IMG/VR virus record: IMGVR_UViG_3300042352_000969
Coordinates: 19,092-83,091 of that record
Origin: a virus
Taxonomy: Duplodnaviria; Caudoviricetes
DNA: 64,000 nucleotides
Strand: one strand, 5' to 3'
Shown: one piece after another, positions 1 to 64,000 of the stretch
Layout: each line of letters begins with the position of its first letter
Position numbering within the stretch: position 1 is the first letter of the stretch
Notes under the pieces: model-generated
Databases searched by the model: none
Told to the model about the DNA's origin: nothing
The model's input: only the letters and a program-made list of their open reading frames with translations
Position numbers and translations under genes: made by a program

Positions 1-138
1 TCCTTCTTTAGCTAACTCTTCAAGAAGTAAAATGGCTTGAAACTCGCTGCCGCCCATTCCACATTTGTGCATGGTGTTTCCATCGTATGGAGAGCCTATG
101 CTATCAAATAAAATAACGTCTGCGTAAATATCCGTCAT
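1..138 (-). CDS. Partial glycosyltransferase, GT-B/GT4-like N-terminus (runs off the window edge; absent from the ORF track)
   Basis: My translation: MTDIYADVILFDSIGSPYDGNTMHKCGMGGSEFQAILLLEELAKEG. GxGGSE followed by a helix ending LAKEG is the typical GT4 N-terminal motif. The ATG overlaps the upstream TGA (ATGA, 135-138). Confidence 0.6.
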   Translation of the reverse strand, partial: MTDIYADVILFDSIGSPYDGNTMHKCGMGGSEFQAILLLEELAKEG

Positions 139-899
139 ACAAGAACTTTAAAATCATCTTCATCATTATTCTTTACAAAATACTTAGACAGATCGGTTGC
201 TGGTTGTGGATTGAAGGTGTTTTGATTTTTAAAAGAGTTGATCCATTTACCAACGTCTCCTACGAACGTCTTCGCGCCTGTGTGCGAACATGTGATGTTA
301 GTATCGAGATAAATGCTATTACCAAGATTGCGCCACTTCTTACACATATAAATATCTTCGCTGATAAGATCGCCGTCTTCACAAACAACTTCAAACACCA
401 TTCGTGTGTCACCTTTTTCTGAGGTATACGGTTTGGAAATCTCCCATAAATCGTTCATAGCTTTGCGAGAAATTTTCATGAATCCGCAACCTAAACCCGC
501 CACTTCAAGAATGCCGTCTTTATCAACGCTTAAATTTAATTTAGAATTATCTTTATCAAGAGCTTTCACAACGTAAAGTTCTTCGTTGTCGGTCTTCTTT
601 CTATAAGATCCGCCGATAATATCTTTGTCGCTTTTCACCAGCTTGTAAAAATCTTGAGGATTCCAACCTACATCACCATCAATAAAAAACAAATTATCAA
701 TATCGTTACTATAAGCAAGTTTAAACAAATCATTTCGCGCACGTTGAATAAGAGAGTCGTAACAAATAAACAATGGATATACTTCTACATTATTCTTTTC
801 AGCTAATGATAAAGTGTTTAGAAGTGAGTCGATATAATAAACATCCAGTTTGCCGTCGTAAGATGGAGTTGCGATTAATACTTTCTTTTTTTTAACCAT
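135..899 (-). CDS. GT-A fold glycosyltransferase-like protein
   Basis: VLIATPSY...RARN...LFFIDGDVGW (DxD)...GLGCGFMKI...SEDIYMC...CSH matches the GT-A motif layout common in large phages. Confidence 0.6.
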   Translation of the reverse strand: MVKKKKVLIATPSYDGKLDVYYIDSLLNTLSLAEKNNVEVYPLFICYDSLIQRARNDLFKLAYSNDIDNLFFIDGDVGWNPQDFYKLVKSDKDIIGGSYRKKTDNEELYVVKALDKDNSKLNLSVDKDGILEVAGLGCGFMKISRKAMNDLWEISKPYTSEKGDTRMVFEVVCEDGDLISEDIYMCKKWRNLGNSIYLDTNITCSHTGAKTFVGDVGKWINSFKNQNTFNPQPATDLSKYFVKNNDEDDFKVLV

Positions 900-900
900 A

Positions 901-932
901 AAAAAACCTCAAGAACAATATGTCCTTGAGGT
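901..932 (-). terminator. Intrinsic terminator-like hairpin directly upstream of the 899 start codon
   Basis: Minus strand ACCTCAAGGACA-TAT-TGTTCTTGAGGT followed by TTTTT and then ATG. Confidence 0.55.
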
Positions 933-967
933 ATTTTATGTTTTTTTGGTATTGTTTTCTACAGTTA

Positions 968-1249
968 TTATCGTGTCAAAGCGGGAGGATATTCTGCCAT
1001 TACTAGAGTAACGATGGCGGCAGACAATTGGGTGTCCGTCCATTGACCAGCTTGATCATATGTATCTCCAGACCATACTGTATACCAGTTATGAGCGTAA
1101 GGAGTGGTTGATATCTTTACCAAACTCTTTACAGTCTTACCGATTGGGTCGTCTGTGGTTTGAAGGATTTCGATTTGACTGGTATTAGCAGCTTGTTGAA
1201 TTTCTACAGCACTTGGTAGATTGATAATTGGGAATGTTGGGTCGCTCAT
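968..1249 (-). CDS. Hypothetical protein, 93 aa
   Basis: Clean ORF preceded by a GTGTAA motif. No family recognised. Confidence 0.65.
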   Translation of the reverse strand: MSDPTFPIINLPSAVEIQQAANTSQIEILQTTDDPIGKTVKSLVKISTTPYAHNWYTVWSGDTYDQAGQWTDTQLSAAIVTLVMAEYPPALTR

Positions 1250-1263
1250 ATTTGTATTTAATT

Positions 1264-1269
1264 TTACAC
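1264..1269 (-). promoter_or_regulatory. GTGTAA motif, 14 nt upstream of ATG 1249
   Basis: Plus strand ttacac at 1264-1269; minus strand TAGTGTAA-AATTAAATACAAAT-ATG. Confidence 0.5.
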
Positions 1270-1289
1270 TATTTTTTTATGTATAGAAA

Positions 1290-2114
1290 TTAATAATCGT
1301 AACTAAAAGCTTTATAGAACCAAGAAAACTTGTTGTATATATTATCGCAGTTCTGTTTTCCAAGAATATCTATATAGTCGTTAGGCACTGGTTTGATTAC
1401 TTTTTGAATAGTATGGTCACCAAAAGGAATGTGCATACGGTCATCTTCAAAAGTCTTTTGTTCTACGTTGTTAAAGTCGTGTTGATAAAATGGTAATTCA
1501 AGATACTCGTATACTCGTTCCATTTCTCTTTGAGGATTACTGGCGAAGTTTTCAAATTTAATAAATAAACATTTTTTACTTAATTTACGCATAATAGTAT
1601 CATACAATACATCAATACTTACAGCAAGTGGCGGCGCTTGCATTAAAAAGTAATCTATTCTCTTATCAACCGTAGTGTTACGAAGTTCGTTCCAGTTCTG
1701 AAGGCCAGCATCAATGTGCTGATATTGTCGCCACTTCTTTTCCATGCTCGCCACAACTGCTCGCAGATCGCGAACCATAACAATAACCTTTGGTTCTGGA
1801 TAATACCAGTTTAGAAAATCGTATGTAACGCTCCAGCCTCTGCTCTTGTCAATAACATATTTCTTATCAGTGATGGCGTTAAAATATGCAAACATGCCTT
1901 CTTTACAAAGAGCTTTGAATGCCGGTTCAACTACATTGATGTCTTGAGCCTTAAATTCAATATTTGTAGAATAAATATTTCTAGCATTAAGGAAGATTTC
2001 AATTAATCCACTAGTTGGTGTGGCATAAAAATCAGGATTTTGCGCCAGTACATTCTGTAACAATGTCGAACCTGCTCTCGGCAAAGAACATTGAAAAAAT
2101 ATCTTTTCTACCAT
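1290..2114 (-). CDS. PAPS-dependent sulfotransferase (start re-assigned to 2114, MVEKIFF)
   Basis: 5'-PSB loop SLPRAGSTLL, DKSRGW, 3'-PB motif VMVRDLRAVVAS, KFENFASNP. The longer 2186 start would overlap the divergent cysC gene. Confidence 0.85.
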   Translation of the reverse strand: MVEKIFFQCSLPRAGSTLLQNVLAQNPDFYATPTSGLIEIFLNARNIYSTNIEFKAQDINVVEPAFKALCKEGMFAYFNAITDKKYVIDKSRGWSVTYDFLNWYYPEPKVIVMVRDLRAVVASMEKKWRQYQHIDAGLQNWNELRNTTVDKRIDYFLMQAPPLAVSIDVLYDTIMRKLSKKCLFIKFENFASNPQREMERVYEYLELPFYQHDFNNVEQKTFEDDRMHIPFGDHTIQKVIKPVPNDYIDILGKQNCDNIYNKFSWFYKAFSYDY

Positions 2115-2124
2115 ACCATATAAT

Positions 2125-2580
2125 ATGCCAATTGGTTCGTTTTTAAAGGTATTAATTATGGGTTTGCCGGGATCTGGTAAAACCACATTAGCGGCAGATT
2201 TATCTTATCTTTTAAGCCATCATTATAAATGTCATTGGTTAAATGCAGATAAAGTTCGTGAACAATTCAACGATTGGGACTTCAGTGAAGCTGGTCGTGA
2301 ACGCCAAGGTAAAAGAATGAAAGATTTGGCCGACATGTACGGTCAATATAACGAAATAGTCATTTGCGACTTTGTATGTCCATTTCAAAAAACCAGAAAT
2401 CAATTTGATCCTGATTTTTTAATATTTATGAATACCATTAACGAATCAACATACGAAGATACTAATAAAGTATTTGAGCCGCCCAAAAAGTTTGATATCG
2501 AAGTTCAAAGTAAGAATAGCAGTTATTATTCTAAAATGATATACAACGAATTAGTTCGTAAGTTAAATAAAAAAGTGTAA
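2125..2580 (+). CDS. cysC: Adenylylsulfate (APS) kinase-like protein
   Basis: MGLPGSGKTTLA P-loop, WLNADKVR, DWDFSEAGRERQ, ICDFVCP. Confidence 0.8.
   Translation: MPIGSFLKVLIMGLPGSGKTTLAADLSYLLSHHYKCHWLNADKVREQFNDWDFSEAGRERQGKRMKDLADMYGQYNEIVICDFVCPFQKTRNQFDPDFLIFMNTINESTYEDTNKVFEPPKKFDIEVQSKNSSYYSKMIYNELVRKLNKKV
2575..2580 (+). promoter_or_regulatory. GTGTAA promoter motif, 9 nt upstream of ATG 2590
   Basis: AAGTGTAA-GATATATAT-ATG. Confidence 0.7.
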
Positions 2581-2589
2581 GATATATAT

Positions 2590-3102
2590 ATGGTAGCTTA
2601 TAGTGTACATGATTTAGCTGATGAAATATTCGCGAATGAATTTGAGTATGATAGCGGCTATGCTCAATTTTATTATATTTCAGGATGGCTTGCTAATAAT
2701 GTTGGTTTGTTAAATACAAAAATATACAGCCAATATTCAGTACAAAATTCTAATTTTGAACCAACAGGGTTTTTCCAACAAGAAGAAAGATCAATATATA
2801 AGCAAATGTACTTGTATGAGTTTTATACAAAAAAGACTCGCCAAGTTTTGCGCGGAGTAGATAGCTCTGTAGATTTCGTGACTTTGCGTGAAGGCGACAC
2901 AATGATTACGCGTACAAATAAAAACGAACTTGCAAAAACATATCGTGGATTAGCTAATGACGCTAGAGAAGAAATGGAAAGATTAGTATCTAGTTACAAT
3001 ATTTATCAAGCTGCGCCTGTGCAAGTGGCTGGTGAAGATGGTTCGCCGATATTTACAGGATCTGGATTTTTTTATTATCCATATGGATATGGTCATCCAT
3101 AA
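2590..3102 (+). CDS. Hypothetical virion protein, possibly a head-tail adaptor
   Basis: 170 aa with a late-type motif upstream, next to the neck and tail block. Function inferred from context only. Confidence 0.4.
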   Translation: MVAYSVHDLADEIFANEFEYDSGYAQFYYISGWLANNVGLLNTKIYSQYSVQNSNFEPTGFFQQEERSIYKQMYLYEFYTKKTRQVLRGVDSSVDFVTLREGDTMITRTNKNELAKTYRGLANDAREEMERLVSSYNIYQAAPVQVAGEDGSPIFTGSGFFYYPYGYGHP

Positions 3103-3104
3103 GT

Positions 3105-3140
3105 AAAAAAAGAACCCCAGTCTTTCGACTGGGGTTTTTT
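3105..3140. terminator. Bidirectional intrinsic terminator
   Basis: AACCCCAGTC-TTTC-GACTGGGGTT with an A-run on the left and a T-run on the right, between convergent genes. Confidence 0.9.
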
Positions 3141-3153
3141 ATTGTTATTTATT

Positions 3154-4488
3154 TTAGATCTTGCCAGTGCCAAGTTTGAAGAAGCCTGATGTAATAGAGT
3201 CTAATTGGTTTTGATAACTTCCAGACATAAACAATCCAGCGGTTGTGTCGTTTGCACCGCCGATTTGAACTGAATATGTTAAATCTACAGTTTGATTATC
3301 ACCAAGATTTTCAGAATATGTTTCAGAAGATAATAGTGCGCCTCTGATTTCATAAACAATCTTATTTGCTGATGAGCTATTTTTTAATGTGATTGAAAGA
3401 GTTTGAGTTCCACTTGTTAAAGCGTCAAAAAGATTTTGATCTTTTAGTTCAGAAACAATTGCGCTAATACTTACATCCATATTAATAGGAACATTAACAA
3501 CTCTTGCGAAACCAAATGTATTTCCAAGTCTTTGTAGAATTGTTCTGCTCAATGGAAGAGTAAAACTAAATGATTGAATATGAGCGTCTGCTAGATTTGT
3601 TAAACCAACGCTGTTTCCAAGAGAAAGAACTATATCACCAGGACGCAATGCGCTTACGGAACTTACTCCAGTGGTGAATCCTGTAAAATTAACACCAGCG
3701 GAAGCACCAATTACTCCAGTGAAATCTCTTGAATAATCAAGTTTATATGCAGAACCAATAGAAGTAAATTTAGTAGCTGGAGTAGCAAAAAGATTAATTG
3801 CTGCGCTATTTCCAGTTATTGAGGTTATATTTGCACCGACTACTGATCCTGCTGGCGCACCTGCGGATGTTACGGTTGTGACAGTTTCGGCTGAATCAGA
3901 TTTGATGTTAAAAGCTTCAACAGTTACGCTTGCTGTTGGAATAGCTCCAACAGAAGCTTCAAAACTATATTCGCTAACGAATCCATTACCAATTCCTACT
4001 ATAGTAGAATTTGGGGTCAATGTTCCGCCAACAACGTCTTCACCTTCATCTACAGTTAAAATGTAATAATTATTACCTTGTAGATCAGATAGTAATCCAG
4101 AAATAGCTTGTGCGCCATTAACGATATTTGTATCAGTAACTCCAGTAATATTAAATCCCATTAATCTTTCATTATAGCCATTAGTTACATAATAACTGAA
4201 ATCAAGCCCAACTGTTGGGGCTTCCATAACAATAGAATCGATACGAGCGAGTTTACCGAATTCATTGATATCTTGTCTATTAATTGTAAAATTAAAATTA
4301 CAATTTTGAATGCGATCCATCTTCTTTAGAAGAGAAATACCGGATGCTAGTGAACCTGTATCAGTTGGAGTAAATGGAGAGGCAGTGAATCCAGTACCTG
4401 CGCTATCTACTCCGCTTACTTGTACTCCAGTAGAACTTGGAGCGATAAATAAAGCTTGACTTTGGTATATTACACGATTTCTTGCCAT
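3154..4488 (-). CDS. Putative major tail (tube) protein
   Basis: 444 aa, beta-rich. Lies downstream of neck-like genes, ends at a strong terminator, has a G-free leader and is paralogous to 36431-37534. Confidence 0.6.
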   Translation of the reverse strand: MARNRVIYQSQALFIAPSSTGVQVSGVDSAGTGFTASPFTPTDTGSLASGISLLKKMDRIQNCNFNFTINRQDINEFGKLARIDSIVMEAPTVGLDFSYYVTNGYNERLMGFNITGVTDTNIVNGAQAISGLLSDLQGNNYYILTVDEGEDVVGGTLTPNSTIVGIGNGFVSEYSFEASVGAIPTASVTVEAFNIKSDSAETVTTVTSAGAPAGSVVGANITSITGNSAAINLFATPATKFTSIGSAYKLDYSRDFTGVIGASAGVNFTGFTTGVSSVSALRPGDIVLSLGNSVGLTNLADAHIQSFSFTLPLSRTILQRLGNTFGFARVVNVPINMDVSISAIVSELKDQNLFDALTSGTQTLSITLKNSSSANKIVYEIRGALLSSETYSENLGDNQTVDLTYSVQIGGANDTTAGLFMSGSYQNQLDSITSGFFKLGTGKI

Positions 4489-4558
4489 ATGTTTTTTATT
4501 TGTTTAATTGTTGTTAAATTGTTAATATTTTTTACAGTGATTGGTTGTTTTTGTGAAA

Positions 4559-5419
4559 TTATAATCGAGGGTATCGATAAGTTTTGATTTCAAAATCTAA
4601 AAATCCAATATGAAGAATCGGATTTAATTCTTTAATAACGCTATCGCGAATCTTTGAAGTTTCAACATGGGATATAAAAAGTGTTTGAGAATTATATGCG
4701 TTGTTTAAATTTTTATAATCATATCCCGTAGGATACGCGCCAGTTTTCATTTCATTGAATTCTCCTAATGGATGACCTGTCATTGGTATGATGCTGAATA
4801 TTTCGTTATATGAATCGCCAAATACACTAAGAACTCCGTCTAGCTGATATAAGTTTTCACAAAACGCTACGACTTTAATAATGCATTTTGTTTCATCTTC
4901 ACCGCCAAAAGCGAATGCGGTATTATGAGATGTTTCAATAGAAGCGAATATACAAGGAGTAACAGGATTATATGGAGCAATATAATTTTCAGATACTGTG
5001 AATCTGCTATTTGTTACGAATTTGTTTTCAATTATTAAATTATCTTCTGGCTGATCTGTTATATAACTGTTTACTTCTTTGACTGAATAAGTTCCGGTTA
5101 TGTTCAGGCCCGTTGAAACTCCGCTATTAAAAATAATTCTGCCATTATCAAAATCAATTCTCATACCGCTTGTACCAGTAGATACAAATTGATTATTAAT
5201 TGTGAAACCAGATGGTATTGTTGCGCCAGTTATATTTTTATCATATATCCATTGTTTATATGGAGATCCATAAACAACTTTATCTCCTCCAAGTCGAGGA
5301 TCTTGATAATTATATAATTTTGTTGTATAAGTTTTATAAGCGTCAGCTTTGGTCATTAAAAAATTATCGAACCAAAGAAAAAAACTATTAATAACATTAT
5401 GAGTAAATGTTGGTTTCAT
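4559..5419 (-). CDS. Putative tail terminator / neck protein
   Basis: Immediately upstream of the tail-tube gene; C-terminal GFLDFEIKTYR strand. Context-based call. Confidence 0.4.
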   Translation of the reverse strand: MKPTFTHNVINSFFLWFDNFLMTKADAYKTYTTKLYNYQDPRLGGDKVVYGSPYKQWIYDKNITGATIPSGFTINNQFVSTGTSGMRIDFDNGRIIFNSGVSTGLNITGTYSVKEVNSYITDQPEDNLIIENKFVTNSRFTVSENYIAPYNPVTPCIFASIETSHNTAFAFGGEDETKCIIKVVAFCENLYQLDGVLSVFGDSYNEIFSIIPMTGHPLGEFNEMKTGAYPTGYDYKNLNNAYNSQTLFISHVETSKIRDSVIKELNPILHIGFLDFEIKTYRYPRL

Positions 5420-6006
5420 GCTGTAATTTTATTTAAACTTTTTAAATCTTTAGAGAATTTGTTTATTAAATCAGATATGTATTTTGTATTTTTAAAAACA
5501 GTTCCCGGTCTAACTTGATTGGTTGATGATTGAATGCCGAATCCAGATCGACTGTTTTTTATTTTTTTTAAATAATATCCAAGACCCGATATTCCAGTTT
5601 CGATTCCTCTCGCCCAACTTCTGCCAACTGCCCAAGGCATAGGCGTTATTTCAAATATTTGCACAGCGGTAGGTATATCAAAAATAATTGTACTATCTAA
5701 AGCTTTGTTATTAAAAACAATTCTGTAATTAGATTTTTCTAATAAATCTTCAATGGGTTTTATGGGGTCAGATCCTTCATCGAACCCAATAAAAGAATAT
5801 AAATTAGTTATACCGGCAAGAGTTCCTGATGTATTTGTTGCGTCTATACCTCCTTTTATTTCTTGAGTGATAGGATGATTAAGGAATTCTTGTAAATATT
5901 GATTTTTTATTTTATTGAATTCTTTTTCAACTATTCTATGAACTTCTTTTTGATACTCTTTGTCGGCTTGCAAATCTTGCATTATTTTTATGTAATCTGG
6001 GTCCAT
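5416..6006 (-). CDS. Putative neck / tail completion protein
   Basis: Position between the closure-like and terminator-like genes; ATGA coupling to the next gene. Confidence 0.35.
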   Translation of the reverse strand: MDPDYIKIMQDLQADKEYQKEVHRIVEKEFNKIKNQYLQEFLNHPITQEIKGGIDATNTSGTLAGITNLYSFIGFDEGSDPIKPIEDLLEKSNYRIVFNNKALDSTIIFDIPTAVQIFEITPMPWAVGRSWARGIETGISGLGYYLKKIKNSRSGFGIQSSTNQVRPGTVFKNTKYISDLINKFSKDLKSLNKITA

Positions 6007-6009
6007 ATT

Positions 6010-6465
6010 TTATGCGTCAGGTTTGAGATAAAGAGTATAATATTGATTATCAAATAATCCATGAGGTCTAAATGAAGAATTCAAAACAAATCGTTTTCCA
6101 TCAACATCAAAACGGCGACCATCTTTGATATAATCATAATCGTCTGCTCGCATCTTTATTCTCACAGATCCAACAACGGCTTCTAATTTAATTTGAGAAG
6201 CTAGTCCTGATTCGCTCCAGTATTTTTTACTAATGTCGTCGTTATAAAATATTCTTACTTTAAATGTCTTATAAACTGGTGTATTTACATATGAAGTGGT
6301 TTGACCAGCAGTATTATATAATGGATTAAAGTTAGGGTCAGTAATAATTACAATCTGTGAGGCTTCTTTAAAAACAGTGATTTCGCGAGCAAAAGTCTCA
6401 TGAACATCATCAATAACCGCATTAAGCGCGGTTCTTTCTGAAGCAGATATAAGATTCGTAGCCAT
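6010..6465 (-). CDS. Putative head-closure protein
   Basis: 151 aa, first gene of the neck block; IKDGRRFDVDGKRFVL resembles closure-protein beta hairpins. Confidence 0.35.
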   Translation of the reverse strand: MATNLISASERTALNAVIDDVHETFAREITVFKEASQIVIITDPNFNPLYNTAGQTTSYVNTPVYKTFKVRIFYNDDISKKYWSESGLASQIKLEAVVGSVRIKMRADDYDYIKDGRRFDVDGKRFVLNSSFRPHGLFDNQYYTLYLKPDA

Positions 6466-6473
6466 ATATACCT

Positions 6474-6479
6474 TTACAC
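6474..6479 (-). promoter_or_regulatory. GTGTAA promoter motif, 8 nt upstream of ATG 6465
   Basis: Minus strand CAGTGTAA-AGGTATAT-ATG. Confidence 0.7.
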
Positions 6480-6520
6480 TGGTTGAAAAACTATAGAATA
6501 TATATTAATATAAATAAATT

Positions 6521-7300
6521 ATGTCAAAGTCACTGTATAGTTTCAATATTTTTAAAACAGCAGAAGTCGAAGAGGACAAGACTGAAACGGTTACAAATGA
6601 ACAAGGCGAACAGGTCGTTCGTACTTACAAGGAAAAAGTTAAGAAACAAATTCCAATAGAAATTCACATTCTTCAGCCAAATAGAAAACAAATGCAAGAA
6701 GCTGACATGGAATTCAGTATTGAAATGAGCCGATGCATCCGAAATGGAATTTTAACAAAGGCGATGTTGCTAAATAAGTATAGTGATACTGGTGGTTTGA
6801 TCAGCGACAATGACGCGAAGATAATGGTTTCTGCCGCTGGAGAAATTGGAGATCTACAAAGTAGACTAACTATTCTTAATCTAAAACCAGAATCGGAACG
6901 TGACGAAGATTACAAGCTAAAGATTGAAAAAGTAACTTCTGAAATTCTTCAACGTCGTAAGACTCTTATTGAAAAAGAAACGAGTTATATGACTTTGTTT
7001 AATCATACTGCCGACATTAAAGCTCAAAATAGAGCTATTCTTTGGTATGTACTAAGTCTAACTCAATTCAAGGATAATAGTAAAAAGAGTCCTGAATATG
7101 AATGGCTATTTCCTGGTAAGACATTTGATATTAAAGAATCTGTCATGTTTGATTATGAAGAAAACAAGAATGAAATTTATGAAAAATGCTATAGTAAACT
7201 AGCTAGTGTTATTAGTTATTGGTTCTTTACCAGCAATACAGAAAAGGAAGAATTCGATAGAATCATTGGAGAAATAGATGGAACAGTCCCAACAGAGTAA
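6521..7300 (+). CDS. Putative tail assembly chaperone 1
   Basis: Helical, charged protein; first of two genes directly upstream of the tape measure gene. Confidence 0.5.
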   Translation: MSKSLYSFNIFKTAEVEEDKTETVTNEQGEQVVRTYKEKVKKQIPIEIHILQPNRKQMQEADMEFSIEMSRCIRNGILTKAMLLNKYSDTGGLISDNDAKIMVSAAGEIGDLQSRLTILNLKPESERDEDYKLKIEKVTSEILQRRKTLIEKETSYMTLFNHTADIKAQNRAILWYVLSLTQFKDNSKKSPEYEWLFPGKTFDIKESVMFDYEENKNEIYEKCYSKLASVISYWFFTSNTEKEEFDRIIGEIDGTVPTE

Positions 7301-8273
7301 ATATAAAAAAGCTTTTAGGGATATAAAAAATGGATTCTCTGAGATTAAGGTTTTAGAGAATCTTTTTTATTTAAAGCATTTGTCTTTGGAAGATCAAGTC
7401 GATATTGATCAAATTTATGATGTCTATTTTGATCAAGCTAAAAAACGCGGCGTTCCTACGAATAGCGAAACTTTAGAGCGGTTGGTTGACGAAAAACAAT
7501 GGTCAAAGAAACAAGAATCTTTAATAACACAAGAACAAGATTTAATAGAAAACTTCAATAAACAGAAAAAAGCTCTTTATTTAAAATCAGAAATAATGAG
7601 AGTAAATGCGGACATCGAGTCGGCGCAAAAACGTTTAAACGATTTAAAAAATACAAGATCATCGTTCTTTCAAAGAACCGCCGAAAGTTATGCCGAAGAA
7701 AGAGTTAATGATTATTACATATTAAAATGTTTATATAAAGATAAAAAGTTAAGTGAAGAAGCTTTTGAAGAAGATGAGTTCGATAATATTGATTCGGAAA
7801 CTCTCACTTGTATTATAAAACAATACTCAGAGGTCTATAAAAACATAAACGACAACACGATTCAACATTTAATTTTGCAAGATTTTTTTAATTTGTATAT
7901 GCCGTTTGCTGAAAATCCTACTGAATTCTTCGGTAAATGTGTGTGCGAGCTTACTTATAATCAAGTAAAATTACTTATTTATGCTCGATTTTTTAAGAAC
8001 GTTTTTCAGCAAAATGATAAAATGCCTCAAGATATTAAAGACGATCCCGATAAAATCATTGATTATGTGAACGCCAATGAAAACGCCAAGAAAACAATTG
8101 AAAAAAAGAACAACAAAGAAAATCAAGCTAGTTCAATAGTTGGTGCAACATCAGAAGACCTTGAATATATAGGATTAAAGGCCAAAGGTCAAAAGACTTT
8201 ATCTTTAGCAGATGAAGCTAAAAAGAAAGGCGGCTCATTGAGTATGGACGATATGATGAAAATATTCGGTTAA
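7278..8273 (+). CDS. Putative tail assembly chaperone 2
   Basis: Helical / coiled-coil protein directly upstream of the tape measure gene. Confidence 0.5.
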   Translation: MEQSQQSKYKKAFRDIKNGFSEIKVLENLFYLKHLSLEDQVDIDQIYDVYFDQAKKRGVPTNSETLERLVDEKQWSKKQESLITQEQDLIENFNKQKKALYLKSEIMRVNADIESAQKRLNDLKNTRSSFFQRTAESYAEERVNDYYILKCLYKDKKLSEEAFEEDEFDNIDSETLTCIIKQYSEVYKNINDNTIQHLILQDFFNLYMPFAENPTEFFGKCVCELTYNQVKLLIYARFFKNVFQQNDKMPQDIKDDPDKIIDYVNANENAKKTIEKKNNKENQASSIVGATSEDLEYIGLKAKGQKTLSLADEAKKKGGSLSMDDMMKIFG

Positions 8274-8286
8274 TAGTAATTTTAAC

Positions 8287-8292
8287 GTGTAA
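8287..8292 (+). promoter_or_regulatory. GTGTAA promoter motif, 9 nt upstream of the TMP start
   Basis: ACGTGTAA-ATAAAGCAT-ATG. Confidence 0.7.
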
Positions 8293-8301
8293 ATAAAGCA
8301 T

Positions 8302-11300
8302 ATGGCCGTTCAAATCAATGTCGCCGCCAATCAAGCAGCATTAACAGCTTCTATTCAAGCTGGTGTTCAAGCGTACAATCAAAGATTCGCTCAGAACAAT
8401 CCGATTAATTTAAGTATTAATCAACGAGCTTTCTCTCAGCCGCTTGGAAGAATGACTGGTGACGTTAAGGATTTTGAAGCGGCCCTTGCTGCTTCTAATG
8501 CTCGCGTTATTGCGTTCGGAGCTTCGACTGCCGTTCTTGGCGGTGTTATTCGTAGTTTTAAAGAATTAGCTAATGTTACTATCGATGTTGAAAAGAATCT
8601 TGCTGATATTAATCGTGTATTCGGATTAACTACTAGTCAATTACAAAAATTTAGTACAGATTTATTTAGTGTTGGTAAACAAACGGCTTCTTCATTTGAT
8701 GATGCATCTAAAGCTGCTCTTGAATTCTCTCGTCAAGGTTTAAAAGCTGAAGAAGTTTTGATAAGAACAAAAGACGCATTAACTTTAGCAAGAGTCGCTG
8801 GAATTAGTACTGCAAATTCTGTTGATGCTTTAACTTCTACTATAAACGGTTTTGCTGCAACTGGAGTAACAACGACTCAAATATTAAACAAGCTTGTAGC
8901 TGTCGAACAAGATTTCGCAGTTGGCGCAGGAGACTTGGCTGAAGCGTTATCTCGTACAGGTCAAGCGGCGCAAGAAGCGGGAGTTAGCTTGGATCAATTA
9001 AATGCATTGGTAACAGCCGCTCAACAAAGTACAGCAAGAGGCGGCGCAGTTATTGGTAACGCATTAAAAACAATTTTTACTCGTTTACAACGTACAGAAA
9101 CTCTTGACCAATTAGAAGCTTTCAATATAGCTGTAAGAGATGTACAGGGAAATACTTTACCAGCAGTCTCTATTCTACAAAATTTTGCAGGTGCTTATAA
9201 AGGTTTAGCTGACGCTCAAAGAGCGCAGTTATCTGAACAAGTCGCTGGTGTTTATCAGGTTAACATTCTTAAAGCTATTGTAGGTGATTTGAATAAATCT
9301 CAAGGCGTGTATGCTGGAGCTTTACAAAGAGGCGCATCAGCAACAAATGAAGCTGAAGTCGCTACTGCAAAACTAAATCAAACTCTCGACGCTTTATTAA
9401 AGCAAACCGCCACTTCTACACAACAACTAGCAAATAATATTGGTAAAGTAACATTTGAACCATTGGCTAGATATGGTACAGAACAATTGAAATCACTTGT
9501 CGAAAGTATGAACGAAATTCTTGAAGGAGAAGGAGTTGGTTCTACTTTTGCTAATGGTTTATTAAAAGGAATTAGAAACGTAATAGCTGGTCCCGGCGCT
9601 ATTGCCGCTTTCTTTACGCTTTTCAAGTTAATACAAAACTCTTTCACTTATCTTGCTCAGGCTTTGCCTCAGATCGCTGGTATCACGACAGAAACTCAAA
9701 ATAGAAAAAACATTGAACAATCTATTTTGCAAATCATGCAGCAACAAGGGCCGGTATCGCAAGCTCTTGCTGGCTCTATGGGCAATCAAGCTGCACAAGC
9801 TCAGTTGCTGCTTCAATTAGCAAGACAGCAAACAGCAGAATATCAAATACAGTCAACTCTTGCAAAACAATTAGCCACTCAATTAGCCGGTCAAGGTGTG
9901 CGAGTAAAAGGATCTGGCGGTTTGCAGGTCACTCGCGCAGGAGGTTATATTCCTGCTGCAACAAGAATGGCTGAAACAGTTGGCGCACAAGCTGGTGGTT
10001 ATGCTCCCGGTAAAGTGGTGAAATCTCCTGTTGGTGGAGTAATGAATACTGCGGAAGATGTTAAATACGTTCCCGGTTTCGCTCAACCTTTTATTAATCC
10101 TCCTGCTGGATCAAAAGCTGGCCGCACACATAGACAAAATGCTATAAGTAGAACGGGTGTTGATCCGTATACGGCTGGTGGATTTATACCTAATTTTGCA
10201 AAATTAGATAAAAGAGATTATAGTTTTCAGAGGCCAAATGGAGGCGGTGTTGACAAAAAACAAAGAGCTTACAGTAATCATGCTATACAGATAAGAGAAA
10301 TGAGTTCATCGGATCTTGGTGCTGAAAAAAATTTAGATTTAGTAGGAAAAAATTTAGATTCTGGTTTTGACAATAAAACTAAAAAACCAAATGCTGTCTA
10401 TGATTGGATTTCTGGAAAAATAGATGTTATAAAATATTTGCAAAAAAAAGATGTTGATTCAGCCGTGTCTGCTATGTGGTTTGGTTCGATTCAAGGGGAC
10501 CAAAATTTAATTAAAACAGGTCAAAGTATTGGTTTAACAGATGCTGATTTAGAGGCAGTTTTTAAGACAACTACATCTAAAGTTGGATTTACGTTAAAAG
10601 ACTTACAAAAGAAATATGAACTATCACAAAATGAAGAAGCCGCTAAAAACAATAAGCTTTTTAAATATAAAAGTGGCTCTAAAAAGGGTGAATTAATTAC
10701 AACTTCGGAAGGTTTTAAAAGCTCTTTAAATGGAGATTATCAAAATTTTGTCGGAGACGCTTATGAAAAATTAATTTCAAAACTTCCAGGAATATCTGGA
10801 GCGTATACAATAAGTGACAAATCAACGTCAGCCGCAGACTTAATACCAACGGGGCCGAATGCTATTCAAGGTATTGAAGTTAAAGCAGGTGAGGCGTATT
10901 TAAGTCAGTTGATTAAAAAAGCAGTTAGAATAAATATTAATGGCAGAGCGGAAGATGTGGCGCAAAAAGATTTAGACTTTGGAACTCTTCCTGTTTATCA
11001 ACCATTTGGAAGCGAAATCGGAGCTTCTGCTAATGGTTTTATTCCTAATTTTGCTACACCAATGAGTACCGCAAGTATTCCTTGGTTCAAAAAATATTCC
11101 AGTAAATATAAAAACACTACTGGTGATACAGACCTTTTCAAGATGGGAGATTTTCCTACTTATGGAAGAGGTTTAGATCACGAATATGCAAAAAAAGGAA
11201 ATTCCGCTATGCTTTCTTACTTACATGAAGATTTTGTAAGATCTGCATTGAATATAGCTTTAGCTTCAAAAAAAGTAATAAGACCCGCAGATGTTGGGTT

Positions 11301-14300
11301 TAAAGATAAACCTGTAAGTGATATATCAAATGAGAATGATTTTGATTTATTATATAGAATAGCTGATGGTTCATACGATCTGATTGAGTTGAAACAAGAT
11401 TTCAAAAATATTTCTGGATCTGTTACTGGATTCATGAATAAAAAACTTGAGAACGCTAAAAAAGAAAATCCAGAATTAGTTAAAAAAGTCCGTTCGATGA
11501 TTGCTGTTTCAAACAGACCAAAATTTACTGATCCTACTGGTAGAAATGCTGGTGCAAATTTCAGTGAATTTGAAATGGCCGCCGCATCAATTGTTAAAGA
11601 TAAGTATTCGAATGTTGATCCATCAACAAGCGCAAAACTCACAAAAGTTACAGATGGTTTATTAAGAAGATACGAAGCCAAGAAAAATACTACATCTGAT
11701 GGTTTTATTCCTAATTTTGCTTCAATGATATCTTCTTCTATAAAAGGAAAAGGAAATATATCAGCCATAAAAACTGGCAAAAATAATTATGAAATCGAAG
11801 GCGTTGAAGTTGGTAAAAAGTTTAGAGGTCAAGGATTAGGTTCTCAATTATATGGAAGCATTGCTCAAAAAATTGGTTCCGGCAGTACTATTAAATCTGT
11901 ATTATTACCACAAGAACAAGCTTTAGCAGATTACGCGAGCGGCAAATCTATTCCTGCAAAAGCTATTTTTCCTCAATTATCTTGGGCAAAAATGGCTAAG
12001 AGTTCTAAGCTTTTAATCAATGGTAAGGAGATTGCAATGTCTGATTTTGAAAACGGAATAGCTGGTCACAAATACAATGCCGCAAAATTAGATATGGCAT
12101 TGATTGAATTAGTTAATTCTCATGCTTCAGGGTTTATTCCTAACTTTGCGTATAAACAAGCAGTAATGGGATTAGAAGAAAGCATGAGCGGAGAAAAAGC
12201 CGTATTCGATAGTAAACCTTTCCCACACATTAGAAACAAGAGTCAGCCAACATTCAGTTCCGCAATATCTGATCATGGTGGTTTAAGTAATGCTTTGAGT
12301 GATTCAATGAGAGGGCAGAAGTCTGCTGGATTGATGAATAAAGGATATATTCCAAATTTTGCTAAAGGAAATAAAGGTAAAAAAAATCAACCTCGAAATA
12401 CTCAATCAAGCTCCAATGCTGTTGAAGTAGAAAGTTATATTGAAAATTACGCTAAAGAAGCTCTAAGAGATATTAAAGGCACTTATAAATCGACAATTGA
12501 TAAAATAAAATTAATGTTTTCTAAGGTTGATTCATCAGTATCAAGTGTTGGAATAGATGCAGTAAAAAGTTTAAGAGAACAAACTTTTAAGCAAAGCAGA
12601 AATGCACCTGAAAAAAATACACCAAAATCGACATTTTCAGAAAATTTGTCGAAAGCTAGTACAGCTATAGCTATTGCTGGACCAACGTTGGCTGGATTTG
12701 CGGAGCAAGCTATGTATGGTAATAGAAAACGTACAGAGATGACTTCTGGAGAAAGAATGGGTCAGTCAGCTTTAAGCACTGGTTTAAGTTCTTTATCTAC
12801 AGGCGCTGGTATTGGAGCTTCATTTGGTTTGCCTGGAGCAATTATTGGAGGAGCTATAGGAGGTTTAGTTGGTTTAACTTCAGCTCTGAATGCAACAATT
12901 TTAACTGCTGAAGAACTTGCGCAATTAAATGATGAGCAAGCACAAAAGTCGCAAGCTAGTATATCTGCTGCATCATCTTATATTGAAGCTCAAAAATCTT
13001 TATCAGAGATGATTGTGAATGGTGCATCTTCAAATGATATCGAAAATGCTACTAAAAAATTATCTTCAGGATTTAATGAGATTGCTGATGTTAAATTACA
13101 AGAAATATTTAACTCGACAGGAGGAAATATTGCAGAAATGACAAAACAATTACAAGAATATACAAATGAAGCGACCTCTCGACAAGCATTTAAAAAAGCC
13201 ATAACATCAAAAGGAACTGCTGAAGATTTAGCAAAAAATTTATCAATAGGATTAAATACAAAAGAAAAAAAACAAACATTTAGTTCTTTTTTAGCAGAAA
13301 TTTCTATACAAAAAGAGTTAGAAAAAGCTTCTTTAGAGGGTTACCAATACGATGAACAAACTTTATCGGCTCGTTTAAAGAATAATAAAGAAATTAAAAA
13401 AGCTCTTGATGCCGTTTTGTTGTCTCAAGGAGTAACAAAAGAAAGTGAAAATTATGCTTCAGAATTTTCTGCGGCTATAGAATCATTTTTATCTAAAACT
13501 TTTGAAAAAGCTGAGTCTTTAATCAATAAATCTGATGTAGGCTCTAATGTGCAGAAAAATATAAATGATTTTAGACAAGCAGCTACTAAATCTTTTGGAG
13601 AAATTTTTAGAAAAATAGAAAGAGATTTAAATAAAAATCTTTTTGACATAGCTTTGTCTTTTGAGAAAGATTCAAGCACTAGAAGAATACAATCTTCTAT
13701 TCTTGATTTTTCAACAAACTTTCAAGATAGTATAAATTCTTTTGTATCTAGTAACCTTCCAGACATTAGAAAATTTGATTTTGCCGCCGTAACCGCTGGT
13801 CAAAAAGCTCAAATGTTATTGCAAAAATCTCAACAAGATTATGACAAAGCTGTTGCAGAACAAGACAATGAAAAATCAAATTTTTCAACAAAAACCGCAC
13901 AAGAACTTAGTGGATCTTTTAAATCTACTCTTTCAAATTCACAAGTAAACGCTGAATTTTATAAAAATAAAGTTTTGCCTCAAATTCAAAGCGGAAATTA
14001 TAGTGGAGATGTAAGTGGCATTATTAGCGGTTTAAAAGAAGCTCAATTGGCTAAAGTTAAAGAAACAAGATCTTCTGCTGAAGAAGCTTTAGGTAAACAA
14101 GGTTTTAATTTTGGAAGCTCTGAAGAAATAAAAAAGACGTTAGGGGATTTAGCGAAGATTTTAGAAAATCCTGCTCTTTCAGAAGAAAAAAAATCAAAAA
14201 TTATTGCATATCAACAAGAATTAATAAATCTTCAAGAAACCACTTTAAAATTCGCCAATCAAGCTGAAAAAGATAAGTTATCCGCTATTTTAACAGAAAA

Positions 14301-16461
14301 AGCTGAAGCTCAAACTTTATTTGAACAAAAACAAACCAACGCTAAAAAAGAATTAGAAATAAACAAACAATTAAACGAAGCAAGAATAGCTGTAGATAAA
14401 GATATAGCTATTGAAAAAGCTAAGGTTGACAAGCAAATATTAATGCGCATGGAAAGTATGAAAGACGTTTCAGCGCAAATTGGTAACACTCTTGAAATAA
14501 GCAAAGCAAATATAAATGCTTCCATCGCTGCTCTACAATCGAATCTTGAAGATTCAAGACAAAATTATGGAAAAGGTTCTTCACAAATTTTAGAAAGAAA
14601 GATTGATATACAGGATAGTATTCTTAAACAACAAAGAGAATTAGAAGATCAAACAATAAAATCAGAAATTCAACAAAGAATATTGCAAATAGCCGTAGAA
14701 CAAGAAAATACTGCCGCGACTTTGGAATTGAATAAAACAATAATGACGTTGGTTGAATCTCAATTAAGAGGAGCGTTAGGCGGTTCACAAAAAATAGAAG
14801 AAATAAATGCTACTGCTAAAAGAATGGGATCTTTTGCTTCAGCTAATATTGATAAAAAATATGGCCCTGGAACATACGCTCAATATCAAGCTCTTCAACG
14901 CATACAAGAATCCCGAACTGCATCTGCTTCAATTAATAGTAATTATAATACTAGCAATTTTGCGGCAAATATGGAAACCGCAGGTTTTAACAAAACCGAT
15001 GAAAACGGTAACTTAATGATGTCTACACAAGAGCAAATTAATTTCTTATCAAAAGAAGAATTAAAAGCTAAAAAAGCTAATAATATAGTTCTAGAAGGAA
15101 CCATTAAACGCTATAAAGAAGAAATAAGAGTAAAAGAAAGATCTTTATCAATCACAAGAGATCAACTTGATAAATCAATTGCCTTAAAAAATGAAGAAAG
15201 TAGAGCGATGGTTACTTTTGGTGGAAGATTATCTGCTGGTTTTGGTAAACTAAGCGATCAAGCCGATAATATAATTCATAACTTGGCGGAAGAGTTGCCT
15301 ATGAAGTTTGCTGATAATATGTCTAGCGCACTAATGGAAGTAGCGAAAGGAACAAAGTCTATTGGTGACGCTTTCCAAGACATGGCTATAAACTTTGGTC
15401 AAATGATTATGCAAGAAGTTATGAGAGCGGCTATAGCTAAAACATTAGGTAATATAGGAATTGGATCTTTATTCGGTCAAGCTGGAGGAAACGTTTCTGC
15501 AAGAGGAATTGGTTATCAGCATGGAGGAGTAATCAGAGCTAATAACGGTCAATATGTAAGCGGAATGGGTTCTGGAGATAGATATCCAGCAATGCTTGAA
15601 AATGGTGAATATGTTTTAAATAGAAAAGCAGTAAAAGAATTAGGTGGTAAAAAATCTTTAGATGCATTTAATTTTCAACAAGCTCCTCGTTTCGCTTCTG
15701 GTGGCAATGTTAATATGGAAGCTGAAATGGCTTTGAACAAAGATCAAGAAATGGATTATACAAAAAATCTATTATACAATAATTCTAACGTTGGAGCTAT
15801 AAATGAAAACGATTATACTGCTTATGCATATTCTGAAAATGATTATTTCAAGAAAATGAGAGAAAAGGCAATAGCAAATGAGCAAAAACGTGTTCAAGAA
15901 GCTTTCGCTAAAAAACAAAAAAATGCTCAGTTGATTAGTAGCATAGTTGGAGCAGCGGGATCTATGTTTTTAGCTGCTGGAATGAGTGGAATGGCAAAAG
16001 CAGCAGGACCAACCAAACCTCCGGTTCCAATTTCAAAATTTCAAACCGCAGGATTTGCTCAAAGAGGTGGAATGATAGGATTTAATTCAGGTGGATTTGT
16101 TCCTCATGGATCTAGATTATCAGATACTATTCCAGCTTTATTAACTGGCGGCGAATATGTAATGAATAATGCGGCAGTTAGAAAATATGGATTGGGCGAA
16201 ATGAATGCCATGAATGCTGGCGCAGTATCTAATAATAGCAATTCGAACGCTACAAATACAAATAATAACACTAACAATAACGCTACAAATATTTCTATCA
16301 ACATTGATAGATCTGGTAAAGCTACTTATGGTTCTGATACAAGTAGTTATGAAAAGAATGACATTGCATTCTCTAAACAAATGGCAAAGCGTGTTGCTGA
16401 TATAGCTAAAGGCGTAATTTCAGACGAAACAAGATACGGTGGTAAAATAAATCAAAGATAA
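8302..16461 (+). CDS. Tail tape measure protein (TP901-type core) with embedded enzyme-like cassettes
   Basis: N-terminal TMP core (LAEALSRTGQAAQEAGVSLDQL...VIGNALKTIFTRL), long coiled coils, C-terminal GG...SDTIPALLTGGEYV motifs. Lies between the chaperones and the tail-tip genes. Confidence 0.9.
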   Translation: MAVQINVAANQAALTASIQAGVQAYNQRFAQNNPINLSINQRAFSQPLGRMTGDVKDFEAALAASNARVIAFGASTAVLGGVIRSFKELANVTIDVEKNLADINRVFGLTTSQLQKFSTDLFSVGKQTASSFDDASKAALEFSRQGLKAEEVLIRTKDALTLARVAGISTANSVDALTSTINGFAATGVTTTQILNKLVAVEQDFAVGAGDLAEALSRTGQAAQEAGVSLDQLNALVTAAQQSTARGGAVIGNALKTIFTRLQRTETLDQLEAFNIAVRDVQGNTLPAVSILQNFAGAYKGLADAQRAQLSEQVAGVYQVNILKAIVGDLNKSQGVYAGALQRGASATNEAEVATAKLNQTLDALLKQTATSTQQLANNIGKVTFEPLARYGTEQLKSLVESMNEILEGEGVGSTFANGLLKGIRNVIAGPGAIAAFFTLFKLIQNSFTYLAQALPQIAGITTETQNRKNIEQSILQIMQQQGPVSQALAGSMGNQAAQAQLLLQLARQQTAEYQIQSTLAKQLATQLAGQGVRVKGSGGLQVTRAGGYIPAATRMAETVGAQAGGYAPGKVVKSPVGGVMNTAEDVKYVPGFAQPFINPPAGSKAGRTHRQNAISRTGVDPYTAGGFIPNFAKLDKRDYSFQRPNGGGVDKKQRAYSNHAIQIREMSSSDLGAEKNLDLVGKNLDSGFDNKTKKPNAVYDWISGKIDVIKYLQKKDVDSAVSAMWFGSIQGDQNLIKTGQSIGLTDADLEAVFKTTTSKVGFTLKDLQKKYELSQNEEAAKNNKLFKYKSGSKKGELITTSEGFKSSLNGDYQNFVGDAYEKLISKLPGISGAYTISDKSTSAADLIPTGPNAIQGIEVKAGEAYLSQLIKKAVRININGRAEDVAQKDLDFGTLPVYQPFGSEIGASANGFIPNFATPMSTASIPWFKKYSSKYKNTTGDTDLFKMGDFPTYGRGLDHEYAKKGNSAMLSYLHEDFVRSALNIALASKKVIRPADVGFKDKPVSDISNENDFDLLYRIADGSYDLIELKQDFKNISGSVTGFMNKKLENAKKENPELVKKVRSMIAVSNRPKFTDPTGRNAGANFSEFEMAAASIVKDKYSNVDPSTSAKLTKVTDGLLRRYEAKKNTTSDGFIPNFASMISSSIKGKGNISAIKTGKNNYEIEGVEVGKKFRGQGLGSQLYGSIAQKIGSGSTIKSVLLPQEQALADYASGKSIPAKAIFPQLSWAKMAKSSKLLINGKEIAMSDFENGIAGHKYNAAKLDMALIELVNSHASGFIPNFAYKQAVMGLEESMSGEKAVFDSKPFPHIRNKSQPTFSSAISDHGGLSNALSDSMRGQKSAGLMNKGYIPNFAKGNKGKKNQPRNTQSSSNAVEVESYIENYAKEALRDIKGTYKSTIDKIKLMFSKVDSSVSSVGIDAVKSLREQTFKQSRNAPEKNTPKSTFSENLSKASTAIAIAGPTLAGFAEQAMYGNRKRTEMTSGERMGQSALSTGLSSLSTGAGIGASFGLPGAIIGGAIGGLVGLTSALNATILTAEELAQLNDEQAQKSQASISAASSYIEAQKSLSEMIVNGASSNDIENATKKLSSGFNEIADVKLQEIFNSTGGNIAEMTKQLQEYTNEATSRQAFKKAITSKGTAEDLAKNLSIGLNTKEKKQTFSSFLAEISIQKELEKASLEGYQYDEQTLSARLKNNKEIKKALDAVLLSQGVTKESENYASEFSAAIESFLSKTFEKAESLINKSDVGSNVQKNINDFRQAATKSFGEIFRKIERDLNKNLFDIALSFEKDSSTRRIQSSILDFSTNFQDSINSFVSSNLPDIRKFDFAAVTAGQKAQMLLQKSQQDYDKAVAEQDNEKSNFSTKTAQELSGSFKSTLSNSQVNAEFYKNKVLPQIQSGNYSGDVSGIISGLKEAQLAKVKETRSSAEEALGKQGFNFGSSEEIKKTLGDLAKILENPALSEEKKSKIIAYQQELINLQETTLKFANQAEKDKLSAILTEKAEAQTLFEQKQTNAKKELEINKQLNEARIAVDKDIAIEKAKVDKQILMRMESMKDVSAQIGNTLEISKANINASIAALQSNLEDSRQNYGKGSSQILERKIDIQDSILKQQRELEDQTIKSEIQQRILQIAVEQENTAATLELNKTIMTLVESQLRGALGGSQKIEEINATAKRMGSFASANIDKKYGPGTYAQYQALQRIQESRTASASINSNYNTSNFAANMETAGFNKTDENGNLMMSTQEQINFLSKEELKAKKANNIVLEGTIKRYKEEIRVKERSLSITRDQLDKSIALKNEESRAMVTFGGRLSAGFGKLSDQADNIIHNLAEELPMKFADNMSSALMEVAKGTKSIGDAFQDMAINFGQMIMQEVMRAAIAKTLGNIGIGSLFGQAGGNVSARGIGYQHGGVIRANNGQYVSGMGSGDRYPAMLENGEYVLNRKAVKELGGKKSLDAFNFQQAPRFASGGNVNMEAEMALNKDQEMDYTKNLLYNNSNVGAINENDYTAYAYSENDYFKKMREKAIANEQKRVQEAFAKKQKNAQLISSIVGAAGSMFLAAGMSGMAKAAGPTKPPVPISKFQTAGFAQRGGMIGFNSGGFVPHGSRLSDTIPALLTGGEYVMNNAAVRKYGLGEMNAMNAGAVSNNSNSNATNTNNNTNNNATNISINIDRSGKATYGSDTSSYEKNDIAFSKQMAKRVADIAKGVISDETRYGGKINQR
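10177..12363 (+). repeat. Five dispersed G(F/Y)IPNFA peptide repeats inside the TMP
   Basis: The G of the motif is at 10180, 11035, 11701, 12130 and 12343 (aa 627, 912, 1134, 1277, 1348). Copies 2 and 3 share 23 identical nt (atggttttattcctaattttgct). Confidence 0.95.
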
Positions 16462-16468
16462 TTAAAAC

Positions 16469-17380
16469 ATGAAAGGCGCGATTACAAATTATGAAAACAC
16501 ACTATTCATGGATGGTGTTGCTTTATCTGGGGTTATATCTTTTGATGGATCTTATAATGTAGAAACTGTACCTATTAATGTTATAGGAAAAGGATTTTGC
16601 AAACAAGTGGTTTCGCAAGTTCCATCAGCTTCGGTTTCTATAACAAGATATCTTGTTAATAATGATCCTGTATTTGGTTTAACTGGAGATAGCGATAATT
16701 ATACAGCTTCATTTATAAATGGAGGTTTAACATATCAAGGTAAAAATTTTGGTTTTACAAATGGTTATTTATCTTCTTTTGGAATATCATGTAGTGTTGG
16801 AGAAGTGCCTCAAATACAATCTTCTTTTCAAATATTTGGAAACATGGGTCCATCTATTGATCCATCTGGAAATAATATATCTTCAGCAGCATTTGTGCCG
16901 CAAGTTAAAAATATATCAGTAACATGTAATAATTCTAGTACTAATAGAGTAAAAGATTTTAGTATTGATTTTACTTGTAAGAAAAACGCTATTTATGGAT
17001 TAAGCGCTTCAAACGCTCAATTTCCTATTGAAGTTCAAAATATTTTTCCAATAGAAGTTGGCGGATCTTTTACATTAGAAGTGGACGATTATCAAACTAA
17101 AAATATATTTGATATTCTAAGTTCTGAAAGTTTAAATAGTTTTATTATAGATGTTAGAGGCACTGTATTGATTGATCAATTTTTAGTTACTTTTGATGAT
17201 TTAGAATTGGTAACTAGCGATACGAATGAATCTTTTGATGTATATAGAAAATTAGAAGATTCTATACCAATCTTTAATTTTAACACTTCTAATGCTATAA
17301 TAATAGCCGAGCAAATTAATTCGACAGCAGATGACTTATTGAGTGTAAAACTATCGTATAGAACATATTTAAATAACTAA
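16469..17380 (+). CDS. Post-TMP tail protein (distal-tail / tail-tube-like fold)
   Basis: NGYLSSFGISCSVGEVPQIQSSF resembles NGFVSEYSFEASVGAIPTASV of the 3154-4488 protein. Confidence 0.45.
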   Translation: MKGAITNYENTLFMDGVALSGVISFDGSYNVETVPINVIGKGFCKQVVSQVPSASVSITRYLVNNDPVFGLTGDSDNYTASFINGGLTYQGKNFGFTNGYLSSFGISCSVGEVPQIQSSFQIFGNMGPSIDPSGNNISSAAFVPQVKNISVTCNNSSTNRVKDFSIDFTCKKNAIYGLSASNAQFPIEVQNIFPIEVGGSFTLEVDDYQTKNIFDILSSESLNSFIIDVRGTVLIDQFLVTFDDLELVTSDTNESFDVYRKLEDSIPIFNFNTSNAIIIAEQINSTADDLLSVKLSYRTYLNN

Positions 17381-17381
17381 T

Positions 17382-19139
17382 ATGGGAACAAAATTTACAG
17401 ACTTATCAGCAATAACAAGTTCGACAATAACAGATAATTTTGTTTTTGCTGTCGCTACGACAACAGAAACGGATCAATTGTCATTAAATGAGCTTCAAAA
17501 GTCATTTACTGGATTAACCGCTAGAACGACAAATGGTATAAAAATAGTAGGAAAAACTAAACCAAGTGGTATTTTTGTTAGTGATAATGGATTAGTGGGA
17601 GTAGATAATAACTCTCCAGACGTAGCATTAGAAGTAGGCGATTCTTTTCTTTCTACAAATGTGGCTCAAGTAAGAGTAACCGCTGGTTCATCTTCAAGAC
17701 AAGCGTCTTATTCTTTAAAAGACACTAGCGTTTTATGGAAGTTTACTAAAAAAGCTAGTGATACAGATTTTTATATTGAAGTTTCTCAAGATGGCGGGGC
17801 TACGCCTTCGACTACTGGAGTTTTTAATATAGATGTAAGCGGTAATGTTGGTATCTTTAATGGTTCAACAGCTTTATCTAATAAGTTTTATGTTTCTGGA
17901 GGAACTATAAAATTCGAAAGCGGAGTTTCTGGTTTTCTTTTTGATCCTTCAACAGCAGAAATAAAGACTTCTTCTGCTAATGATATTTTTTATATAAATA
18001 AAACAAATAATGATGATGTTGTTTTAGGTAATAATGTTTTATACGTGGATAATAATACATCGGTTCCTTTTATAGGAATTAATAATATTACTCCAGCTTA
18101 TCCTTTAGATATAAAAGGTTCGGGTCAATTAGGAAGATATGGAAATAATACAACGGCAACTACTAGTTTATCTTTTGAAAATACCGCAAGAACTGGATAC
18201 ATAGGAGTATATAATTCAAATTTTCAAATAGGTCCAACAAATTCTTTGTCTACAAACAATTTAGTTTATGATTTAGCTAATAGAAAATTAGGATTAGGAA
18301 CTACAACACCAACTGCAAAAATACATGTAGTTACTGACACTGCCGAAAATAGCGTTTTTGAATGTTATAATACTGAAACTTGTAAAAGCACTATTTTAAA
18401 CAGTTATGCAAGTGGTCCAGCTAAAACTGCATTTCAATCATTTGCTACTGGAACAGCTAGTAGTCAAATAACAAAATGGTCAATTGGTTTATTAAACAGT
18501 ATTAGTCCAGCATTTGATAGTGTTTTTGCTTTTTCATTAGGCGGTAGTTTAAGTGCGTCTGCTATAAAAGCTTATTTAAATGTTGATGGAGATTTGGATA
18601 TAAAAGGAGGAATAACCACAAGCGGAAATTATACTAAAGGAAAATTTGTTCAAGTTTTTAAGACTAGATTGACAGGAAACAATATTTATTTCGATCCATT
18701 TTCTGAATCTTCAAGTTCAAGCCCTAGTGGTCATAATTCAGTTTTATGCCCATTTGGAATAACTCCTTACGCTGGCAGAATAGAAAAAATTCAAATAATA
18801 AGTTCAGATAACATTAGCTCATATGCTGATGCTAGATTTGAAATAGCGGCGGTAACTCCAACGGCTAATACTCCTATAGGAGTTATAGATCAAACTACAT
18901 TTTTACCATGTTCTACTAGCGCTACAATAAGTGGTGCAATAGGATATTTAGAGATAGCATCTATAACTAGAAATCAACTATTAACTTTAAGTAGAACTCA
19001 ATTTACAAATACAACAGCTTTTGCTTCTGGACAATTATTGCAATATAGAGTATGTCAAGATGCTAATGCTTCTAGTCCAGGTCAAACCACAGCTAAGAAT
19101 TTTACAATTATGTCAACAGTTTCTTTTACAGTGACATGA
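17382..19139 (+). CDS. Tail fibre-like protein
   Basis: Repeated (V/I)G(I/V/L)xxxxPxxxLxV fibre motifs (VGVDNNSPDVALEV, IGINNITPAYPLDI, LGLGTTTPTAKIHV). Confidence 0.6.
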   Translation: MGTKFTDLSAITSSTITDNFVFAVATTTETDQLSLNELQKSFTGLTARTTNGIKIVGKTKPSGIFVSDNGLVGVDNNSPDVALEVGDSFLSTNVAQVRVTAGSSSRQASYSLKDTSVLWKFTKKASDTDFYIEVSQDGGATPSTTGVFNIDVSGNVGIFNGSTALSNKFYVSGGTIKFESGVSGFLFDPSTAEIKTSSANDIFYINKTNNDDVVLGNNVLYVDNNTSVPFIGINNITPAYPLDIKGSGQLGRYGNNTTATTSLSFENTARTGYIGVYNSNFQIGPTNSLSTNNLVYDLANRKLGLGTTTPTAKIHVVTDTAENSVFECYNTETCKSTILNSYASGPAKTAFQSFATGTASSQITKWSIGLLNSISPAFDSVFAFSLGGSLSASAIKAYLNVDGDLDIKGGITTSGNYTKGKFVQVFKTRLTGNNIYFDPFSESSSSSPSGHNSVLCPFGITPYAGRIEKIQIISSDNISSYADARFEIAAVTPTANTPIGVIDQTTFLPCSTSATISGAIGYLEIASITRNQLLTLSRTQFTNTTAFASGQLLQYRVCQDANASSPGQTTAKNFTIMSTVSFTVT

Positions 19140-19140
19140 T

Positions 19141-19935
19141 ATGGCTAAATTCATAAACTATCAAAATCTTGATTTTAAATTAAATTCTCAGAATTTTTAT
19201 GCTAATAAAATAAGTTTATCAATTAACGCTTCTGTTGATCCTGTATTGGTAAGTGATGGCAGTTTACTCGACTACGCTCCGCAGGGATCGTTAGTAGGGT
19301 CTTTATCTGCTGATTTTTATCTGACTGGTGCTTTACCAAATTTTTTAGATATTACAGGAACAAATTCTACTCAAATAACAGGTTTATTTGGCGGCGTTCA
19401 AATAGATAATTTATACGCCAAATCTTTAAGTTTTTCAGTAGAACCGTTTCAACCAACTATATTATCAGTTGAATTTGATTGGTATGGTCGCTTATCAATA
19501 CAAAATATAGAAGAACAAAAGGTTTCAGAAAGACAAAGCAAGCAAGTTCCGCAGTATGTTGCTAATGCTTATAGATCATCTATGACGAATACTGATTTAG
19601 ATGGTGTTGAAAGTATAGTAAATTTTTCTTATAATTCTAGCTGTGATAGGCCAGCATTTTTTAAAGTTGATGAAGTTGTTCCTTTTAGAGTAGCTAAATT
19701 AAATAAAAAAGCTGAAATAAGTTTATCTTCTAATAGTTTGGGCGATTCTATAGATATAGATGGAAAAATGGTAACAACAACTTTAACTTTAAAAGATTTA
19801 TACAATACTACTTTGCAGACTTTTTATGTTAGCGGCGTGATGAATAATCAAAAATATGAAATAAGTGAAGGCAATTATTTGTTGACTTCTGCTAATATTT
19901 ATCAACAAGTTACTGAAGTAAAGACTTTAATATAA
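19141..19935 (+). CDS. Tail protein, possibly tube / hub-like
   Basis: Beta-rich, inside the tail operon; weak resemblance to the 16469 protein (LYAKSLSFSVEPFQPTILSVEFDWYG). Confidence 0.35.
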   Translation: MAKFINYQNLDFKLNSQNFYANKISLSINASVDPVLVSDGSLLDYAPQGSLVGSLSADFYLTGALPNFLDITGTNSTQITGLFGGVQIDNLYAKSLSFSVEPFQPTILSVEFDWYGRLSIQNIEEQKVSERQSKQVPQYVANAYRSSMTNTDLDGVESIVNFSYNSSCDRPAFFKVDEVVPFRVAKLNKKAEISLSSNSLGDSIDIDGKMVTTTLTLKDLYNTTLQTFYVSGVMNNQKYEISEGNYLLTSANIYQQVTEVKTLI

Positions 19936-19936
19936 T

Positions 19937-21787
19937 ATGAGTTATTTAATATCAGGTTTAAATATAAAAAATATATCTGAGTATAATAGTTCGTCTTTAT
20001 ATTCTAAATTTGATATAATCGATTATCAGTTAAATACAGGTATTTCTGTAATGCCTAATTATACAGGTTTTGGAATAACTGGTTTGACTACTTGGTTCAA
20101 CAATGATAGTTTAAATAATTTTTTAACTGATACTAGTTTTAGAGTTACAGGTTGGTTGAATAATGTGTCTGGAAGTGGAAATTTATTTACTACAACTTCT
20201 GATGTTAATAATCGTGGAAGAGTCGATTTTAACGAATCTTATATTACATTATCTGACTCACAAGTTTTAAGCGGTTCTGGTTTTAATTCAGATTCTAGAG
20301 TTTTATTATTAGCTTTTGAAGTTTTGACTCCATCGAATATCACTGAACAAACAATTTGCAAATTTGGAACGGGGGATAATTATGGATTATTAAAAGTAAA
20401 TGGTAAGGACGAATTATTTTCAGCGAAATTTATATTAGATAATCAACAGTTCGATGCTATTTCTAGCATTTACGATGACAAGAATATTGTAACTTTGATT
20501 CAAAACTCTTCAGCTAACACTATAAAAATTAGACAAAATGGATATGAATTAGGAACATATTCGTCTTTTAATGATTATTGGAAATCCGGTGAATTAACTT
20601 TAGGATTAAATCCTAACAATGTTGGCGTAAGATATCATGAAATAATTCATTTCACTGGCTCTTTAAATACTTCTCAAATAGATCAATATGAAAAATATTT
20701 ATTTGAAAAGTATTTTAAAAACGAAGGTTTGTATTTTGCAAAAAATAATGTTCCAACTGGGTCTGATTATTCACCAATAACATATACTGGAAATAGTTAT
20801 TGGACAAGAGATATAAATGATTTATTTTTTCTTTCTTATGGAAGTTCGGCTTCTTTTTCAGCAAAATTGTCTCCTTTAACATTTGGCGATGGATACAAGA
20901 CAAATGTAACTAATGGGATAAATACATTAAGCTCTAAATTTAATATTGTTTATGATGGCTTAACAGATTTACAAGCAAAAACTTTAATAACTTATTTTGA
21001 AAACACCCCACAATCACAAAATAAGAGTGATTATGAAGGTTTTAAAGGAGTTGATTTAAATTTATTCACTCCTTACAAACAAGATTGCGAAACTTACTTT
21101 TTAAATATAAATCATTCTACTCCTTACAATGATATTAATAAAATTAATATAGAAGCGGAATCGTTTTATGAAAGTTGTTTAAATTATAAAGGAATGTATG
21201 TTTTGTTGGACGAGAAGAGTATAAAAACATATACCGATACTACATTCGAATTTGCTTATAATGATGTGTTTTATTATCCATCAACAAATTTTTCTCAAAG
21301 AGGGTATTATTTTTATACTGGACAGGCTAAAGGTGTGGCTCAAGGTTCGACTGGTCCTTTATTACCTCAAAACAGCCCAACAGGAGTAAACACTTATTTT
21401 ACTAGAGACTTTTATTTTAAACAAGATATTGAATATGATATTCAAGAAAATATAAGAATTAAATCAGTAGATTTTAAAAACTCTACAAAAGAGTATAGAA
21501 AAGATGGTGAGTATCCTAATATTTTTGAATTTGAAGTTAAATTAACAAAAAGATCAAATAAAGAAGCTTTAGCGATTTTAAAATTTTTAGATGATAAAGC
21601 GGGATTTAAAATTTTTAATTATACTTTGCCTCAACCGTATAATAAAACGATTCAAGTTTACTGTCCTGAATGGAATCATACTTATCAATTTTATGACAAC
21701 AATAGTATAAATGCAAAATTTATTCAGTTTAATAATAAATTCTCAGCATCAACAGTTTTCAATTCATTAATAACTTTTACTTCATGA
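19937..21787 (+). CDS. Lambda gpM-like minor tail protein with two gpM-like domains and a LamG-like insert
   Basis: TFGDGYKTNVTNGIN gpM motif; a second gpM-like segment (AILKFLDDKAGFKIFNYTLP); insert LTTWFNN...TGWLNNVSG...HEIIHFTGSLNTSQIDQYEKYLFEKY. Confidence 0.65.
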   Translation: MSYLISGLNIKNISEYNSSSLYSKFDIIDYQLNTGISVMPNYTGFGITGLTTWFNNDSLNNFLTDTSFRVTGWLNNVSGSGNLFTTTSDVNNRGRVDFNESYITLSDSQVLSGSGFNSDSRVLLLAFEVLTPSNITEQTICKFGTGDNYGLLKVNGKDELFSAKFILDNQQFDAISSIYDDKNIVTLIQNSSANTIKIRQNGYELGTYSSFNDYWKSGELTLGLNPNNVGVRYHEIIHFTGSLNTSQIDQYEKYLFEKYFKNEGLYFAKNNVPTGSDYSPITYTGNSYWTRDINDLFFLSYGSSASFSAKLSPLTFGDGYKTNVTNGINTLSSKFNIVYDGLTDLQAKTLITYFENTPQSQNKSDYEGFKGVDLNLFTPYKQDCETYFLNINHSTPYNDINKINIEAESFYESCLNYKGMYVLLDEKSIKTYTDTTFEFAYNDVFYYPSTNFSQRGYYFYTGQAKGVAQGSTGPLLPQNSPTGVNTYFTRDFYFKQDIEYDIQENIRIKSVDFKNSTKEYRKDGEYPNIFEFEVKLTKRSNKEALAILKFLDDKAGFKIFNYTLPQPYNKTIQVYCPEWNHTYQFYDNNSINAKFIQFNNKFSASTVFNSLITFTS

Positions 21788-23217
21788 GTACATATTTAAC
21801 AGGTGTAAGCTTAGGACAAGTACCAACTGGATTTGGTGGTTATACTGGAGTAGTTATTCAAAATAGTGGTAATTTTCCAGTTCAGTATAAAATAAATATA
21901 TCTAATACTACTTTTGATGCTTCTGTAACTCCTACGACAGCCGCAGGTGGTTTGTTATATGACACTATATTTATATCTGATTCTTTAGATTATTTAGATC
22001 CAGATCAAAAACAAATAACAAAAATAATAAATTGTAATGAATCGGGATCTTTTTATATATTACACAGTCCATTTAGAACTTTTAATTTATCTACAGATAG
22101 ATCACAAGGACAAGAATACGCTACTGTAACAATTGATTCGCAATCGAATATTGGCGACTCAGATAGTAATTTAACTATTAATGTTACTGGAAATAGAATA
22201 ACAGGATTTCCTATTCCTAAAAAATTGGGCAAATTTTATGCTGTAAAAAACTATTCAAAAATAGATGCAAGTCCAAGTTTAGCTTTTTATTGGTCTTGTA
22301 TTAATAATTTAGATTATTATACAGGATTTAAGTTAGAATTGTCTACTGATTCGTCTTTCACTTCGCCTATTATTAACTATGAATATGTACAAGAAAATAC
22401 AGATGGTGTGTTTCCTTTGTATGGAGGTTATGATGGTTTTAACAATGAAAACCATTCAGTTACAAAAACAAACTTATCTTTTAATCAAAATTATTACGCT
22501 AGAATTCAAGCAGTTAATGTGACTGGCGGTACTGGAGAATATACTTATGCTACTGGTTATGATTATGATTATCCTATATTAGATGATGCTACATATAGTG
22601 GAAATCATGCAAGCCCCGGTGAAAATTTAATAATAACTCCAACTATATTATATTTAAATTACTTATCTAATACTGAAAGTGATTTCGATTTATTTGAATC
22701 TCTTTACAAGCTAAATGGAGATTCAGCAGATTTTAGAAAATACTCTGGAATAAATGTAAAATTTTCTCCAAGTGATAACTCAATTGGTAATGCAATATAT
22801 AAATCTTCCGACGTTTCTAAAGGAGCTATTAATTTTATACCCAGAAGTAATATACAAATGGCTTTTAATACAGGAGTTGGTGGTATATTTAGATTAGAAT
22901 TAGAATTTGAAAATGTTAATTTATATGGTTATGGCGGTCAAGGGGTTCAGGTAAGGGGTGATGGAGATTTTTCAGCAGCAACAAATGGTGGTCCAATATT
23001 TAAATTTGATGATGTAAAATACAATGATACATCTGATAGTTTAAACACAAGAACTATACAGTATTATGTATATAAAGATTTAGATAGCCTTTTTTATGCG
23101 GGTATTGGTGGTGGACAAGGTTTGTTATTAACCGACGAAACTAATAAAGGTTTTTCAATACCAATAAATGGATCAGAAATAAAAACAATAAACCACATTA
23201 ACTTAAAAAATCCATAA
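21784..23217 (+). CDS. Tail-associated structural protein with an FnIII-like domain
   Basis: LAFYWS...FKLELSTDSSF...NLSFNQNYYARIQAVN resembles FnIII; lies in the tail operon. Confidence 0.45.
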   Translation: MSTYLTGVSLGQVPTGFGGYTGVVIQNSGNFPVQYKINISNTTFDASVTPTTAAGGLLYDTIFISDSLDYLDPDQKQITKIINCNESGSFYILHSPFRTFNLSTDRSQGQEYATVTIDSQSNIGDSDSNLTINVTGNRITGFPIPKKLGKFYAVKNYSKIDASPSLAFYWSCINNLDYYTGFKLELSTDSSFTSPIINYEYVQENTDGVFPLYGGYDGFNNENHSVTKTNLSFNQNYYARIQAVNVTGGTGEYTYATGYDYDYPILDDATYSGNHASPGENLIITPTILYLNYLSNTESDFDLFESLYKLNGDSADFRKYSGINVKFSPSDNSIGNAIYKSSDVSKGAINFIPRSNIQMAFNTGVGGIFRLELEFENVNLYGYGGQGVQVRGDGDFSAATNGGPIFKFDDVKYNDTSDSLNTRTIQYYVYKDLDSLFYAGIGGGQGLLLTDETNKGFSIPINGSEIKTINHINLKNP

Positions 23218-23218
23218 T

Positions 23219-24655
23219 ATGGGACAATATAAAATAGGAACTATTAATTACCTGTCTGAAGATAAGGCTGTTATATATGATGATAATATAACTACTGCTA
23301 TAAATATATATAAAGTTGATCCTGATTCCAAACCAGTCAACGATTCTGTATCTAGTTCACAGACCGCTACTCTAGTACCACCAGTAAATTCAACGACTAT
23401 AAATGCAAATGGACAAACCGTAACTCCTTTTTCTCAAGGGGTAAGCGTTAATGGTGTTGGGTCAAATGCAGACTCTGGAAAATTAACATCTATAGCGTCA
23501 AGTACATTACCAAATATATACTTTAATATAAGAAAAAATTCATTTGATAGCAAAAGTTTATATTTTAGATTTAAAACAAGCGATATATCTGGTTCAGCGG
23601 GCGCACAAACAAATACTTGGGCATCAGATACTAATATATTATCTGGTTTGTCGTTAACTGGAGATGCTAATTGTTTAAGAGTTACACAAGCTTATGGTCA
23701 AAAATTTTACGAATTAGCTTCAACAAAAAGTATTGGCATATCTAATTTTTCTTTTAATGTGCCAAAAAATCCAAGTTATGCTTTTTTAGTTTATGCTTTA
23801 GCTAACGAAAGCACAACAAGCGCTTTATTTTCACATTCTAATCAAATTCATAAATTTCAAGCGGCTTCAGATAGTGGTGCAACAATATATAATAATAGTC
23901 ATAAGGCTGCAAAAAGCGGTCAGCCACAAAGAAATTATAACGTTTTTTCTTTATCTCCATTGTTATCTTCACAGTTCGTCTCTGAATATCAACAAAGAAA
24001 CGGTTTAGATACAGTAAATATAAAAAATACTTATTTTTCTAGTGACTTTGACGTTTTTCAAAATACCACTGGTGTTATAACAGATTCTGGAGTAAACAAT
24101 GTTAATCCGCCGCCTAAATTTATTTCTAATAAATTTTTTAATTTATGCAATACGCCTAATTCTTTAGCGTCTCCAACAGCAACAAATACTCCATTTATAA
24201 TTAATCAAGGAGCTTCGGATATACCTTTAAATACTTTTTCTTTATTTTTTGTCGAAATGTATAGTTATTTAGAATTGCCGTCTTCAAATCAACAAAATGC
24301 TGCTTATAATATTTTGAATGTAATTACTAAAGTAAATGGTTTAATATCTTATACGGCAAAAATATTAATAAAACCAGATATAAATTATTCTAATAATATA
24401 AATTGCAACATTTCAATTGGAAATAATCCAGGTTCTGGTGGAGTAAAAATGTTTTTGTTTGATTATTTATATGGAACTTCAAGAGATGTTTCTTCAATGA
24501 CTCAAGATAGAAATCTTATTTTAGAATCGTTAGGTTATGATAATAGAAAAGTTTTATTAAAAAGTTCAAGCGATTTACAAATGACTAACTCAACTTCATC
24601 TTTAAGATTTCCAGCGAATCTATCGCATCCTTTTTTGAACATGTATTTTAGTTAA
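23219..24655 (+). CDS. Tail-associated protein, possibly with a divergent LamG-like domain
   Basis: Ser/Thr/Asn-rich; LYFRFKTSDISG...TNTWASD weakly parallels the LamG-like inserts of its neighbours. Confidence 0.35.
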   Translation: MGQYKIGTINYLSEDKAVIYDDNITTAINIYKVDPDSKPVNDSVSSSQTATLVPPVNSTTINANGQTVTPFSQGVSVNGVGSNADSGKLTSIASSTLPNIYFNIRKNSFDSKSLYFRFKTSDISGSAGAQTNTWASDTNILSGLSLTGDANCLRVTQAYGQKFYELASTKSIGISNFSFNVPKNPSYAFLVYALANESTTSALFSHSNQIHKFQAASDSGATIYNNSHKAAKSGQPQRNYNVFSLSPLLSSQFVSEYQQRNGLDTVNIKNTYFSSDFDVFQNTTGVITDSGVNNVNPPPKFISNKFFNLCNTPNSLASPTATNTPFIINQGASDIPLNTFSLFFVEMYSYLELPSSNQQNAAYNILNVITKVNGLISYTAKILIKPDINYSNNINCNISIGNNPGSGGVKMFLFDYLYGTSRDVSSMTQDRNLILESLGYDNRKVLLKSSSDLQMTNSTSSLRFPANLSHPFLNMYFS

Positions 24656-24657
24656 TA

Positions 24658-24663
24658 GTGTAA
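24658..24663 (+). promoter_or_regulatory. GTGTAA motif 29 nt upstream of the gpL-like start
   Basis: TAGTGTAA followed by a G-free leader to ATG 24693. Confidence 0.45.
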
Positions 24664-24692
24664 ATTTATTTTTAATTCTTTATTATATTAAA

Positions 24693-26567
24693 ATGTCAAA
24701 TTTATTTTTATTGGATAATACGAGTGTTTTAGATCTTTTTGAAATAAAGCTAAATGATTTTGATGGATATTTTAGGTTTCATGGATCTAAAAACTTAAAA
24801 TCAAACATTATTTTTAAAGAAAAAGAGTATATTTTTATTCCTTGCGAGATATCTAATTTGGAATATTCTTCAGAAGCGAAGCAAAATAGACCTACTTTAT
24901 CTATAGCAAATGTAAATAATTATATCAGTAATTTGATAAAAGACAGAAAAGATCTTATAGGTAAGCGTTTTTATAGAAAAAAAATACTAACAAAAGATTT
25001 AGATGATGTTAATTTTGGTGGATCTAATAAAAACACTTTAGGAGTTTCTTCTTTTTCATCTTTTATATCTGTTGATACGTTTGTTATTCAGAAAAAGAAT
25101 TCTGAAAATAAAGATAAAGTAGAATTTCAATTGGCTAATATTTTGGATTTGGATGGTCAAACGGTTCCGTCAAGAAAGGTTTATAATGATATTTGCCAGT
25201 GGCAATATAGAGGATATGGATGTAATTATGGAAAATTATCTGATTACGATGGCCCAACAATACCAGTCAAAATAACAAATTTTACCACTCTCGCTTCTGT
25301 AATAAGCGCATCTTCTAATGATTTACTTACTACAAATTTATCGTTATGGTTAAATAATACTACTGGAAAAACGTATGGTTCTACTACTACTGAGGTAGCA
25401 GCATCTTCTGGGAAAAAATATTTATTTCAAAAATTAACGGCTTGGGCAGACAGTTCGACTACTATAAATACTAGCGGAACTGCTAAAACTATAACTCTGA
25501 CGGGTAATTTAAAAAAATTTACAAATTCAGGAAGATTAAATAATCAAGAAGGAGCATTCTTATTAGCCGAAGATTCATTATTAATTGATTTTGAATTTTT
25601 TGGAGCTAGTAATGACTTGACTATTTTTTATGTTTCTGAGGCCACTAATAAAAGATTCGATACAGCTAGAAAAAACGCGCCGAATGGTGGGTATATAGCT
25701 AGAGGATTAACTTCAAGTACTGGAGATTCAAATAAAAATTTTTTACTTGGTTATCATGGAGGTTTTTCGGATGTTGTTTTTCCTTCAAATAGTTTTAAGA
25801 ATGATAAAAAAATTTGGGCTTATTATGATTTATCTCCCAAAATATACGCTTATTCAAATAAAGATGGTGGAAACAAGATATTATATAAAAATGGTTCAAC
25901 TTTATTTTCAAGAACTGGGAGTTTAGATTTGAACGCTTTAAAGTTAGGTTTTAATAAAATTAATGATGAAGTTAGTGATATTGTCATTTATGAAGTGATT
26001 ATTTTTAATAAAGTATTAAACGACGCTGCAATAAAATCTGTTTTTTCATATCTATCTATTAAGTATAATATACAAATATCTAATTATTACCAAAATCTTG
26101 AAACTATTAAAGGGTCAACAATTTTTAGTCAATCAGCTTTTACTCAAGAAGGAAATTTAGGGGTTACAGTTGCAGATGAAAATAATAAACTATTTTTAAA
26201 ATATCCAGATAATATTTATTCTAATTTTGAATCTTATGGTTTAACCAGTTTAAGTTATAAAGGCGATTACAATAGCAATACAGTTTATTCACAGGGAGAT
26301 TTTGTAAAAATAGATGAAGAAATTGATTTTGATTTTAATGAAACAGTAATTCAAAAAAATTCTATTTTGCCTTCTCGTTTTTTTGTTTGTTTAAGCAATG
26401 AGGGAGTATCAGCTAAACATCCTATGGATTATACTAATATATGGAAAGAGGATAAATGTTCTAGAAATTTAAATGGTTGTTCTTTGAGATTTAATGATAT
26501 TAAAAATATTCCTTTTGGTTCGTTTCCTGGAACTTTAAGTTATGATTATAAATTACCAGGATCTTAA
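24693..26567 (+). CDS. Lambda gpL-like tail tip protein with a LamG-like insert
   Basis: LDLFEI, PCEISNLE..S...RPTLSIAN, ICQWQYRGYGCNY, DKCSRNLNGCSLRF, PFGSFPG; four Cys in the gpL Fe-S pattern. Confidence 0.8.
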   Translation: MSNLFLLDNTSVLDLFEIKLNDFDGYFRFHGSKNLKSNIIFKEKEYIFIPCEISNLEYSSEAKQNRPTLSIANVNNYISNLIKDRKDLIGKRFYRKKILTKDLDDVNFGGSNKNTLGVSSFSSFISVDTFVIQKKNSENKDKVEFQLANILDLDGQTVPSRKVYNDICQWQYRGYGCNYGKLSDYDGPTIPVKITNFTTLASVISASSNDLLTTNLSLWLNNTTGKTYGSTTTEVAASSGKKYLFQKLTAWADSSTTINTSGTAKTITLTGNLKKFTNSGRLNNQEGAFLLAEDSLLIDFEFFGASNDLTIFYVSEATNKRFDTARKNAPNGGYIARGLTSSTGDSNKNFLLGYHGGFSDVVFPSNSFKNDKKIWAYYDLSPKIYAYSNKDGGNKILYKNGSTLFSRTGSLDLNALKLGFNKINDEVSDIVIYEVIIFNKVLNDAAIKSVFSYLSIKYNIQISNYYQNLETIKGSTIFSQSAFTQEGNLGVTVADENNKLFLKYPDNIYSNFESYGLTSLSYKGDYNSNTVYSQGDFVKIDEEIDFDFNETVIQKNSILPSRFFVCLSNEGVSAKHPMDYTNIWKEDKCSRNLNGCSLRFNDIKNIPFGSFPGTLSYDYKLPGS

Positions 26568-26880
26568 TAAAAATCTTTTAGAAGAACTAAGAAAAGAAAG
26601 TTTATCTTCAGATGATGAAATCTGCGGTTTTTTATTAAAAAAAAATAATGATTATTATTTTAAAAAAATGGTAAACGTTCATCCAAATCCTAAAAGTTTT
26701 TTTCTTATATCTCCAAAAGAAAGCGATTATTCTGATGAATGTATCGTTTTTCATAGTCATCCAGAACATGTAAAAGAAAAAGGATTTTCTAAATGGGACT
26801 TAGAAAATCAAAAATATTTTTATTTGCCTATGCTTTTATACAGTGTAAATAATGATGAGTTTTATTACAAAAACATATGA
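26542..26880 (+). CDS. Lambda gpK-like JAB/MPN domain protein (no NlpC/P60 domain)
   Basis: DEICGFL...VFHSHP...FSKWD; position between the L-like and I-like genes. Confidence 0.8.
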   Translation: MIINYQDLNKNLLEELRKESLSSDDEICGFLLKKNNDYYFKKMVNVHPNPKSFFLISPKESDYSDECIVFHSHPEHVKEKGFSKWDLENQKYFYLPMLLYSVNNDEFYYKNI

Positions 26881-27449
26881 TAAACATAATTTTAGAAGGC
26901 GTATTGGGAAAAACTCTAGGAAATTCATGGAGTTTAAATGTAAATTCTGTTTTAGAAGTTTTTGAAGCTATAGAGGCTAACACAAATAGAATAACAAAAT
27001 TTTATAAAGATTTAGAAAAGACAATGACGCATTTTGTTGTTTATATAGATGATAAAATCATGCCTCACCATTTATTAAATAGTAAAATTTTAAATTCTGG
27101 ATCTACAGTAAAAATACTTCCTATTATACAAGGATCCGAGCCAACTACTATGGTAATAATTGGATTAACTTTAATAGCTTTATCAATAGTTTTGTCAATC
27201 GTACTAAGCCCAAAACAACCTAAAGACGTAAAAACAAACTCAACAATCATTGGTGGAATAAGAAATGTTTTGAATAGAAATATAGCTGTACCTATTGGTT
27301 ATGGAAGGTTGAGAATAGGAAGTGCAGTTATTTCTAATGATATTGGAATTTCTGCTGCCGAAGGAACGGTTTATTCCGTTGCTGGCGGAAGTTCTTTTGC
27401 TGGTTATGGTGGAGGCGGTAATGTTCAAATAGTTAAAAAATTGAATTAA
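26877..27449 (+). CDS. Lambda gpI-like tail assembly protein
   Basis: IILEGVLGKTLG...VNSVLEVFEAI, hydrophobic central stretch, VPIGYGRLRIGSAVIS. Confidence 0.8.
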   Translation: MINIILEGVLGKTLGNSWSLNVNSVLEVFEAIEANTNRITKFYKDLEKTMTHFVVYIDDKIMPHHLLNSKILNSGSTVKILPIIQGSEPTTMVIIGLTLIALSIVLSIVLSPKQPKDVKTNSTIIGGIRNVLNRNIAVPIGYGRLRIGSAVISNDIGISAAEGTVYSVAGGSSFAGYGGGGNVQIVKKLN

Positions 27450-27458
27450 CAAAACATT

Positions 27459-30400
27459 ATGTTTATAAACAACACCATTCCGTCAAATGTAACTCTAAGT
27501 GAAATAAAAGACAATAAGTTAGAAACAGATGAGAGGCTGATAACTACAGATTTAATTTGCGAAGGAACAATTGAAGGCTTAGTTGATAAAGATGGTAATC
27601 TTTTGAAATACGTATCTGTAAATAATTCTTCCGTTGATTCAGATTTATGTTTGGGAAAAGGCGTTTATTATAATGATGTTCCTTTGATTGATAGCAAATT
27701 AAATAAATTAAACTTTGTAAATCTTGGCTTTAATATATCTTATGGAGAAGAGGTAAGTCGTCCTTTTAATGAATTTCCTTCAACGATATATAGGTATAAT
27801 CAAAAAATATATTTAAATGAATCTGATTATACAATAGATAATCCGTTAATATCTACCGATAAGTCTAATGTTTTTTCTTTTCAAGATGTAGATGGCGTAT
27901 CTGTTTTAAAATACAATTCAAAATCAACCGCGACAGCCACACCTGTTGTCGGCGATTTATCTTCGTTAAAAAAACGTTTAGATGAAGCTAAAAATAATTG
28001 TCAAGAGTTTACTCATAAAATACAAAATAAATATGCTGATTTAATTTCTGTTCAAGTCAAAATAGATCAATTGTTTAATACTGATAAAAAAGGAAGTACT
28101 CAGCCTTCATCATTAGTTTATGTTATTGAATTTAGCGAAGATAATTCTGCTGATAGATATTTTACAATTTGTTCAGTAGTAGGAGTGTCTAAATCTGGTT
28201 ATGTTAATGAAGTGTTTTTTGAATTAAATCTCAACAATCAAAAACAAAATTCTTATTATATAAAAGTTTATGCGTTAAGTAGAAAAATACAGCCAGACGA
28301 TCCTAAGACATTTAAAGAGCTTTCTGTTTCATCGATAATAGAGAAAGTTACAACTAGAGGATCTTTTAATTATCCTTTTTCGGCTTTAGTAAAATCTTCG
28401 GTTAGTTCAAGACATTTTCAGTCTGATCCTAATAGAACATTTGATATGAAGATGTTGAAGATAAAAGTTCCACAAAACTACGATCCAGAAGCTAGGGAAT
28501 ATGTTGATAATTGGAATGGAAATTACGATGGTTTTTTAAGATGGACTGATAATCCTGCATGGATATATTATGATTTATGTACTAATTCTAGATACGGAAT
28601 TGGCAATGGTAAGATTTTTGAAAAAGATCTTAATAAGTGGGAGCTTTATAAAATATCTAAATATTGCGATGAATTAATTAAGTCTAATGAGCCTACAACA
28701 TGTCCTGAATTTTCTTTTTATAGAAAGGATGCCGATGATAAAAATTGTATATTTATTGCAAAAACAGATGAAATGTCGTTGTCAGATTTTATAAAAAAAT
28801 TCCCACCAGTAATAGTGATATCTAGTACGGTTGTCAGTAATCCAGCTTACAATGGCGGATTTTGTAACTCTATTATATTTTTATATGATTTGCTTGATTC
28901 AAATAATAATAAATTAACCGTAGGGCTTAAAAAAATTATATGGTCTATAGAAGATTTAGGAACATCATTTAAAATAAAATTAATAAATGATTTTGGCCCA
29001 AGAAGAGCTTTTGAAAATGAACCTACTGGTGATTTGTTGGCTTCTTTTATTAAATATTGTGATTTTGCGTCTACAACTGGAGATTTAACTTCAAGAATAC
29101 AAAGATCTTTAAAAAATTCAGAATCTGAAGCAAAAAGTCAAATATTGAATTGGTTTGCGTCGAACGTTAACAATCCAAAATACTCTAATTATATAAATTC
29201 TATAATAAATAAATCTTGTTTTAACAATGATTTATCAGATGGATCTATTGTAAATGGAAAATGCTTGCCTAAAGTTAAAAATTTTAGAGATCCATTGGAA
29301 GCAAGATTTTCAGCAAACGTCTTAATAGATAATGAAACAGATTGTTTAAAAGTTTTAAATGATTTGGCATCAATTTTTAGAGGTTTAACTTATTATAAAA
29401 ATAACTTTATAACAGCAACAATTGATGTCGATAAAAAAACTTCTTATATTTTTAACAACACTAATGTAAAAGATGGATTGTTTACTTATTCAAGTGGAAG
29501 TTTAGAAGCTTTATATACTGTGGCGAAAGTAATGTATAAAGATAAATTCAGTAATTTTAATGAACAAGTTGAAATAATTGAAGATACTAAAATGATGCGT
29601 GATTATGGAATCATAATAAAAGAAATTTTAGGTTTTGGTATTTCTTCTAGAGGTCAAGCTAGAAGAATAGGAACATGGATGTTGGCTACAAACAGATTTG
29701 AAAACCAAACAATAACTTTTTCAACAGATTTGCAAGGTTTAAATTTAAAACCAAGTGATGTAATTCAAGTGCAAGATCAATATAAAAATGATTCTTTTTT
29801 ACAAGGAAGAGTTACTTCTGTTGATTATACATCAAAATTTATAACAGTTGATAGAAAATTAAATTTAAATTTAGCTGGATGCACGATAAAGTTTATTTTT
29901 GATAACATTTCTAAATCAATAGAGGATTTAAATGCTTTATCTTCAGTTTCTTTATCTGATGTAGACTCTTTAAATGCATCTGATGTGGTAGAGTTAAAAA
30001 TAGATAGAATAGAAAATAATACTAATAAAATTTATTTTGACGAAACTTATAATTACAATTTAATAACAAGAATTTTACCATCAGTGCCTTTTGTAATTAT
30101 AGATCAAACGACGAATTATAGTAAGAATTTATATAAAGTTATAACTATTTCAGAAGTTGATAATAATGAATATTCATTTTTTTGTATAAAACATGATCCT
30201 TCAAAATATGAAGCTCTAGATCAAAATGCTTTTGAAAATCCAAATTCAAACAGTATAAATAATACTATTGTATTTTCTTCTTATGATAATTTACAAGAGA
30301 TAGATTTAACGTCATGTGCAAATTATTATACGTTAAATCAAAAATTAACTTACAATACTATTAGGCACTCTAAAATAGACTATTATTTAAATGATGCTTC

Positions 30401-30686
30401 TTCGATATCTGCTGATCCTAATTTTGCTACTTTAACTATTAATTTTACAACAATATACGCTTATTTAGCATCAAACTCTAAAATAACTGAAATTTTAAAT
30501 GCTTCTGGAGGTATTATTTGTAAAGTCACATTTAAAAATCAATCCATCAAGTTCTTGTCTCCAGCTTCATCTTATTCTAATAAAATTATTTTTCTTGGAA
30601 ACTACTCATTTAGTGGGCAAATATCAGCTTTATCTTCGATAAAATTTTATTTATACAACAAAAATTTCCAAATAATAGAAGTGTAA
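27459..30686 (+). CDS. Lambda gpJ-like tail tip / host specificity protein
   Basis: LICEGTIEGL, YPFSAL, KVPQNYDP, WTDNPAWIYYDLCTNSRYGIG, KWELYKISKYCDE, RFSAN, DLASIFRG, NVKDGLFTYS. Confidence 0.85.
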   Translation: MFINNTIPSNVTLSEIKDNKLETDERLITTDLICEGTIEGLVDKDGNLLKYVSVNNSSVDSDLCLGKGVYYNDVPLIDSKLNKLNFVNLGFNISYGEEVSRPFNEFPSTIYRYNQKIYLNESDYTIDNPLISTDKSNVFSFQDVDGVSVLKYNSKSTATATPVVGDLSSLKKRLDEAKNNCQEFTHKIQNKYADLISVQVKIDQLFNTDKKGSTQPSSLVYVIEFSEDNSADRYFTICSVVGVSKSGYVNEVFFELNLNNQKQNSYYIKVYALSRKIQPDDPKTFKELSVSSIIEKVTTRGSFNYPFSALVKSSVSSRHFQSDPNRTFDMKMLKIKVPQNYDPEAREYVDNWNGNYDGFLRWTDNPAWIYYDLCTNSRYGIGNGKIFEKDLNKWELYKISKYCDELIKSNEPTTCPEFSFYRKDADDKNCIFIAKTDEMSLSDFIKKFPPVIVISSTVVSNPAYNGGFCNSIIFLYDLLDSNNNKLTVGLKKIIWSIEDLGTSFKIKLINDFGPRRAFENEPTGDLLASFIKYCDFASTTGDLTSRIQRSLKNSESEAKSQILNWFASNVNNPKYSNYINSIINKSCFNNDLSDGSIVNGKCLPKVKNFRDPLEARFSANVLIDNETDCLKVLNDLASIFRGLTYYKNNFITATIDVDKKTSYIFNNTNVKDGLFTYSSGSLEALYTVAKVMYKDKFSNFNEQVEIIEDTKMMRDYGIIIKEILGFGISSRGQARRIGTWMLATNRFENQTITFSTDLQGLNLKPSDVIQVQDQYKNDSFLQGRVTSVDYTSKFITVDRKLNLNLAGCTIKFIFDNISKSIEDLNALSSVSLSDVDSLNASDVVELKIDRIENNTNKIYFDETYNYNLITRILPSVPFVIIDQTTNYSKNLYKVITISEVDNNEYSFFCIKHDPSKYEALDQNAFENPNSNSINNTIVFSSYDNLQEIDLTSCANYYTLNQKLTYNTIRHSKIDYYLNDASSISADPNFATLTINFTTIYAYLASNSKITEILNASGGIICKVTFKNQSIKFLSPASSYSNKIIFLGNYSFSGQISALSSIKFYLYNKNFQIIEV
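30681..30686 (+). promoter_or_regulatory. GTGTAA promoter motif, 8 nt upstream of the fibre gene
   Basis: AAGTGTAA-TATAATAT-ATG. Confidence 0.7.
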
Positions 30687-30694
30687 TATAATAT

Positions 30695-33600
30695 ATGCCT
30701 GTAATTACTGGTCAAAATTTAACGGATGATGCGCCTTTTTTAATATCTAATTTGATATTAAGTAACAAAAGCGATTTTACTTCTTTAAATTATTCGTTGT
30801 CTCCAGAAAGTTTTGGTTTACCTTTCGATTCAAAGTTTGTTTCTGGAAACATTGCTCAAAGCTCTTTAAATTTTTCTTTATCTATTGTTGATCCGTATAA
30901 TAATAAAACGATAACTAATTCTATAGTTTTATCGGATGTTTTTTCTGGTATTAAAGTTGATTTGTATACTCAAAATAGAGATTACGTAGGTAATCTAGTA
31001 CAAAATACTAATAACACTCAAATACAAATAGATTCAAAATCTTTTTCTGATCTTATAGGCGGTTACACTGGTTTTGATAATCTTAATAATTTAAGAACGT
31101 TTTTCATTGACTTTTCTACTTATGATTTAAATGGTAGTTCTGATGTTTATTATTTTTTAGCTAATTATCCTAAAGTAAATATAACGGGTTTTGATATAAA
31201 AAATTTAAACCCCATTTCAGTAACTCCTTTAGTAGATGATTTCAAATTTTTAAAATCTGTTGATATTTACGCCGTTCCAAACCCAAGTGTAGTTCCTTTG
31301 TCTGGAACTTATGATTTTGCAAATAGTGGTATTTTTACTTCTGCTTTCAATTATGAATCGAATAGATATCAACAAACTTTTTCTATATCTCCACCTTCTT
31401 ATATTGATACTGATTTAAACATAACTTTGCCTTTTAATATTGTTGCGATTCCTAATGATTATTTATATACTGGAGCTTATTTTTTATCTTCAGGAATCAA
31501 GTCTTCTTATTATAACACAGATTCTGTACCAGTATCAATTAATAACATTACTGGTTATATAAATTGTTCGCAGAATGTTTTTGATAAAAATTTAGACATA
31601 CAAGCGATTGTTAAGTGGGACGCTATAAAAACAGATAATTCATTATCTTTTGAAACATATGTTTATGAAAATGGAGTGGATAATGCAAGTTATGTATTTG
31701 CTTCTAATAATACTAACGTAGAAGCAATAAGTAAGATAAATTATGGTACTGGGCAGAATTTAATTCGCAATAAAGATCAATCAACTTACTATTCTGGAAC
31801 TGAGCCTATTTTTAAAACATATGGCGCTTCAGGAATTAGTTGGTCGGATCATACATTGTTTATAGATAATTACTTTTCTTTGCCATTGGGTTTGTACAAT
31901 ACTGGTAAAAAATTAAACTATGTAACAGAAGTAAGAATAGCGTCTGGGATTTCTAATTCCTCAGAGTTGTATTTTGTATATGGATATAATACCGGAAACG
32001 ATGAATTTTTCATATTGCCAAGCGGCGGGTTGTATACAGGAAGTATTTATACAGGAACTTATTCAGGCTATCGTAAGTTTTCTAATTTAATTCCTGATTT
32101 AGAGTTTACTTATTTAGGGGTATCTTATCCTGCTGTTGATCCAGGTGTTGGTAATTTAACGTCTGATATTTCTTTATCTTCTGATAATATTACTCAAATT
32201 TATCTTGACGCTACAGACGACAATGGATTTAGTGTTGCAACTTGGTTGTCAAGTCTTTCAAGTTTCATTAAAATTTCAAAGAAAAATGATATTAGTGTTT
32301 ATCAAATATTAAACGTTGGTACTGACACAAATGAAGGCGGTTGGTTTACTTTAGATGTAACAAGTTTTAGAGATAATAATGCTGTGGGTTTTCAAGTTAA
32401 TGATCAATTAATAATTTCTCATGTTAGACCCAGTATTGAACAAGTTGTAAATGAAACTGGTATTTTATTAGCATCGAGAATAACAGGCTCTTCTGATTTT
32501 GTATTTTCTCAATTTGAACCGTCAATTCAATTTCCAGTAAAACCAGATAAAAATTACGATGTAAAAGTTAGGGCTTCTTATCAAGACGGAAGCTACTCTG
32601 ATTTTTCTGATATTTTAAGATTTACAAAAAATCAAATACAAACAGAAGTATATAGAGTTTTTCCAAATAAATATGTTATTGATGGTCTAGGTGTTAGTGG
32701 ATATATACCAAAATTCTCTGATTCAGATAGTTTAACAACAGGTACATTATATTATAGCGGTAGTAATAATTTAGTATTTACTGAATTGCCAACAACAACA
32801 ACTTCAGAAAATTTATATAAATTAGTAGTTGAAGATAACATTGTAAAAAAACAATTAGATACAGGGAGCGGCACTTCTTTAATTGAAGAGTTTACTGTTG
32901 CTGCTCATGGTTTTATTGCCGGTGATGTTATTAGATTCGATGGAACAAATTATTTTAAAGCGCAAGCAGACAGCGCCGCACATGCAGAAGTATTGGGTGT
33001 TGTTAAGTCGGTAACTACAAATACTTTTAAAGTGGTGATAGATGGATTGATAACTGGTTTGTCGGGTTTGATTGCTGGAACTGTTTACTTTTTAAATACG
33101 ACTACTTCTGGAACGTGGCAATCAGTTGAGCCGACAGCTTATGGTGAGATATCTAAGCCGATATTATTCGCGTTATCAGCTACAACTGCAAATGTGTTAA
33201 CTTTTCGTGGTATTGAAATTTCTCCTGTAAGCGGAACTTCTGGTTCATCAGGAACAAGCGGATCAAGCGGATCAAGCGGATCAAGTGGAACAAGCGGATC
33301 ATCAGGTACAAGTGGATCATCGGGAACTAGTGGAACAGCAACACAGGCAAGCTCTTTAGCTAAATATAGTAATACCGCTCAAACCATACCTCCGAGTACA
33401 GATACTAAAGTAGATTGGAATACTGCTGATACTGCAAATAGCCAAGGATCTACTGGTTTAACTTTTACTTCATCAAATAAATTTACAAATAGTTCTGGAG
33501 CGTCTTGTATTGTAAATGTTGATGGTTATATAAGTTGGGAACTCGGAGGAGCTTCTAATACTACAAGGTCAGTATTTATAGTTAAAAATGGAAACACAGC

Positions 33601-35719
33601 TTCTCTTCAAGGTAGATATTCTTATAATAGCGTATCGACTAATAATGAGTATACGGTAATAAATTTTAGTTCTACATTAACATTAGCGAACAATGATTAT
33701 TTTGAAATATATGTTTTTCATAACGATTCTTCTTCACAAGATATAAATGTAAGAAATGATTTTCCTGCTAGTAGAATTTTAATTACTAAAGTAGAAGGCG
33801 TAGAAGGTCCGTCTGGAACAAGTGGTTCTTCTGGAACAAGCGGTTCTTCTGGAACAAGCGGTTCTTCTGGAACAAGCGGTTCTTCTGGAACAAGTGGATC
33901 ATCTGGATCAAGTGGTACTTCTGGATCAAGTGGCACTTCTGGATCAAGTGGTACTTCTGGATCAAGCGGTACTTCTGGATCAAGCGGTACGAGTGGATCA
34001 TCTGGATCAAGTGGTACTTCTGGATCAAGTGGCACTTCTGGATCAAGCGGTACGAGTGGATCATCTGGATCAAGTGGTACTTCTGGATCAAGCGGTACGA
34101 GTGGATCATCTGGATCAAGTGGTACTTCTGGATCAAGTGGTACTTCTGGATCAAGTGGCACTTCTGGATCAAGTGGCACTTCTGGATCAAGTGGTACTTC
34201 TGGATCAAGTGGTACTTCTGGATCAAGTGGTACGAGTGGATCATCTGGATCAAGTGGTACTTCTGGATCAAGTGGTACTTCTGGATCAAGTGGTACTTCT
34301 GGATCAAGTGGTACTTCTGGATCAAGTGGTACGAGTGGATCATCTGGATCAAGTGGTACTTCTGGATCAAGTGGTACTTCTGGATCAAGTGGCACTTCTG
34401 GATCAAGCGGTACGAGTGGATCATCTGGATCAAGTGGTACTTCTGGATCAAGTGGTACTTCTGGATCAAGTGGCACTTCTGGATCAAGTGGCACTTCTGG
34501 ATCAAGTGGTACTTCTGGATCAAGTGGTACTTCTGGATCAAGTGGTACTTCTGGATCAAGTGGTACTTCTGGATCAAGTGGTACGAGTGGATCATCTGGA
34601 TCAAGTGGCACTTCTGGATCAAGTGGCACTTCTGGATCAAGTGGTACTTCTGGATCAAGTGGCACTTCTGGATCAAGTGGCACTTCTGGATCAAGTGGTA
34701 CTTCTGGATCAAGTGGTACTTCTGGATCAAGTGGTACTTCTGGATCAAGTGGTACTTCTGGATCAAGTGGTACTTCTGGATCAAGTGGTACGAGTGGATC
34801 AGACGGTACTTCTGGATCAAGTGGTACTTCTGGATCAAGTGGTACTTCTGGATCAAGTGGTACTTCTGGATCAGGATCAAGTGGTACTTCTGGATCAAGT
34901 GGTACTTCTGGATCAAGTGGTACTTCTGGATCAAGTGGTACTTCTGGATCAAGTGGTACGAGTGGATCAAACGGTACTTCTGGATCAAGTGGAACAAGTG
35001 GATCTGGACTTGGTAGTTCTGGCAGCATTGATTACATTTCTAAATACGATAGTTCTTCAAGCTTAACTAACTCTTCTATTTTTAACTCCTCTTCAGGAAA
35101 TGTCGGAATTGGCACTAACACTCCAACAAATACTCTTGAAATTTACTCTGGTGGAACAAAAAATTACGGTAGTAATGATATTGCTTATATTAACGCTAAC
35201 GGAGAAACATATTTTAAAAATACTGCAAGTGAGTCTTACATGTTTAGTAATCGGGCTATTTCATTTTATGCCCAATCAACACCGATGGTGTACATAAATA
35301 GCACAAAAGTTGGTATTGGAACTAGTACTCCAGGTTACATGTTAGATGTTGCTGGTCAATGCCATGCTAGTTGTTTTCCAACTTCATCTGATCTTCGTTT
35401 TAAAAAGAACATAGTTCCATTACAAAACGCTTTAGAAAAGGTCTTAGCATTAAGAGGTGTTACATATGAATGGAATGAATTTATTCATTCTATACGTAGT
35501 GGATATGATTTAAATGTTCCGGTTATAGGAATGATTGCTCAAGAAGTAGAAGAAATTATTCCTCAAATTGTTGGAACATGGAAATTGAATGATGAATTGA
35601 CAGACGCAAGATCATTAGAATATCAAAGATTAGTTCCATATTTAATTGAAGCTATTAAAGAACAGCAAAAACAAATTGATCAATTAAAATTAGATGTAAA
35701 AACATTAATGAACATATAA
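30695..35719 (+). CDS. Tail fibre with Ser/Thr collagen-like repeats, a C1q-like domain and a C-terminal S74 intramolecular chaperone
   Basis: SDLRFKKNI...LRGVTYEW...GMIAQEVEEIIP...YQRLVPYLIEAIKEQQKQI (peptidase S74 chaperone); GIGTNTP / GIGTSTP fibre motifs; Gly-X-Y tracts. Confidence 0.85.
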   Translation: MPVITGQNLTDDAPFLISNLILSNKSDFTSLNYSLSPESFGLPFDSKFVSGNIAQSSLNFSLSIVDPYNNKTITNSIVLSDVFSGIKVDLYTQNRDYVGNLVQNTNNTQIQIDSKSFSDLIGGYTGFDNLNNLRTFFIDFSTYDLNGSSDVYYFLANYPKVNITGFDIKNLNPISVTPLVDDFKFLKSVDIYAVPNPSVVPLSGTYDFANSGIFTSAFNYESNRYQQTFSISPPSYIDTDLNITLPFNIVAIPNDYLYTGAYFLSSGIKSSYYNTDSVPVSINNITGYINCSQNVFDKNLDIQAIVKWDAIKTDNSLSFETYVYENGVDNASYVFASNNTNVEAISKINYGTGQNLIRNKDQSTYYSGTEPIFKTYGASGISWSDHTLFIDNYFSLPLGLYNTGKKLNYVTEVRIASGISNSSELYFVYGYNTGNDEFFILPSGGLYTGSIYTGTYSGYRKFSNLIPDLEFTYLGVSYPAVDPGVGNLTSDISLSSDNITQIYLDATDDNGFSVATWLSSLSSFIKISKKNDISVYQILNVGTDTNEGGWFTLDVTSFRDNNAVGFQVNDQLIISHVRPSIEQVVNETGILLASRITGSSDFVFSQFEPSIQFPVKPDKNYDVKVRASYQDGSYSDFSDILRFTKNQIQTEVYRVFPNKYVIDGLGVSGYIPKFSDSDSLTTGTLYYSGSNNLVFTELPTTTTSENLYKLVVEDNIVKKQLDTGSGTSLIEEFTVAAHGFIAGDVIRFDGTNYFKAQADSAAHAEVLGVVKSVTTNTFKVVIDGLITGLSGLIAGTVYFLNTTTSGTWQSVEPTAYGEISKPILFALSATTANVLTFRGIEISPVSGTSGSSGTSGSSGSSGSSGTSGSSGTSGSSGTSGTATQASSLAKYSNTAQTIPPSTDTKVDWNTADTANSQGSTGLTFTSSNKFTNSSGASCIVNVDGYISWELGGASNTTRSVFIVKNGNTASLQGRYSYNSVSTNNEYTVINFSSTLTLANNDYFEIYVFHNDSSSQDINVRNDFPASRILITKVEGVEGPSGTSGSSGTSGSSGTSGSSGTSGSSGTSGSSGSSGTSGSSGTSGSSGTSGSSGTSGSSGTSGSSGSSGTSGSSGTSGSSGTSGSSGSSGTSGSSGTSGSSGSSGTSGSSGTSGSSGTSGSSGTSGSSGTSGSSGTSGSSGTSGSSGSSGTSGSSGTSGSSGTSGSSGTSGSSGTSGSSGSSGTSGSSGTSGSSGTSGSSGTSGSSGSSGTSGSSGTSGSSGTSGSSGTSGSSGTSGSSGTSGSSGTSGSSGTSGSSGTSGSSGSSGTSGSSGTSGSSGTSGSSGTSGSSGTSGSSGTSGSSGTSGSSGTSGSSGTSGSSGTSGSSGTSGSDGTSGSSGTSGSSGTSGSSGTSGSGSSGTSGSSGTSGSSGTSGSSGTSGSSGTSGSNGTSGSSGTSGSGLGSSGSIDYISKYDSSSSLTNSSIFNSSSGNVGIGTNTPTNTLEIYSGGTKNYGSNDIAYINANGETYFKNTASESYMFSNRAISFYAQSTPMVYINSTKVGIGTSTPGYMLDVAGQCHASCFPTSSDLRFKKNIVPLQNALEKVLALRGVTYEWNEFIHSIRSGYDLNVPVIGMIAQEVEEIIPQIVGTWKLNDELTDARSLEYQRLVPYLIEAIKEQQKQIDQLKLDVKTLMNI
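33233..33337 (+). repeat. Short GTS/GSS Gly-X-Y tract
   Basis: About 35 aa of GTSGSS-type triplets with heterogeneous codons. Confidence 0.9.
33806..34999 (+). repeat. Long tandem repeat, 18-bp unit ggatcaagtggtacttct (GSSGTS) with 9-bp variants
   Basis: About 1.2 kb, roughly 130 Gly-X-Y triplets with one register break (GS-GSS near 34870). Confidence 0.97.
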
Positions 35720-35726
35720 TATATTT

Positions 35727-36413
35727 GTGGCCGATATCTTTAATTCTTTTGATAAAATATACTGTATAAATCTGCCAACTAGAAAAGATAGATGGCAGAA
35801 TTGCTTGCTTCAGTTTACAAAATATAATTTATTAAATAATGTAGAAAAATTTCATGGAATCATTTATAATTGTTTTTCTTTCAATAGGAAGCAAAATGCT
35901 CATTTAGGGTGTTGGTTTTCTCATTATAGTATTTTAAAACACGCTCAAGCTATGCGTTATAATAAAATATTAATATTAGAAGACGATTTTGTTTTTAATT
36001 TTGAGCCTGAAGATTTAAATTTAAAACTAACTTGTTGTATAAATGAATTGCCGCAAAATTGGGACTTGTTTTATTTGGGCGCTTATTTTGTTAAAGGTTA
36101 TGATTATGAAGCCAAAACAAACTATTGTAAAAATTTATACAAAGCTAATACCGCTTTTTGTACTCATTCTATTTGTTACTCAAAATCAGGAATTGATAAA
36201 ATGATACAGTGTATGGAAAAAGTTTTTTTAAATTCATCTTTTATGGTTTTGAATTACGAAAGTATTGGATGGTTTTATGTTAAAGAATTCTTGTACGAAA
36301 ATAATTGTTATGCTAGCAAAGACTTTTTATGCGGACAGATGAAAGACTTTTCAGATATAGAAGGTAGAGTGGTTGATTATAATGATTATTTTTTAAAAGG
36401 ATACGCTTCGTAA
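35727..36413 (+). CDS. Glycosyltransferase family 25
   Basis: FDKIYCINLPTRKDRW, GCWFSHYSILKHA, ILILEDDF, WDLFYLG. GTG start. Confidence 0.8.
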   Translation: MADIFNSFDKIYCINLPTRKDRWQNCLLQFTKYNLLNNVEKFHGIIYNCFSFNRKQNAHLGCWFSHYSILKHAQAMRYNKILILEDDFVFNFEPEDLNLKLTCCINELPQNWDLFYLGAYFVKGYDYEAKTNYCKNLYKANTAFCTHSICYSKSGIDKMIQCMEKVFLNSSFMVLNYESIGWFYVKEFLYENNCYASKDFLCGQMKDFSDIEGRVVDYNDYFLKGYAS

Positions 36414-36416
36414 CAA

Positions 36417-36422
36417 GTGTAA
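36417..36422 (+). promoter_or_regulatory. GTGTAA promoter motif, 8 nt upstream of ATG 36431
   Basis: AAGTGTAA-TATTTTAT-ATG. Confidence 0.7.
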
Positions 36423-36430
36423 TATTTTAT

Positions 36431-37534
36431 ATGCCGATTACTAGAAACAGAGTTATATATGCTGGAACTGATGTTTTAGTTTCTGATTCGCCGTCATGGA
36501 CTGGGCAAACAGGCGTTGCATCTTTAAAGTTGTTAAAAAGAATTCAATCAAGTAGCATATCTGTATCTAATCCAATCACTCGTCCAAAACAAATTGGTAG
36601 TTCTGATTTTGCATTTGAAAAATATATAACTATTCCAGAAATTGCTGTTGATTTAAAATATTTTGTTTCTGACAACTCTAATGAATTACTTTTAGGATTA
36701 AACGCTACTGGTAACGAATCATTCTTGAAAAACATGGCTGTTTCTGGTCAGGATAAAAATTTATTCTTTTTACTATCGGATACAAATTCTCAAGATGCCG
36801 ACAGTTTAACAGATATGGTTGGAAATGATGTTTTTGCGGTTGGCAATACTTTTTTAACTAATTATTCTTTATCTGCTCAAGTTGGATCTATTCCAACTGT
36901 TTCTGTTTCTTTTTCTTGTTTGAATGTGACTTTTCAAACTTATAATGGAACTGGAGCAAATGGAAGCGATGTTCCGGCAATTAATTTAACAAATGGAATA
37001 AAATCAACAGGAAAATATTTGCTTACTGGAGCGAACATGTCTCCATCAAATTATTTATCAAATCAAAATTCTAGACCATATGCTATTAGGCCAGGAGATG
37101 TAGTTCTTCAATTGCCCCAAACGTTTATGGGTGGTATTAGATATTCTGGGGATGTGCCAGCCACAATATCTTCTTTAGAAATCAACGTTCCAATAGAAAG
37201 AAAAGATTTATTAGGTTTTGGTAGCAATTATCCATACGACAAAAGAATAATGTATCCATTAATTGGTACAGTAAGTTTTAATGGAATTTTTGATGAACCA
37301 GTAACAGGTGATTTTAGCAGCATCTTCAACAACGATACTGCTTATGATTTAACTTTTAATTTAAAAAATTATAATGGCGCAACTGGTTTAAGGGTAGAAA
37401 TTTTAAACGCTAGAATAGATAGTCAGTCTTTTGATTTATCAATAGGAGATAATATGAATTTTCAATCTAGTTTTTCATTTAAGATTTTTGAAACAGATGG
37501 AATGAGAATAAGTGGTGCGGCAAGGTTAATTTAA
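36431..37534 (+). CDS. Second tail-tube-like protein (paralogue of 3154-4488)
   Basis: Shared blocks RNRVIY, KRIQ, SAQVGSIPTVSV, AIRPGDVVL and SIGDN. Confidence 0.6.
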   Translation: MPITRNRVIYAGTDVLVSDSPSWTGQTGVASLKLLKRIQSSSISVSNPITRPKQIGSSDFAFEKYITIPEIAVDLKYFVSDNSNELLLGLNATGNESFLKNMAVSGQDKNLFFLLSDTNSQDADSLTDMVGNDVFAVGNTFLTNYSLSAQVGSIPTVSVSFSCLNVTFQTYNGTGANGSDVPAINLTNGIKSTGKYLLTGANMSPSNYLSNQNSRPYAIRPGDVVLQLPQTFMGGIRYSGDVPATISSLEINVPIERKDLLGFGSNYPYDKRIMYPLIGTVSFNGIFDEPVTGDFSSIFNNDTAYDLTFNLKNYNGATGLRVEILNARIDSQSFDLSIGDNMNFQSSFSFKIFETDGMRISGAARLI

Positions 37535-37923
37535 AATTCAATTGTTGCGCCTTTAGTTTCTATCTTTTTAGGCATATCTTTTAAATGCTTTTTACCATTT
37601 GTTTTCTTTTTGTAATCGTTAAAATATTTGCGCTTCAATGGATCTTCGCCACCAGCCAAAGCTGCTCTTCTATCAGAAAGTTCTGAAGAGTAGTCAAGAA
37701 GATCGCCGTATTTTCCTGACATATTTCCTGTTTTATTTACAAATGCTTTATTATCGAACGGATCAACGACTTTAGCGTCTCCTAAATTTACTTGAGGTAC
37801 GTCGTAAATGCGTTCCCAGAAATTGTCATTACCGCTTTCTCCGCGATATGGCTTATAATCTTTCATAGACATAACTATATCTACGATTTTGCCAGTCTTT
37901 TTATTCTTAAATTGATAAACCAT
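37531..37923 (-). CDS. Hypothetical protein with an FmdB-like N-terminus lacking Cys
   Basis: MVYQFKNKKTGKIVDIVMSMKD...WERIYDVP resembles the FmdB ribbon layout. Confidence 0.4.
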   Translation of the reverse strand: MVYQFKNKKTGKIVDIVMSMKDYKPYRGESGNDNFWERIYDVPQVNLGDAKVVDPFDNKAFVNKTGNMSGKYGDLLDYSSELSDRRAALAGGEDPLKRKYFNDYKKKTNGKKHLKDMPKKIETKGATIEF

Positions 37924-37951
37924 ATCTATTATATGATATGTAGAAAAAATT

Positions 37952-37975
37952 AAAGCGCGACTTTCATCGCGCTTT
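37952..37975 (-). terminator. Intrinsic terminator after Hsp20
   Basis: AAAGCGCGA-6nt-TCGCGCTTT; on the minus strand it is followed by AATTTTTT. Confidence 0.85.
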
Positions 37976-37980
37976 GTTTG

Positions 37981-38259
37981 TTATTCTATTTCTATTTGTT
38001 TTTCCACTTTTTTAATTTGTGGAACTGTAATGGTTAATAGGCCGTTTTTCATCTTAGCTTTCGGATTATCAAAATCATATTTTGATCTTAGAAGATAATC
38101 TTCATAGCTAATTCTATACTTGTTATCATTAACGTTGATTGCTATGGAATAATCTTCCTTAAAGATTTTTACATCTTCTTTAGATTTTCCAGCGAGTTCG
38201 ACGTTGAATGTTAAACCGTCTTCTGTTACTTGATATTTATATGTTAATTTATTATACAT
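37981..38259 (-). CDS. Small heat shock protein (Hsp20 / alpha-crystallin domain, minimal 92 aa)
   Basis: GLTFNVELAGKSKEDVKI...KAKMKNGLLTITVP. Confidence 0.75.
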   Translation of the reverse strand: MYNKLTYKYQVTEDGLTFNVELAGKSKEDVKIFKEDYSIAINVNDNKYRISYEDYLLRSKYDFDNPKAKMKNGLLTITVPQIKKVEKQIEIE

Positions 38260-38274
38260 AGTTGTTTGTACTGT

Positions 38275-38291
38275 AGCAAGAATCGTGCCAA
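38275..38291 (-). promoter_or_regulatory. Sigma54 (-24/-12) promoter
   Basis: Minus strand TTGGCACGATTCTTGCT matches YTGGCACGrNNNTTGCW; predicted TSS near 38264, just ahead of the Hsp20 ATG at 38259. Confidence 0.8.
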
Positions 38292-38352
38292 CTTTTTGCG
38301 GCGTTTAAAGCGCCATTAAAGACGCTTTAGAACGTTTATGACACATAACGCG

Positions 38353-39441
38353 TCACATCTGGCTACTTATGGCACACAGTATTGTCTCAACTGTTTTTTC
38401 ATAAGTGAATTGTTTTTGAAGTTTTAGTCCTTCTGGATTTGGTTTCTTAGCGTAAGAAACAGACTTTAGAATAGCGTTTTCCATTTCTTCATCAGTGATA
38501 TCAAAGAACTGGCCTTGATTAAAAGGCTGTCCTTTATTAAAAAATACTCCATCATAGCATTCCTTGAGGCTAGAAGGTTCTATAAGTATGCTGTTACTGC
38601 TGGTTGCCCAATCCTTGTGGGCTGTTGCATTAATAACGACACTCCATTTACCAAGCGCAGTAGCGTTGAATGATGGCAGATTCCAACCTTCCGCTCCACT
38701 CAATCCGCCAAGATCGATATCTATACTGTTTAGATAGTCATTGACTTCGCTGTTCGTTTGCATGTATGGGACAAAGTTTAAATTATTGTACTGTTTTCCT
38801 TCTAAAACTTTTAATAGTTCATTTTGGAATCTGGCTTTATCGAGGAAAGGATTGGTGATCGCGCAGCTAAGTTGATATTCTGGCTTGTTGCCGAAAAGCT
38901 TAAGCCAAGACTTAATGATGCGAGCGGTATTTTTTCTGCTTTCAAACTTACCAAGAACTCCAAAATGGATTTTATCTTGAAGATAATTTTTATTGGTGAT
39001 ATGAAAATCATTATCAAAACCCAATGGAACATAAGTTACGTTTTTAACCCCGTTTAATTCAAAAATATTTTTAGTATAATTTGAGCTTACAAATATTGAA
39101 TCTTGCAAACTTAAAAGGTTCTTTTCTATATTTGTAACTTCAGAAACTTCATGAAAAGTGAACAAAGACTGATTCTTTACATATCTAGTCTCGCTTCCAA
39201 AAACATGCCATAACTTTAAAGAAGGCGTATTTCTGTCAATTTTTTCATATCTGCTATTAGTAGCTGATTGTAGATATTTAATGAATTCAGAATCAATCTT
39301 ATCATAAGCTTCTAATTCAGCTTTGTCTCCGATAGGAAAAAAAACTAAATCTATGCTTTTTTTGTGCAATTCTCTAAGAATGTTTACAGATACATTACCG
39401 AAAGATAATGCATTAATTGGAGCGTTGACTAATAATTTCAT
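38353..39441 (-). CDS. Glycosyltransferase, GT-B / family 4
   Basis: IFVSSNYTK, VPLGFD, GKFESRKNT, SGAEGWNLPSFNATALGK (EG..LP motif). Confidence 0.75.
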   Translation of the reverse strand: MKLLVNAPINALSFGNVSVNILRELHKKSIDLVFFPIGDKAELEAYDKIDSEFIKYLQSATNSRYEKIDRNTPSLKLWHVFGSETRYVKNQSLFTFHEVSEVTNIEKNLLSLQDSIFVSSNYTKNIFELNGVKNVTYVPLGFDNDFHITNKNYLQDKIHFGVLGKFESRKNTARIIKSWLKLFGNKPEYQLSCAITNPFLDKARFQNELLKVLEGKQYNNLNFVPYMQTNSEVNDYLNSIDIDLGGLSGAEGWNLPSFNATALGKWSVVINATAHKDWATSSNSILIEPSSLKECYDGVFFNKGQPFNQGQFFDITDEEMENAILKSVSYAKKPNPEGLKLQKQFTYEKTVETILCAISSQM

Positions 39442-40018
39442 ATTTGGATCTTATATTTTTAGAAATGGAATTTAAAGCTGCGTTATGTATATTTATGCAT
39501 CCTTGAATGCTTAAATTCATTGTTTTACTTATTTTCCTCCAAGGAATAAGCTTTTTATTACCAGAATAACGCATTGAAAATATCTTTTGTATTCGCTTGT
39601 CTGGGTGTTTAGATATGTGTTCGTTGAAATCTTTTAGTATCTGATCTTGAAGATTTATAGAAGTTTGTTCGTATTCGTCTTTTATACATTCAAAATCATA
39701 AGTGTTGTCGTTTAATTCTACATATTTTTTATTCTTGTTAGAAGCGTTTAGACATATCCATTTAGCTTCATTACCTAGAAATGTAGAAAACTTAGTGCCG
39801 CGATTCTCGTCGTACTTAAGAACGGAATTATAAATTGCGTATTCTTTGTCGTTTATTATTTCATGCCTCAATGAATCGTTGTTGCAGTTCTTGAGAAAAG
39901 AATTTACTATGTCCAAGTAAATTCCCGAATGCCTGTCTATAAGTTCTTGTAGACATTCATTTATTTTATTCTTGTTTTTAATGTTGTTGATTAAATCTAA
40001 ATCACTTAAAGTCTCCAT
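39413..40018 (-). CDS. Phage RNA polymerase sigma factor (sigma70 family, regions 2 and 4)
   Basis: KYDENRGTKFSTFL resembles region 2.3; IFSMRY...WRKISKTMNLSIQGCINIHNAALNSI resembles the region 4 HTH. Confidence 0.75.
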   Translation of the reverse strand: METLSDLDLINNIKNKNKINECLQELIDRHSGIYLDIVNSFLKNCNNDSLRHEIINDKEYAIYNSVLKYDENRGTKFSTFLGNEAKWICLNASNKNKKYVELNDNTYDFECIKDEYEQTSINLQDQILKDFNEHISKHPDKRIQKIFSMRYSGNKKLIPWRKISKTMNLSIQGCINIHNAALNSISKNIRSKYEIISQRSN

Positions 40019-40631
40019 ATGTTGACCATCCTTTCTGATAGAATAACTTGCTTAGATGATAATTGCAAGTTTCTTTTTCATCGGTAAACGTTTTCCACTT
40101 GATTGTATAGTCTGAATTTCGTTTTACAATCGGATCGTTTAATCTTTCTTGAAAATTAGAAGGTTTTTGACCCATTCTACTAAGATGAATAATAAATCCG
40201 CCGTTCTCTTTTATCCATTTAGACTCATTTTCATAACGGACATCTGTGATAACGACTATGATTTTATTGTTTATAGAAGATTTTATCTGCTTTTCAACTT
40301 TCTTTATCCAATAATCAGGATCAATTTTTCTGCAAACGTCAGTTCCCCAGCAAACAAGAATTGGTCGAATAAGATCTTTTTCGGAATTGATTTCTGTAAA
40401 AGCTGAAACATTGAGTTTCTCTTTTAAGAATGGATCTAAGTCTCTTTTCAGTTCCATAGCGAAAGATATATTCATCGCTGGGAATCCAGATTTATTAAGT
40501 TTACTTATGAGATGTTTTCCAAGTGTGTCTTTGCCGCATCTTGCTACGCCAGCAATACCGAATATTAAAGGTAATTCTTTTGAAATCATTTTTTTTCTTC
40601 TTCGTATTATAAATTTATGAGTTTTGTTCAT
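40002..40631 (-). CDS. Deoxynucleoside monophosphate kinase (T4 gp1-like); true start possibly at MISKE
   Basis: IFGIAGVARCGKDT, SFAMELK, RPILVCWGTD, VVITDVRYENE...IKENGG. Confidence 0.75.
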   Translation of the reverse strand: MNKTHKFIIRRRKKMISKELPLIFGIAGVARCGKDTLGKHLISKLNKSGFPAMNISFAMELKRDLDPFLKEKLNVSAFTEINSEKDLIRPILVCWGTDVCRKIDPDYWIKKVEKQIKSSINNKIIVVITDVRYENESKWIKENGGFIIHLSRMGQKPSNFQERLNDPIVKRNSDYTIKWKTFTDEKETCNYHLSKLFYQKGWSTYGDFK

Positions 40632-40761
40632 TTCTCTTAGGTTTCGCTCTTTAGGTTTCGCTCTTTAGGTTAACCTAATTTTTTATTAAGATATTATTTA
40701 AGATTTTGTGTAAGATCTTCTTAAGATTAATTAAACTCTTTCGCTTCGCTTCAGAGTTTAA
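40631..40761. repeat. Intergenic cluster of direct repeats and palindromes
   Basis: TTTCGCTCTTTAGG x2 (40642-40669) plus a degenerate copy; palindrome AGGTTAACCT (40667-40676); TAAGAT x4 at 12/12/11-nt spacing; inverted repeat TTAAACTCT...AGAGTTTAA (40731-40761). Confidence 0.85.
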
Positions 40762-41063
40762 TGAGGATTTTCTCCTTTGTCAAGGAAAAAATCCCTCAAA
40801 GATTCCAAATCTTTTGCCAATTTAAAATAGCCAAGGTCATTTAAAATAGACGAAGTTTGAAAAATGGAAGTTTCTATTTCATGATTATTTATTAAATCGA
40901 CACTTATCAAGAAAGAAAGATTGGTTTTTAACCCAAGTTTATTTAAGATTTTTTTTAAACCGTTTGTGGCGGCTTCTTCGAACGAGTTTGCCAGAATCAT
41001 GCATTCTATATCGGCGCATATTACCAAGTAAAAATTGTCTTGAAATCCTAAAGTCCTAATCAT
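40758..41063 (-). CDS. Hypothetical protein, 101 aa
   Basis: Preceded by TATAGT-6nt-ATG on the minus strand. No family recognised. Confidence 0.55.
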   Translation of the reverse strand: MIRTLGFQDNFYLVICADIECMILANSFEEAATNGLKKILNKLGLKTNLSFLISVDLINNHEIETSIFQTSSILNDLGYFKLAKDLESLRDFFLDKGENPH

Positions 41064-41090
41064 AAGATTACTATACTAATTTAATAAAAC

Positions 41091-41831
41091 ATGTCAACAA
41101 AAAATTACAAAATTAGTTGTTTTTCTATCATATACGAAGCGGAAATTTTTATGCAAGGCTTGATAGATAATATTTTAGAACAAGAAGATTTTGAAAATAT
41201 AGAGTTTATTTTTATAAACCCAAAATCGCCAGACAAATCAAAAAACATATTGCTTCCATATTTAGAAAAATATATTAACTTTAAATTAATAGATCTAGAT
41301 TTAGATCCTGGGCTTTACGAATGTTGGAATATAGGAGTGAAAGAAAGCTCTTCTGATATTATAACTAACTGGAATCCAGACGATAGAAGAACCGCAGATT
41401 CTATAAAAAGCCTAGCAAATACTTTAATTCTTTTGAATGATTACGATCTCGTTTACGGTTTGACGTTAATCACAAAAAATAAAAATGAAAAAACTCAAAA
41501 TTGTGAATCTCAATCTATTTTTTCAGCAGAACCTTTTTCTATTAAAAATTTATTTTTTAACAACTCTCCTCATTGTATGCCCGTCTGGAGAAAAAAGATT
41601 CATGAAAAATTTGGGTATTTTGATAATTCTTATGTTTCTGCTGGTGATGGAGACATGTGGTTAAGGGCGGCAATTAACGGTTCAAAGTTTTTCTTTTTAA
41701 AAAAGATAATAGGAAGTTACTATGAATCAGACTCAACAGTTTCTAGGAATAAAGATAAATTACACTTTTTAGTAAATGAAGTGTATGAGATGAGATGCAA
41801 AAATTTAAAACGCTTAATGAGACTAACATGA
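41091..41831 (+). CDS. Glycosyltransferase family 2
   Basis: IFINPKSPD, GLYECWNIG, NWNPDDRR, HEKFGYFD, SAGDGDMWLR. Confidence 0.85.
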   Translation: MSTKNYKISCFSIIYEAEIFMQGLIDNILEQEDFENIEFIFINPKSPDKSKNILLPYLEKYINFKLIDLDLDPGLYECWNIGVKESSSDIITNWNPDDRRTADSIKSLANTLILLNDYDLVYGLTLITKNKNEKTQNCESQSIFSAEPFSIKNLFFNNSPHCMPVWRKKIHEKFGYFDNSYVSAGDGDMWLRAAINGSKFFFLKKIIGSYYESDSTVSRNKDKLHFLVNEVYEMRCKNLKRLMRLT

Positions 41832-42490
41832 AAAAAATAATATCTTTCTGTGTATGGGGTAATAATCCAAAATATTGCATTGGTGCAATTAAAAATGCTA
41901 TTTTAGCAAAACAAATATATCCTGATTGGATATGTAGATATCACTGTGACAAAAGCGTTCCAAAAGATATTATTGAAAAACTTAAAAATTTAGACAATGT
42001 AGAGATTTTAATGTTTGAAAATTGTAATAATTGGAAATTTACTACATCAAGATTATTTTCTTTAGACGATCCTAATATAGAATATATAATTTTTAGAGAC
42101 ACAGACTCTCGCCTTTCTTATAGAGAAAAGGCCGCAGTCGATGAATGGATACTTTCTGGTAAAAGCGCACACATTATGAAAGATCATCCGTGGCATGGAA
42201 GTTTTCCAATACTTGCTGGAATGTTTGGCCTTAAATGCGGAATCGTAAAGAATATTGCGGATAAATTAAATAATTTTCAAATTAATGAACAGTATCATTA
42301 CGATCAAATATTTATTAATAATGAAATTTATCCATTTATAAAAAACGACTGCGTGATTCATGATGAAATTTTTGAAAAAAAACCTTTTCCTACAAAAAGA
42401 GTGAATTATGAATTTGTGGGAGAAGTCTTTGATGAAAACGAAAACACTGTTCATGAACACACTGAAGTTTTAAAAAAATATTATCAATGA
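41828..42490 (+). CDS. Glycosyltransferase-like protein (start re-assigned to MKKIISF)
   Basis: ISFCVWG...YCIGAIKN, IFRDTDSRL (DxD), HIMKDHPWH, ILAGMFG, YHYDQIF. Confidence 0.55.
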   Translation: MKKIISFCVWGNNPKYCIGAIKNAILAKQIYPDWICRYHCDKSVPKDIIEKLKNLDNVEILMFENCNNWKFTTSRLFSLDDPNIEYIIFRDTDSRLSYREKAAVDEWILSGKSAHIMKDHPWHGSFPILAGMFGLKCGIVKNIADKLNNFQINEQYHYDQIFINNEIYPFIKNDCVIHDEIFEKKPFPTKRVNYEFVGEVFDENENTVHEHTEVLKKYYQ

Positions 42491-42567
42491 AATACAATAT
42501 TTTATTAACCGGCTCTCAAGGAACCCTCGGAAAAAAAATTGCCAATAAAATAGTTACAACAATATAA
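42487..42567 (+). pseudogene. 26-codon remnant of an NAD-dependent epimerase / SDR
   Basis: MKYNILLTGSQGTLGKKIANKIVTTI* carries a Rossmann GxxGxxG start and is ATGA-coupled to the upstream gene. Confidence 0.7.
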
Positions 42568-42572
42568 AATAT

Positions 42573-43220
42573 ATGCTACTAATTCATCATCATCTTGGTC
42601 TTGGAGATTATTTTGTTTGCAATGGGTTAGTTAGATATATATATTTCAATATTAAAAAAGATATAACATTAGTTGTAAAAGAATGTAATCATGAAACAGT
42701 GAAGGCTCTATATTCCGATATAGATTTAAAATACATGATTGTTAATACAGATTTTGATGTTAAACATGAAGGCTATTTTTATATTAGAATTGGTTTTGAA
42801 AATTGTAACATACAAGAATGGGAGAAATCGTTTTATAAACAAATAAAACTAGATTATTTAAATCGATATAAATATTCATTTTTTCCAAGAGACTATAAAC
42901 GCGAAAAAGAATTAATTAATAAATTAAATATTAATGAGGATTATTGTTTTTGCAATACATCTTGCAGTGTCGGTGAATATGATATCAAGATAAACACAAA
43001 CTATAAAAAAATATATTTACAAAAAATAACAAACAATCTATTAGACTGGATTGGAGTTATAGAAAACGCTAAAGAAATACATACTATAGATACTTCTGTA
43101 TTTCAGATGATAAAAAATTTAAATATCAAATGTAATAAATATTTTTATCCAATTCGTCAAAAAAATAACGATGGAACCCCTTTTACATTTGATGATCAAG
43201 ACTGGAAAATTTATGATTAA
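42573..43220 (+). CDS. Glycosyltransferase-like protein (GT-B, GT9-like motifs)
   Basis: HHHLGLGDYFVCNGLV near the N-terminus; IENAKEIHTIDTSVF near the C-terminus. Confidence 0.5.
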   Translation: MLLIHHHLGLGDYFVCNGLVRYIYFNIKKDITLVVKECNHETVKALYSDIDLKYMIVNTDFDVKHEGYFYIRIGFENCNIQEWEKSFYKQIKLDYLNRYKYSFFPRDYKREKELINKLNINEDYCFCNTSCSVGEYDIKINTNYKKIYLQKITNNLLDWIGVIENAKEIHTIDTSVFQMIKNLNIKCNKYFYPIRQKNNDGTPFTFDDQDWKIYD

Positions 43221-44586
43221 AAAAAATATAATTTTTGATTTAGACGGTGTTTTAATTGATACTAAAATTATACATTACCATTCTTTGAATAAGGCTTTGT
43301 GTAAAATTTCACCTGAATATTATATATCTGAACAAGAGCATGTTTTAATTTATGACGGTCTTAGCACACATGCCAAACTTAAACTATTATCAAAAAATAA
43401 AGGATTGCCAGAAAAATATTTTAATGAAATTTGGCAAAATAAACAACAATTTACACTTGAAAGTATTGATCAGTTAAAAGAAGATCATGAACTAGAAAAG
43501 ATTTTTCAATATTTAAAAGATAACGAATTTTCAATCATTTGCTGCTCTAATAGTATTAAAAAAACAATTTATACTATCTTGTGTAAATTAGATATTTTAA
43601 AGTATTTTGATTTAATATTATCCAACGAAGATGTCACAAATCCAAAACCCCATCCAGAAATATATTGGAAAGCAGCTTCGCAATTATCAGCAGATCCAAG
43701 CGAATGTCTAATTATAGAAGATTCACCAAAAGGTTTAACGGCAGCTCAAAAAAGCGGTTTTGATGTTCTAAGAGTAAAAAATAGAAACGATTTAACTCTA
43801 AATAAAATTATGGAATTCGCTCATAAAAATATAAAAACATTTAACACTACTTGGCAGGATAAAAACTTGAATATTCTTATTCCAATGGCAGGAGCTGGAA
43901 GCAGATTTGAAAAAGCTGGATATACATTTCCTAAACCATTAATAGATGTCAATGGAAAACCTATGATTCAGGTAGTGATAAATAATCTAGGTTTTGAAAG
44001 CCCACATATCTTTATTGTTCAGAAATCGCATAGAGAAAAATATAATTTAGATTCAATGTTATCAATTATTTCTAATAATTGTGACATTATTGAAGTTGAC
44101 GGAATAACCGATGGCGCTGCATCTACAACTTTATTAGCAAAACATTTAATTAATAATGACAATCCATTAATTATAGCTAATTCTGATCAATATATAGAAT
44201 GGAACACTAGTGAATTTATGTATAAAATGCAAGAGCAAGATTTAGATGCTGGCATTTTAACTTTTAAATCTACTCATCCAAAATGGTCTTTCGTCAAAAT
44301 AGATGAAAATCACTTTGTCACAGAAGTTGCAGAAAAAAACCCTATTTCAGACATTGCAACAGTTGGTATTTATTTTTGGAAAAAAGGATCTGATTATGTT
44401 AAATATGCAGAACAAATGATTAAAAATAACACTAAATATAATAATGAATTTTATGTATGTCCAGTATTTAATGAAGCAATTAAAGATGGAAAGAAAATTA
44501 AAACTTTTGACATAGAAAAAATGTGGGGTTTAGGCACACCTGAAGATTTGTCAATTTTTCTAAATAATAATAAAAATAAATCATGA
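43213..44586 (+). CDS. HAD phosphatase fused to a sugar nucleotidyltransferase (start re-assigned to MIKKNIIF)
   Basis: FDLDGVLID, KPHPEIY, IIEDS, then ILIPMAGAGSRF...PKPLIDV...IANSDQ...VAEK...GLGTPEDL. Confidence 0.85.
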   Translation: MIKKNIIFDLDGVLIDTKIIHYHSLNKALCKISPEYYISEQEHVLIYDGLSTHAKLKLLSKNKGLPEKYFNEIWQNKQQFTLESIDQLKEDHELEKIFQYLKDNEFSIICCSNSIKKTIYTILCKLDILKYFDLILSNEDVTNPKPHPEIYWKAASQLSADPSECLIIEDSPKGLTAAQKSGFDVLRVKNRNDLTLNKIMEFAHKNIKTFNTTWQDKNLNILIPMAGAGSRFEKAGYTFPKPLIDVNGKPMIQVVINNLGFESPHIFIVQKSHREKYNLDSMLSIISNNCDIIEVDGITDGAASTTLLAKHLINNDNPLIIANSDQYIEWNTSEFMYKMQEQDLDAGILTFKSTHPKWSFVKIDENHFVTEVAEKNPISDIATVGIYFWKKGSDYVKYAEQMIKNNTKYNNEFYVCPVFNEAIKDGKKIKTFDIEKMWGLGTPEDLSIFLNNNKNKS

Positions 44587-45686
44587 ATATCGTTATACCA
44601 ATGGCTGGACTCGGAACCAGATTTTCACAAGAGGGTTTCGTATTGCCAAAACCATTAATTGAAATTAATGGAAAAACTCTCATAGAACATTCAATTGAAA
44701 GTTTAAATATAAAAGGTAAATATATTTTTATAACAAGAAATTATGAAAATAAAGATCATAATTTACTTTTGTCAAATAAATTAAAATCTCTAGTTCCAGA
44801 TTGCGAAGAAATAAAAATAGATCATGTTACAAGCGGCGCTTCAGAAACTTGTCTTTTCGCTAAAAAATTTATAAATAATAATGAACCATTAATTATTACA
44901 AATTGCGATCAAAGACTAGAATGGGATTCTAATAAATTTTTATCATTCATAAATGAAAATAGCTATGATGGCATTATTGTAACTCATGAATCAAATAACC
45001 CAAAACATAGTTATGCAGATGTAGATGAAAATGATTTTATTTTAGATTTAAAAGAAAAGAAAGTTATTTCAAAATATGCTCTTATTGGTTTACATTATTG
45101 GTCCAAAGGTGAAGACTTTATAAATTCTGCCGAAAAGCTTTTAAACAATTTCAAAAACGAAAAAAAACCTGAATGTTATATTTCTGAAACTTATAATTAT
45201 TTGATTGAATGTGGAAAAAAGATAAAAAATTATCTTCTGCCAAACGAACAATATATTCCACTTGGCACTCCATATGATCTAAATATTTATAATGGAAAAA
45301 TTAAAGAATTTTATACAGATAAACCTAAAACAATTTTTTGTGATATAGATGGAACTATTTTAAATCATTTACATAAATTTAGTGTCATTACTGATAGCAA
45401 TCAATCTTTGCTTGAAGGCGTAGTTGAAAAATTCAATGAATGGGACTCACATGGTCACAAGATAATTTTATGCACCGCGAGAAAAGAATCTGCTAGAAAA
45501 ATGACTGAAGATTCATTAAAAAGACTTGGCATATGTTGGGATGTATTACTAATGGGTTTAACAAGCGGCGTTAGAGTTTTGATAAACGACAAAATTAACG
45601 ATAACATTCAAGACAGAGCGATTGGCGTGAATTTAATAACCAATTCTGGATTTAAAAAAGTAGACTGGAGAAAGATAAATTTATAA
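44583..45686 (+). CDS. Sugar nucleotidyltransferase fused to a C-terminal HAD domain
   Basis: IVIPMAGLGTRF...PKPLIEI...ITNCDQ...PLGTPYDL, then FCDIDGTIL, CTAR, LINDK. Confidence 0.85.
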   Translation: MNIVIPMAGLGTRFSQEGFVLPKPLIEINGKTLIEHSIESLNIKGKYIFITRNYENKDHNLLLSNKLKSLVPDCEEIKIDHVTSGASETCLFAKKFINNNEPLIITNCDQRLEWDSNKFLSFINENSYDGIIVTHESNNPKHSYADVDENDFILDLKEKKVISKYALIGLHYWSKGEDFINSAEKLLNNFKNEKKPECYISETYNYLIECGKKIKNYLLPNEQYIPLGTPYDLNIYNGKIKEFYTDKPKTIFCDIDGTILNHLHKFSVITDSNQSLLEGVVEKFNEWDSHGHKIILCTARKESARKMTEDSLKRLGICWDVLLMGLTSGVRVLINDKINDNIQDRAIGVNLITNSGFKKVDWRKINL

Positions 45687-46009
45687 TGAAGATCTTAAAT
45701 TTTCAAAATATGAAAGGCGGATGGTTTATTGGAGACTTTGAACCAACAGCTTATAAAACTAAAGACTTTGAAGTTTCCTATAAAACACACGTTAAAGATG
45801 AAAAGTGGGATCACCATTACCACACCATAGTAACAGAAATAAATCTTATAATTTCTGGCGAAATGATTTTGCAAGGAAAAACTTTAAAAGAGAACGATAT
45901 TTTCATATTGGAACCATATGAAATTGCTGATCCACAATTTCTTAAAGACACTTATATTATATGTGTTAAAACTCCTTCTGCTAATGATAAAAAAATCATA
46001 AAAACATGA
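45686..46009 (+). CDS. Cupin-fold protein
   Basis: MKGGWFIGDFEP, HHYHTIVTEINLIISGEM, IFILEPYE. Confidence 0.7.
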   Translation: MKILNFQNMKGGWFIGDFEPTAYKTKDFEVSYKTHVKDEKWDHHYHTIVTEINLIISGEMILQGKTLKENDIFILEPYEIADPQFLKDTYIICVKTPSANDKKIIKT

Positions 46010-46707
46010 ATATAATAACGCGTAATAAAATTCACGGTAACAATATTGTATCTAATAGAATTCGCTATATATTAGATATTATAGATCTTGATGATTCTAA
46101 AACGATTCTTGATATCGGTTCTTGGCATTTAGAACAATCTCTTGAATTTCATTCTATTTTTCCATCAGCGCAAATTCACGCATTTGAACCTGTTCCTCAA
46201 TCTTACATCAATTGTAAGAACAAAGCATCTTTTTATAAAAATATAAATGTTTATAATTTAGCTTTAACAGATTTCATTGGAGAAGCTTCTTTTTTCGAAG
46301 TAGATATTGATAAAAGTTCTACACCCAATGTCGGCGCTTCATCTCTTTTTAAATTTAAAGATGGAATGAATGGTTCTTTTTTTAATCAAAACTGGATTCA
46401 AAAAGAAATAAAAGTTCAAGCAAATACTTTAGATAATTGGTGCAAACAAAATGTTATTGATAAAATTGATATCATTTGGATAGACGTTCAAGGAGCAGAA
46501 CTTAACGTTTTTAAAGGTGGAGAAAATATTTTAAAAAATACTAAAGTAATTTTTACAGAAGTTGGATTAAAAGCTTATTATGAAGGTCATAGCTTAAAAA
46601 AAGATATAGATAATTATCTATTAAATCTAGGATTCAAAGAAATCTCTGATTCATTCGAATTAAATGGATTTGATTACGAAGCTAACACCATTTATATTAA
46701 AGAATAA
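46006..46707 (+). CDS. FkbM-family methyltransferase
   Basis: ILDIGS, IHAFEP, NLALTD, TLDNW, IIWIDVQGAELNVFKG. Confidence 0.9.
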   Translation: MNIITRNKIHGNNIVSNRIRYILDIIDLDDSKTILDIGSWHLEQSLEFHSIFPSAQIHAFEPVPQSYINCKNKASFYKNINVYNLALTDFIGEASFFEVDIDKSSTPNVGASSLFKFKDGMNGSFFNQNWIQKEIKVQANTLDNWCKQNVIDKIDIIWIDVQGAELNVFKGGENILKNTKVIFTEVGLKAYYEGHSLKKDIDNYLLNLGFKEISDSFELNGFDYEANTIYIKE

Positions 46708-46708
46708 T

Positions 46709-47383
46709 ATGAAAGTAGCGGTGATTTTAACTGGTTATTTAAGAACTTTTAATTTAACACATTATAGTTTTATTGATAATTTTTTAAATCACTATGATTG
46801 CGATGTTTACTGTTCTTCTTGGATAAATCAAGAAAATGGTCACCCAATAGATGAAAATTCTTTTTCATGTTTAAAAAAATATCTTAAATCTTTTAAACTT
46901 AACGATTATAATAAATATCATAATACTAACCCTAGAATAGAAAAATTAGATCGTGCAAATGATGTTTTTGATATAAATCCAAGAGCCAAACAACATGGAT
47001 TATATTGGGGCAATCGTTTATTAGATCAGTGGTATCTTGTAAAAGACGGTTATTTTCAAATAAATAATCCAGAAAAATATGATATTATTTTTCGTTTAAG
47101 ATTCGATTCGCTTATTAACAGCAAAATTATTTTTCAAATTAATAACTATATAAATATACCAAACGATGTTGGCGGTTGGAGTTTTTCAGATCATATGGCA
47201 TACGGTTCTAATATTGTTATGAAAAAATACTGTAATTTATTTGATCATATCCCAAATCTTTATTATAAACAAAATATAGACATAAGTCATGCTGTAGATA
47301 TGCCTAAATATTATATGGAAAAACTCTCGCCATCTATTCCTGTTAACATAGATTCAAATATAAAATATTTAATTTTAAAATGA
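46709..47383 (+). CDS. Glycan-biosynthesis protein, GT-like (start re-assigned to MKVAVIL)
   Basis: MKVAVILTGYLRT, YDIIFRLRFD, FSDHMAYG. Confidence 0.5.
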   Translation: MKVAVILTGYLRTFNLTHYSFIDNFLNHYDCDVYCSSWINQENGHPIDENSFSCLKKYLKSFKLNDYNKYHNTNPRIEKLDRANDVFDINPRAKQHGLYWGNRLLDQWYLVKDGYFQINNPEKYDIIFRLRFDSLINSKIIFQINNYINIPNDVGGWSFSDHMAYGSNIVMKKYCNLFDHIPNLYYKQNIDISHAVDMPKYYMEKLSPSIPVNIDSNIKYLILK

Positions 47384-47985
47384 AAGATATTTATTTTCCA
47401 GGTGTATTACAAAATATTAATAGTGGAGTATTTGTTCAAATAGGCGCATTCAATGGTTGTGACAACGAAGAGTATGGTTTACGAAATAAACTTATTGAAG
47501 AATCTCATACGGCTTTTCTCATCGAACCAATAAAAAATTTTTTTAATGAAATAAAAAACAACTATCAATCTAGTAAATCAAATATCACTACTATTAATTG
47601 CGCTGTTAGCGATAAAGAAGAGTTAAAAACAATTGAAACAAGAGGTCAAGATACATCTTTTGTAAGACAATTTAATGCTAATTATCCTCCAGATAACATA
47701 GAAACTGTTTTATGCAAACCGCTAACGTCTATCTTATCTGAATTTAAAATACAAAATATAGATGTTTTAGTAATCGATGCAGAAGGTTACGAATACAAAA
47801 TTTTAAATTCTTTTTTTGAAAAACCTAATGCAAATATAAAAATTATTCGTTATGAATTTTGGTGGCTTTCGGAATATCAGAAAATTGAGTTAGATTCTCT
47901 TTTAGAACGTAATGGATATGATATTTTTCAAGATGCAAATAGTTATGCTGATAAAATAGCTATACATAAAACTTTTGTATTATGA
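47380..47985 (+). CDS. FkbM-family methyltransferase (second copy)
   Basis: FVQIGAFNG, LIEP, NCAVS, IDVLVIDAEGYEYKIL. Confidence 0.85.
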   Translation: MKDIYFPGVLQNINSGVFVQIGAFNGCDNEEYGLRNKLIEESHTAFLIEPIKNFFNEIKNNYQSSKSNITTINCAVSDKEELKTIETRGQDTSFVRQFNANYPPDNIETVLCKPLTSILSEFKIQNIDVLVIDAEGYEYKILNSFFEKPNANIKIIRYEFWWLSEYQKIELDSLLERNGYDIFQDANSYADKIAIHKTFVL

Positions 47986-48752
47986 AACAAACTATTATTT
48001 TTAGAGGCAGTGTTGTTTTTGATAAACATCCTGATAATTTTTTGAAAGAATCTATAGAAGTTCTTCGTAATTGGTTTGATGGAGAAGTCATTGTATCTAC
48101 ATGGAAAAATCAAAAAGAACATGTAAAAAATATAAAAAATATAGATAAAATTATATTAACTGATGATCCCGGCCCCGGTCCAATTCAACAATTAAATCGT
48201 CAGATTATTTCTTACGAAGCTGGCTTAAATGAAGCGTCTAATGATCTAGTAATGGTAACCAGAACTGATTTTATTCATAAAAAAAATATTTTTCATCATC
48301 TTAACGATAATCCTTTACAACAAAACCAATTTAAGATTTTTAAGAAAAAATTATTAATTGGTAATATGATGTCAATCGATCCAAGCTCTCAAGAAGTACC
48401 AAATACTTTTAGATTAAGCGATTGGTTTCAGGTAGGTTTAAGGGAAGATATTGAAAACTGGGGAAGAATAAAAAATACCATATCTAATATGGATTTATCG
48501 AATTCTGGATGCACTGAAAAAATCTGGATGACAGCAGTGCTTAAAAAAAATAACTATAAAAATATATCACCATCTGATACTTCAGAAATAGATAAAAATT
48601 TTTGGGATATAGTTGTAAATAATTTCATTATCAAAAATACTAAATCTACTCTGCACAGCTATAATATGAATTGGATTAATCAACCAGAAGATTTATATTG
48701 TTATATTTCTGAAGAACTATATAATCAAAAGTATAATAATATTTTAACATGA
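47982..48752 (+). CDS. WavE-like polysaccharide synthesis protein
   Basis: IVSTW, DPG...NRQIISYEAGL, TRTD, RLSDWFQVG...DI. Confidence 0.6.
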   Translation: MKQTIIFRGSVVFDKHPDNFLKESIEVLRNWFDGEVIVSTWKNQKEHVKNIKNIDKIILTDDPGPGPIQQLNRQIISYEAGLNEASNDLVMVTRTDFIHKKNIFHHLNDNPLQQNQFKIFKKKLLIGNMMSIDPSSQEVPNTFRLSDWFQVGLREDIENWGRIKNTISNMDLSNSGCTEKIWMTAVLKKNNYKNISPSDTSEIDKNFWDIVVNNFIIKNTKSTLHSYNMNWINQPEDLYCYISEELYNQKYNNILT

Positions 48753-49624
48753 AAAAAGATTTTTTATTTATAGATTATTCTTGGGTTCCAAATTCTAGGC
48801 TTATTTTTAATAAATTTTCTGAAGAATTTTCAGCGGATATAGTGGATGAATTAAATATATTAACTTTTAATTACGCCGAAGATTATAAGTTTATTGTTTT
48901 ATATTTGCACGAATACGACACAATTCCTTTAACGAACCAAATTATAAAAAGATATCCAAATGCAAAATTAATTCAACACGACGATACCGATTTCGAAGAC
49001 ATTCAAATTTGGTCTGAAAAAAAACCAGATTTAGTTATGCACAGAGAGCTTACGCATAAAAGTAAAAATCCTTGGAATTGCCCAGTTCGCGCTCATCATT
49101 TTCCAATGCCTTCAAAAAATAAGAATATTAAAGAAAAAGATATTGATGTATTTTTTATGGGCTGCATGACTAATCCACGAAGACAGGGACCAGTTAATAA
49201 AATGATTGAATTAGCTAATGGAAAATTAAAACATTTAAATTGGCAATTATTAGTCACCCCAATAAATCAACGAACACCTGATTTATTTGAAGAAATGATA
49301 AATAGATCTAAAATAGGACTTAATTGTTTTGGTAATTCTTTTGATTCTCATCGTATTTGGGAGTTAGCGAGTTGCGGCGTATGCACAATAATGCCCGAAT
49401 CTCCATTAATATCTATTGATAAAAATAATAATTTTTATAATAATTACATTAGATGCAAAGAAGATTTTTCAGATTTGCAAGAAAAAATAGAAATTGCCTT
49501 AGAAAATAATAAATGGAAAGAAATTGGCGCATTAGCTCAAAAAGATTATTACGAAAATCATACTCCAACAGAGTGTTATAAAAAATATAAAAATAATGTA
49601 ATCGAAGTTTTAGGTAAAATATGA
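48749..49624 (+). CDS. Glycosyltransferase (GT-B, CgeB-like C-terminus)
   Basis: IDVFFMG...NPRR, RSKIGLN, SHRIWELASCG. Confidence 0.65.
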   Translation: MKKDFLFIDYSWVPNSRLIFNKFSEEFSADIVDELNILTFNYAEDYKFIVLYLHEYDTIPLTNQIIKRYPNAKLIQHDDTDFEDIQIWSEKKPDLVMHRELTHKSKNPWNCPVRAHHFPMPSKNKNIKEKDIDVFFMGCMTNPRRQGPVNKMIELANGKLKHLNWQLLVTPINQRTPDLFEEMINRSKIGLNCFGNSFDSHRIWELASCGVCTIMPESPLISIDKNNNFYNNYIRCKEDFSDLQEKIEIALENNKWKEIGALAQKDYYENHTPTECYKKYKNNVIEVLGKI

Positions 49625-50061
49625 AATTAATCTCTCATCGTGGAAATATTAAAGGCAGAGAAATAGAAAATGAAAACGATCCACAATACATTTATGAAGC
49701 TTTAGATCTCGGTTTTGACTGCGAAATAGATGTTTGGTTTGAAAATAATCAATTTTATCTAGGCCATGATGAACCTAAATATAAAATAAAAGAAGAGTTT
49801 TTAACTCAAAATCAACTATGGTGCCATGCTAAAAATCTGCAAGCTTTGCATTCAATGTTAGAAAATAAAAATATTCATTGTTTTTGGCACCAATCTGACG
49901 ATTTTACCCTAACCTCCAAAGGATATATATGGACATATCCAAATAAAGAACTTACTAAAAAAAGTATTTGTATGACAAATGAATTCAAAACCAATGATGA
50001 AATTTCAAAATGTTTTGGAGTCTGCTCAGATGAAATATCTAAATATAAAAATTACAAATGA
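49621..50061 (+). CDS. PLC / GDPD-like phosphodiesterase domain protein
   Basis: ISHRGN, ENDPQYI, GFDCEIDVW, LGHD, WCHAKN. Confidence 0.65.
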   Translation: MKLISHRGNIKGREIENENDPQYIYEALDLGFDCEIDVWFENNQFYLGHDEPKYKIKEEFLTQNQLWCHAKNLQALHSMLENKNIHCFWHQSDDFTLTSKGYIWTYPNKELTKKSICMTNEFKTNDEISKCFGVCSDEISKYKNYK

Positions 50062-51008
50062 AAATCTTTATCGCTGGACATAAAGGAATGGTTGGATCAG
50101 CTATTTTAAAAAAATTAGCAAGTAAAACAAACATTGAAATCCACACCGTCGAAAAAAATGTATTAGATTTATTAGATCAAACCAGAGTTTTTGAATATTT
50201 TTGTATTCATAATTTTGATTTAATAATTGATTGTGCAGCTAAGGTTGGCGGCATTCATTCTAACAATACTTATCGCGCCGATTTTATTTATCAAAATTTA
50301 CAAATTCAAAACAATTTAATTCACTCTTCATATCTTTCTAAGGTTAAAAAATTTTTATTTCTTGGAAGTTCTTGTATATATCCAAAATTTTCCGAACAAC
50401 CAATAAAGGAAGAATATCTATTAACTTCTCCACTAGAATACACCAATGAGCCTTATGCAATAGCTAAGATAGCTGGCATAAAAATGTGCGAAAGTTATTA
50501 CAAACAATATGGATGTAACTTTATATCAGTTATGCCAACTAATTTATATGGCCCAAATGATAATTTTCATCCAATAAATTCTCATGTTCTTCCAGCATTA
50601 CTTCATCGTTTTCATTTAGCTAAAGTTAACAATGAACCATTTGTTGAAATTTGGGGAACTGGAAAAGCTAAAAGAGAATTTATGCATGTTGATGATATGG
50701 CTGATGCGTGTTTGCATATAATAAATAATTTAGAAGCGAAAGATCTATACTCTCAAAACATTTCTCAAATAAATATTGGCAGCGGTTTTGAAACAACTAT
50801 TCATGAACTAGCAGAAAAAATATCAATAACAGTCGGTTACGAAGGATTAATAAAATTTGATCTATCTAAACCAGACGGAACCATGAGAAAATTATTAGAT
50901 TGCAGCAGGTTAAAGAAGTTAGGTTATACAGCGAAAATAAAATTAGAAGACGGATTGAAAGATACTTATAATTGGTATTTAAATAATCAAGATAAATTAA
51001 AACTATGA
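50058..51008 (+). CDS. fcl: GDP-L-fucose synthase
   Basis: GHKGMVGSA, AAKVGGIHSN, FLGSSCIYPK, TNEPYAIAK, HVLPAL, REFMHVDDMA. Confidence 0.95.
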   Translation: MKIFIAGHKGMVGSAILKKLASKTNIEIHTVEKNVLDLLDQTRVFEYFCIHNFDLIIDCAAKVGGIHSNNTYRADFIYQNLQIQNNLIHSSYLSKVKKFLFLGSSCIYPKFSEQPIKEEYLLTSPLEYTNEPYAIAKIAGIKMCESYYKQYGCNFISVMPTNLYGPNDNFHPINSHVLPALLHRFHLAKVNNEPFVEIWGTGKAKREFMHVDDMADACLHIINNLEAKDLYSQNISQINIGSGFETTIHELAEKISITVGYEGLIKFDLSKPDGTMRKLLDCSRLKKLGYTAKIKLEDGLKDTYNWYLNNQDKLKL

Positions 51009-52060
51009 AAGTAATAGTAACTGGCATATTAGGTCAAGACGGCGCAAACATGGTTGAGTATCTTCTAAAGAATACTGAAGCCAAAATCTTTGGAATGATT
51101 CGGCGCACATCAAATCCAAATTTTGTAAATTGCAAGAGTTTTATTAAAAACGAAAGGTTTCAATTAGTTTATGGAGATCTTTCAGATAGTGTTAGTTTAG
51201 ATAATCTCGTAAGAGATATTCAGCCTGATTATTTTATTAATTTTGCCGCTCAAAGTTTTGTTGGATGTAGTTGGGAAATTCCGCTTCAAACGTTCGATGC
51301 TAATGCCACTGGAGTCGCTCGATGCTTAGAAGCCGTTCGCCGTTTTCAACCAAAGTGCCGTTTTTACTCTGCTGGATCTAGTGAAGAATTTGGAGATGTG
51401 CAGTACAGTCCACAAGACATTCATCATCCTGTGAGACCCAGAAGTCCATACGGAGCTAGTAAAGCTGCTGCCCGTCATTTAGTGAAGGTTTATCGCGAGT
51501 CTTATAATTTATACGCCGTTCATTCTATTCTTTTTAATCACGAAGGCACAAAGCGCGGGGAAGAATTTGTAACCAGAAAAATTAGCAAAGGCGTTGCTCG
51601 CATATATCATGCTATTAAAAACAATCAATCATTTTCCCCGATTGAACTTGGAAATTTAGACGCGCAAAGAGACTGGTCGGATTCTGAGGATTTTGTCGAT
51701 GGCGTTTGGAAAATAATGAATCAAGAGAAACCAAAAGATTATGTTCTTTCAAGTAACGAAACGCACACAATTAGGGAATTTATTAATAAATCTTTTATTT
51801 GCGCTGGTATAAATGGAGTTTGGCACGGCTTTGGGCAACAAGAAGAAATGAGTGCTTCTACTGAATACGCCATTAAAAATGAAATTCAATCATCAATTTT
51901 AGTTAAAATTAATCCTAAATTTTACAGACCCGCCGAAGTTGAACTTCTTTTGGGAGACTCAACTCCAGCCAGAAAAGAATTAGGTTGGAAACCGAAAATT
52001 TCCTTTGACAACCTCGTAGAACGTATGGTAAAGTATGACATAGAGATTTTTAAAATCTAG
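51005..52060 (+). CDS. gmd: GDP-mannose 4,6-dehydratase
   Basis: TGILGQDG, AAQSFV, SSEEFG, PRSPYGASK, ILFNHE, FVTRKI, LGNLDAQRDW. Confidence 0.95.
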   Translation: MKVIVTGILGQDGANMVEYLLKNTEAKIFGMIRRTSNPNFVNCKSFIKNERFQLVYGDLSDSVSLDNLVRDIQPDYFINFAAQSFVGCSWEIPLQTFDANATGVARCLEAVRRFQPKCRFYSAGSSEEFGDVQYSPQDIHHPVRPRSPYGASKAAARHLVKVYRESYNLYAVHSILFNHEGTKRGEEFVTRKISKGVARIYHAIKNNQSFSPIELGNLDAQRDWSDSEDFVDGVWKIMNQEKPKDYVLSSNETHTIREFINKSFICAGINGVWHGFGQQEEMSASTEYAIKNEIQSSILVKINPKFYRPAEVELLLGDSTPARKELGWKPKISFDNLVERMVKYDIEIFKI

Positions 52061-52068
52061 TGTATAAT
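52060..52068 (+). promoter_or_regulatory. GTGTATAAT, hybrid of the GTGTAA motif and a -10 box, upstream of nrdJ
   Basis: TATAAT at 52063-52068, 10 nt before ATG 52079. Confidence 0.5.
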
Positions 52069-52078
52069 ACTTTTTACC

Positions 52079-54061
52079 ATGAACGATGAATTAAATATTC
52101 TGTCTTCTTCTTTTTTAGCGCAATATAAAAACAAACAACCCAACTGGGGCTTTAGCGGTCTTGGATATATTGTATATAAAAGAACTTATGCTCGCCAAAA
52201 GGAAGATGGAACAACAGAAGAATGGAATGAAACAGTAGAACGTTGTATCAATGGCGCACAGAAAATTGGCGCACAATATACAAAAGAAGAAGCAGAACGT
52301 ATTTATGATTACGTTTTTAATTTAAAATGTAATTTTGCAGGTCGAATGCTTTGGCAACTCGGCACTTCAACTGTAGATCGTTTTGGCGCAAACTCTCTTC
52401 TTAATTGCTGGGCGACAGCAATGCGCGAGCCAAAGGCTTTTTTGTTTCTCTTTGAGAATCTAATGCTTGGTGGCGGTGTAGGTTACAGTATTCGTCGCGA
52501 AGATGTTCACGAACTACCAAAGATTAAGAAAGGTGTAAATGTTATTCATGAAGCAACTAAAGACGCTGATTATATTGTGCCAGATAAACGCGAAGGTTGG
52601 GTTAATCTACTTTCTAAAGTTCTGGATGCTTTTTACGTTACAGGTAAATCGTTTTCGTATTCAACTATCCTCATCAGAGGTTACGGCGAACCAATCAAGG
52701 GCTTTGGCGGAAAAGCTAGTGGTCCACAAATCCTTATTGACGGAATCGATAAAATCACAAAAATATTCCAAGCTCGCGAAGGCAAAAAACTTCGCTCGAT
52801 TGATGTGTTGGATATCTGCAATATTATTGGCAGTGTTGTTGTCGCTGGCAATGTGCGGCGCAGTGCGGAAATCGCTCTAGGCGATCCTGATGATATTCTT
52901 TATCTTCGCGCCAAGAATTGGGGTTCTAGCAACGTCCCAAATTGGCGAGCAATGAGCAACAACACTATCTATGCAGACAGCTATGATCATGTTCTTGAAG
53001 AGGTCTGGAAAAATGGATACGAAATAAATAAAGATTCAGGTTATGCAAATGGTGAGCCTTATGGATTCTTTAATCTTCCTCTTTCTCAAAAATTTGGACG
53101 CATTAAAGATGGGCCAATTTCTGAAAATCTTCTATATCCAACAGATGTAGATAATTGTGAAATGACAAATCCATGCGCTGAAATTAGCCTTGCAAATTAT
53201 GAGTGTTGCAATCTTTCTGAACTTTATTTAAATAACATAACCTCTAAAGAGGAATTAATAGATTGTGCAAAACTTCTTTATAAAACTCAAAAGGCTATTG
53301 CCGCGCTGCCTTTCATACACGAAGAAACTAATCGTATTGTCCACAAGAACATGCGCCTTGGCCTTGGCGTTACTGGTGTGTGCCAGTCTCTTGATAAGCT
53401 TGATTGGCTTGATGATTGTTATGTTGCTCTACGCAATTTTGACAAGTCTTGGAGTAAGCATCGTGGTTGGCCTGAAAGCATTAAGCTTACAACCATCAAA
53501 CCCAGCGGAACATTAAGTTTACTTGGTGGAGCTACTCCCGGTGTTCATCCAGCTTTTAGTGAATATTATATGCGTACAGTACGCATGTCTAGCTCTGACA
53601 GTCTCGTTCAAACATGCAAAGACATGGGTTATCATGTAGAGTTCATTATTAATTTTGATGGAACTGAGAATCGTGATACGGTTGTTGTGTATTTCCCATG
53701 CAAGACTCCTGAAGGATCTATCCTTACAAAGGATATGGATGTCATCAAGCAGCTTGATATGGTTAAAAAGCTACAAACCATTTGGTCAGATAACGCTGTT
53801 TCTGTAACCGCTTATTACAAACCAGAAGAACTTGATTCTCTTAAAGTTTGGCTAAAAGATAATTACGAAAACAATATTAAGAGCGTCAGCTTTCTTTTAT
53901 TCAAGGATCATGGATTCAAACAAGCTCCATATCAAGAAATTGACGAAGCCGCGTATTTAGCAGCCAACGCTAAAGTTAAACCTTTAATTACCATCCTATC
54001 AGGAAACATTGAAATGCTAGATATGACTGAATGTGCCGGTGGTGCATGTCCAATCAGATAA
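52079..54061 (+). CDS. nrdJ: Class II (B12-dependent, monomeric-type) ribonucleotide reductase
   Basis: YKRTYAR, AGRMLWQLG, SLLNC, VVAGNVRRSA, TNPCAEI, ECCNLSE, TTIKPSGT, WSDNAVS, C-terminal ECAGGACP. Confidence 0.95.
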   Translation: MNDELNILSSSFLAQYKNKQPNWGFSGLGYIVYKRTYARQKEDGTTEEWNETVERCINGAQKIGAQYTKEEAERIYDYVFNLKCNFAGRMLWQLGTSTVDRFGANSLLNCWATAMREPKAFLFLFENLMLGGGVGYSIRREDVHELPKIKKGVNVIHEATKDADYIVPDKREGWVNLLSKVLDAFYVTGKSFSYSTILIRGYGEPIKGFGGKASGPQILIDGIDKITKIFQAREGKKLRSIDVLDICNIIGSVVVAGNVRRSAEIALGDPDDILYLRAKNWGSSNVPNWRAMSNNTIYADSYDHVLEEVWKNGYEINKDSGYANGEPYGFFNLPLSQKFGRIKDGPISENLLYPTDVDNCEMTNPCAEISLANYECCNLSELYLNNITSKEELIDCAKLLYKTQKAIAALPFIHEETNRIVHKNMRLGLGVTGVCQSLDKLDWLDDCYVALRNFDKSWSKHRGWPESIKLTTIKPSGTLSLLGGATPGVHPAFSEYYMRTVRMSSSDSLVQTCKDMGYHVEFIINFDGTENRDTVVVYFPCKTPEGSILTKDMDVIKQLDMVKKLQTIWSDNAVSVTAYYKPEELDSLKVWLKDNYENNIKSVSFLLFKDHGFKQAPYQEIDEAAYLAANAKVKPLITILSGNIEMLDMTECAGGACPIR

Positions 54062-54109
54062 AAGTTGAAAAACATTTTCACAAATATAACATAAACTACA
54101 TATACAAAT

Positions 54110-54223
54110 ATGAGCAAGACTACAGCAAAGACAATGACTAAGACCGCCACCGCTTCCGCTAAGGTTGCAAAGCCCACTGGAAAGCCTCCAGTTCCAGCCA
54201 AGCCTCCAGTAAAGAAGAAGTAA
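54110..54223 (+). CDS. 37-aa Lys/Ala/Pro-rich basic mini-protein (absent from the ORF track)
   Basis: MSKTTAKTMTKTATASAKVAKPTGKPPVPAKPPVKKK*; G-free leader; terminator downstream; all 10 Lys codons are AAG. Confidence 0.7.
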   Translation: MSKTTAKTMTKTATASAKVAKPTGKPPVPAKPPVKKK

Positions 54224-54242
54224 TAGTCAATTAAAAACAAAA

Positions 54243-54274
54243 AAAGCCGCTCTAAAAAGCGGCTTTACTTTTTT
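54243..54274 (+). terminator. Intrinsic terminator
   Basis: AAAGCCGC-TCTAAAAA-GCGGCTTT followed by ACTTTTTT. Confidence 0.8.
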
Positions 54275-54292
54275 CTATATATTGTTAAATTA

Positions 54293-54298
54293 GTGTAA
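54293..54298 (+). promoter_or_regulatory. GTGTAA promoter motif, 8 nt upstream of ATG 54307
   Basis: TAGTGTAA-TTTTAAAT-ATG. Confidence 0.7.
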
Positions 54299-54306
54299 TT
54301 TTAAAT

Positions 54307-54774
54307 ATGAATTTAATAGTAGATTTTTCCGAGCTTATTGCAAAAAAAAGACAAGGCCCAAAAAGCTCTGCTCAAACTCCATCGAAGCCAAATGAACGCA
54401 AGAAAGGCTCTAGCGTAAATAAACCGGGGTCTGCTGGCACAACTCCAGACGCTAAAGAGAAAGCTAAAGAAGCATTAAATAAAAAAGACGAAAAGCGATT
54501 AGTCAGTAAAGCTGAAATCACTTTTAGTGAAAAGGTAACTAACGCTTTAAAAGAAAAAGTAAAAAATCATAACGCTAAACATTCTAAAAAAGTAACTCTT
54601 GGACAATTAAAGAAAGTATATCGTAGAGGATCAGGTGCGTTTAGTTCTAGTCATAGACCGGGACAATCAAGAGCGGCTTGGAGTATGGCGCGTGTGAATA
54701 CATTTTTAAGAATGCAAAGCGGCGGTAAAGTTAAAGATTCCTATCGTCGCGCAGATCAAGATATAGCCAACTAA
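54307..54774 (+). CDS. Basic phage protein, putative head-associated / DNA-binding
   Basis: LKKVYRRGSGAFSSSHRPGQSRAAWSMARVNTFL is a motif I associate with large-virus proteins; family name not certain. Confidence 0.5.
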   Translation: MNLIVDFSELIAKKRQGPKSSAQTPSKPNERKKGSSVNKPGSAGTTPDAKEKAKEALNKKDEKRLVSKAEITFSEKVTNALKEKVKNHNAKHSKKVTLGQLKKVYRRGSGAFSSSHRPGQSRAAWSMARVNTFLRMQSGGKVKDSYRRADQDIAN

Positions 54775-54778
54775 CAAC

Positions 54779-54916
54779 ATGAACGATAAAATAGTAGACA
54801 TTTATTCATTTAATGATTTTGAAGAGGCTGATTTTGATGAATCTCTTTCTGATCTTAAGCAATTTGGTGTAAATGAAGATGAATTGAATCTTAATTTTAT
54901 TAACATAGAAGATTAA
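54779..54916 (+). CDS. 45-aa highly acidic mini-protein (absent from the ORF track)
   Basis: MNDKIVDIYSFNDFEEADFDESLSDLKQFGVNEDELNLNFINIED*; exactly fills the gap between its neighbours. Confidence 0.7.
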   Translation: MNDKIVDIYSFNDFEEADFDESLSDLKQFGVNEDELNLNFINIED

Positions 54917-54918
54917 AA

Positions 54919-55284
54919 ATGAACATCGTCACTAAATTACTTACTTATCAAAATCAAGTAAAAATTCTTCATTGGCAAACAACTTCTTTTTCTGAACATA
55001 AAACTCTTGATGGGCTATATGGAAGCCTTTCTGGAAATATTGATGAATTTGTTGAGACTTTTATGGGTAAGTATGGTAGAATAATAGCTCAGATTAATTT
55101 CAATTTAACGTTGGAAAATTATAAAAATATGCCTCCTATGGGTTTAATGCTTGATATGGAAAACTATTTAATAAATGAATTACCAACAATGCTTGATCCA
55201 AAAAAAGACACAGATCTATTAAATATAAGAGATGAAATACTAGCTTCTGTAAATCAAACAAAGTATCTTTTAACCCTAAAGTAA
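54919..55284 (+). CDS. Ferritin / Dps-like four-helix bundle protein
   Basis: LHWQTTSFSEHKTLDGLY...IDEFVETFMGKYGR follows the Dps HW...H...D-x3-E pattern. Confidence 0.65.
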   Translation: MNIVTKLLTYQNQVKILHWQTTSFSEHKTLDGLYGSLSGNIDEFVETFMGKYGRIIAQINFNLTLENYKNMPPMGLMLDMENYLINELPTMLDPKKDTDLLNIRDEILASVNQTKYLLTLK

Positions 55285-55288
55285 AAAA

Positions 55289-56149
55289 ATGAACATATCA
55301 GTAAATTTTACTAACGAAATTCGTGCTGCAAAAGACAAGAAAGCTCTTAATAAACCTTTTAGAACATCAAAAGGCCCTAAAAAGTTTTCTGTTTACGTCA
55401 AAAACGAGAAAGGCAATATTGTAAAAGTTAATTTTGGCGATCCAAATATGGAGATCAAACGCGACGATCCCGCTCGTAGAAAGAGTTTTCGCGCTAGACA
55501 TCAATGCGATACAAACCCCGGTCCTCGTTGGAAAGCTAGATATTGGTCATGTAAAATGTGGGAATCAAAGAAGTCTGTAACTGATTATACTTCTAAAGGT
55601 GGAGTCGATGATGTTGTTCATCAATGGGATGGCATTACCTTGTGGGAAGAATCTGATCTTTTAAAATTAGCTCCTCATCTAGCTCAAGCTGAAGAAATCG
55701 CTGAAGAAATAGAAACTGAATCCGAAGATATAAACGAAGACGCTTCTGAAATGGCAATCGCGCAATTGGCTTATATTTCAGACTATTCTAAAGATTTGCT
55801 CGATAAACTTAACGCTAATCCTAAGATGTCTGAAGCGATTGAACCTTGGGTTCAAAGCAAAATTACTTTAATGGAGGATTATTTATTTGCTGTTTATAAT
55901 TATCTTGTATATTCTCAAAAAGCAGAAGAAGATAAAAACGTAATTGAAGCTGGAATGAGAATTCTAAACATCAACGCTTCATGCAAACATTACAATAGCG
56001 AAGGAATCATTAAAGAAATTAAAGATCTTCCTGATGACATGGGAAAAATAATTGCTTATGAAGTTATCAATGATGGGCAAACTTTTAAGAAGGGCGATAT
56101 TTTAACAAAAACAATAGATCAAATCAAAATCCTAGAAGGTAATAAATAA
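55289..56149 (+). CDS. Multi-domain phage protein, putative head internal / scaffold-associated
   Basis: Basic N-terminal domain (NKPFRT...FGDPNMEIKRDDPARRKSFRARHQC...ARYWSCKMW), acidic linker, MAIAQL...WVQSKIT motif. Confidence 0.5.
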   Translation: MNISVNFTNEIRAAKDKKALNKPFRTSKGPKKFSVYVKNEKGNIVKVNFGDPNMEIKRDDPARRKSFRARHQCDTNPGPRWKARYWSCKMWESKKSVTDYTSKGGVDDVVHQWDGITLWEESDLLKLAPHLAQAEEIAEEIETESEDINEDASEMAIAQLAYISDYSKDLLDKLNANPKMSEAIEPWVQSKITLMEDYLFAVYNYLVYSQKAEEDKNVIEAGMRILNINASCKHYNSEGIIKEIKDLPDDMGKIIAYEVINDGQTFKKGDILTKTIDQIKILEGNK

Positions 56150-56150
56150 T

Positions 56151-56681
56151 ATGAAATCAAATTTAAAATTCGATACAAAAAACCTCATAGCTGAAGTCTC
56201 CATCTCCAACATAATGGAGGAAGACGAAGCTGAAATGCATAGCGAATATATGAGCGAGTGTATGCTCAAAGACGAATCTTTGATCAACACTGCCGGAATG
56301 ACTACAAGTGATGCTAAATATATGTGCGGCATGTCATATATGAAGAATCGCTCGATGCTTACTGAAATGGCTGGTCAGTTGACAGAAAAACAAAAAACCC
56401 TACCTCCAGCACTTCAAAAAGCTATTCTAAAAAAGATGCAAAAAGAAGGCAAATTAAACGACGAAGGCAAGAAAGAAGCTGGCGAATCACCAGAAGCTGA
56501 AAAGTCTGAAGCTGCTCAAGTAGCCGTTTTTCCAGAAACCCCTACCGCTCCATCAGGAAATATTACTCCAGATGCAGCCATCGAAGGCTTAAGTATAGAC
56601 GAAAAACTAAAATTGCAACAGCAAAAATCCGCTATTAAAAACCCTGATCTTCAGAGTGCTGGCTTCAACCCAAAAGCTTAA
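56151..56681 (+). CDS. Hypothetical protein, 176 aa
   Basis: Last gene before a strong terminator; contains LTEKQKTLPPALQKAIL. Confidence 0.6.
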   Translation: MKSNLKFDTKNLIAEVSISNIMEEDEAEMHSEYMSECMLKDESLINTAGMTTSDAKYMCGMSYMKNRSMLTEMAGQLTEKQKTLPPALQKAILKKMQKEGKLNDEGKKEAGESPEAEKSEAAQVAVFPETPTAPSGNITPDAAIEGLSIDEKLKLQQQKSAIKNPDLQSAGFNPKA

Positions 56682-56700
56682 TAAAAAATAAATCAAAATA

Positions 56701-56726
56701 AACCGCTGGGAAACCAGCGGTTTTTT
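56701..56726 (+). terminator. Intrinsic terminator
   Basis: AACCGCTGG-GAAA-CCAGCGGTT-TTTT. Confidence 0.9.
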
Positions 56727-56730
56727 GCTG

Positions 56731-56758
56731 TTGACATCTCTGGTTTTCATGCTACCCT
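56731..56758 (+). promoter_or_regulatory. Sigma70-type promoter with extended -10
   Basis: TTGACA-16nt-TACCCT with TGC before the -10; 7 nt to ATG 56766. Confidence 0.75.
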
Positions 56759-56765
56759 ATCGAGG

Positions 56766-57086
56766 ATGAATAAAAGAGAGTTGCTAAGAAAGCTTTTGCA
56801 TATTCCTCAAAAAGTGCCTGTTTCATTTTGGGGAAAACAGTTTAGAATATTAAATTCTCTACTAAAGAAGTTTCCTGATTTAAAATTCTGGGAACAGCTT
56901 GTCGTAGTTAAAGTCAATTGTTTGACTTTATATGCAGGAGAAGACGCGAACGGTATCGCAGATAAATATAAGAAATATATTTTTCAACCTGAATTCAAAA
57001 ATACAGAAGTTCAGATTGGCGAAAAGACTGGACAAGACTACAATATTAGTATAAAACCTAAGACAGTTAAAGACTTTTTAAAATGA
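56766..57086 (+). CDS. Hypothetical protein, 106 aa
   Basis: First gene of the replication / recombination operon. Confidence 0.65.
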   Translation: MNKRELLRKLLHIPQKVPVSFWGKQFRILNSLLKKFPDLKFWEQLVVVKVNCLTLYAGEDANGIADKYKKYIFQPEFKNTEVQIGEKTGQDYNISIKPKTVKDFLK

Positions 57087-58261
57087 CTAAGAAAACAAAA
57101 GAAGTAAAAGTAGAAACAGAAAGCGGCAAAATAATCACTTCTCAAGATCAACTAAAAAGTTTCTTGAAGAACAATAAAGATTCGCATTATAATTTTGAAG
57201 AGAGTATAGAGTATAAAATTTCTAGCGGAAGCCTTCTTCTTGATTACTTTTTAAATGGTGGCATTGGTACTGGGCTGCATCGTTTCTGCGGCATCAATGA
57301 AGGCGGCAAAACTAGCTGTGCGCTTCAATTCATGAAGAACTTCTTAGATCAACCTAAGAAGCGTAAGGGCTTTTATATTAAAGCTGAAGGGCGATTGAGC
57401 AAGGAGATGATTGCCCGTTCTGGAGTTAAATTTGTATTTAATGATGACGAATGGGTGGAAGGCACATGTTTTGTATTTGAATCTAATATTCATGAAACAG
57501 TATTTGATTCAATGCGAGAACTAGTCGGAAAAAACGATGAAAAGATTCAATATTTCTTTTTACTCGATTCTGTCGATGGCTTGATTCGTAAAGGTGATTT
57601 AGAAAAGACTTTTGAAGAATCTCAAAAAGTTGCCGGTGGCGCAGTTATTGCCGCCGATCTAATGAAGCGCATGTCCATTGCGTTGCAAAAACGCGGTCAT
57701 GTTGCGGTATTCGTTTCTCAAGTTCGCGCTGATATCAAGCTCGATCCTTATAGCAAGGCTCCAATTCGCCAAACTACAGCTACAGGCGGAAACGCTTTAC
57801 TACATTTTGCTAATTGGATTTTTGAATTTGATTCTCGCTTCAAGGGTGATTTGATTCTTGAAGATCCCACCGCTTCTTATGACGAACAAAAGAATCCTTA
57901 TCTAGGTCATTTTGTAAAAATTATAGTTAAAAAGTCGCCAAATGAAAGAACTAACTGTACTATTCGTTATCCTATTAAGTACGGAAGAAAGAACGGAACG
58001 TCAAATTGGATCGAAAAGGAAATCTTTGACTTTCTAACTATGTGGGAGATCGCCATTAAAAAGGGAGCTTGGATTAGTTTCGACGAAGAGTTTCTGAATA
58101 TTCTAAAAGAAGCTGGGTTCACAGACTTTCCTGCTCAGATTCAAGGGTCTGCTAAATTTGAACAGATGGTCAACAACAACGAAAAGTTGAAATCGTTTTT
58201 CTTTAAATACATCAGTGAAAACTTATTAAATTTTGGCGATGGAATTTCTATCACTGAGTAA
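57083..58261 (+). CDS. recA: RecA / UvsX-like recombinase
   Basis: ISSGSLLLD, Walker A GINEGGKT, Walker B LLDSV, VSQVRADI, TGGNALLHFA. Confidence 0.9.
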   Translation: MTKKTKEVKVETESGKIITSQDQLKSFLKNNKDSHYNFEESIEYKISSGSLLLDYFLNGGIGTGLHRFCGINEGGKTSCALQFMKNFLDQPKKRKGFYIKAEGRLSKEMIARSGVKFVFNDDEWVEGTCFVFESNIHETVFDSMRELVGKNDEKIQYFFLLDSVDGLIRKGDLEKTFEESQKVAGGAVIAADLMKRMSIALQKRGHVAVFVSQVRADIKLDPYSKAPIRQTTATGGNALLHFANWIFEFDSRFKGDLILEDPTASYDEQKNPYLGHFVKIIVKKSPNERTNCTIRYPIKYGRKNGTSNWIEKEIFDFLTMWEIAIKKGAWISFDEEFLNILKEAGFTDFPAQIQGSAKFEQMVNNNEKLKSFFFKYISENLLNFGDGISITE

Positions 58262-58646
58262 TAAAAAAAGACGTTGCAAGAATGCTCGCAATTATTTAAT
58301 TGATTGGAGCGCGAATAGTCGTAGTAAATTTCAAACAGAAGCTAAGAAATTTTTAAGCAACTATTGGCAACAGAATATTGTGTTTGAAGAGTTTCCAATA
58401 GTTGGAACTCGTCTTACCTTGGACTTTTATAACGCTAATAAAAAGATAGCTATAGAAGTTCAAGGCAGACAACACACTGGATTTGTTAAGTTCTTCCATA
58501 CAAATAGAATGAATTTTCTTCATCAACTCGATAGAGATAAGAAAAAAGAACGTTTTTGTAAACTTAACAAAATTACACTTGTAACTATATTTGAAAACGA
58601 TACTATAAATAAAGAGCTTTTCGAGAGTCAAGGTGTAATATTATAA
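58233..58646 (+). CDS. DUF559 / Vsr-like endonuclease
   Basis: EEFPI...LDFY...IAIEVQGRQH...DRDKKKERFC. Confidence 0.75.
   Translation: MAMEFLSLSNKKRRCKNARNYLIDWSANSRSKFQTEAKKFLSNYWQQNIVFEEFPIVGTRLTLDFYNANKKIAIEVQGRQHTGFVKFFHTNRMNFLHQLDRDKKKERFCKLNKITLVTIFENDTINKELFESQGVIL
58633..58638 (+). promoter_or_regulatory. GTGTAA promoter motif, 9 nt upstream of ATG 58648
   Basis: AGGTGTAA-TATTATAAT-ATG. Confidence 0.65.
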
Positions 58647-58647
58647 T

Positions 58648-58908
58648 ATGAAGAGAGATTCACAATCAGAGAATTTTAAACAGTTTAAAATTCCTGAAAA
58701 CTATTTTAATAAACTCTATGAGTTTACTGGTTCCGATGAGTCCTCCAAAGGATTTATAGTGGCTTACGTCTCTCAAGATGGATGCCCAATGATTTATACC
58801 AAAGTCTCCAACCCAATCGTTGAAATGGGACTCGTCAAAGCTCTCGAAAAATATTTAAACGAAGTGAACAATAGTCAAGATTCGATTGACATCACCGATG
58901 AAGAGTGA
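58648..58908 (+). CDS. Hypothetical protein, 86 aa
   Basis: Clean ORF between the nuclease and the helicase. Confidence 0.65.
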   Translation: MKRDSQSENFKQFKIPENYFNKLYEFTGSDESSKGFIVAYVSQDGCPMIYTKVSNPIVEMGLVKALEKYLNEVNNSQDSIDITDEE

Positions 58909-58914
58909 TAATGT
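58886..58914 (+). promoter_or_regulatory. Sigma70-type promoter with extended -10 for dnaB
   Basis: TTGACA-17nt-TAATGT with TGA before the -10; 9 nt to ATG 58924. Confidence 0.7.
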
Positions 58915-58923
58915 GCGGTTGGC

Positions 58924-60438
58924 ATGATTTATTCGTATGATTTAGAGACTCAGTTGCTTGCTGGATTGATTAAATATCCAGAACGATATTCAGATGTCGC
59001 TGTTTTTATAACTGAAAAAGACTTTTGGAGCGAAAGTTCCAAAATTAATAGAACTATCTTTTGCGTGCTTCGTCAAGCAATCGATAACGGAGAAAAAATT
59101 GATGATGTAGTTATTTCTCAAAGAGTAAAGAACTTTGGAGTAACTTTCGAAGATAATATCAATCCATCAGATTATATTGAATCACTATCTCTTAAAAAGC
59201 TATCTCCAGAATCAATTATTAGCGTTGCTAAAGAATTAAAGAAATACACTATACGTCGCGAAATAGCGATGTGTGGAGCAGAAATAAACAAGAAGATGAA
59301 GTCAATATCTCCATCTTCTGATTACAACGTCATTATCGAGACCGCTGATAAGCTTTATAATGATCAGATCAATTTGTACGAAACTGGCAGCGATCAGCCA
59401 GAAAACATCTTTTCTGAAATGGAAGCTCTTATTGAAGAGCGAGGAAACAATCCAGTTACAGAATTTGGATTTGCTGGGCCTCATCCTAAAATTCAAGATA
59501 TGTACGGCTCTCTTTTGAGACCGGGTAATATCACAGTTATTGTAGCTCGTTCAGGCGTAGGTAAAACTCAATTCTGTTTAGATTTCACTACAAAAGTATC
59601 TGAACAATACGAAGTTCCAGTTCTTCATTTTGATAATGGAGAAATGAGCAAAGAAGAACTTATTTTTAGACAATGCGCTGCAATGTCTAAAGTTCCAATG
59701 TATCTACTAGAAAGCGGCAACTGGCGAAAGGCTGGCGCAGAAGTTGTAGATAATGTTAGAGCAGTATGGAACACCATCAATAAACGCTACAAGCATTTAT
59801 ATTATTATAATGTAGGCGGAATGAGCGTTGATGCTCAGATCAGCGTTTTAAAAAGATTCTACTACTCCAAGATAGGTCGTGGAAATCCTATGATTTTTAG
59901 TTTTGATTATATTAAAACTACAAGCGAAAGCGGAGGTAATAAAACAGAATGGCAACTTGTTGGAGAAATGGTCGATAAATATAAACGCTGCATTCAGAAA
60001 GATATAGTAAGCGACAAAGGACCATGTATATCAATGATGACTTCTGTACAGTCTAATCGCGCAGGTATTGTCACGAACAAAAATTCATCAAGTATAACTG
60101 ATGACGAAAGCATTGTTTCTCTTTCTGATCGTATTACTCAATTCTCATCTCACATGTTTATTCTAAGACAGAAAACATCTGATGAATTACAGAACGAAGT
60201 CAGCTTCGGAACTCATAAGTTTATCAACGTGAAAGCTCGCCATCTTGGCAAAGATATTGCAGGAGCTATTAATCCAGTAAAGCTCGCAGACGGTACTCTT
60301 AAAAAGAATTTTGTTAATCTTGAGATCGCTAACTTCTGTGTTTCAGAAAAAGGTGATTACAGAGATATAGTGGACGCTCTCGGTGCTAATGCAAATGTAA
60401 TTAAAGATAACGATGACGACGTACCTAACCTCCATTAA
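58924..60438 (+). CDS. dnaB: Replicative DNA helicase
   Basis: N-terminal ETQLLAGLI domain, VARSGVGKT, HFDNGEM, SFDYIK, SVQSNR, LSDRITQ. Confidence 0.9.
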   Translation: MIYSYDLETQLLAGLIKYPERYSDVAVFITEKDFWSESSKINRTIFCVLRQAIDNGEKIDDVVISQRVKNFGVTFEDNINPSDYIESLSLKKLSPESIISVAKELKKYTIRREIAMCGAEINKKMKSISPSSDYNVIIETADKLYNDQINLYETGSDQPENIFSEMEALIEERGNNPVTEFGFAGPHPKIQDMYGSLLRPGNITVIVARSGVGKTQFCLDFTTKVSEQYEVPVLHFDNGEMSKEELIFRQCAAMSKVPMYLLESGNWRKAGAEVVDNVRAVWNTINKRYKHLYYYNVGGMSVDAQISVLKRFYYSKIGRGNPMIFSFDYIKTTSESGGNKTEWQLVGEMVDKYKRCIQKDIVSDKGPCISMMTSVQSNRAGIVTNKNSSSITDDESIVSLSDRITQFSSHMFILRQKTSDELQNEVSFGTHKFINVKARHLGKDIAGAINPVKLADGTLKKNFVNLEIANFCVSEKGDYRDIVDALGANANVIKDNDDDVPNLH

Positions 60439-61492
60439 CAATCGAGCGGAAGTTATAGAAAAAACTTTGATTGATTTAGGATATCAATTATCAGATCGCG
60501 GCAAGTATTGGCAATGTAATGCTATTTATCGTGATGGCGACAACAGAACCGCTTTACAAATTTGGAAAGACACTGGAATCTGGAAAGATTTCGTTGCTAA
60601 CACAACATATCAACCTTTTAAAAGATTACTTGAACTATCTTGTAAAGATGATTCTAAAATAGATGAAATTTTACATTCAATTAAGAACAACAACGATCCT
60701 TGTATAGAATCAATTAGAACGCCCAAAATGGAATCAGACCAATTTTTTGACCATGAAGAAGTAAAGACATTGCTTCCTCATTATGATTTTTACAATAAAA
60801 AAGCCATAAGTTCACAAACTCTTGAGCTTTATCGATCTGGTTTTTCAATGTCTGGAAAGATGAATGGCCGATTTGTGTTTCCGATATTCGATGAAAATAA
60901 AAAAGTAATAGGTATCAGCGGAAGACATTTGCTATGGAAACCAAACAGTTCCGCTCCTAAATGGAAACATATTGGCAGAAAAGGTAATTGGATATATCCT
61001 ATAAATATTCAAGGAGAAGAAGATAATATATTCAAGAAAACTATTGAAGAAAAACGTAAAATAATTCTCGTTGAAGGAATCGGCGACAGTCTAGCTTTGT
61101 CGCAACAAGGTTATTATAATCATCTTGTTATTTTCGGTCTTGAAATCAGTTCTAAACAATTGTCATATCTAATGTCTTTGTCTGTGGACGAAATAATAAT
61201 CTCCACAAACAATGATGCCGATAAAACTGACAATCGCGGCTTGCAAGCTGCTATTAAAATATTCTTAAAACTTATCAAATATATTGATATCGATAAGGTG
61301 AAAATCATGCTTCCCATCTGTAAAGATTTCGGTGAGATGTTGGAAAAAGATATTTCAATGGAAAGATGGGAAAACAAGAAAAGGAATAGAATAACTCAAG
61401 TGGAATACATTCTTGACTATGTGTATAATAACGACAAGGATAAGAAGGTTATTTCTATTCTTAAAGATTACCTAGAAAGCTTAAACCTTTGA
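60413..61492 (+). CDS. dnaG: DNA primase (Toprim) with a degenerate zinc-binding domain
   Basis: GRFVFPIFD...IGISGR, KWKH, ILVEGIGDSLAL, STNNDAD, KDFGEM. Confidence 0.85.
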   Translation: MTTYLTSINNRAEVIEKTLIDLGYQLSDRGKYWQCNAIYRDGDNRTALQIWKDTGIWKDFVANTTYQPFKRLLELSCKDDSKIDEILHSIKNNNDPCIESIRTPKMESDQFFDHEEVKTLLPHYDFYNKKAISSQTLELYRSGFSMSGKMNGRFVFPIFDENKKVIGISGRHLLWKPNSSAPKWKHIGRKGNWIYPINIQGEEDNIFKKTIEEKRKIILVEGIGDSLALSQQGYYNHLVIFGLEISSKQLSYLMSLSVDEIIISTNNDADKTDNRGLQAAIKIFLKLIKYIDIDKVKIMLPICKDFGEMLEKDISMERWENKKRNRITQVEYILDYVYNNDKDKKVISILKDYLESLNL

Positions 61493-62547
61493 AAGAAACA
61501 TTATCAGCCAGCAAAATTAAAACGCTAAAATCCTGCTCATGGCAGTATTGGTGCAAATATATTTTAAAACTTCCAGACAAGACTAACTCTGGAGCTTTGA
61601 TTGGAGATACTGTTCATATTATTCTTGAATGCCTTGGCTCTGCAAGACACAAGAGTCATTACAATAAGATAGTAAAGAATAAAGATATTTTTGCATCTAA
61701 AGCTATAAAAAGAATGGTGCATAAACACATTAAGAGAAAAAATCTTAATGAGACCACTGATTTAGAAAACATTCGTTTAATGGCTTTGAACGGTTTGACT
61801 TACGATTTCTTCGGAAAGAAATACGGCGAACCTACAGAAGTTGTGTCAGAAAAAGATTTTGAAATAGTTGTCCAAGAAGAAGGCATTGAATACAAAATAA
61901 AAGGATTTATAGATAAACTTTTTATCTATGGAAATCATGGAGTCGTACTAATAAGAGACTTCAAAACAAATAAAAAGAAATACGAAGGCAAAGAAGTTAC
62001 TGATAATCTACAAGATTACATGTACACGCTTGCTATTAGAAAGCTTTACCCTGAATTAAAAGATGTAAAAATGGAATTCTTGTTTTTGAAACAAGATTTA
62101 AATGATGGTGGAGCCATGCCAATGCATCCCAAAGACAAATACGAGCTTTTGGGTTTTGAGCATGAGTTAAGTGGTTATCAAAAATATGCTGATTCTTTTG
62201 TGGAAAAGACCGCTACATCTAACATGGCCGCGAATCAAGGAATGCCAAAAGATGGCAGCTTTTCAGGAAAACTTTTATGTGGTTTCGCTAAAGAGCCTAA
62301 TCAGATTAAAAAAGATGGAACCCCAATGTGGTATTGCACATATAAATTTGGATTTGATTATTATGCGATTGTAGACAAAGATAATAAGATTAAAAAATCT
62401 GCATTCACAAAAAAAGAACTAGAGAAAATAAAGCTTCAAGAAGGAGACAAGATAATAAAAAACAAATACGATGGATGTCCTTGTTTTAAACCTAAACCTG
62501 CTGAAACTCCTGATGATTTTGATGCTTTCGACCTTGACAAGTTTTAG
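61489..62547 (+). CDS. PD-(D/E)xK exonuclease, RecB / AddB / Cas4-like
   Basis: LSASKI...C, GDTVHIILE, KGFIDKL, IRDFKT, QDYMY, C-terminal Cys residues. TTG start. Confidence 0.85.
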   Translation: MKETLSASKIKTLKSCSWQYWCKYILKLPDKTNSGALIGDTVHIILECLGSARHKSHYNKIVKNKDIFASKAIKRMVHKHIKRKNLNETTDLENIRLMALNGLTYDFFGKKYGEPTEVVSEKDFEIVVQEEGIEYKIKGFIDKLFIYGNHGVVLIRDFKTNKKKYEGKEVTDNLQDYMYTLAIRKLYPELKDVKMEFLFLKQDLNDGGAMPMHPKDKYELLGFEHELSGYQKYADSFVEKTATSNMAANQGMPKDGSFSGKLLCGFAKEPNQIKKDGTPMWYCTYKFGFDYYAIVDKDNKIKKSAFTKKELEKIKLQEGDKIIKNKYDGCPCFKPKPAETPDDFDAFDLDKF

Positions 62548-62561
62548 TCTTTTGCTAAAGT
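62534..62561 (+). promoter_or_regulatory. Sigma70-type promoter with extended -10
   Basis: TTGACA-16nt-TAAAGT with TGC before the -10; 9 nt to ATG 62571. Confidence 0.75.
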
Positions 62562-62570
62562 GTATGCAGC

Positions 62571-63329
62571 ATGCTGCCATTGTTTAAATCACACTTTAGT
62601 ATAGGAAAATCTATACTAACTTTAGATGATCCAAAAAAAGTAACTGAAGGTGGATCAGATAGCGTTTTTAAGATCGCAAAAGATAACGATCTTAAACAAG
62701 TCATTTTAGTCGAAGATACTTTAATTGGTTTCTTTGAGGCGTACAAGCGCAGCAAAGAGATGGGCATTCAATTAATATTTGGTCTTAGATTATCAATGAG
62801 AAATTCGTCTTTGCCAGAAGACGAAGGAAGTCAACATAAGATAATCATCTTTGCAAAAGATGATCTCGGATGCAAGCTGCTTAATAAAATATATTCTAAA
62901 GCATTTTGCACTAATACTGGATTCTTAGATTATAATGATCTTAAAGACTTATGGAGCGAAGATTCTCTCAAGCTCGCTATTCCATTTTACGATTCGTTTA
63001 TTTATATAAATAACCTATCTTTCGGAAACGCCGTGCCTGATATTTCTTTTACAAAACCAACCTTATTCTTCGAAGAGAATGATTTGGCGTTAGATTTTAT
63101 TTTAAAAGAGAAGGTAAAAGAATTTTCTATTAACAATGATATCCCAATGACTAAAGTTCGTAGCATTTATTACAACAAAAAGTCAGACGTTAAAGCGTTT
63201 ATGGCTTATAAGATAATTTGTAATAGAACTTTTGGTCGAGATAGATCTTTAGATAAACCAGAACTGCCGCATTTTTGCAGCGATAAATTTAGCTTCGAAG
63301 CTTGGAAGGAAGAGAATGTTACGATTTAA
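62571..63329 (+). CDS. Stand-alone PHP domain of DNA polymerase III alpha
   Basis: LFKSHFSIGKS, LVEDTLIGF, GIQLIFGL, IIIFAKD..GCKLLNKI. No polymerase core in this ORF. Confidence 0.75.
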   Translation: MLPLFKSHFSIGKSILTLDDPKKVTEGGSDSVFKIAKDNDLKQVILVEDTLIGFFEAYKRSKEMGIQLIFGLRLSMRNSSLPEDEGSQHKIIIFAKDDLGCKLLNKIYSKAFCTNTGFLDYNDLKDLWSEDSLKLAIPFYDSFIYINNLSFGNAVPDISFTKPTLFFEENDLALDFILKEKVKEFSINNDIPMTKVRSIYYNKKSDVKAFMAYKIICNRTFGRDRSLDKPELPHFCSDKFSFEAWKEENVTI

Positions 63330-63945
63330 TAAAGAACAAAAATACATTTGCTTTGATTTTGAGACCTGCCATCTCAATCTTTTAGACAACAGCAATAAAC
63401 CTTGGCAACTAAGCTATTTAATAGCTAAAGGTAGCAACATAATTAAAGAAGTAGATAATCATATCTATTGGCCTGATTTAAAGCTTTCTGAAGGAGCCAA
63501 ACTCGTCACTCATTTTGATGAGCGCAAATATCGTTCACTAGCAGTTGATCCAAAAGAAGTGTTGGCTGCGTTTGAGGAGATCATTTATGATGATCAATAC
63601 TTAATTATAGGACAAAACCTTCTTGGTTTTGACGTTTATATCCACAACACATACAGAAGACTTCTCGGTTATAAAAGCGACTTCTCTTACGTTAAGAGGA
63701 TTATTGATACCAACTGTATCGCCAAAGCAATTAAAAAGAATCTAAAACCCCAAAGAGATTCTGATTTTACTTTCTGGCAGTATAGATTAAATGATTTTCG
63801 AGAAAAAGGCTTGAAGACCAGTATTAAAACTCAATTGAAAGAATATAAGATTGACTTTGACGAGAACATGCTACATAATTCTATGTACGACGTTCAGATG
63901 AATTTTAAGATTTTTCAGAAGCAGCTTTGGCAAATTGAAATATGA
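63316..63945 (+). CDS. dnaQ: DnaQ-like DEDDh 3'-5' exonuclease
   Basis: CFDFET, GQNLLGFD, IIDT, LHNSMYDV. Confidence 0.85.
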   Translation: MLRFNKEQKYICFDFETCHLNLLDNSNKPWQLSYLIAKGSNIIKEVDNHIYWPDLKLSEGAKLVTHFDERKYRSLAVDPKEVLAAFEEIIYDDQYLIIGQNLLGFDVYIHNTYRRLLGYKSDFSYVKRIIDTNCIAKAIKKNLKPQRDSDFTFWQYRLNDFREKGLKTSIKTQLKEYKIDFDENMLHNSMYDVQMNFKIFQKQLWQIEI

Positions 63946-64000
63946 ATTTTTTACAAGACATAAAGCCTTATGATAACGCCATGCTTCCCGGCGTTCGATT
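63942..64000 (+). CDS. Partial ORF, probably the Pol III alpha catalytic core
   Basis: MNFLQDIKPYDNAMLPGVR..., ATGA-coupled to the exonuclease. Identity inferred from context only. Confidence 0.4.
   Translation, partial: MNFLQDIKPYDNAMLPGVR

Follow-up and report, generated by a model that had tools for sequence, protein, structure and literature searches.

A phage tape measure protein carrying a motif-fenced array of exchangeable, enzyme-like modules

Introduction

Tape measure proteins (TMPs) occupy the lumen of the phage tail and leave the tail before the DNA. The TMP gene described here lies in a 64,000-nt stretch of viral DNA (the window), and its product raises the question of why a tail protein should contain a row of modules, some of them enzyme-like, that are fenced off from one another by the same heptapeptide, G[FY]IPNFA. 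The protein is laid out as an N-terminal TP901-type unit (aa 1–626), four modules and a C-terminal unit (aa 1355–2719; Table 1). We compared the array with those of its relatives and weighed what the modules and the peptide may do.

Results

The tape measure gene and its neighbours

The gene product matched Pfam PhageMin_Tail with 96.9 bits (cut-off 33.2; E 1.9e-27) and PHROG tape-measure families (best E 6e-47), and the gene sits in the tail block, followed by lambda-type tail-tip genes, whose products include minor tail proteins and a central fibre resembling gpJ. Judged by eye, the long region of the C-terminal body looks like helical low-complexity, coiled-coil-like sequence. The second hydrophobic segment, directly past the array, holds a position comparable to that of the hydrophobic stretch adjoining the cleavage site of T5 pb2 (PMC10038345).

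The segment upstream of the TMP gene was 94–96% identical at the nucleotide level over its full length in seven relatives (L001, L004, L006–L008, L034 and L042), and L002, L003 and L005 cover it in part only because these loci end. Its two ORFs gave no match in Pfam and PHROG scans and are possible chaperone or tube genes. The downstream tail genes were 94–97% identical in L029, L045 and L051, and nucleotide comparison of these genes with L002–L008 gave no match. Among relatives, the C-terminal half of the TMP is linked to the downstream tail-tip genes and not to the N-terminal half.

Table 1 Features of the tape measure gene and its surroundings (window positions)
Feature	Positions	Strand	Basis or remark
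Two ORFs upstream of the TMP gene (259 and 331 aa, 23-nt overlap)	6521..8273	+	Co-inherited with TMP N-terminal unit
TMP gene P0001	8302..16461	+	Single ORF, 2,719 aa
PhageMin_Tail (TP901-type TMP) domain, aa 123–316	8668..9249	+	Pfam PF10145
First hydrophobic Gly/Ala-rich segment, aa 423–445	9568..9636	+	Kyte-Doolittle scan
Decayed copy GYIPAAT, aa 548–554 (GGYIPAA context)	9943..9963	+	Pattern search
Motif copy 1, GFIPNFA, aa 627–633	10180..10200	+	Pattern search
Module 1, family M8, variable slot 1, 278 aa, PD-(D/E)xK nuclease-like	10201..11034	+	
Motif copy 2, GFIPNFA, start aa 912	11035..11055	+	Pattern search
Module 2, family M1, near-universal core, 215 aa, PD-(D/E)xK nuclease-like	11056..11700	+	
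Motif copy 3, GFIPNFA, start aa 1134	11701..11721	+	Pattern search
Module 3, family M3, optional, 136 aa, GNAT-like	11722..12129	+	Pfam Acetyltransf_1
Motif copy 4, GFIPNFA, start aa 1277	12130..12150	+	Pattern search
Module 4, family M2, near-universal last module, 64 aa, highly conserved	12151..12342	+	
Motif copy 5, GYIPNFA, start aa 1348	12343..12363	+	Pattern search
C-terminal TMP body (hydrophobic segments, long region, terminal GG[FY] elements)	12364..16461	+	Sequence inspection, hydrophobicity
Second hydrophobic segment, glycine-zipper-like, aa 1501–1536	12802..12909	+	Kyte-Doolittle scan
GGFVPHG element in C-terminal body	16090–16110	+	Sequence inspection
Tail genes downstream of the TMP gene	16469..19139	+	Co-inherited with TMP C-terminal half

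The boundary peptide is conserved at the protein level

An earlier note on this DNA had reported five copies of G(F/Y)IPNFA, starting at 10180, 11035, 11701, 12130 and 12343, and all five were found there; the GGYIP variant that it placed upstream at about 9940 is a decayed copy at 9943. The intervening modules have the claimed lengths of 278, 215, 136 and 64 aa, and the two copies said to share 23 identical nucleotides are copies 2 and 3 (ATGGTTTTATTCCTAATTTTGCT). A degenerate DNA pattern matched exactly five sites in the 64-kb window, all within the array, and none in 100 shuffles; the number of copies predicted in the TMP from its amino-acid composition is 7e-6.

Across 510 distinct contexts the motif logo (in percent) was G99 F91/Y8 I78/V18 P100 N100 F98 A80, with unconserved flanks, and in some copies H replaces N (GFIPHFA). 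Its codons vary, being modestly more uniform than background (ATT 0.79 versus 0.52, CCT 0.75 versus 0.47), and both the peptide and M2 are retained in distant TMPs in which M2 is only 35–40% identical. Conservation of the peptide as protein makes a role on the protein itself most likely. The position equivalent to the decayed copy (~aa 545) holds a full G[FY]IPNFA in more distant TMPs, and the local sequence of the decayed copy is similar to the GGFVPHG element of the C-terminal body (E 0.002, taken as one isolated comparison). An intein or other Hint-domain element was rejected: Pfam scans of the TMP and representative modules contained no Hint or intein family, and the residue following N is F in 98% of copies, not C, S or T.

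Modules are exchanged whole at the motif

Relatives that are 97–98% identical over TMP aa 1–636 carry different cassette sets, as a comparison proposed in the earlier note had anticipated, and nucleotide identity between relatives flips between ~30% and >90% at all five motif positions. At copy 1, an identity of ~97% to L002, L003 and L005 extends through the motif and directly after it drops to random. Identity rises at copy 2 from ~30% to >90% for six relatives (L012, L048, L017, L010, L020 and L023), falls at copy 3 from >90% to ~30% in five relatives, rises sharply at copy 4 for L051 and L010, and collapses past copy 5 for L006. High-identity HSP ends lay within 15 nt of a motif in 688 of 767 distinct cases (0.90), whereas chance would give 0.07 and none of 200 randomisations exceeded 0.095. 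Taken together, the identity flips and the clustering of alignment ends demonstrate motif-fenced cassette exchange among relatives, which we regard as practically certain and which bears out the suggestion that the motif marks exchangeable cassettes and is a recombination anchor. Modules are replaced, added or dropped whole, with junctions in or beside the 21 nt that encode the peptide, yielding dozens of in-frame combinations.

When the inter-repeat domains were catalogued, another check that had been recommended, 120 database TMPs and 51 viral contigs yielded ~37 module families bounded by the motif, and the 120 database TMPs contained 71 distinct module orders. The arrays follow a grammar in which slot 1, filled by any of ~11 families, is followed by M1, zero to four optional modules and M2; slot 1 is always occupied, by mutually unrelated families. 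On another reading, the modules would be selfish, in-frame, homing-nuclease-like cassettes that the TMP merely tolerates, the motif-coding DNA being their target or insertion site. We judge this very improbable: M1 and M2 keep the same place in nearly every array and are therefore not mobile, many modules are not nuclease-like (the GNAT-like module and modules of 52, 64 and 75 aa), distant single-module TMPs retain the motif at the peptide level, and the Hint or intein result and the N-F succession given above speak against it as well.

Modules 1 and 2 are nuclease-like and module 3 is GNAT-like

The claim that the array holds two PD-(D/E)xK-like modules and one GNAT-like module held up as far as sequence comparison and modelling reach. 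AF2 models of modules 1 and 2 were globular (pLDDT ~75, pTM 0.75–0.77), and both modules carry a PD-(D/E)xK signature preceded by a further acidic residue. In the alignments, E189, D213, E226 and K228 are invariant in the family of module 1, and E58, D97 and K113 in that of module 2, where position 111 is E or D; these E...D...(E/D)xK residues fall on the secondary-structure elements expected of a restriction-endonuclease-type fold. The fold-match lists of the two modules were dominated by nucleases, all matches being weak, and Atlas leads, likewise weak and leads only, pointed to nucleases as well. Against Pfam, the best match of module 2 was SduA_C (weak, E 0.12), and the scan of module 1 was without any family match. 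From sequence and models, we describe modules 1 and 2 as PD-(D/E)xK nuclease-like.

Module 3 matched Acetyltransf_1 with 22.8 bits when scanned alone (cut-off 20.7), over 35 residues only, and with 17.9 bits, under the cut-off, within the whole TMP. The matched residues contain R-G-Q-G-L-G, in ...KKFRGQGLGSQLY..., which corresponds to acetyl-CoA motif A (R/Q-x-x-G-x-G/A), and its profile matched only YjdJ in the PDB (E 0.019). The module is 96–99% identical in L002, L006 and L010, and a homologue search found no free-standing homologue. We describe it as GNAT-like, a candidate acyltransferase.

Module 4 (M2) has 34 invariant columns across 26 relatives and was represented by 91 distinct sequences. 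When its profile was used to look for longer proteins, 82 matches came up, including distant TMPs of 1,750–1,980 aa; those with a Pfam family or source name were mostly tape measure proteins, the others were unnamed and mostly from short contigs (fragments), and none of the 82 points to a non-TMP setting.

In relatives, slot 1 may instead hold M6, whose profile matched staphylococcal thermonuclease structures (E 4.6e-8, 116 residues). Its invariant residues D14, D16, T17, R31, D36 and E39 are read as the metal-binding and catalytic set of the nuclease, and although a single sequence scored 19.6 bits against Pfam SNase, below the cut-off of 21, M6 is a clear staphylococcal-nuclease homologue. 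Together with the AF2 models, this match shows modules that are globular and enzyme-like and not coiled coil, in agreement with the earlier description of the first three as globular enzymes rather than tape-measure repeats.

Tail length is set by TMP length, and most module families were without a family match in the Pfam and PHROG scans; both facts would suit modules that merely space out the ruler or tune its length, with vestigial enzyme-like features. Against this, the models of modules 1 and 2 are globular and not extended helices. Catalytic-type residues, moreover, stay invariant within module families despite overall identities of 25–50%, and slot 1 is always occupied, yet by unrelated families. 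Of the explanations considered here, we find this the least probable.

Proposed delivery and processing of the modules

Because TMPs lie in the tail lumen and leave it before the DNA, the array most likely serves to carry ready-made enzymes into the host, and the whole-module swaps at the peptide between related phages similarly suggest that the tail probably injects such enzymes. By analogy with other enzyme-bearing TMPs, we therefore favour, on balance, virion delivery, in which nucleases, an acyltransferase and others would enter the host ready-made at infection. Two points count against this proposal. Active nucleases made late would endanger the phage's own DNA unless kept inactive. Moreover, the lumen of a siphovirus tail tube is ~4 nm, and folded domains of 15–30 kDa in three copies should not fit, so that the modules would be stored unfolded or elsewhere.

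The packing problem disappears if the TMP gene encodes a late polyprotein whose modules are excised inside the cell that makes the virions, ahead of tail assembly, and work in that cell, perhaps on host DNA or DNA under replication, with only the N- and C-terminal units entering the tail. Processing sites of viral polyproteins are typically short conserved peptides at the junctions of unrelated domains, a pattern that the strictly conserved peptide matches, and the N-terminal unit resembles a complete small TMP ending in a GG[FY] element. Even so, we consider excision in the producing cell improbable. It is not evident why late enzymes should reside inside the tail protein of lowest abundance; although they fall into separate linkage blocks, the N- and C-terminal halves are always fused via the array; M1, M2 and M3 were found inside TMPs only, bar three weak matches for M1; and the cut pieces of the T5 TMP remain in the tail (PMC10038345).

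For modules delivered by the virion, the peptide may be a processing site. Phage T5 pb2 is cut after R1127 into pb2* and pb2C, between a hydrophobic stretch and an enzyme domain, and neither piece leaves the assembled tail (Linares et al. 2023, PMC10038345), and the T5 sequence record reads NSFVPR|AEGG at the cut. We tentatively prefer a cut after Asn, since this position corresponds to the bond cut in T5 (F-V-P-R|A); it would separate the modules while all of them stay in the tail. Against cleavage, we note that the resemblance between the two sites amounts to F-[IV]-P only, three residues, and that the Asn is replaced by H in some copies (GFIPHFA). A search of the TMP and neighbouring genes against Pfam and PHROG found no protease, and scans of the TMP and 20 representative modules found no processing peptidase (MPTase) and no polyvalent-protein hallmark domain. 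As most modules lack an assigned family, a peptidase could be hidden among them; the cut might be made by a protease, or by self-cleavage triggered by assembly or ejection. As a by-product, the peptide-coding sequence would provide in-frame microhomology for cassette exchange.

A peptide conserved as protein between unconserved flanks suits a short linear binding motif equally well. It could then be an uncut joint or docking strand, with the tube lumen, the chaperone of tail assembly or adjacent TMP chains as its partner, leaving the modules tethered and working at the entry pore. GG[FY]-type elements do recur in the C-terminal regions of TMPs (aa 548 and 2598 in the window; ATGGF and ATGGY in lambda gpH), no protease was found nearby, and the authors of the P23-45 study, who do not report cleavage, suggest that the enzyme works at the pore (PMC10770324). 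On the other hand, T5 FVPR|A, the nearest analogue in sequence for which data exist, is cut, and tethering would restrict enzymes with different targets all to the pore. We regard an uncut joint as possible but doubtful, and retain cleavage after Asn as our preferred, tentative reading.

Discussion

How new is such an array? Short peptides also mark the point where a conserved carrier meets a swappable toxin in polymorphic toxins (CdiA VENN, Rhs DPxGL); these are recombination points, and the Rhs motif is a self-cleavage site as well. Polymorphic toxins are bacterial secretion substrates with one C-terminal toxin and an adjacent immunity gene, whereas several tandem cassettes lie here inside a virion protein with no evident immunity gene. 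Enzyme domains embedded in TMPs are likewise familiar: the peptidoglycan-hydrolase motifs of mycobacteriophage and other TMPs are used in entry and act on the cell wall, and they are neither motif-fenced nor shuffled. The modules described here, by contrast, look aimed at nucleic acids or proteins. Such hydrolase motifs are mentioned in PMC12617516.

Thermus phage P23-45 gp96 is a giant TMP fused to a virion RNA polymerase, which is active and responsible for pre-early transcription (Chaban et al. 2024, PMC10770324); this cytoplasm-acting enzyme is in the virion and active at the start of infection. It is a single, fixed, N-terminal enzyme with no repeated boundary peptide, array or cassette exchange, whereas the modules here are internal, numerous and combinatorial. 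T5 pb2 has a single site and a single C-terminal, peptidoglycan-directed enzyme; here the motif is repeated and cleavage is inferred. Polyvalent proteins of phages and conjugative elements, like this TMP, combine two or more unrelated effector-type domains in one polypeptide, many in their case, and are presumed to reach the host together with the DNA and to be separated afterwards, with processing proposed to be the work of the MPTase domains present in many such proteins (Iyer, Burroughs, Anand, de Souza and Aravind 2017, PMC5512222). Unlike them, the TMP has neither an MPTase nor a polyvalent hallmark domain that we could find, and that paper contains no occurrence of tape measure proteins and describes no boundary peptide.

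Our literature search found no published description of a motif-fenced, shuffled enzyme array in a TMP. The earlier statement that the architecture is undescribed stands to that extent, qualified by the close precedents of P23-45, T5 pb2, polyvalent proteins and polymorphic-toxin motifs. The array is a real and unusual feature, akin to enzyme-bearing TMPs, polyvalent proteins and polymorphic-toxin motifs. As the best explanation of the whole, we propose with moderate confidence that the TMP of this uncultured aquatic siphovirus is a modular carrier. A bolder form, which we consider rather unlikely to hold in every part, is that TMPs are processed at the conserved heptapeptide by a cut after Asn, that the lumen stores pre-cut, unfolded enzymes which refold in the host, and that phage populations shuffle this toolkit. 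If true, the array would be a virion counterpart of polymorphic toxins, and its peptide the first consensus site for TMP cleavage.

The TMP contains a motif-fenced array of modules

The tape measure protein (TMP) matches Pfam PhageMin_Tail at aa 123–316 (96.9 bits; cut-off, 33.2) and PHROG TMP families down to E 6e-47. Lambda-type tail-tip genes, minor tail proteins and a gpJ-like fibre among them, lie downstream of it. Between its N-terminal unit (aa 1–626) and C-terminal unit (aa 1355–2719), five copies of the heptapeptide G[FY]IPNFA, hereafter the motif, fence modules of 278, 215, 136 and 64 aa (modules 1–4, together the array). The composition of the TMP predicts 7e-6 copies of the motif, and a degenerate DNA pattern encoding it occurs at these five sites only in the 64 kb window, with 0 matches in 100 shuffles. 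Copies 2 and 3 have 23 identical nt in common. Our ORF and motif scans thus bear out everything that the earlier note had observed here, namely the motif coordinates, the module sizes and the 23-nt identity. A Gly-rich hydrophobic segment (aa 1501–1536) comes after the array. As read from its sequence, the giant TMP has the appearance of a pair of TMP-like units linked via the array.

Features of the tail region and neighboring blocks (window coordinates, nt)
Feature	Position	Strand	Description
Genes before tail block	135-6465	minus	no family match
Two ORFs directly 5' of TMP	6521-7300, 7278-8273	+	23-nt overlap, without annotation
TMP ORF	8302-16461	+	single ORF, 2,719 aa
GGYIPAA	start 9943	+	motif scan of TMP
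G[FY]IPNFA copies	starts 10180, 11035, 11701, 12130, 12343	+	motif scan of TMP
Module 1	10201-11034	+	AF2 model, pLDDT 74.7; nuclease-type core
Module 2	11056-11700		AF2 model from 28 relatives, pLDDT 75.7, pTM 0.77
Collagen-like tail fibre	30695-35719		1,674 aa
Sugar-nucleotide block	38353-52060		glycosyltransferase, two nucleotide-sugar epimerases, HAD-type hydrolases, phosphoheptose-isomerase/PNK-like protein, methyltransferase
Replication/recombination block	52079-62547		ribonucleotide reductase, UvsX-like recombinase, DnaB-like helicase, primase, exonuclease

Tail assembly chaperone G/GT pairs usually occupy the spot just upstream of the TMP; the two ORFs found there showed no obvious slippery heptamer in their overlap. 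No head or tube genes were recognizable adjoining the TMP, a layout that is unusual for a siphovirus. The replication/recombination block fits a lytic phage running its own recombination. The center of the collagen-like fibre (~33.7–35.1 kb) has a GC content of 0.35–0.38, compared with ~0.28 nearby, and, as is typical of a repeat region, is overlain by long spurious ORFs in its other reading frames and on the complementary strand.

Whole modules are exchanged at the motif

The earlier note had proposed that the motif marks exchangeable cassettes. In three related IMG/VR loci (L001, L003 and L005), aa 1–636 are 97–98% identical to the window and the cassettes beyond differ. At the nucleotide level, relatives show ~97% identity up through the motif and random identity from the next codon on. 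In independent pairs, identity computed in 30-nt bins flipped between ~30% and >90% at 5/5 motif positions. In a comparison of 41 distinct arrays, 688 of the 767 distinct alignment ends (alignments of ≥85% identity and ≥150 nt) lay within 15 nt of a motif, a fraction of 0.90; the chance expectation is 0.07, and the highest value among 200 randomizations was 0.095. These results show that, in this motif-fenced array inside a TMP, folded and enzyme-like modules are exchanged whole at the motif, and the proposal of exchangeable cassettes therefore holds: near-identical N-terminal units carry different cassette sets, and identity flips at the motif. The phage itself encodes a UvsX-like recombinase.

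The array is also the border between two linkage blocks (window 6521–19139). In L001–L008, the TMP N-terminal unit is co-inherited with the upstream ORFs (94–96%); in L029, L045 and L051, the C-terminal half of the TMP is co-inherited with the downstream tail genes (94–97%). Relatives re-assort these blocks. Because the array lies at the block border, the same joints may allow host-range modules to be re-assorted while the ruler gene stays unbroken.

Relatives combine a large repertoire of modules

Relatives were collected by searching with aa 540–1400, which gave 265 giant TMPs, the best 120 of which were analyzed, and from 52 IMG/VR loci with an N-terminal unit 64–98% identical to that of the window. 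Cutting all of these at the motif yielded at least 37 module families (M1, M2 and so on) and, among the best 120 of the 265 database TMPs, 71 distinct module orders; these counts are slightly low, since the motif regex overlooked the variants GFMPNF, GFTPNF, GSIPNF and GFIPHF. The order runs from the N-terminal unit through a motif at ~aa 627, slot 1 (the first, variable position, held by one of ~11 families) and an optional M11 to M1, 0–4 optional modules, M2, a motif and the C-terminal unit. M1 is near-universal, with M12 as its alternative. An all-against-all hhalign comparison of 28 module families merged only M5/M8, M18/M21, M3/M23 and M10/M24; because only these four pairs were joined, the slot-1 families are not one diverged family and the diversity of the module families is real.

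Distant TMPs of 1,750–1,980 aa, some on contigs of up to 174 kb, have the minimal layout motif-module-motif-M2-motif. Several of them, and another TMP of ~1,970 aa, contain a full motif at the site equivalent to GGYIPAA, the decayed copy in the window. Elements of the GG[FY] type at the end of the N-terminal unit (GGYIPAA and GGYAPG, window 9889–10179) resemble the true C-terminal GGFVPHG (window 16060–16130; E 0.002 in a single comparison), and are also like the ATGGF/ATGGY of lambda gpH.

Even when 1.84 billion representatives were searched exhaustively by profile, M1, M2 and M3 were not found outside TMPs and TMP fragments, save for three weak M1 hits. The array region (aa 534–1366) had no tblastn match in GenBank phages and the N-terminal unit is at most 28% identical to cultured phages; hence there is no cultured relative. 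Three M2-bearing TMPs from the profile search (P0151, P0154 and P0180) come with bins labeled Candidatus Nanopelagicales and Candidatus Staskawiczbacteria and with a TARA ocean sample, which hints at a wide distribution in aquatic settings, although mis-binning of phage contigs may account for the bin labels.

Modules resemble nucleases and other enzymes

The modules had been read in the earlier note as enzyme cassettes, two PD-(D/E)xK-like and one GNAT-like, and in agreement none of the array regions gives a coiled-coil or disordered model. Module 2 (family M1) retains E58, D97 and K113 invariantly in 28 relatives, with E or D at position 111 throughout, and these residues lie on one helix and two consecutive strands, as in nucleases of the restriction-endonuclease fold. 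Its top Foldseek rows are bunyavirus cap-snatching endonucleases, R2 endonuclease, AvaII and HincII, all with low scores (E 0.037 and weaker); the predicted nuclease-like character draws its weight from the uniform fold lists and the residue pattern, not from any single score. The module 1 core is of the same kind, with invariant E189, D213, E226 and K228. The language-model Atlas gave R.HinP1I and SmaI for module 1 and Tox-REase-7 for module 2, as leads only.

The slot-1 family M6, present in relatives, matches thermonuclease structures over 116 residues (E 4.6e-8) and conserves the metal-binding and catalytic set, which at the sequence level makes it a clear staphylococcal-nuclease homologue. 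By this homology, the nucleases in slot 1 would therefore represent two or more folds that are unrelated to each other. Module 3, scanned alone, scored 22.8 bits against Pfam GNAT (threshold 20.7) in a match spanning just 35 residues around R-G-Q-G-L-G, and its profile matched only YjdJ in the PDB (E 0.019). Module 4, of 64 aa, has 34 invariant columns over 26 relatives. Pfam and PHROGs gave almost no matches for 20 representative modules, and profile searches of M7 and M4 against the PDB gave none.

Selection acts mainly on the peptide

In 510 distinct contexts, the motif positions are G (99%), F/Y (91/8%), I/V (78/18%), P (100%), N (100%), F (98%) and A (80%), with unconserved flanks. Motif codons vary, with a uniformity modestly above background (ATT 0.79 vs 0.52; CCT 0.75 vs 0.47), indicating that selection is mainly on the peptide. 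Judged from these sequences, the 21 nt would be a handy in-frame crossover point rather than the cause of peptide conservation. A DNA-level recombination anchor as the sole role is excluded by the varying codons and by retention of the peptide in distant TMPs. An intein is likewise rejected, the +1 residue being Phe and a Hint domain being absent from the Pfam matches.

By analogy, one strictly conserved short peptide joining unrelated domains has the look of polyprotein processing sites, and the peptide may be such a site. TMP cleavage has been demonstrated for T5 and lambda only (PMC12617516). The T5 TMP is cut after R1127, between a hydrophobic stretch and an enzyme domain, and both parts stay in the tail (PMC10038345). 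The T5 record reads NSFVPR/AEGG at the cut (slash, scissile bond); aligned on F-[IV]-P, this bond corresponds to that between N and F in the window motif, a three-residue likeness that suggests, but does not demonstrate, cleavage. Lambda gpH is cleaved too, near the Gly-rich ATGGF/ATGGY region, with the exact site and catalysis called unknown by a 2025 study (PMC12617516). The main alternative to a processing site is that the peptide serves as a joint that stays uncut and binds the tube lumen or a chaperone.

Possible delivery and relation to known systems

TMPs are trimers that fill the tube lumen and exit before the DNA (PMC10038345), and a TMP is able to bear an active cytoplasmic enzyme, as in P23-45 gp96 (PMC10770324). 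The array modules may likewise be delivered into the host, and slot-1 diversity could be the product of an arms race. Delivery faces the difficulty that globular domains would need storage in a narrow tail lumen, and nuclease modules the further one that the phage's own DNA would have to be spared. The sugar-nucleotide block could have a part in modifying either DNA or surface sugars; should phage DNA be its target, it might shield that DNA from TMP-borne nucleases.

P23-45 gp96 carries a single fixed enzyme and no motif, and T5 pb2 a single site plus a cell-wall enzyme, whereas the window TMP has multiple modules fenced by five motif copies. Boundary motifs of polymorphic toxins, which precede a single C-terminal toxin with its immunity gene, have their exchange logic in common with the motif-fenced array. 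Polyvalent proteins also share logic with the array, but are not TMPs and lack a boundary peptide; metallopeptidase domains are proposed to process them, and the text of the paper describing this does not mention tape measure proteins (PMC5512222). Literature searches, including a full-text search for the motif, found no paper on a motif-fenced TMP architecture and none with GFIPNF, in agreement with the earlier note, which knew of no such description.

TMPs are usually seen as passive rulers, at times with a cell-wall enzyme. In this TMP family, the ruler's central part forms a combinatorial slot system for cytoplasm-type enzymes, with at least 37 module families and 71 orders and with function mostly unassigned. 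The repeated peptide offers a concrete handle on the old question of where TMPs are cut and how the cut is catalyzed. Should the modules be injected, they would constitute a large reservoir of first-minute host-takeover or anti-defence proteins in aquatic phages, and the array would be a natural plug-in site for engineered cargo in phage tails.

Follow-up and report, generated by a model that had tools for sequence, protein, structure and literature searches.

The window analysed here, a 64,000-nt stretch of viral DNA, comes from an uncultured freshwater (lake) phage and encodes its long tail fibre, the stalk of which consists almost wholly of Gly-(Ser/Thr)-Ser triplets. The explanation that best accounts for the findings as a whole, and to which we give even weight for and against, is a trimeric fibre with a triple-helical stalk that is probably O-glycosylated, the product of the adjacent GT25 glycosyltransferase gene being the best candidate enzyme. 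Its parts differ in strength. A trimeric fibre with the domain order anchor/shaft, 12-triplet tract, knob, 134-triplet tract, tip and chaperone is very probably right; a triple-helical fold of the tract, as read from its sequence, is likely; and the stalk may be glycosylated in the virion, with a probability that we place slightly below even.

Table 1. Coordinates in the window of the fibre gene, its domains and the neighbouring features.
Feature	Position	Strand	Details
GTGTAA motif	30681..30686	+	8 nt before the fibre ATG, read directly
Fibre ORF	30695-35719	+	1674 aa, single ORF
N-terminal part, presumed anchor and shaft	30695..33232	+	846 aa
Short collagen-like tract	33233-33340	+	12 triplets, aa 847-882; GTS/GSS, last triplet GTA
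TNF/C1q/BclA-type jelly-roll knob (predicted)	33341..33796	+	aa 883-1034, 152 aa
Main stalk	33797..35008	+	120 triplets, 2-residue break, 14 triplets
Main run	33797-34876	+	120 triplets, aa 1035-1394
Break between the last two runs	34877-34882		two residues
Last run	34883-35008	+	14 triplets, aa 1397-1438
Distal tip region	35009..35386	+	aa 1439-1564; two V-G-I-G-T motifs
S74 intramolecular chaperone	35387..35719	+	aa 1565-1674 and stop codon
GT25 glycosyltransferase gene	35727..36413	+	GTG start, 7 nt after the fibre stop
Second GTGTAA motif	36417-36422		8 nt before the ATG of the gene after GT25

The gene order at the tail tip is lambda-like, with the tape measure, gpL-like and gpJ-like genes followed by that of the fibre, which PHROG tail-fibre families match at E 1e-55 to 1e-28. 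Deposited phage genomes gave no megablast match to the fibre region, and the phage genome probably reaches beyond the window, since that of the relative G006 (88% complete) measures 127.7 kb. Neither Pfam nor PHROG matches the fibre before aa 841. Because the four homologues of the N-terminal part (46-61% identity) differ in their distal ends, we regard this part as a conserved module with exchangeable tips. The fibre and GT25 genes are together bracketed by two GTGTAA motifs, and the sequence upstream of the GT25 gene, read directly, has no such motif; the two genes are apparently co-transcribed. The gene after GT25 bears a resemblance to a tail tube protein, which serves as a lead only.

The collagen-like tract comprises 146 Gly-X-Y triplets in three runs (12, 120 and 14) and is matched by Pfam Collagen (PF01391) at E 9.7e-57, with 189.1 bits against a cut-off of 27.2. 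This bears out the initial annotation, which had noticed Gly at every third residue; the start that it gave at 33233 also stands, but the tract ends at 35008 and not at 34999. Among its 438 residues there are 216 Ser, 148 Gly and 68 Thr, with one each of Ala, Val, Glu, Pro, Asp and Asn. The earlier wording of a proline-free, Ser/Thr-only fibre is therefore nearly but not strictly accurate: a lone Pro occurs in the second triplet of the main tract (GPS), and Ser or Thr fills 284 of the 292 X and Y positions (97%), the other eight being different. Position X of the main tract is taken by Ser or Thr, and position Y by Ser in 117 of the 120 triplets. The array is young and built from just 13 distinct 9-nt units, so that the Gly period is partly inherited from duplications, and since the repeat is both young and homogenised, its conserved Ser/Thr make-up is weak evidence of selection. 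In four lake metagenomes the identical short-read contigs all end about 55 nt into the tract and none spans it, which leaves the length of the tract without independent support.

By the usual rules, a collagen helix is stabilised by imino acids, charge pairs or glycosylated Thr. In this tract, the usual stabilisers (Pro/Hyp at X or Y, charged pairs) are essentially missing, with one Pro and two charged residues per 292 X/Y positions, so that a helix would have to rely on its length, on trimeric clamps at both ends and on hydroxyl and water bonding. The main tract is indeed flanked by trimer-type folds, a TNF-like knob on its N-terminal side and the S74 chaperone on its C-terminal side, both of which are trimeric in solved relatives. 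If triple-helical, the stalk would be about 115 nm long, as calculated from 2.9 A per residue (PMC3368898).

Gly-X-Y stalks also occur in the tail fibre EPclA of an E. coli O157:H7 prophage and in the PHROG families 'collagen like minor tail' and 'tail fiber', and in EPclA, as here, the stalk is flanked by non-collagen trimerising domains. EPclA forms a proven triple helix of 111 collagen residues that is Pro-rich at X, contains charged pairs and melts at a Tm of 42 C (PMC3368898), whereas the present tract counts 438 residues, among them a single Pro and two charged ones, and is flanked by a TNF-like knob and an S74 chaperone in place of PfN, PCoil and PfC. The Pro-poor, nearly uncharged Gly-X-Ser repeat likewise resembles the (GAS)n tract of Burkholderia Bucl8, which is Pro-free, uncharged, single-motif and trimer-anchored, and which forms a triple helix by CD, the data being consistent with a weak one (PMC7682875). 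This helix weakens the premise of the initial annotation that Gly-X-Y helices usually need Pro/Hyp or charged pairs, although Bucl8 carries 6-38 triplets on an outer-membrane efflux protein, whereas the phage fibre has 134 with Ser/Thr at X. In the related fibres L002 and L003, moreover, collagen triplets of the types GPQ, GPI and GPT share their phase with GTS/GSS blocks, which identifies this fibre position as that of a genuine collagen stalk.

Such tracts are not rare. A degenerate (GSS-GTS)x3 pattern matched at least 120 viral contigs, the longest tract among them having 719 triplets, and in at least 82 of them, among the matches listed, Ser/Thr accounts for at least 80% of X/Y and Pro for at most 2%. 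Ser/Thr collagen-like tracts are thus common in uncultured lake and other aquatic phages; a literature search for proline-free or GTS/GSS phage collagens returned nothing specific.

Between the two tracts lies the knob, which is predicted to fold as a TNF/C1q/BclA-type jelly roll and is homologous to the central spike knob of phage 812, in agreement with the C1q/TNF-like segment recognised earlier. Its AF2 model, like all structure models used here a monomer prediction, has a pLDDT of 93.6 and eleven strands. Foldseek relates it to the 812 knob, to BclA (TMt 0.70-0.72 for the C-terminal domain, a top structural match), to C1q (0.74), to TNF ligands and to ExsFA, the last four with a probability of 1.00 and TM values of 0.6-0.79, and a profile of the knob finds the 812 structure in the PDB (9euf/9eul) at E 5.7e-12. 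No Pfam C1q (PF00386) or TNF family matches at E <= 0.01, and the fold is therefore assigned from the model together with the homology to phage 812. Exhaustive HMMER searches yielded 115 relatives, many of them located behind collagen tracts. The authors of the 812 structure describe its knob as TNF-like and offer a sugar-binding reading (PMC13433997), and the present knob is of this type, to which sugar binding is ascribed in other phages; a literature search with the PDB code 9EUF returned nothing specific.

A collagen-like region joined to a jelly roll of the TNF/C1q type is also found in BclA of Bacillus anthracis. The likeness is a structural one, as read from the model, and whereas the BclA head is C-terminal, the phage knob is internal, between two collagen tracts. 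The BclA repeat is mainly GPT, with Pro at X and Thr at Y; the phage tract, in contrast, has Thr at X and Ser at Y, with one Pro in all. BclA, an exosporium filament protein, is O-glycosylated (PMC8968730).

The C-terminal domain is an S74 chaperone in which the Ser-Lys dyad is intact, as the initial annotation had proposed in naming the domain, and profile, dyad and fold all fit. Peptidase_S74 (PF13884) matches aa 1565-1626 at E 2e-14 (54 bits against a cut-off of 22), and Ser1565, Asp1566 and Lys1570 are invariant across 47 aligned relatives. This part of the model reaches a pLDDT of 89-98, and its Foldseek matches are the MyRF ICA domain (TMt 0.70) and the phage chaperones 3gud, 3gw6 and 4uw8. 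We take the dyad to have the cleavage-site role that it plays in endosialidase chaperones. The tip region is modelled at low confidence in the monomer and has no confident fold; it would stay as the fibre end once the chaperone is released.

Directly behind the fibre gene, the GT25 gene encodes a single-domain protein of 228 aa with no TM segment, which scores 29.4 bits against the Pfam family PF01755 (cut-off 24, part of the profile covered). Its only sequence relative in the PDB is COLGALT1 (GLT25D1), and its E-D-D, within L-I-L-E-D-D-F, aligns with the catalytic EDD of the COLGALT1 GT2 domain, an unusual Glu-Asp-Asp metal site (PMC12003778). As in COLGALT1, a GT25 enzyme is paired with a collagen-type sequence, and it aligns to the catalytic GT2 domain with the Glu-Asp-Asp retained. 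The PDB search matched no bacterial GT25, so that its outcome does not place the phage enzyme nearer to COLGALT1 than to LPS enzymes. COLGALT1 modifies hydroxylysine; unlike its acceptor, the phage tract is without Lys, for which reason a COLGALT1-like hydroxylysine modification of the stalk is rejected.

In a quick tree, the gene falls into a clade (SH-aLRT 100) that spans more than one substitution per site and whose members all lie behind a collagen-like fibre gene. Comparison of relatives further indicates that GT25 was kept beside the fibre gene while genes further downstream changed. In contrast, no collagen ORF lies within 8 kb of 77 other viral GT25 loci, and the GT25 of G006 is not adjacent to its fibre. 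The clade is found, too, behind the tract of L003, which is Pro-rich and Ser/Thr-poor; it hence does not track Ser/Thr content. The GT25 family includes soluble LPS-core transferases as well, so that a host-glycan target fits the enzyme equally well. Altogether, these features make GT25 a tentative, rather doubtful candidate for a fibre-modifying enzyme.

On the preferred reading of a trimeric, glycosylated fibre, the knob and the chaperone would bring three chains into register, the 12-triplet tract might serve as a hinge, and the main tract would zip into a collagen-type triple helix, after which the chaperone would cut itself off at Ser1565. The stalk would probably be O-glycosylated on Ser/Thr before or during trimerisation, with the soluble GT25 from the same block, fed by phage nucleotide-sugar genes, as the best candidate enzyme. 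An 11-kb island of soluble glycan genes lies inside the window. Membrane-bound glycan export encoded in the window is rejected, as there is no polytopic membrane protein among its 55 ORFs. We speculate that the phage GT25 clade could consist of collagen glycosyltransferases that O-glycosylate Ser/Thr of the nascent stalk, with sugars replacing hydroxyproline; this is unlikely, yet it would be the viral counterpart of collagen galactosylation in metazoans and would add a third way of stabilising a collagen helix. If GT25 sugar-coats the stalk, phages would have a pairing of collagen and GT25 like that of animals, and fibre glycans would then bear on host recognition and on how abundant freshwater phages persist. 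A stalk that does fold would widen the range of sequences known to form a triple helix and offer a simple design for recombinant collagen-like material.

The initial annotation had seen in the tract a dense O-glycosylation scaffold and the likely substrate of the phage glycan machinery, and had suggested looking for co-occurrence of such repeats with glycosyltransferase genes across phages. The idea is plausible and the evidence on it is mixed. A Ser/Thr-rich Gly-X-Y ORF lies within 8 kb of 31 of 80 loci with TibC/Aah-type transferases (TIGR04414) versus 1 of 80 GT25 loci (p = 5e-10). On the other hand, a search for any glycosyltransferase in the next two genes after Ser/Thr collagen ORFs gave 3 of 34 loci versus 1 of 39 controls, which is no significant enrichment (p = 0.33), and the two downstream genes are without one for most such ORFs in viral contigs. 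For GT25 the co-occurrence holds for the one clade that includes this gene, which follows Pro-rich tracts as well. TibC-TibA and Aah-AIDA-I are protein heptosylation systems in which a soluble transferase decorates many Ser of a repetitive, fibre-like acceptor, and phage copies of such transferases lie near the same type of repeat as found here; in this phage, by contrast, the linked enzyme is a GT25, with no TibC-type gene in the window, nor in its near flanks as read in close relatives. Phage-encoded glycosylation of virions has been described for the mycobacteriophages Che8, Corndog and Myrna (Freeman et al., 2023, cited in PMC12363180). A glycosylated fibre would resemble these cases in that transferases encoded by a phage act on its own structural proteins, whereas the targets there are subunits of the capsid and the tail tube, with no collagen-like fibre among them, and the enzymes come from other families.

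The alternative that survives best, to which we assign a substantial though minority probability, is a plain, unglycosylated Pro-free triple helix, in which Ser/Thr would stem from AT-rich codon bias while GT25 and the glycan island act elsewhere, be it on host LPS or capsule (receptor masking) or on other virion proteins. The flanks of Ser/Thr-rich, Pro-poor collagen loci have a low median GC of 34% (10th-90th percentile 30-39%, among the matches listed) compared with 44% in the Pro-rich L003, and the Pro-free make-up may indeed partly reflect an AT-rich genome; L002, however, with 27% GC reaches 16% Pro all the same, so that codon bias is not the whole story. That (GAS)n folds without sugars, that the genes directly behind such fibres show no enrichment of glycosyltransferases, that the GT25 clade is independent of Ser/Thr content and that GT25 is listed by Pfam under LPS biosynthesis all favour an unmodified stalk. 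So does the tail-tube-like gene after GT25, lead only as it is, given that tail tubes are among the glycosylation targets in mycobacteriophages (PMC12363180). Against this, the strong TibC link suggests that the tracts are acceptors in many phages at least, GT25 stayed with the fibre gene while its surroundings changed, and its place in the late structural block without a GTGTAA motif of its own implies poor timing for receptor masking.

A glycosylated stalk could also owe its sugars to another enzyme, either a TibC/Aah-type transferase whose gene lies beyond the window or one from the 11-kb island, with GT25 left to extend the glycan or to act on another target. We consider this quite improbable. 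The association across genomes belongs to TibC-type genes and not to GT25, and L002, itself a member of the GT25 clade, has two TibC-type genes within 9 kb in addition to its fibre-adjacent GT25. A TibC domain lies 13-17 kb from the Ser/Thr fibres of G006, and the genome probably extends past the stretch examined. However, phmmer and a local HMM detected no TibC-type gene in the window, nor does one occur within 10 kb past either of its ends in close relatives (94-100% query-protein identity) or in the relatives G004 and G005 (50-58% complete).

Finally, Gly/Ser-rich sequence is the classic flexible linker, and with one Pro, almost no charges and 13 distinct 9-nt units from which the Gly period could be inherited instead of selected, the tract could be a disordered Gly/Ser/Thr tether expanded by replication slippage, which is very unlikely in view of the strict register over 146 triplets with one break, the trimeric-fold domains at both ends, the Pro-containing triplets in phase in homologous fibres, the recurrence of the composition in at least 120 contigs and the strength of the Pfam Collagen match. 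The three 400-aa ORFs that other reading frames show across the repeat are rejected as its artefacts.

The fibre is encoded by a single ORF of 1674 aa. Ahead of it lie a tape-measure-size gene (2719 aa), one resembling gpL (Phage_tail_L, E 2e-34) and one resembling gpJ (PHROG 'central tail fiber J', E 4e-103), which puts the ORF in the tail-fibre slot of lambda-like phages. Three runs of the protein have Gly at every third residue, and the tract matches Pfam Collagen (E 9.7e-57). Among the 438 tract residues there are 216 Ser, 148 Gly and 68 Thr, plus one each of Ala, Val, Glu, Pro, Asp and Asn; position X is taken by Ser or Thr, and 117 of the 120 triplets of the main tract have Ser at Y. The Gly-X-Y pattern and the Ser/Thr make-up proposed in the initial annotation are thus retained, the term 'proline-free' has to go, and the end of the tract moves to 35008 when defined by triplet runs. 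The main tract repeats an 18-nt unit in tandem and contains just 13 distinct 9-nt words, so that the Gly period is partly inherited from duplications. Window-identical contigs from four lake metagenomes span 32600-33853 and all end ~55 nt into the array; the repeat number is consequently supported by this assembly only. In other frames of the repeat, three ORFs of 403-436 aa were rejected as genes, being low-complexity by-products of the array.

Coordinates of the fibre, its collagen-like runs and other features in the window
Feature	Position	Strand	Remark
Fibre gene	30695-35719	+	1674 aa
Collagen-like run 1	33233-33340	+	12 triplets
Collagen-like run 2 (main tract)	33797-34876	+	120 triplets
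Collagen-like run 3	34883-35008	+	14 triplets, after a two-residue break
GT25 gene	35727-36413	+	above Pfam cut-off; starts 7 nt after fibre stop
367-aa ORF directly after GT25	36431-37534	+	no Pfam or PHROG match
Overlapping ORF, repeat by-product	33718-35028	-	low complexity
Overlapping ORF, repeat by-product	33786-34997	-	low complexity
Overlapping ORF, repeat by-product	33822-35066	+	low complexity
Sulfotransferase	1290-2186	-	Sulfotransfer_3, E 6e-18; far from the 11-kb glycan island

The anatomy of the fibre is settled. Its first 846 aa match no family in Pfam or PHROG, and the N-terminal part has four homologues at 46-61% identity: one has 42 GSS/GTS triplets and then a long end of a non-S74 type, two are without any collagen, and one shares the knob that stands between the tracts (aa 883-1034), with 38 triplets running straight into the S74 cleavage site. 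A conserved anchor is therefore combined with exchangeable distal modules. In the fibre-related protein P0119, this knob precedes 38 GTS/GSS/GIS triplets fused straight to the S74 cleavage motif; there the collagen-like tract itself would form the distal end once the chaperone is released. Near-identical copies of the N-terminal part of the gene occur in metagenomes of lake and freshwater origin, in 17 coded studies, some of which may share one sampling campaign; 16 of the runs are marked as possible sources.

An exhaustive HMMER search yielded 115 relatives of the knob, many located directly behind collagen tracts or forming the C-terminal head of short proteins. Against the PDB, a profile from 53 relatives matches the Staphylococcus phage 812 central spike protein (E 5.7e-12), whose knob is TNF-like and, according to its authors, probably sugar-binding (PMC13433997). 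The AlphaFold model of the knob is all-beta (mean pLDDT 93.6); its Foldseek neighbours, all at probability 1.00, are the 812 knob, a chain of the cyanophage A4 portal-tail complex, the CBD of the cyanophage A-1(L) short tail fibre, BclA (TMt 0.70-0.72), ExsFA/BxpB, TNF ligands and C1q heads (TMt up to 0.79). The C1q/TNF-like domain suggested from the sequence is thus right at the level of the modelled fold; the Pfam scan of the fibre gave no match of the C1q family to the knob. The S74 chaperone suggested for the C-terminus is likewise borne out, by a Peptidase_S74 match at aa 1565-1626 (Pfam), by Ser1565, Asp1566 and Lys1570, invariant in an alignment of 47 relatives, and by a confident model, similar in fold to the MyRF ICA domain and to intramolecular chaperones of phages (3gud, 3gw6 and 4uw8). 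The 125 residues ahead of it contain two VGIGT motifs and are poorly modelled as a monomer; when the chaperone leaves, this tip would become the fibre end.

By analogy, the tract probably forms a triple helix. The folds flanking it at both ends are trimeric in solved relatives, and in L002 and L003, recognised as homologous fibres via a shared C-terminus and downstream gene, GTS/GSS blocks are in phase with GPQ, GPI and GPT triplets. For the Pro-free (GAS)n of Bucl8, CD shows a weak triple-helix signal (PMC7682875); the prophage fibre EPclA, which is Pro-rich, has been proven to be a helix, of ~2.9 A per residue (PMC3368898), a rise at which the main tract together with run 3 (404 residues) would be ~115 nm long.

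Collagen-like phage fibres include a widespread Ser/Thr variant, to which this tract belongs and which is, as far as we could find, unpublished; our literature search found no paper describing a Ser/Thr, Pro-poor collagen class in phages. The degenerate DNA pattern (GSS-GTS)x3 matches at least 120 viral contigs, and 82 of the 120 matches listed have Ser/Thr at >= 80% of X/Y and Pro at <= 2% in the Gly-X-Y ORF (for those 82 among the matches listed, median 109 triplets, maximum 719). In the four lake metagenomes contig depth, summed over the GSS/GTS-coding bins, reaches up to ~500 times the value in the flanks; many other contigs carry this repeat type, which is abundant there. The excess lies at 33202-33330 and 33804-33860, where hundreds of short contigs match at 90-95%.

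Across phages, the link of Ser/Thr tracts to TibC/Aah-type transferases (TIGR04414) makes such tracts good candidates for protein O-glycosylation. With the L002 TibC copy as query, 31 of the 80 viral loci obtained have a Ser/Thr-rich, Pro-poor Gly-X-Y ORF within 8 kb, versus 1/80 GT25 loci (Fisher p 5e-10; 4e-8 with near-duplicates collapsed) and 4/80 S74-fibre loci. The TibC HMM matches 6/120 Ser/Thr-pattern loci and 0 loci without such a tract; TIGR04414 is above cut-off twice on the L002 contig and, 4 kb behind a 577-triplet Ser/Thr fibre, on the L113 contig. The anticipated co-occurrence of repeats and glycosyltransferases hence holds for the TibC type and is not significant for glycosyltransferases in general within two ORFs downstream (Pfam; 3 at 34 independent Ser/Thr collagen loci versus 1 at 39 controls, p = 0.33). 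The L113 fibre (L113:1-11884) is Pro-free (GTS/GSS/GSN/GST). Behind it come an 888-aa GT1 protein, weakly GT25-like at its end, and a GT4; the TibC/Aah-type transferase there scores 342 bits against a cut-off of 200.

In this phage, the sole fibre-linked enzyme is GT25. By sequence, human COLGALT1 is the sole relative found for it in the PDB, and the E-D-D of the phage enzyme lines up with the Mn2+-binding Glu-Asp-Asp of the COLGALT1 catalytic GT2 domain (PMC12003778). A GTGTAA motif stands 8 nt ahead of the fibre ATG and, at the same distance, ahead of the ATG of the gene after GT25, and is absent directly ahead of GT25, so that fibre and GT25 look like a single unit. Out of 80 viral GT25 loci, just the three nearest relatives lie behind a collagen-like S74 fibre; the fibre search added two (L082, L083). 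The six fibre-linked rows form one clade in a quick maximum-likelihood tree (SH-aLRT 100, internal path lengths >1). Virion glycosylation of phages has a precedent in mycobacteriophages (PMC12363180), as does collagen glycosylation by viral enzymes in mimivirus. From sequence evidence, glycosylation of this stalk appears quite possible, a shade short of an even chance; that GT25 performs it is unlikely.

The main rival, an improbable but serious one, holds that the helix is unmodified, its composition stemming from codon bias, and that GT25 acts on host or other glycans. The window has ~32% G+C, and the low flank G+C of Ser/Thr-rich, Pro-poor loci (median 34%) fits a contribution of AT-rich codon bias, yet L002 still uses Pro in its tract at 27% G+C. 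The GT25 family also contains soluble LPS-core enzymes; the fibre-linked clade includes L003, whose GPI/GPT/GLQ tract has 17% Ser/Thr, and the GT25 of the more distant relative G006, next to the clade on the tree, sits in a glycan block away from the fibre. Glycosylation is further weakened by the missing downstream enrichment and by the absence of a TibC-type gene from the 64-kb window (phmmer, HMM) and, in close relatives (94-100% identity at the query protein), from the 10 kb beyond either window end. Against the rival stand the TibC association and the GT25 clade, which stayed behind the fibre gene while genes further downstream vary.

Of the more distant relatives, G006 (88% complete) encodes a 1317-aa ORF (104835-108785) with a TibC domain, 13-17 kb from two Ser/Thr collagen genes (121925-127706) that run off the contig end; TibC was not found in G004 and G005 (50-58% complete). 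The G006 contig starts inside an S74 fibre C-terminus, and its assembly was probably broken by the repeat.

Also in favour of glycosylation, an 11-kb block in the window holds GT2, nucleotidyltransferase-HAD, FkbM methyltransferase, WavE, GT1-like, fcl and gmd genes; polytopic membrane proteins were not found within the window. The sulfotransferase gene suggests that the phage may make sulfated glycans. ESM Atlas links the 367-aa ORF to viral clusters, some with Phage_tube_2 or Phi812_tail_tube. A structural protein resembling a tail tube is one possibility, and in mycobacteriophages tail tubes are among the glycosylated proteins (PMC12363180). A second, distant GT25-like group lies inside large multidomain proteins near Ser/Thr collagen ORFs (L247:4259-5590, L209:5072-7522, L164:3352-5736, L113:7087-9750) and clusters on the quick tree with long branches (support 80-89); its collagen link is biased, since the loci were selected for collagen ORFs. 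One ORF downstream of a Ser/Thr collagen gene (alignment A2) matches 2OG-FeII_Oxy_3 (E 2.8e-14), and 2OG-Fe(II) oxygenases are the superfamily to which prolyl and lysyl hydroxylases belong. In the region upstream of the window start, a 98% relative (L446:10753-20760) encodes a 323-aa ORF with a GT4-like G-G-S-E motif near its N-terminus and, just beyond that start, a 2315-aa ORF; some relatives (L449, L457, L459, L460) carry additional Gly-X-Y ORFs of 37-52 triplets in this region.
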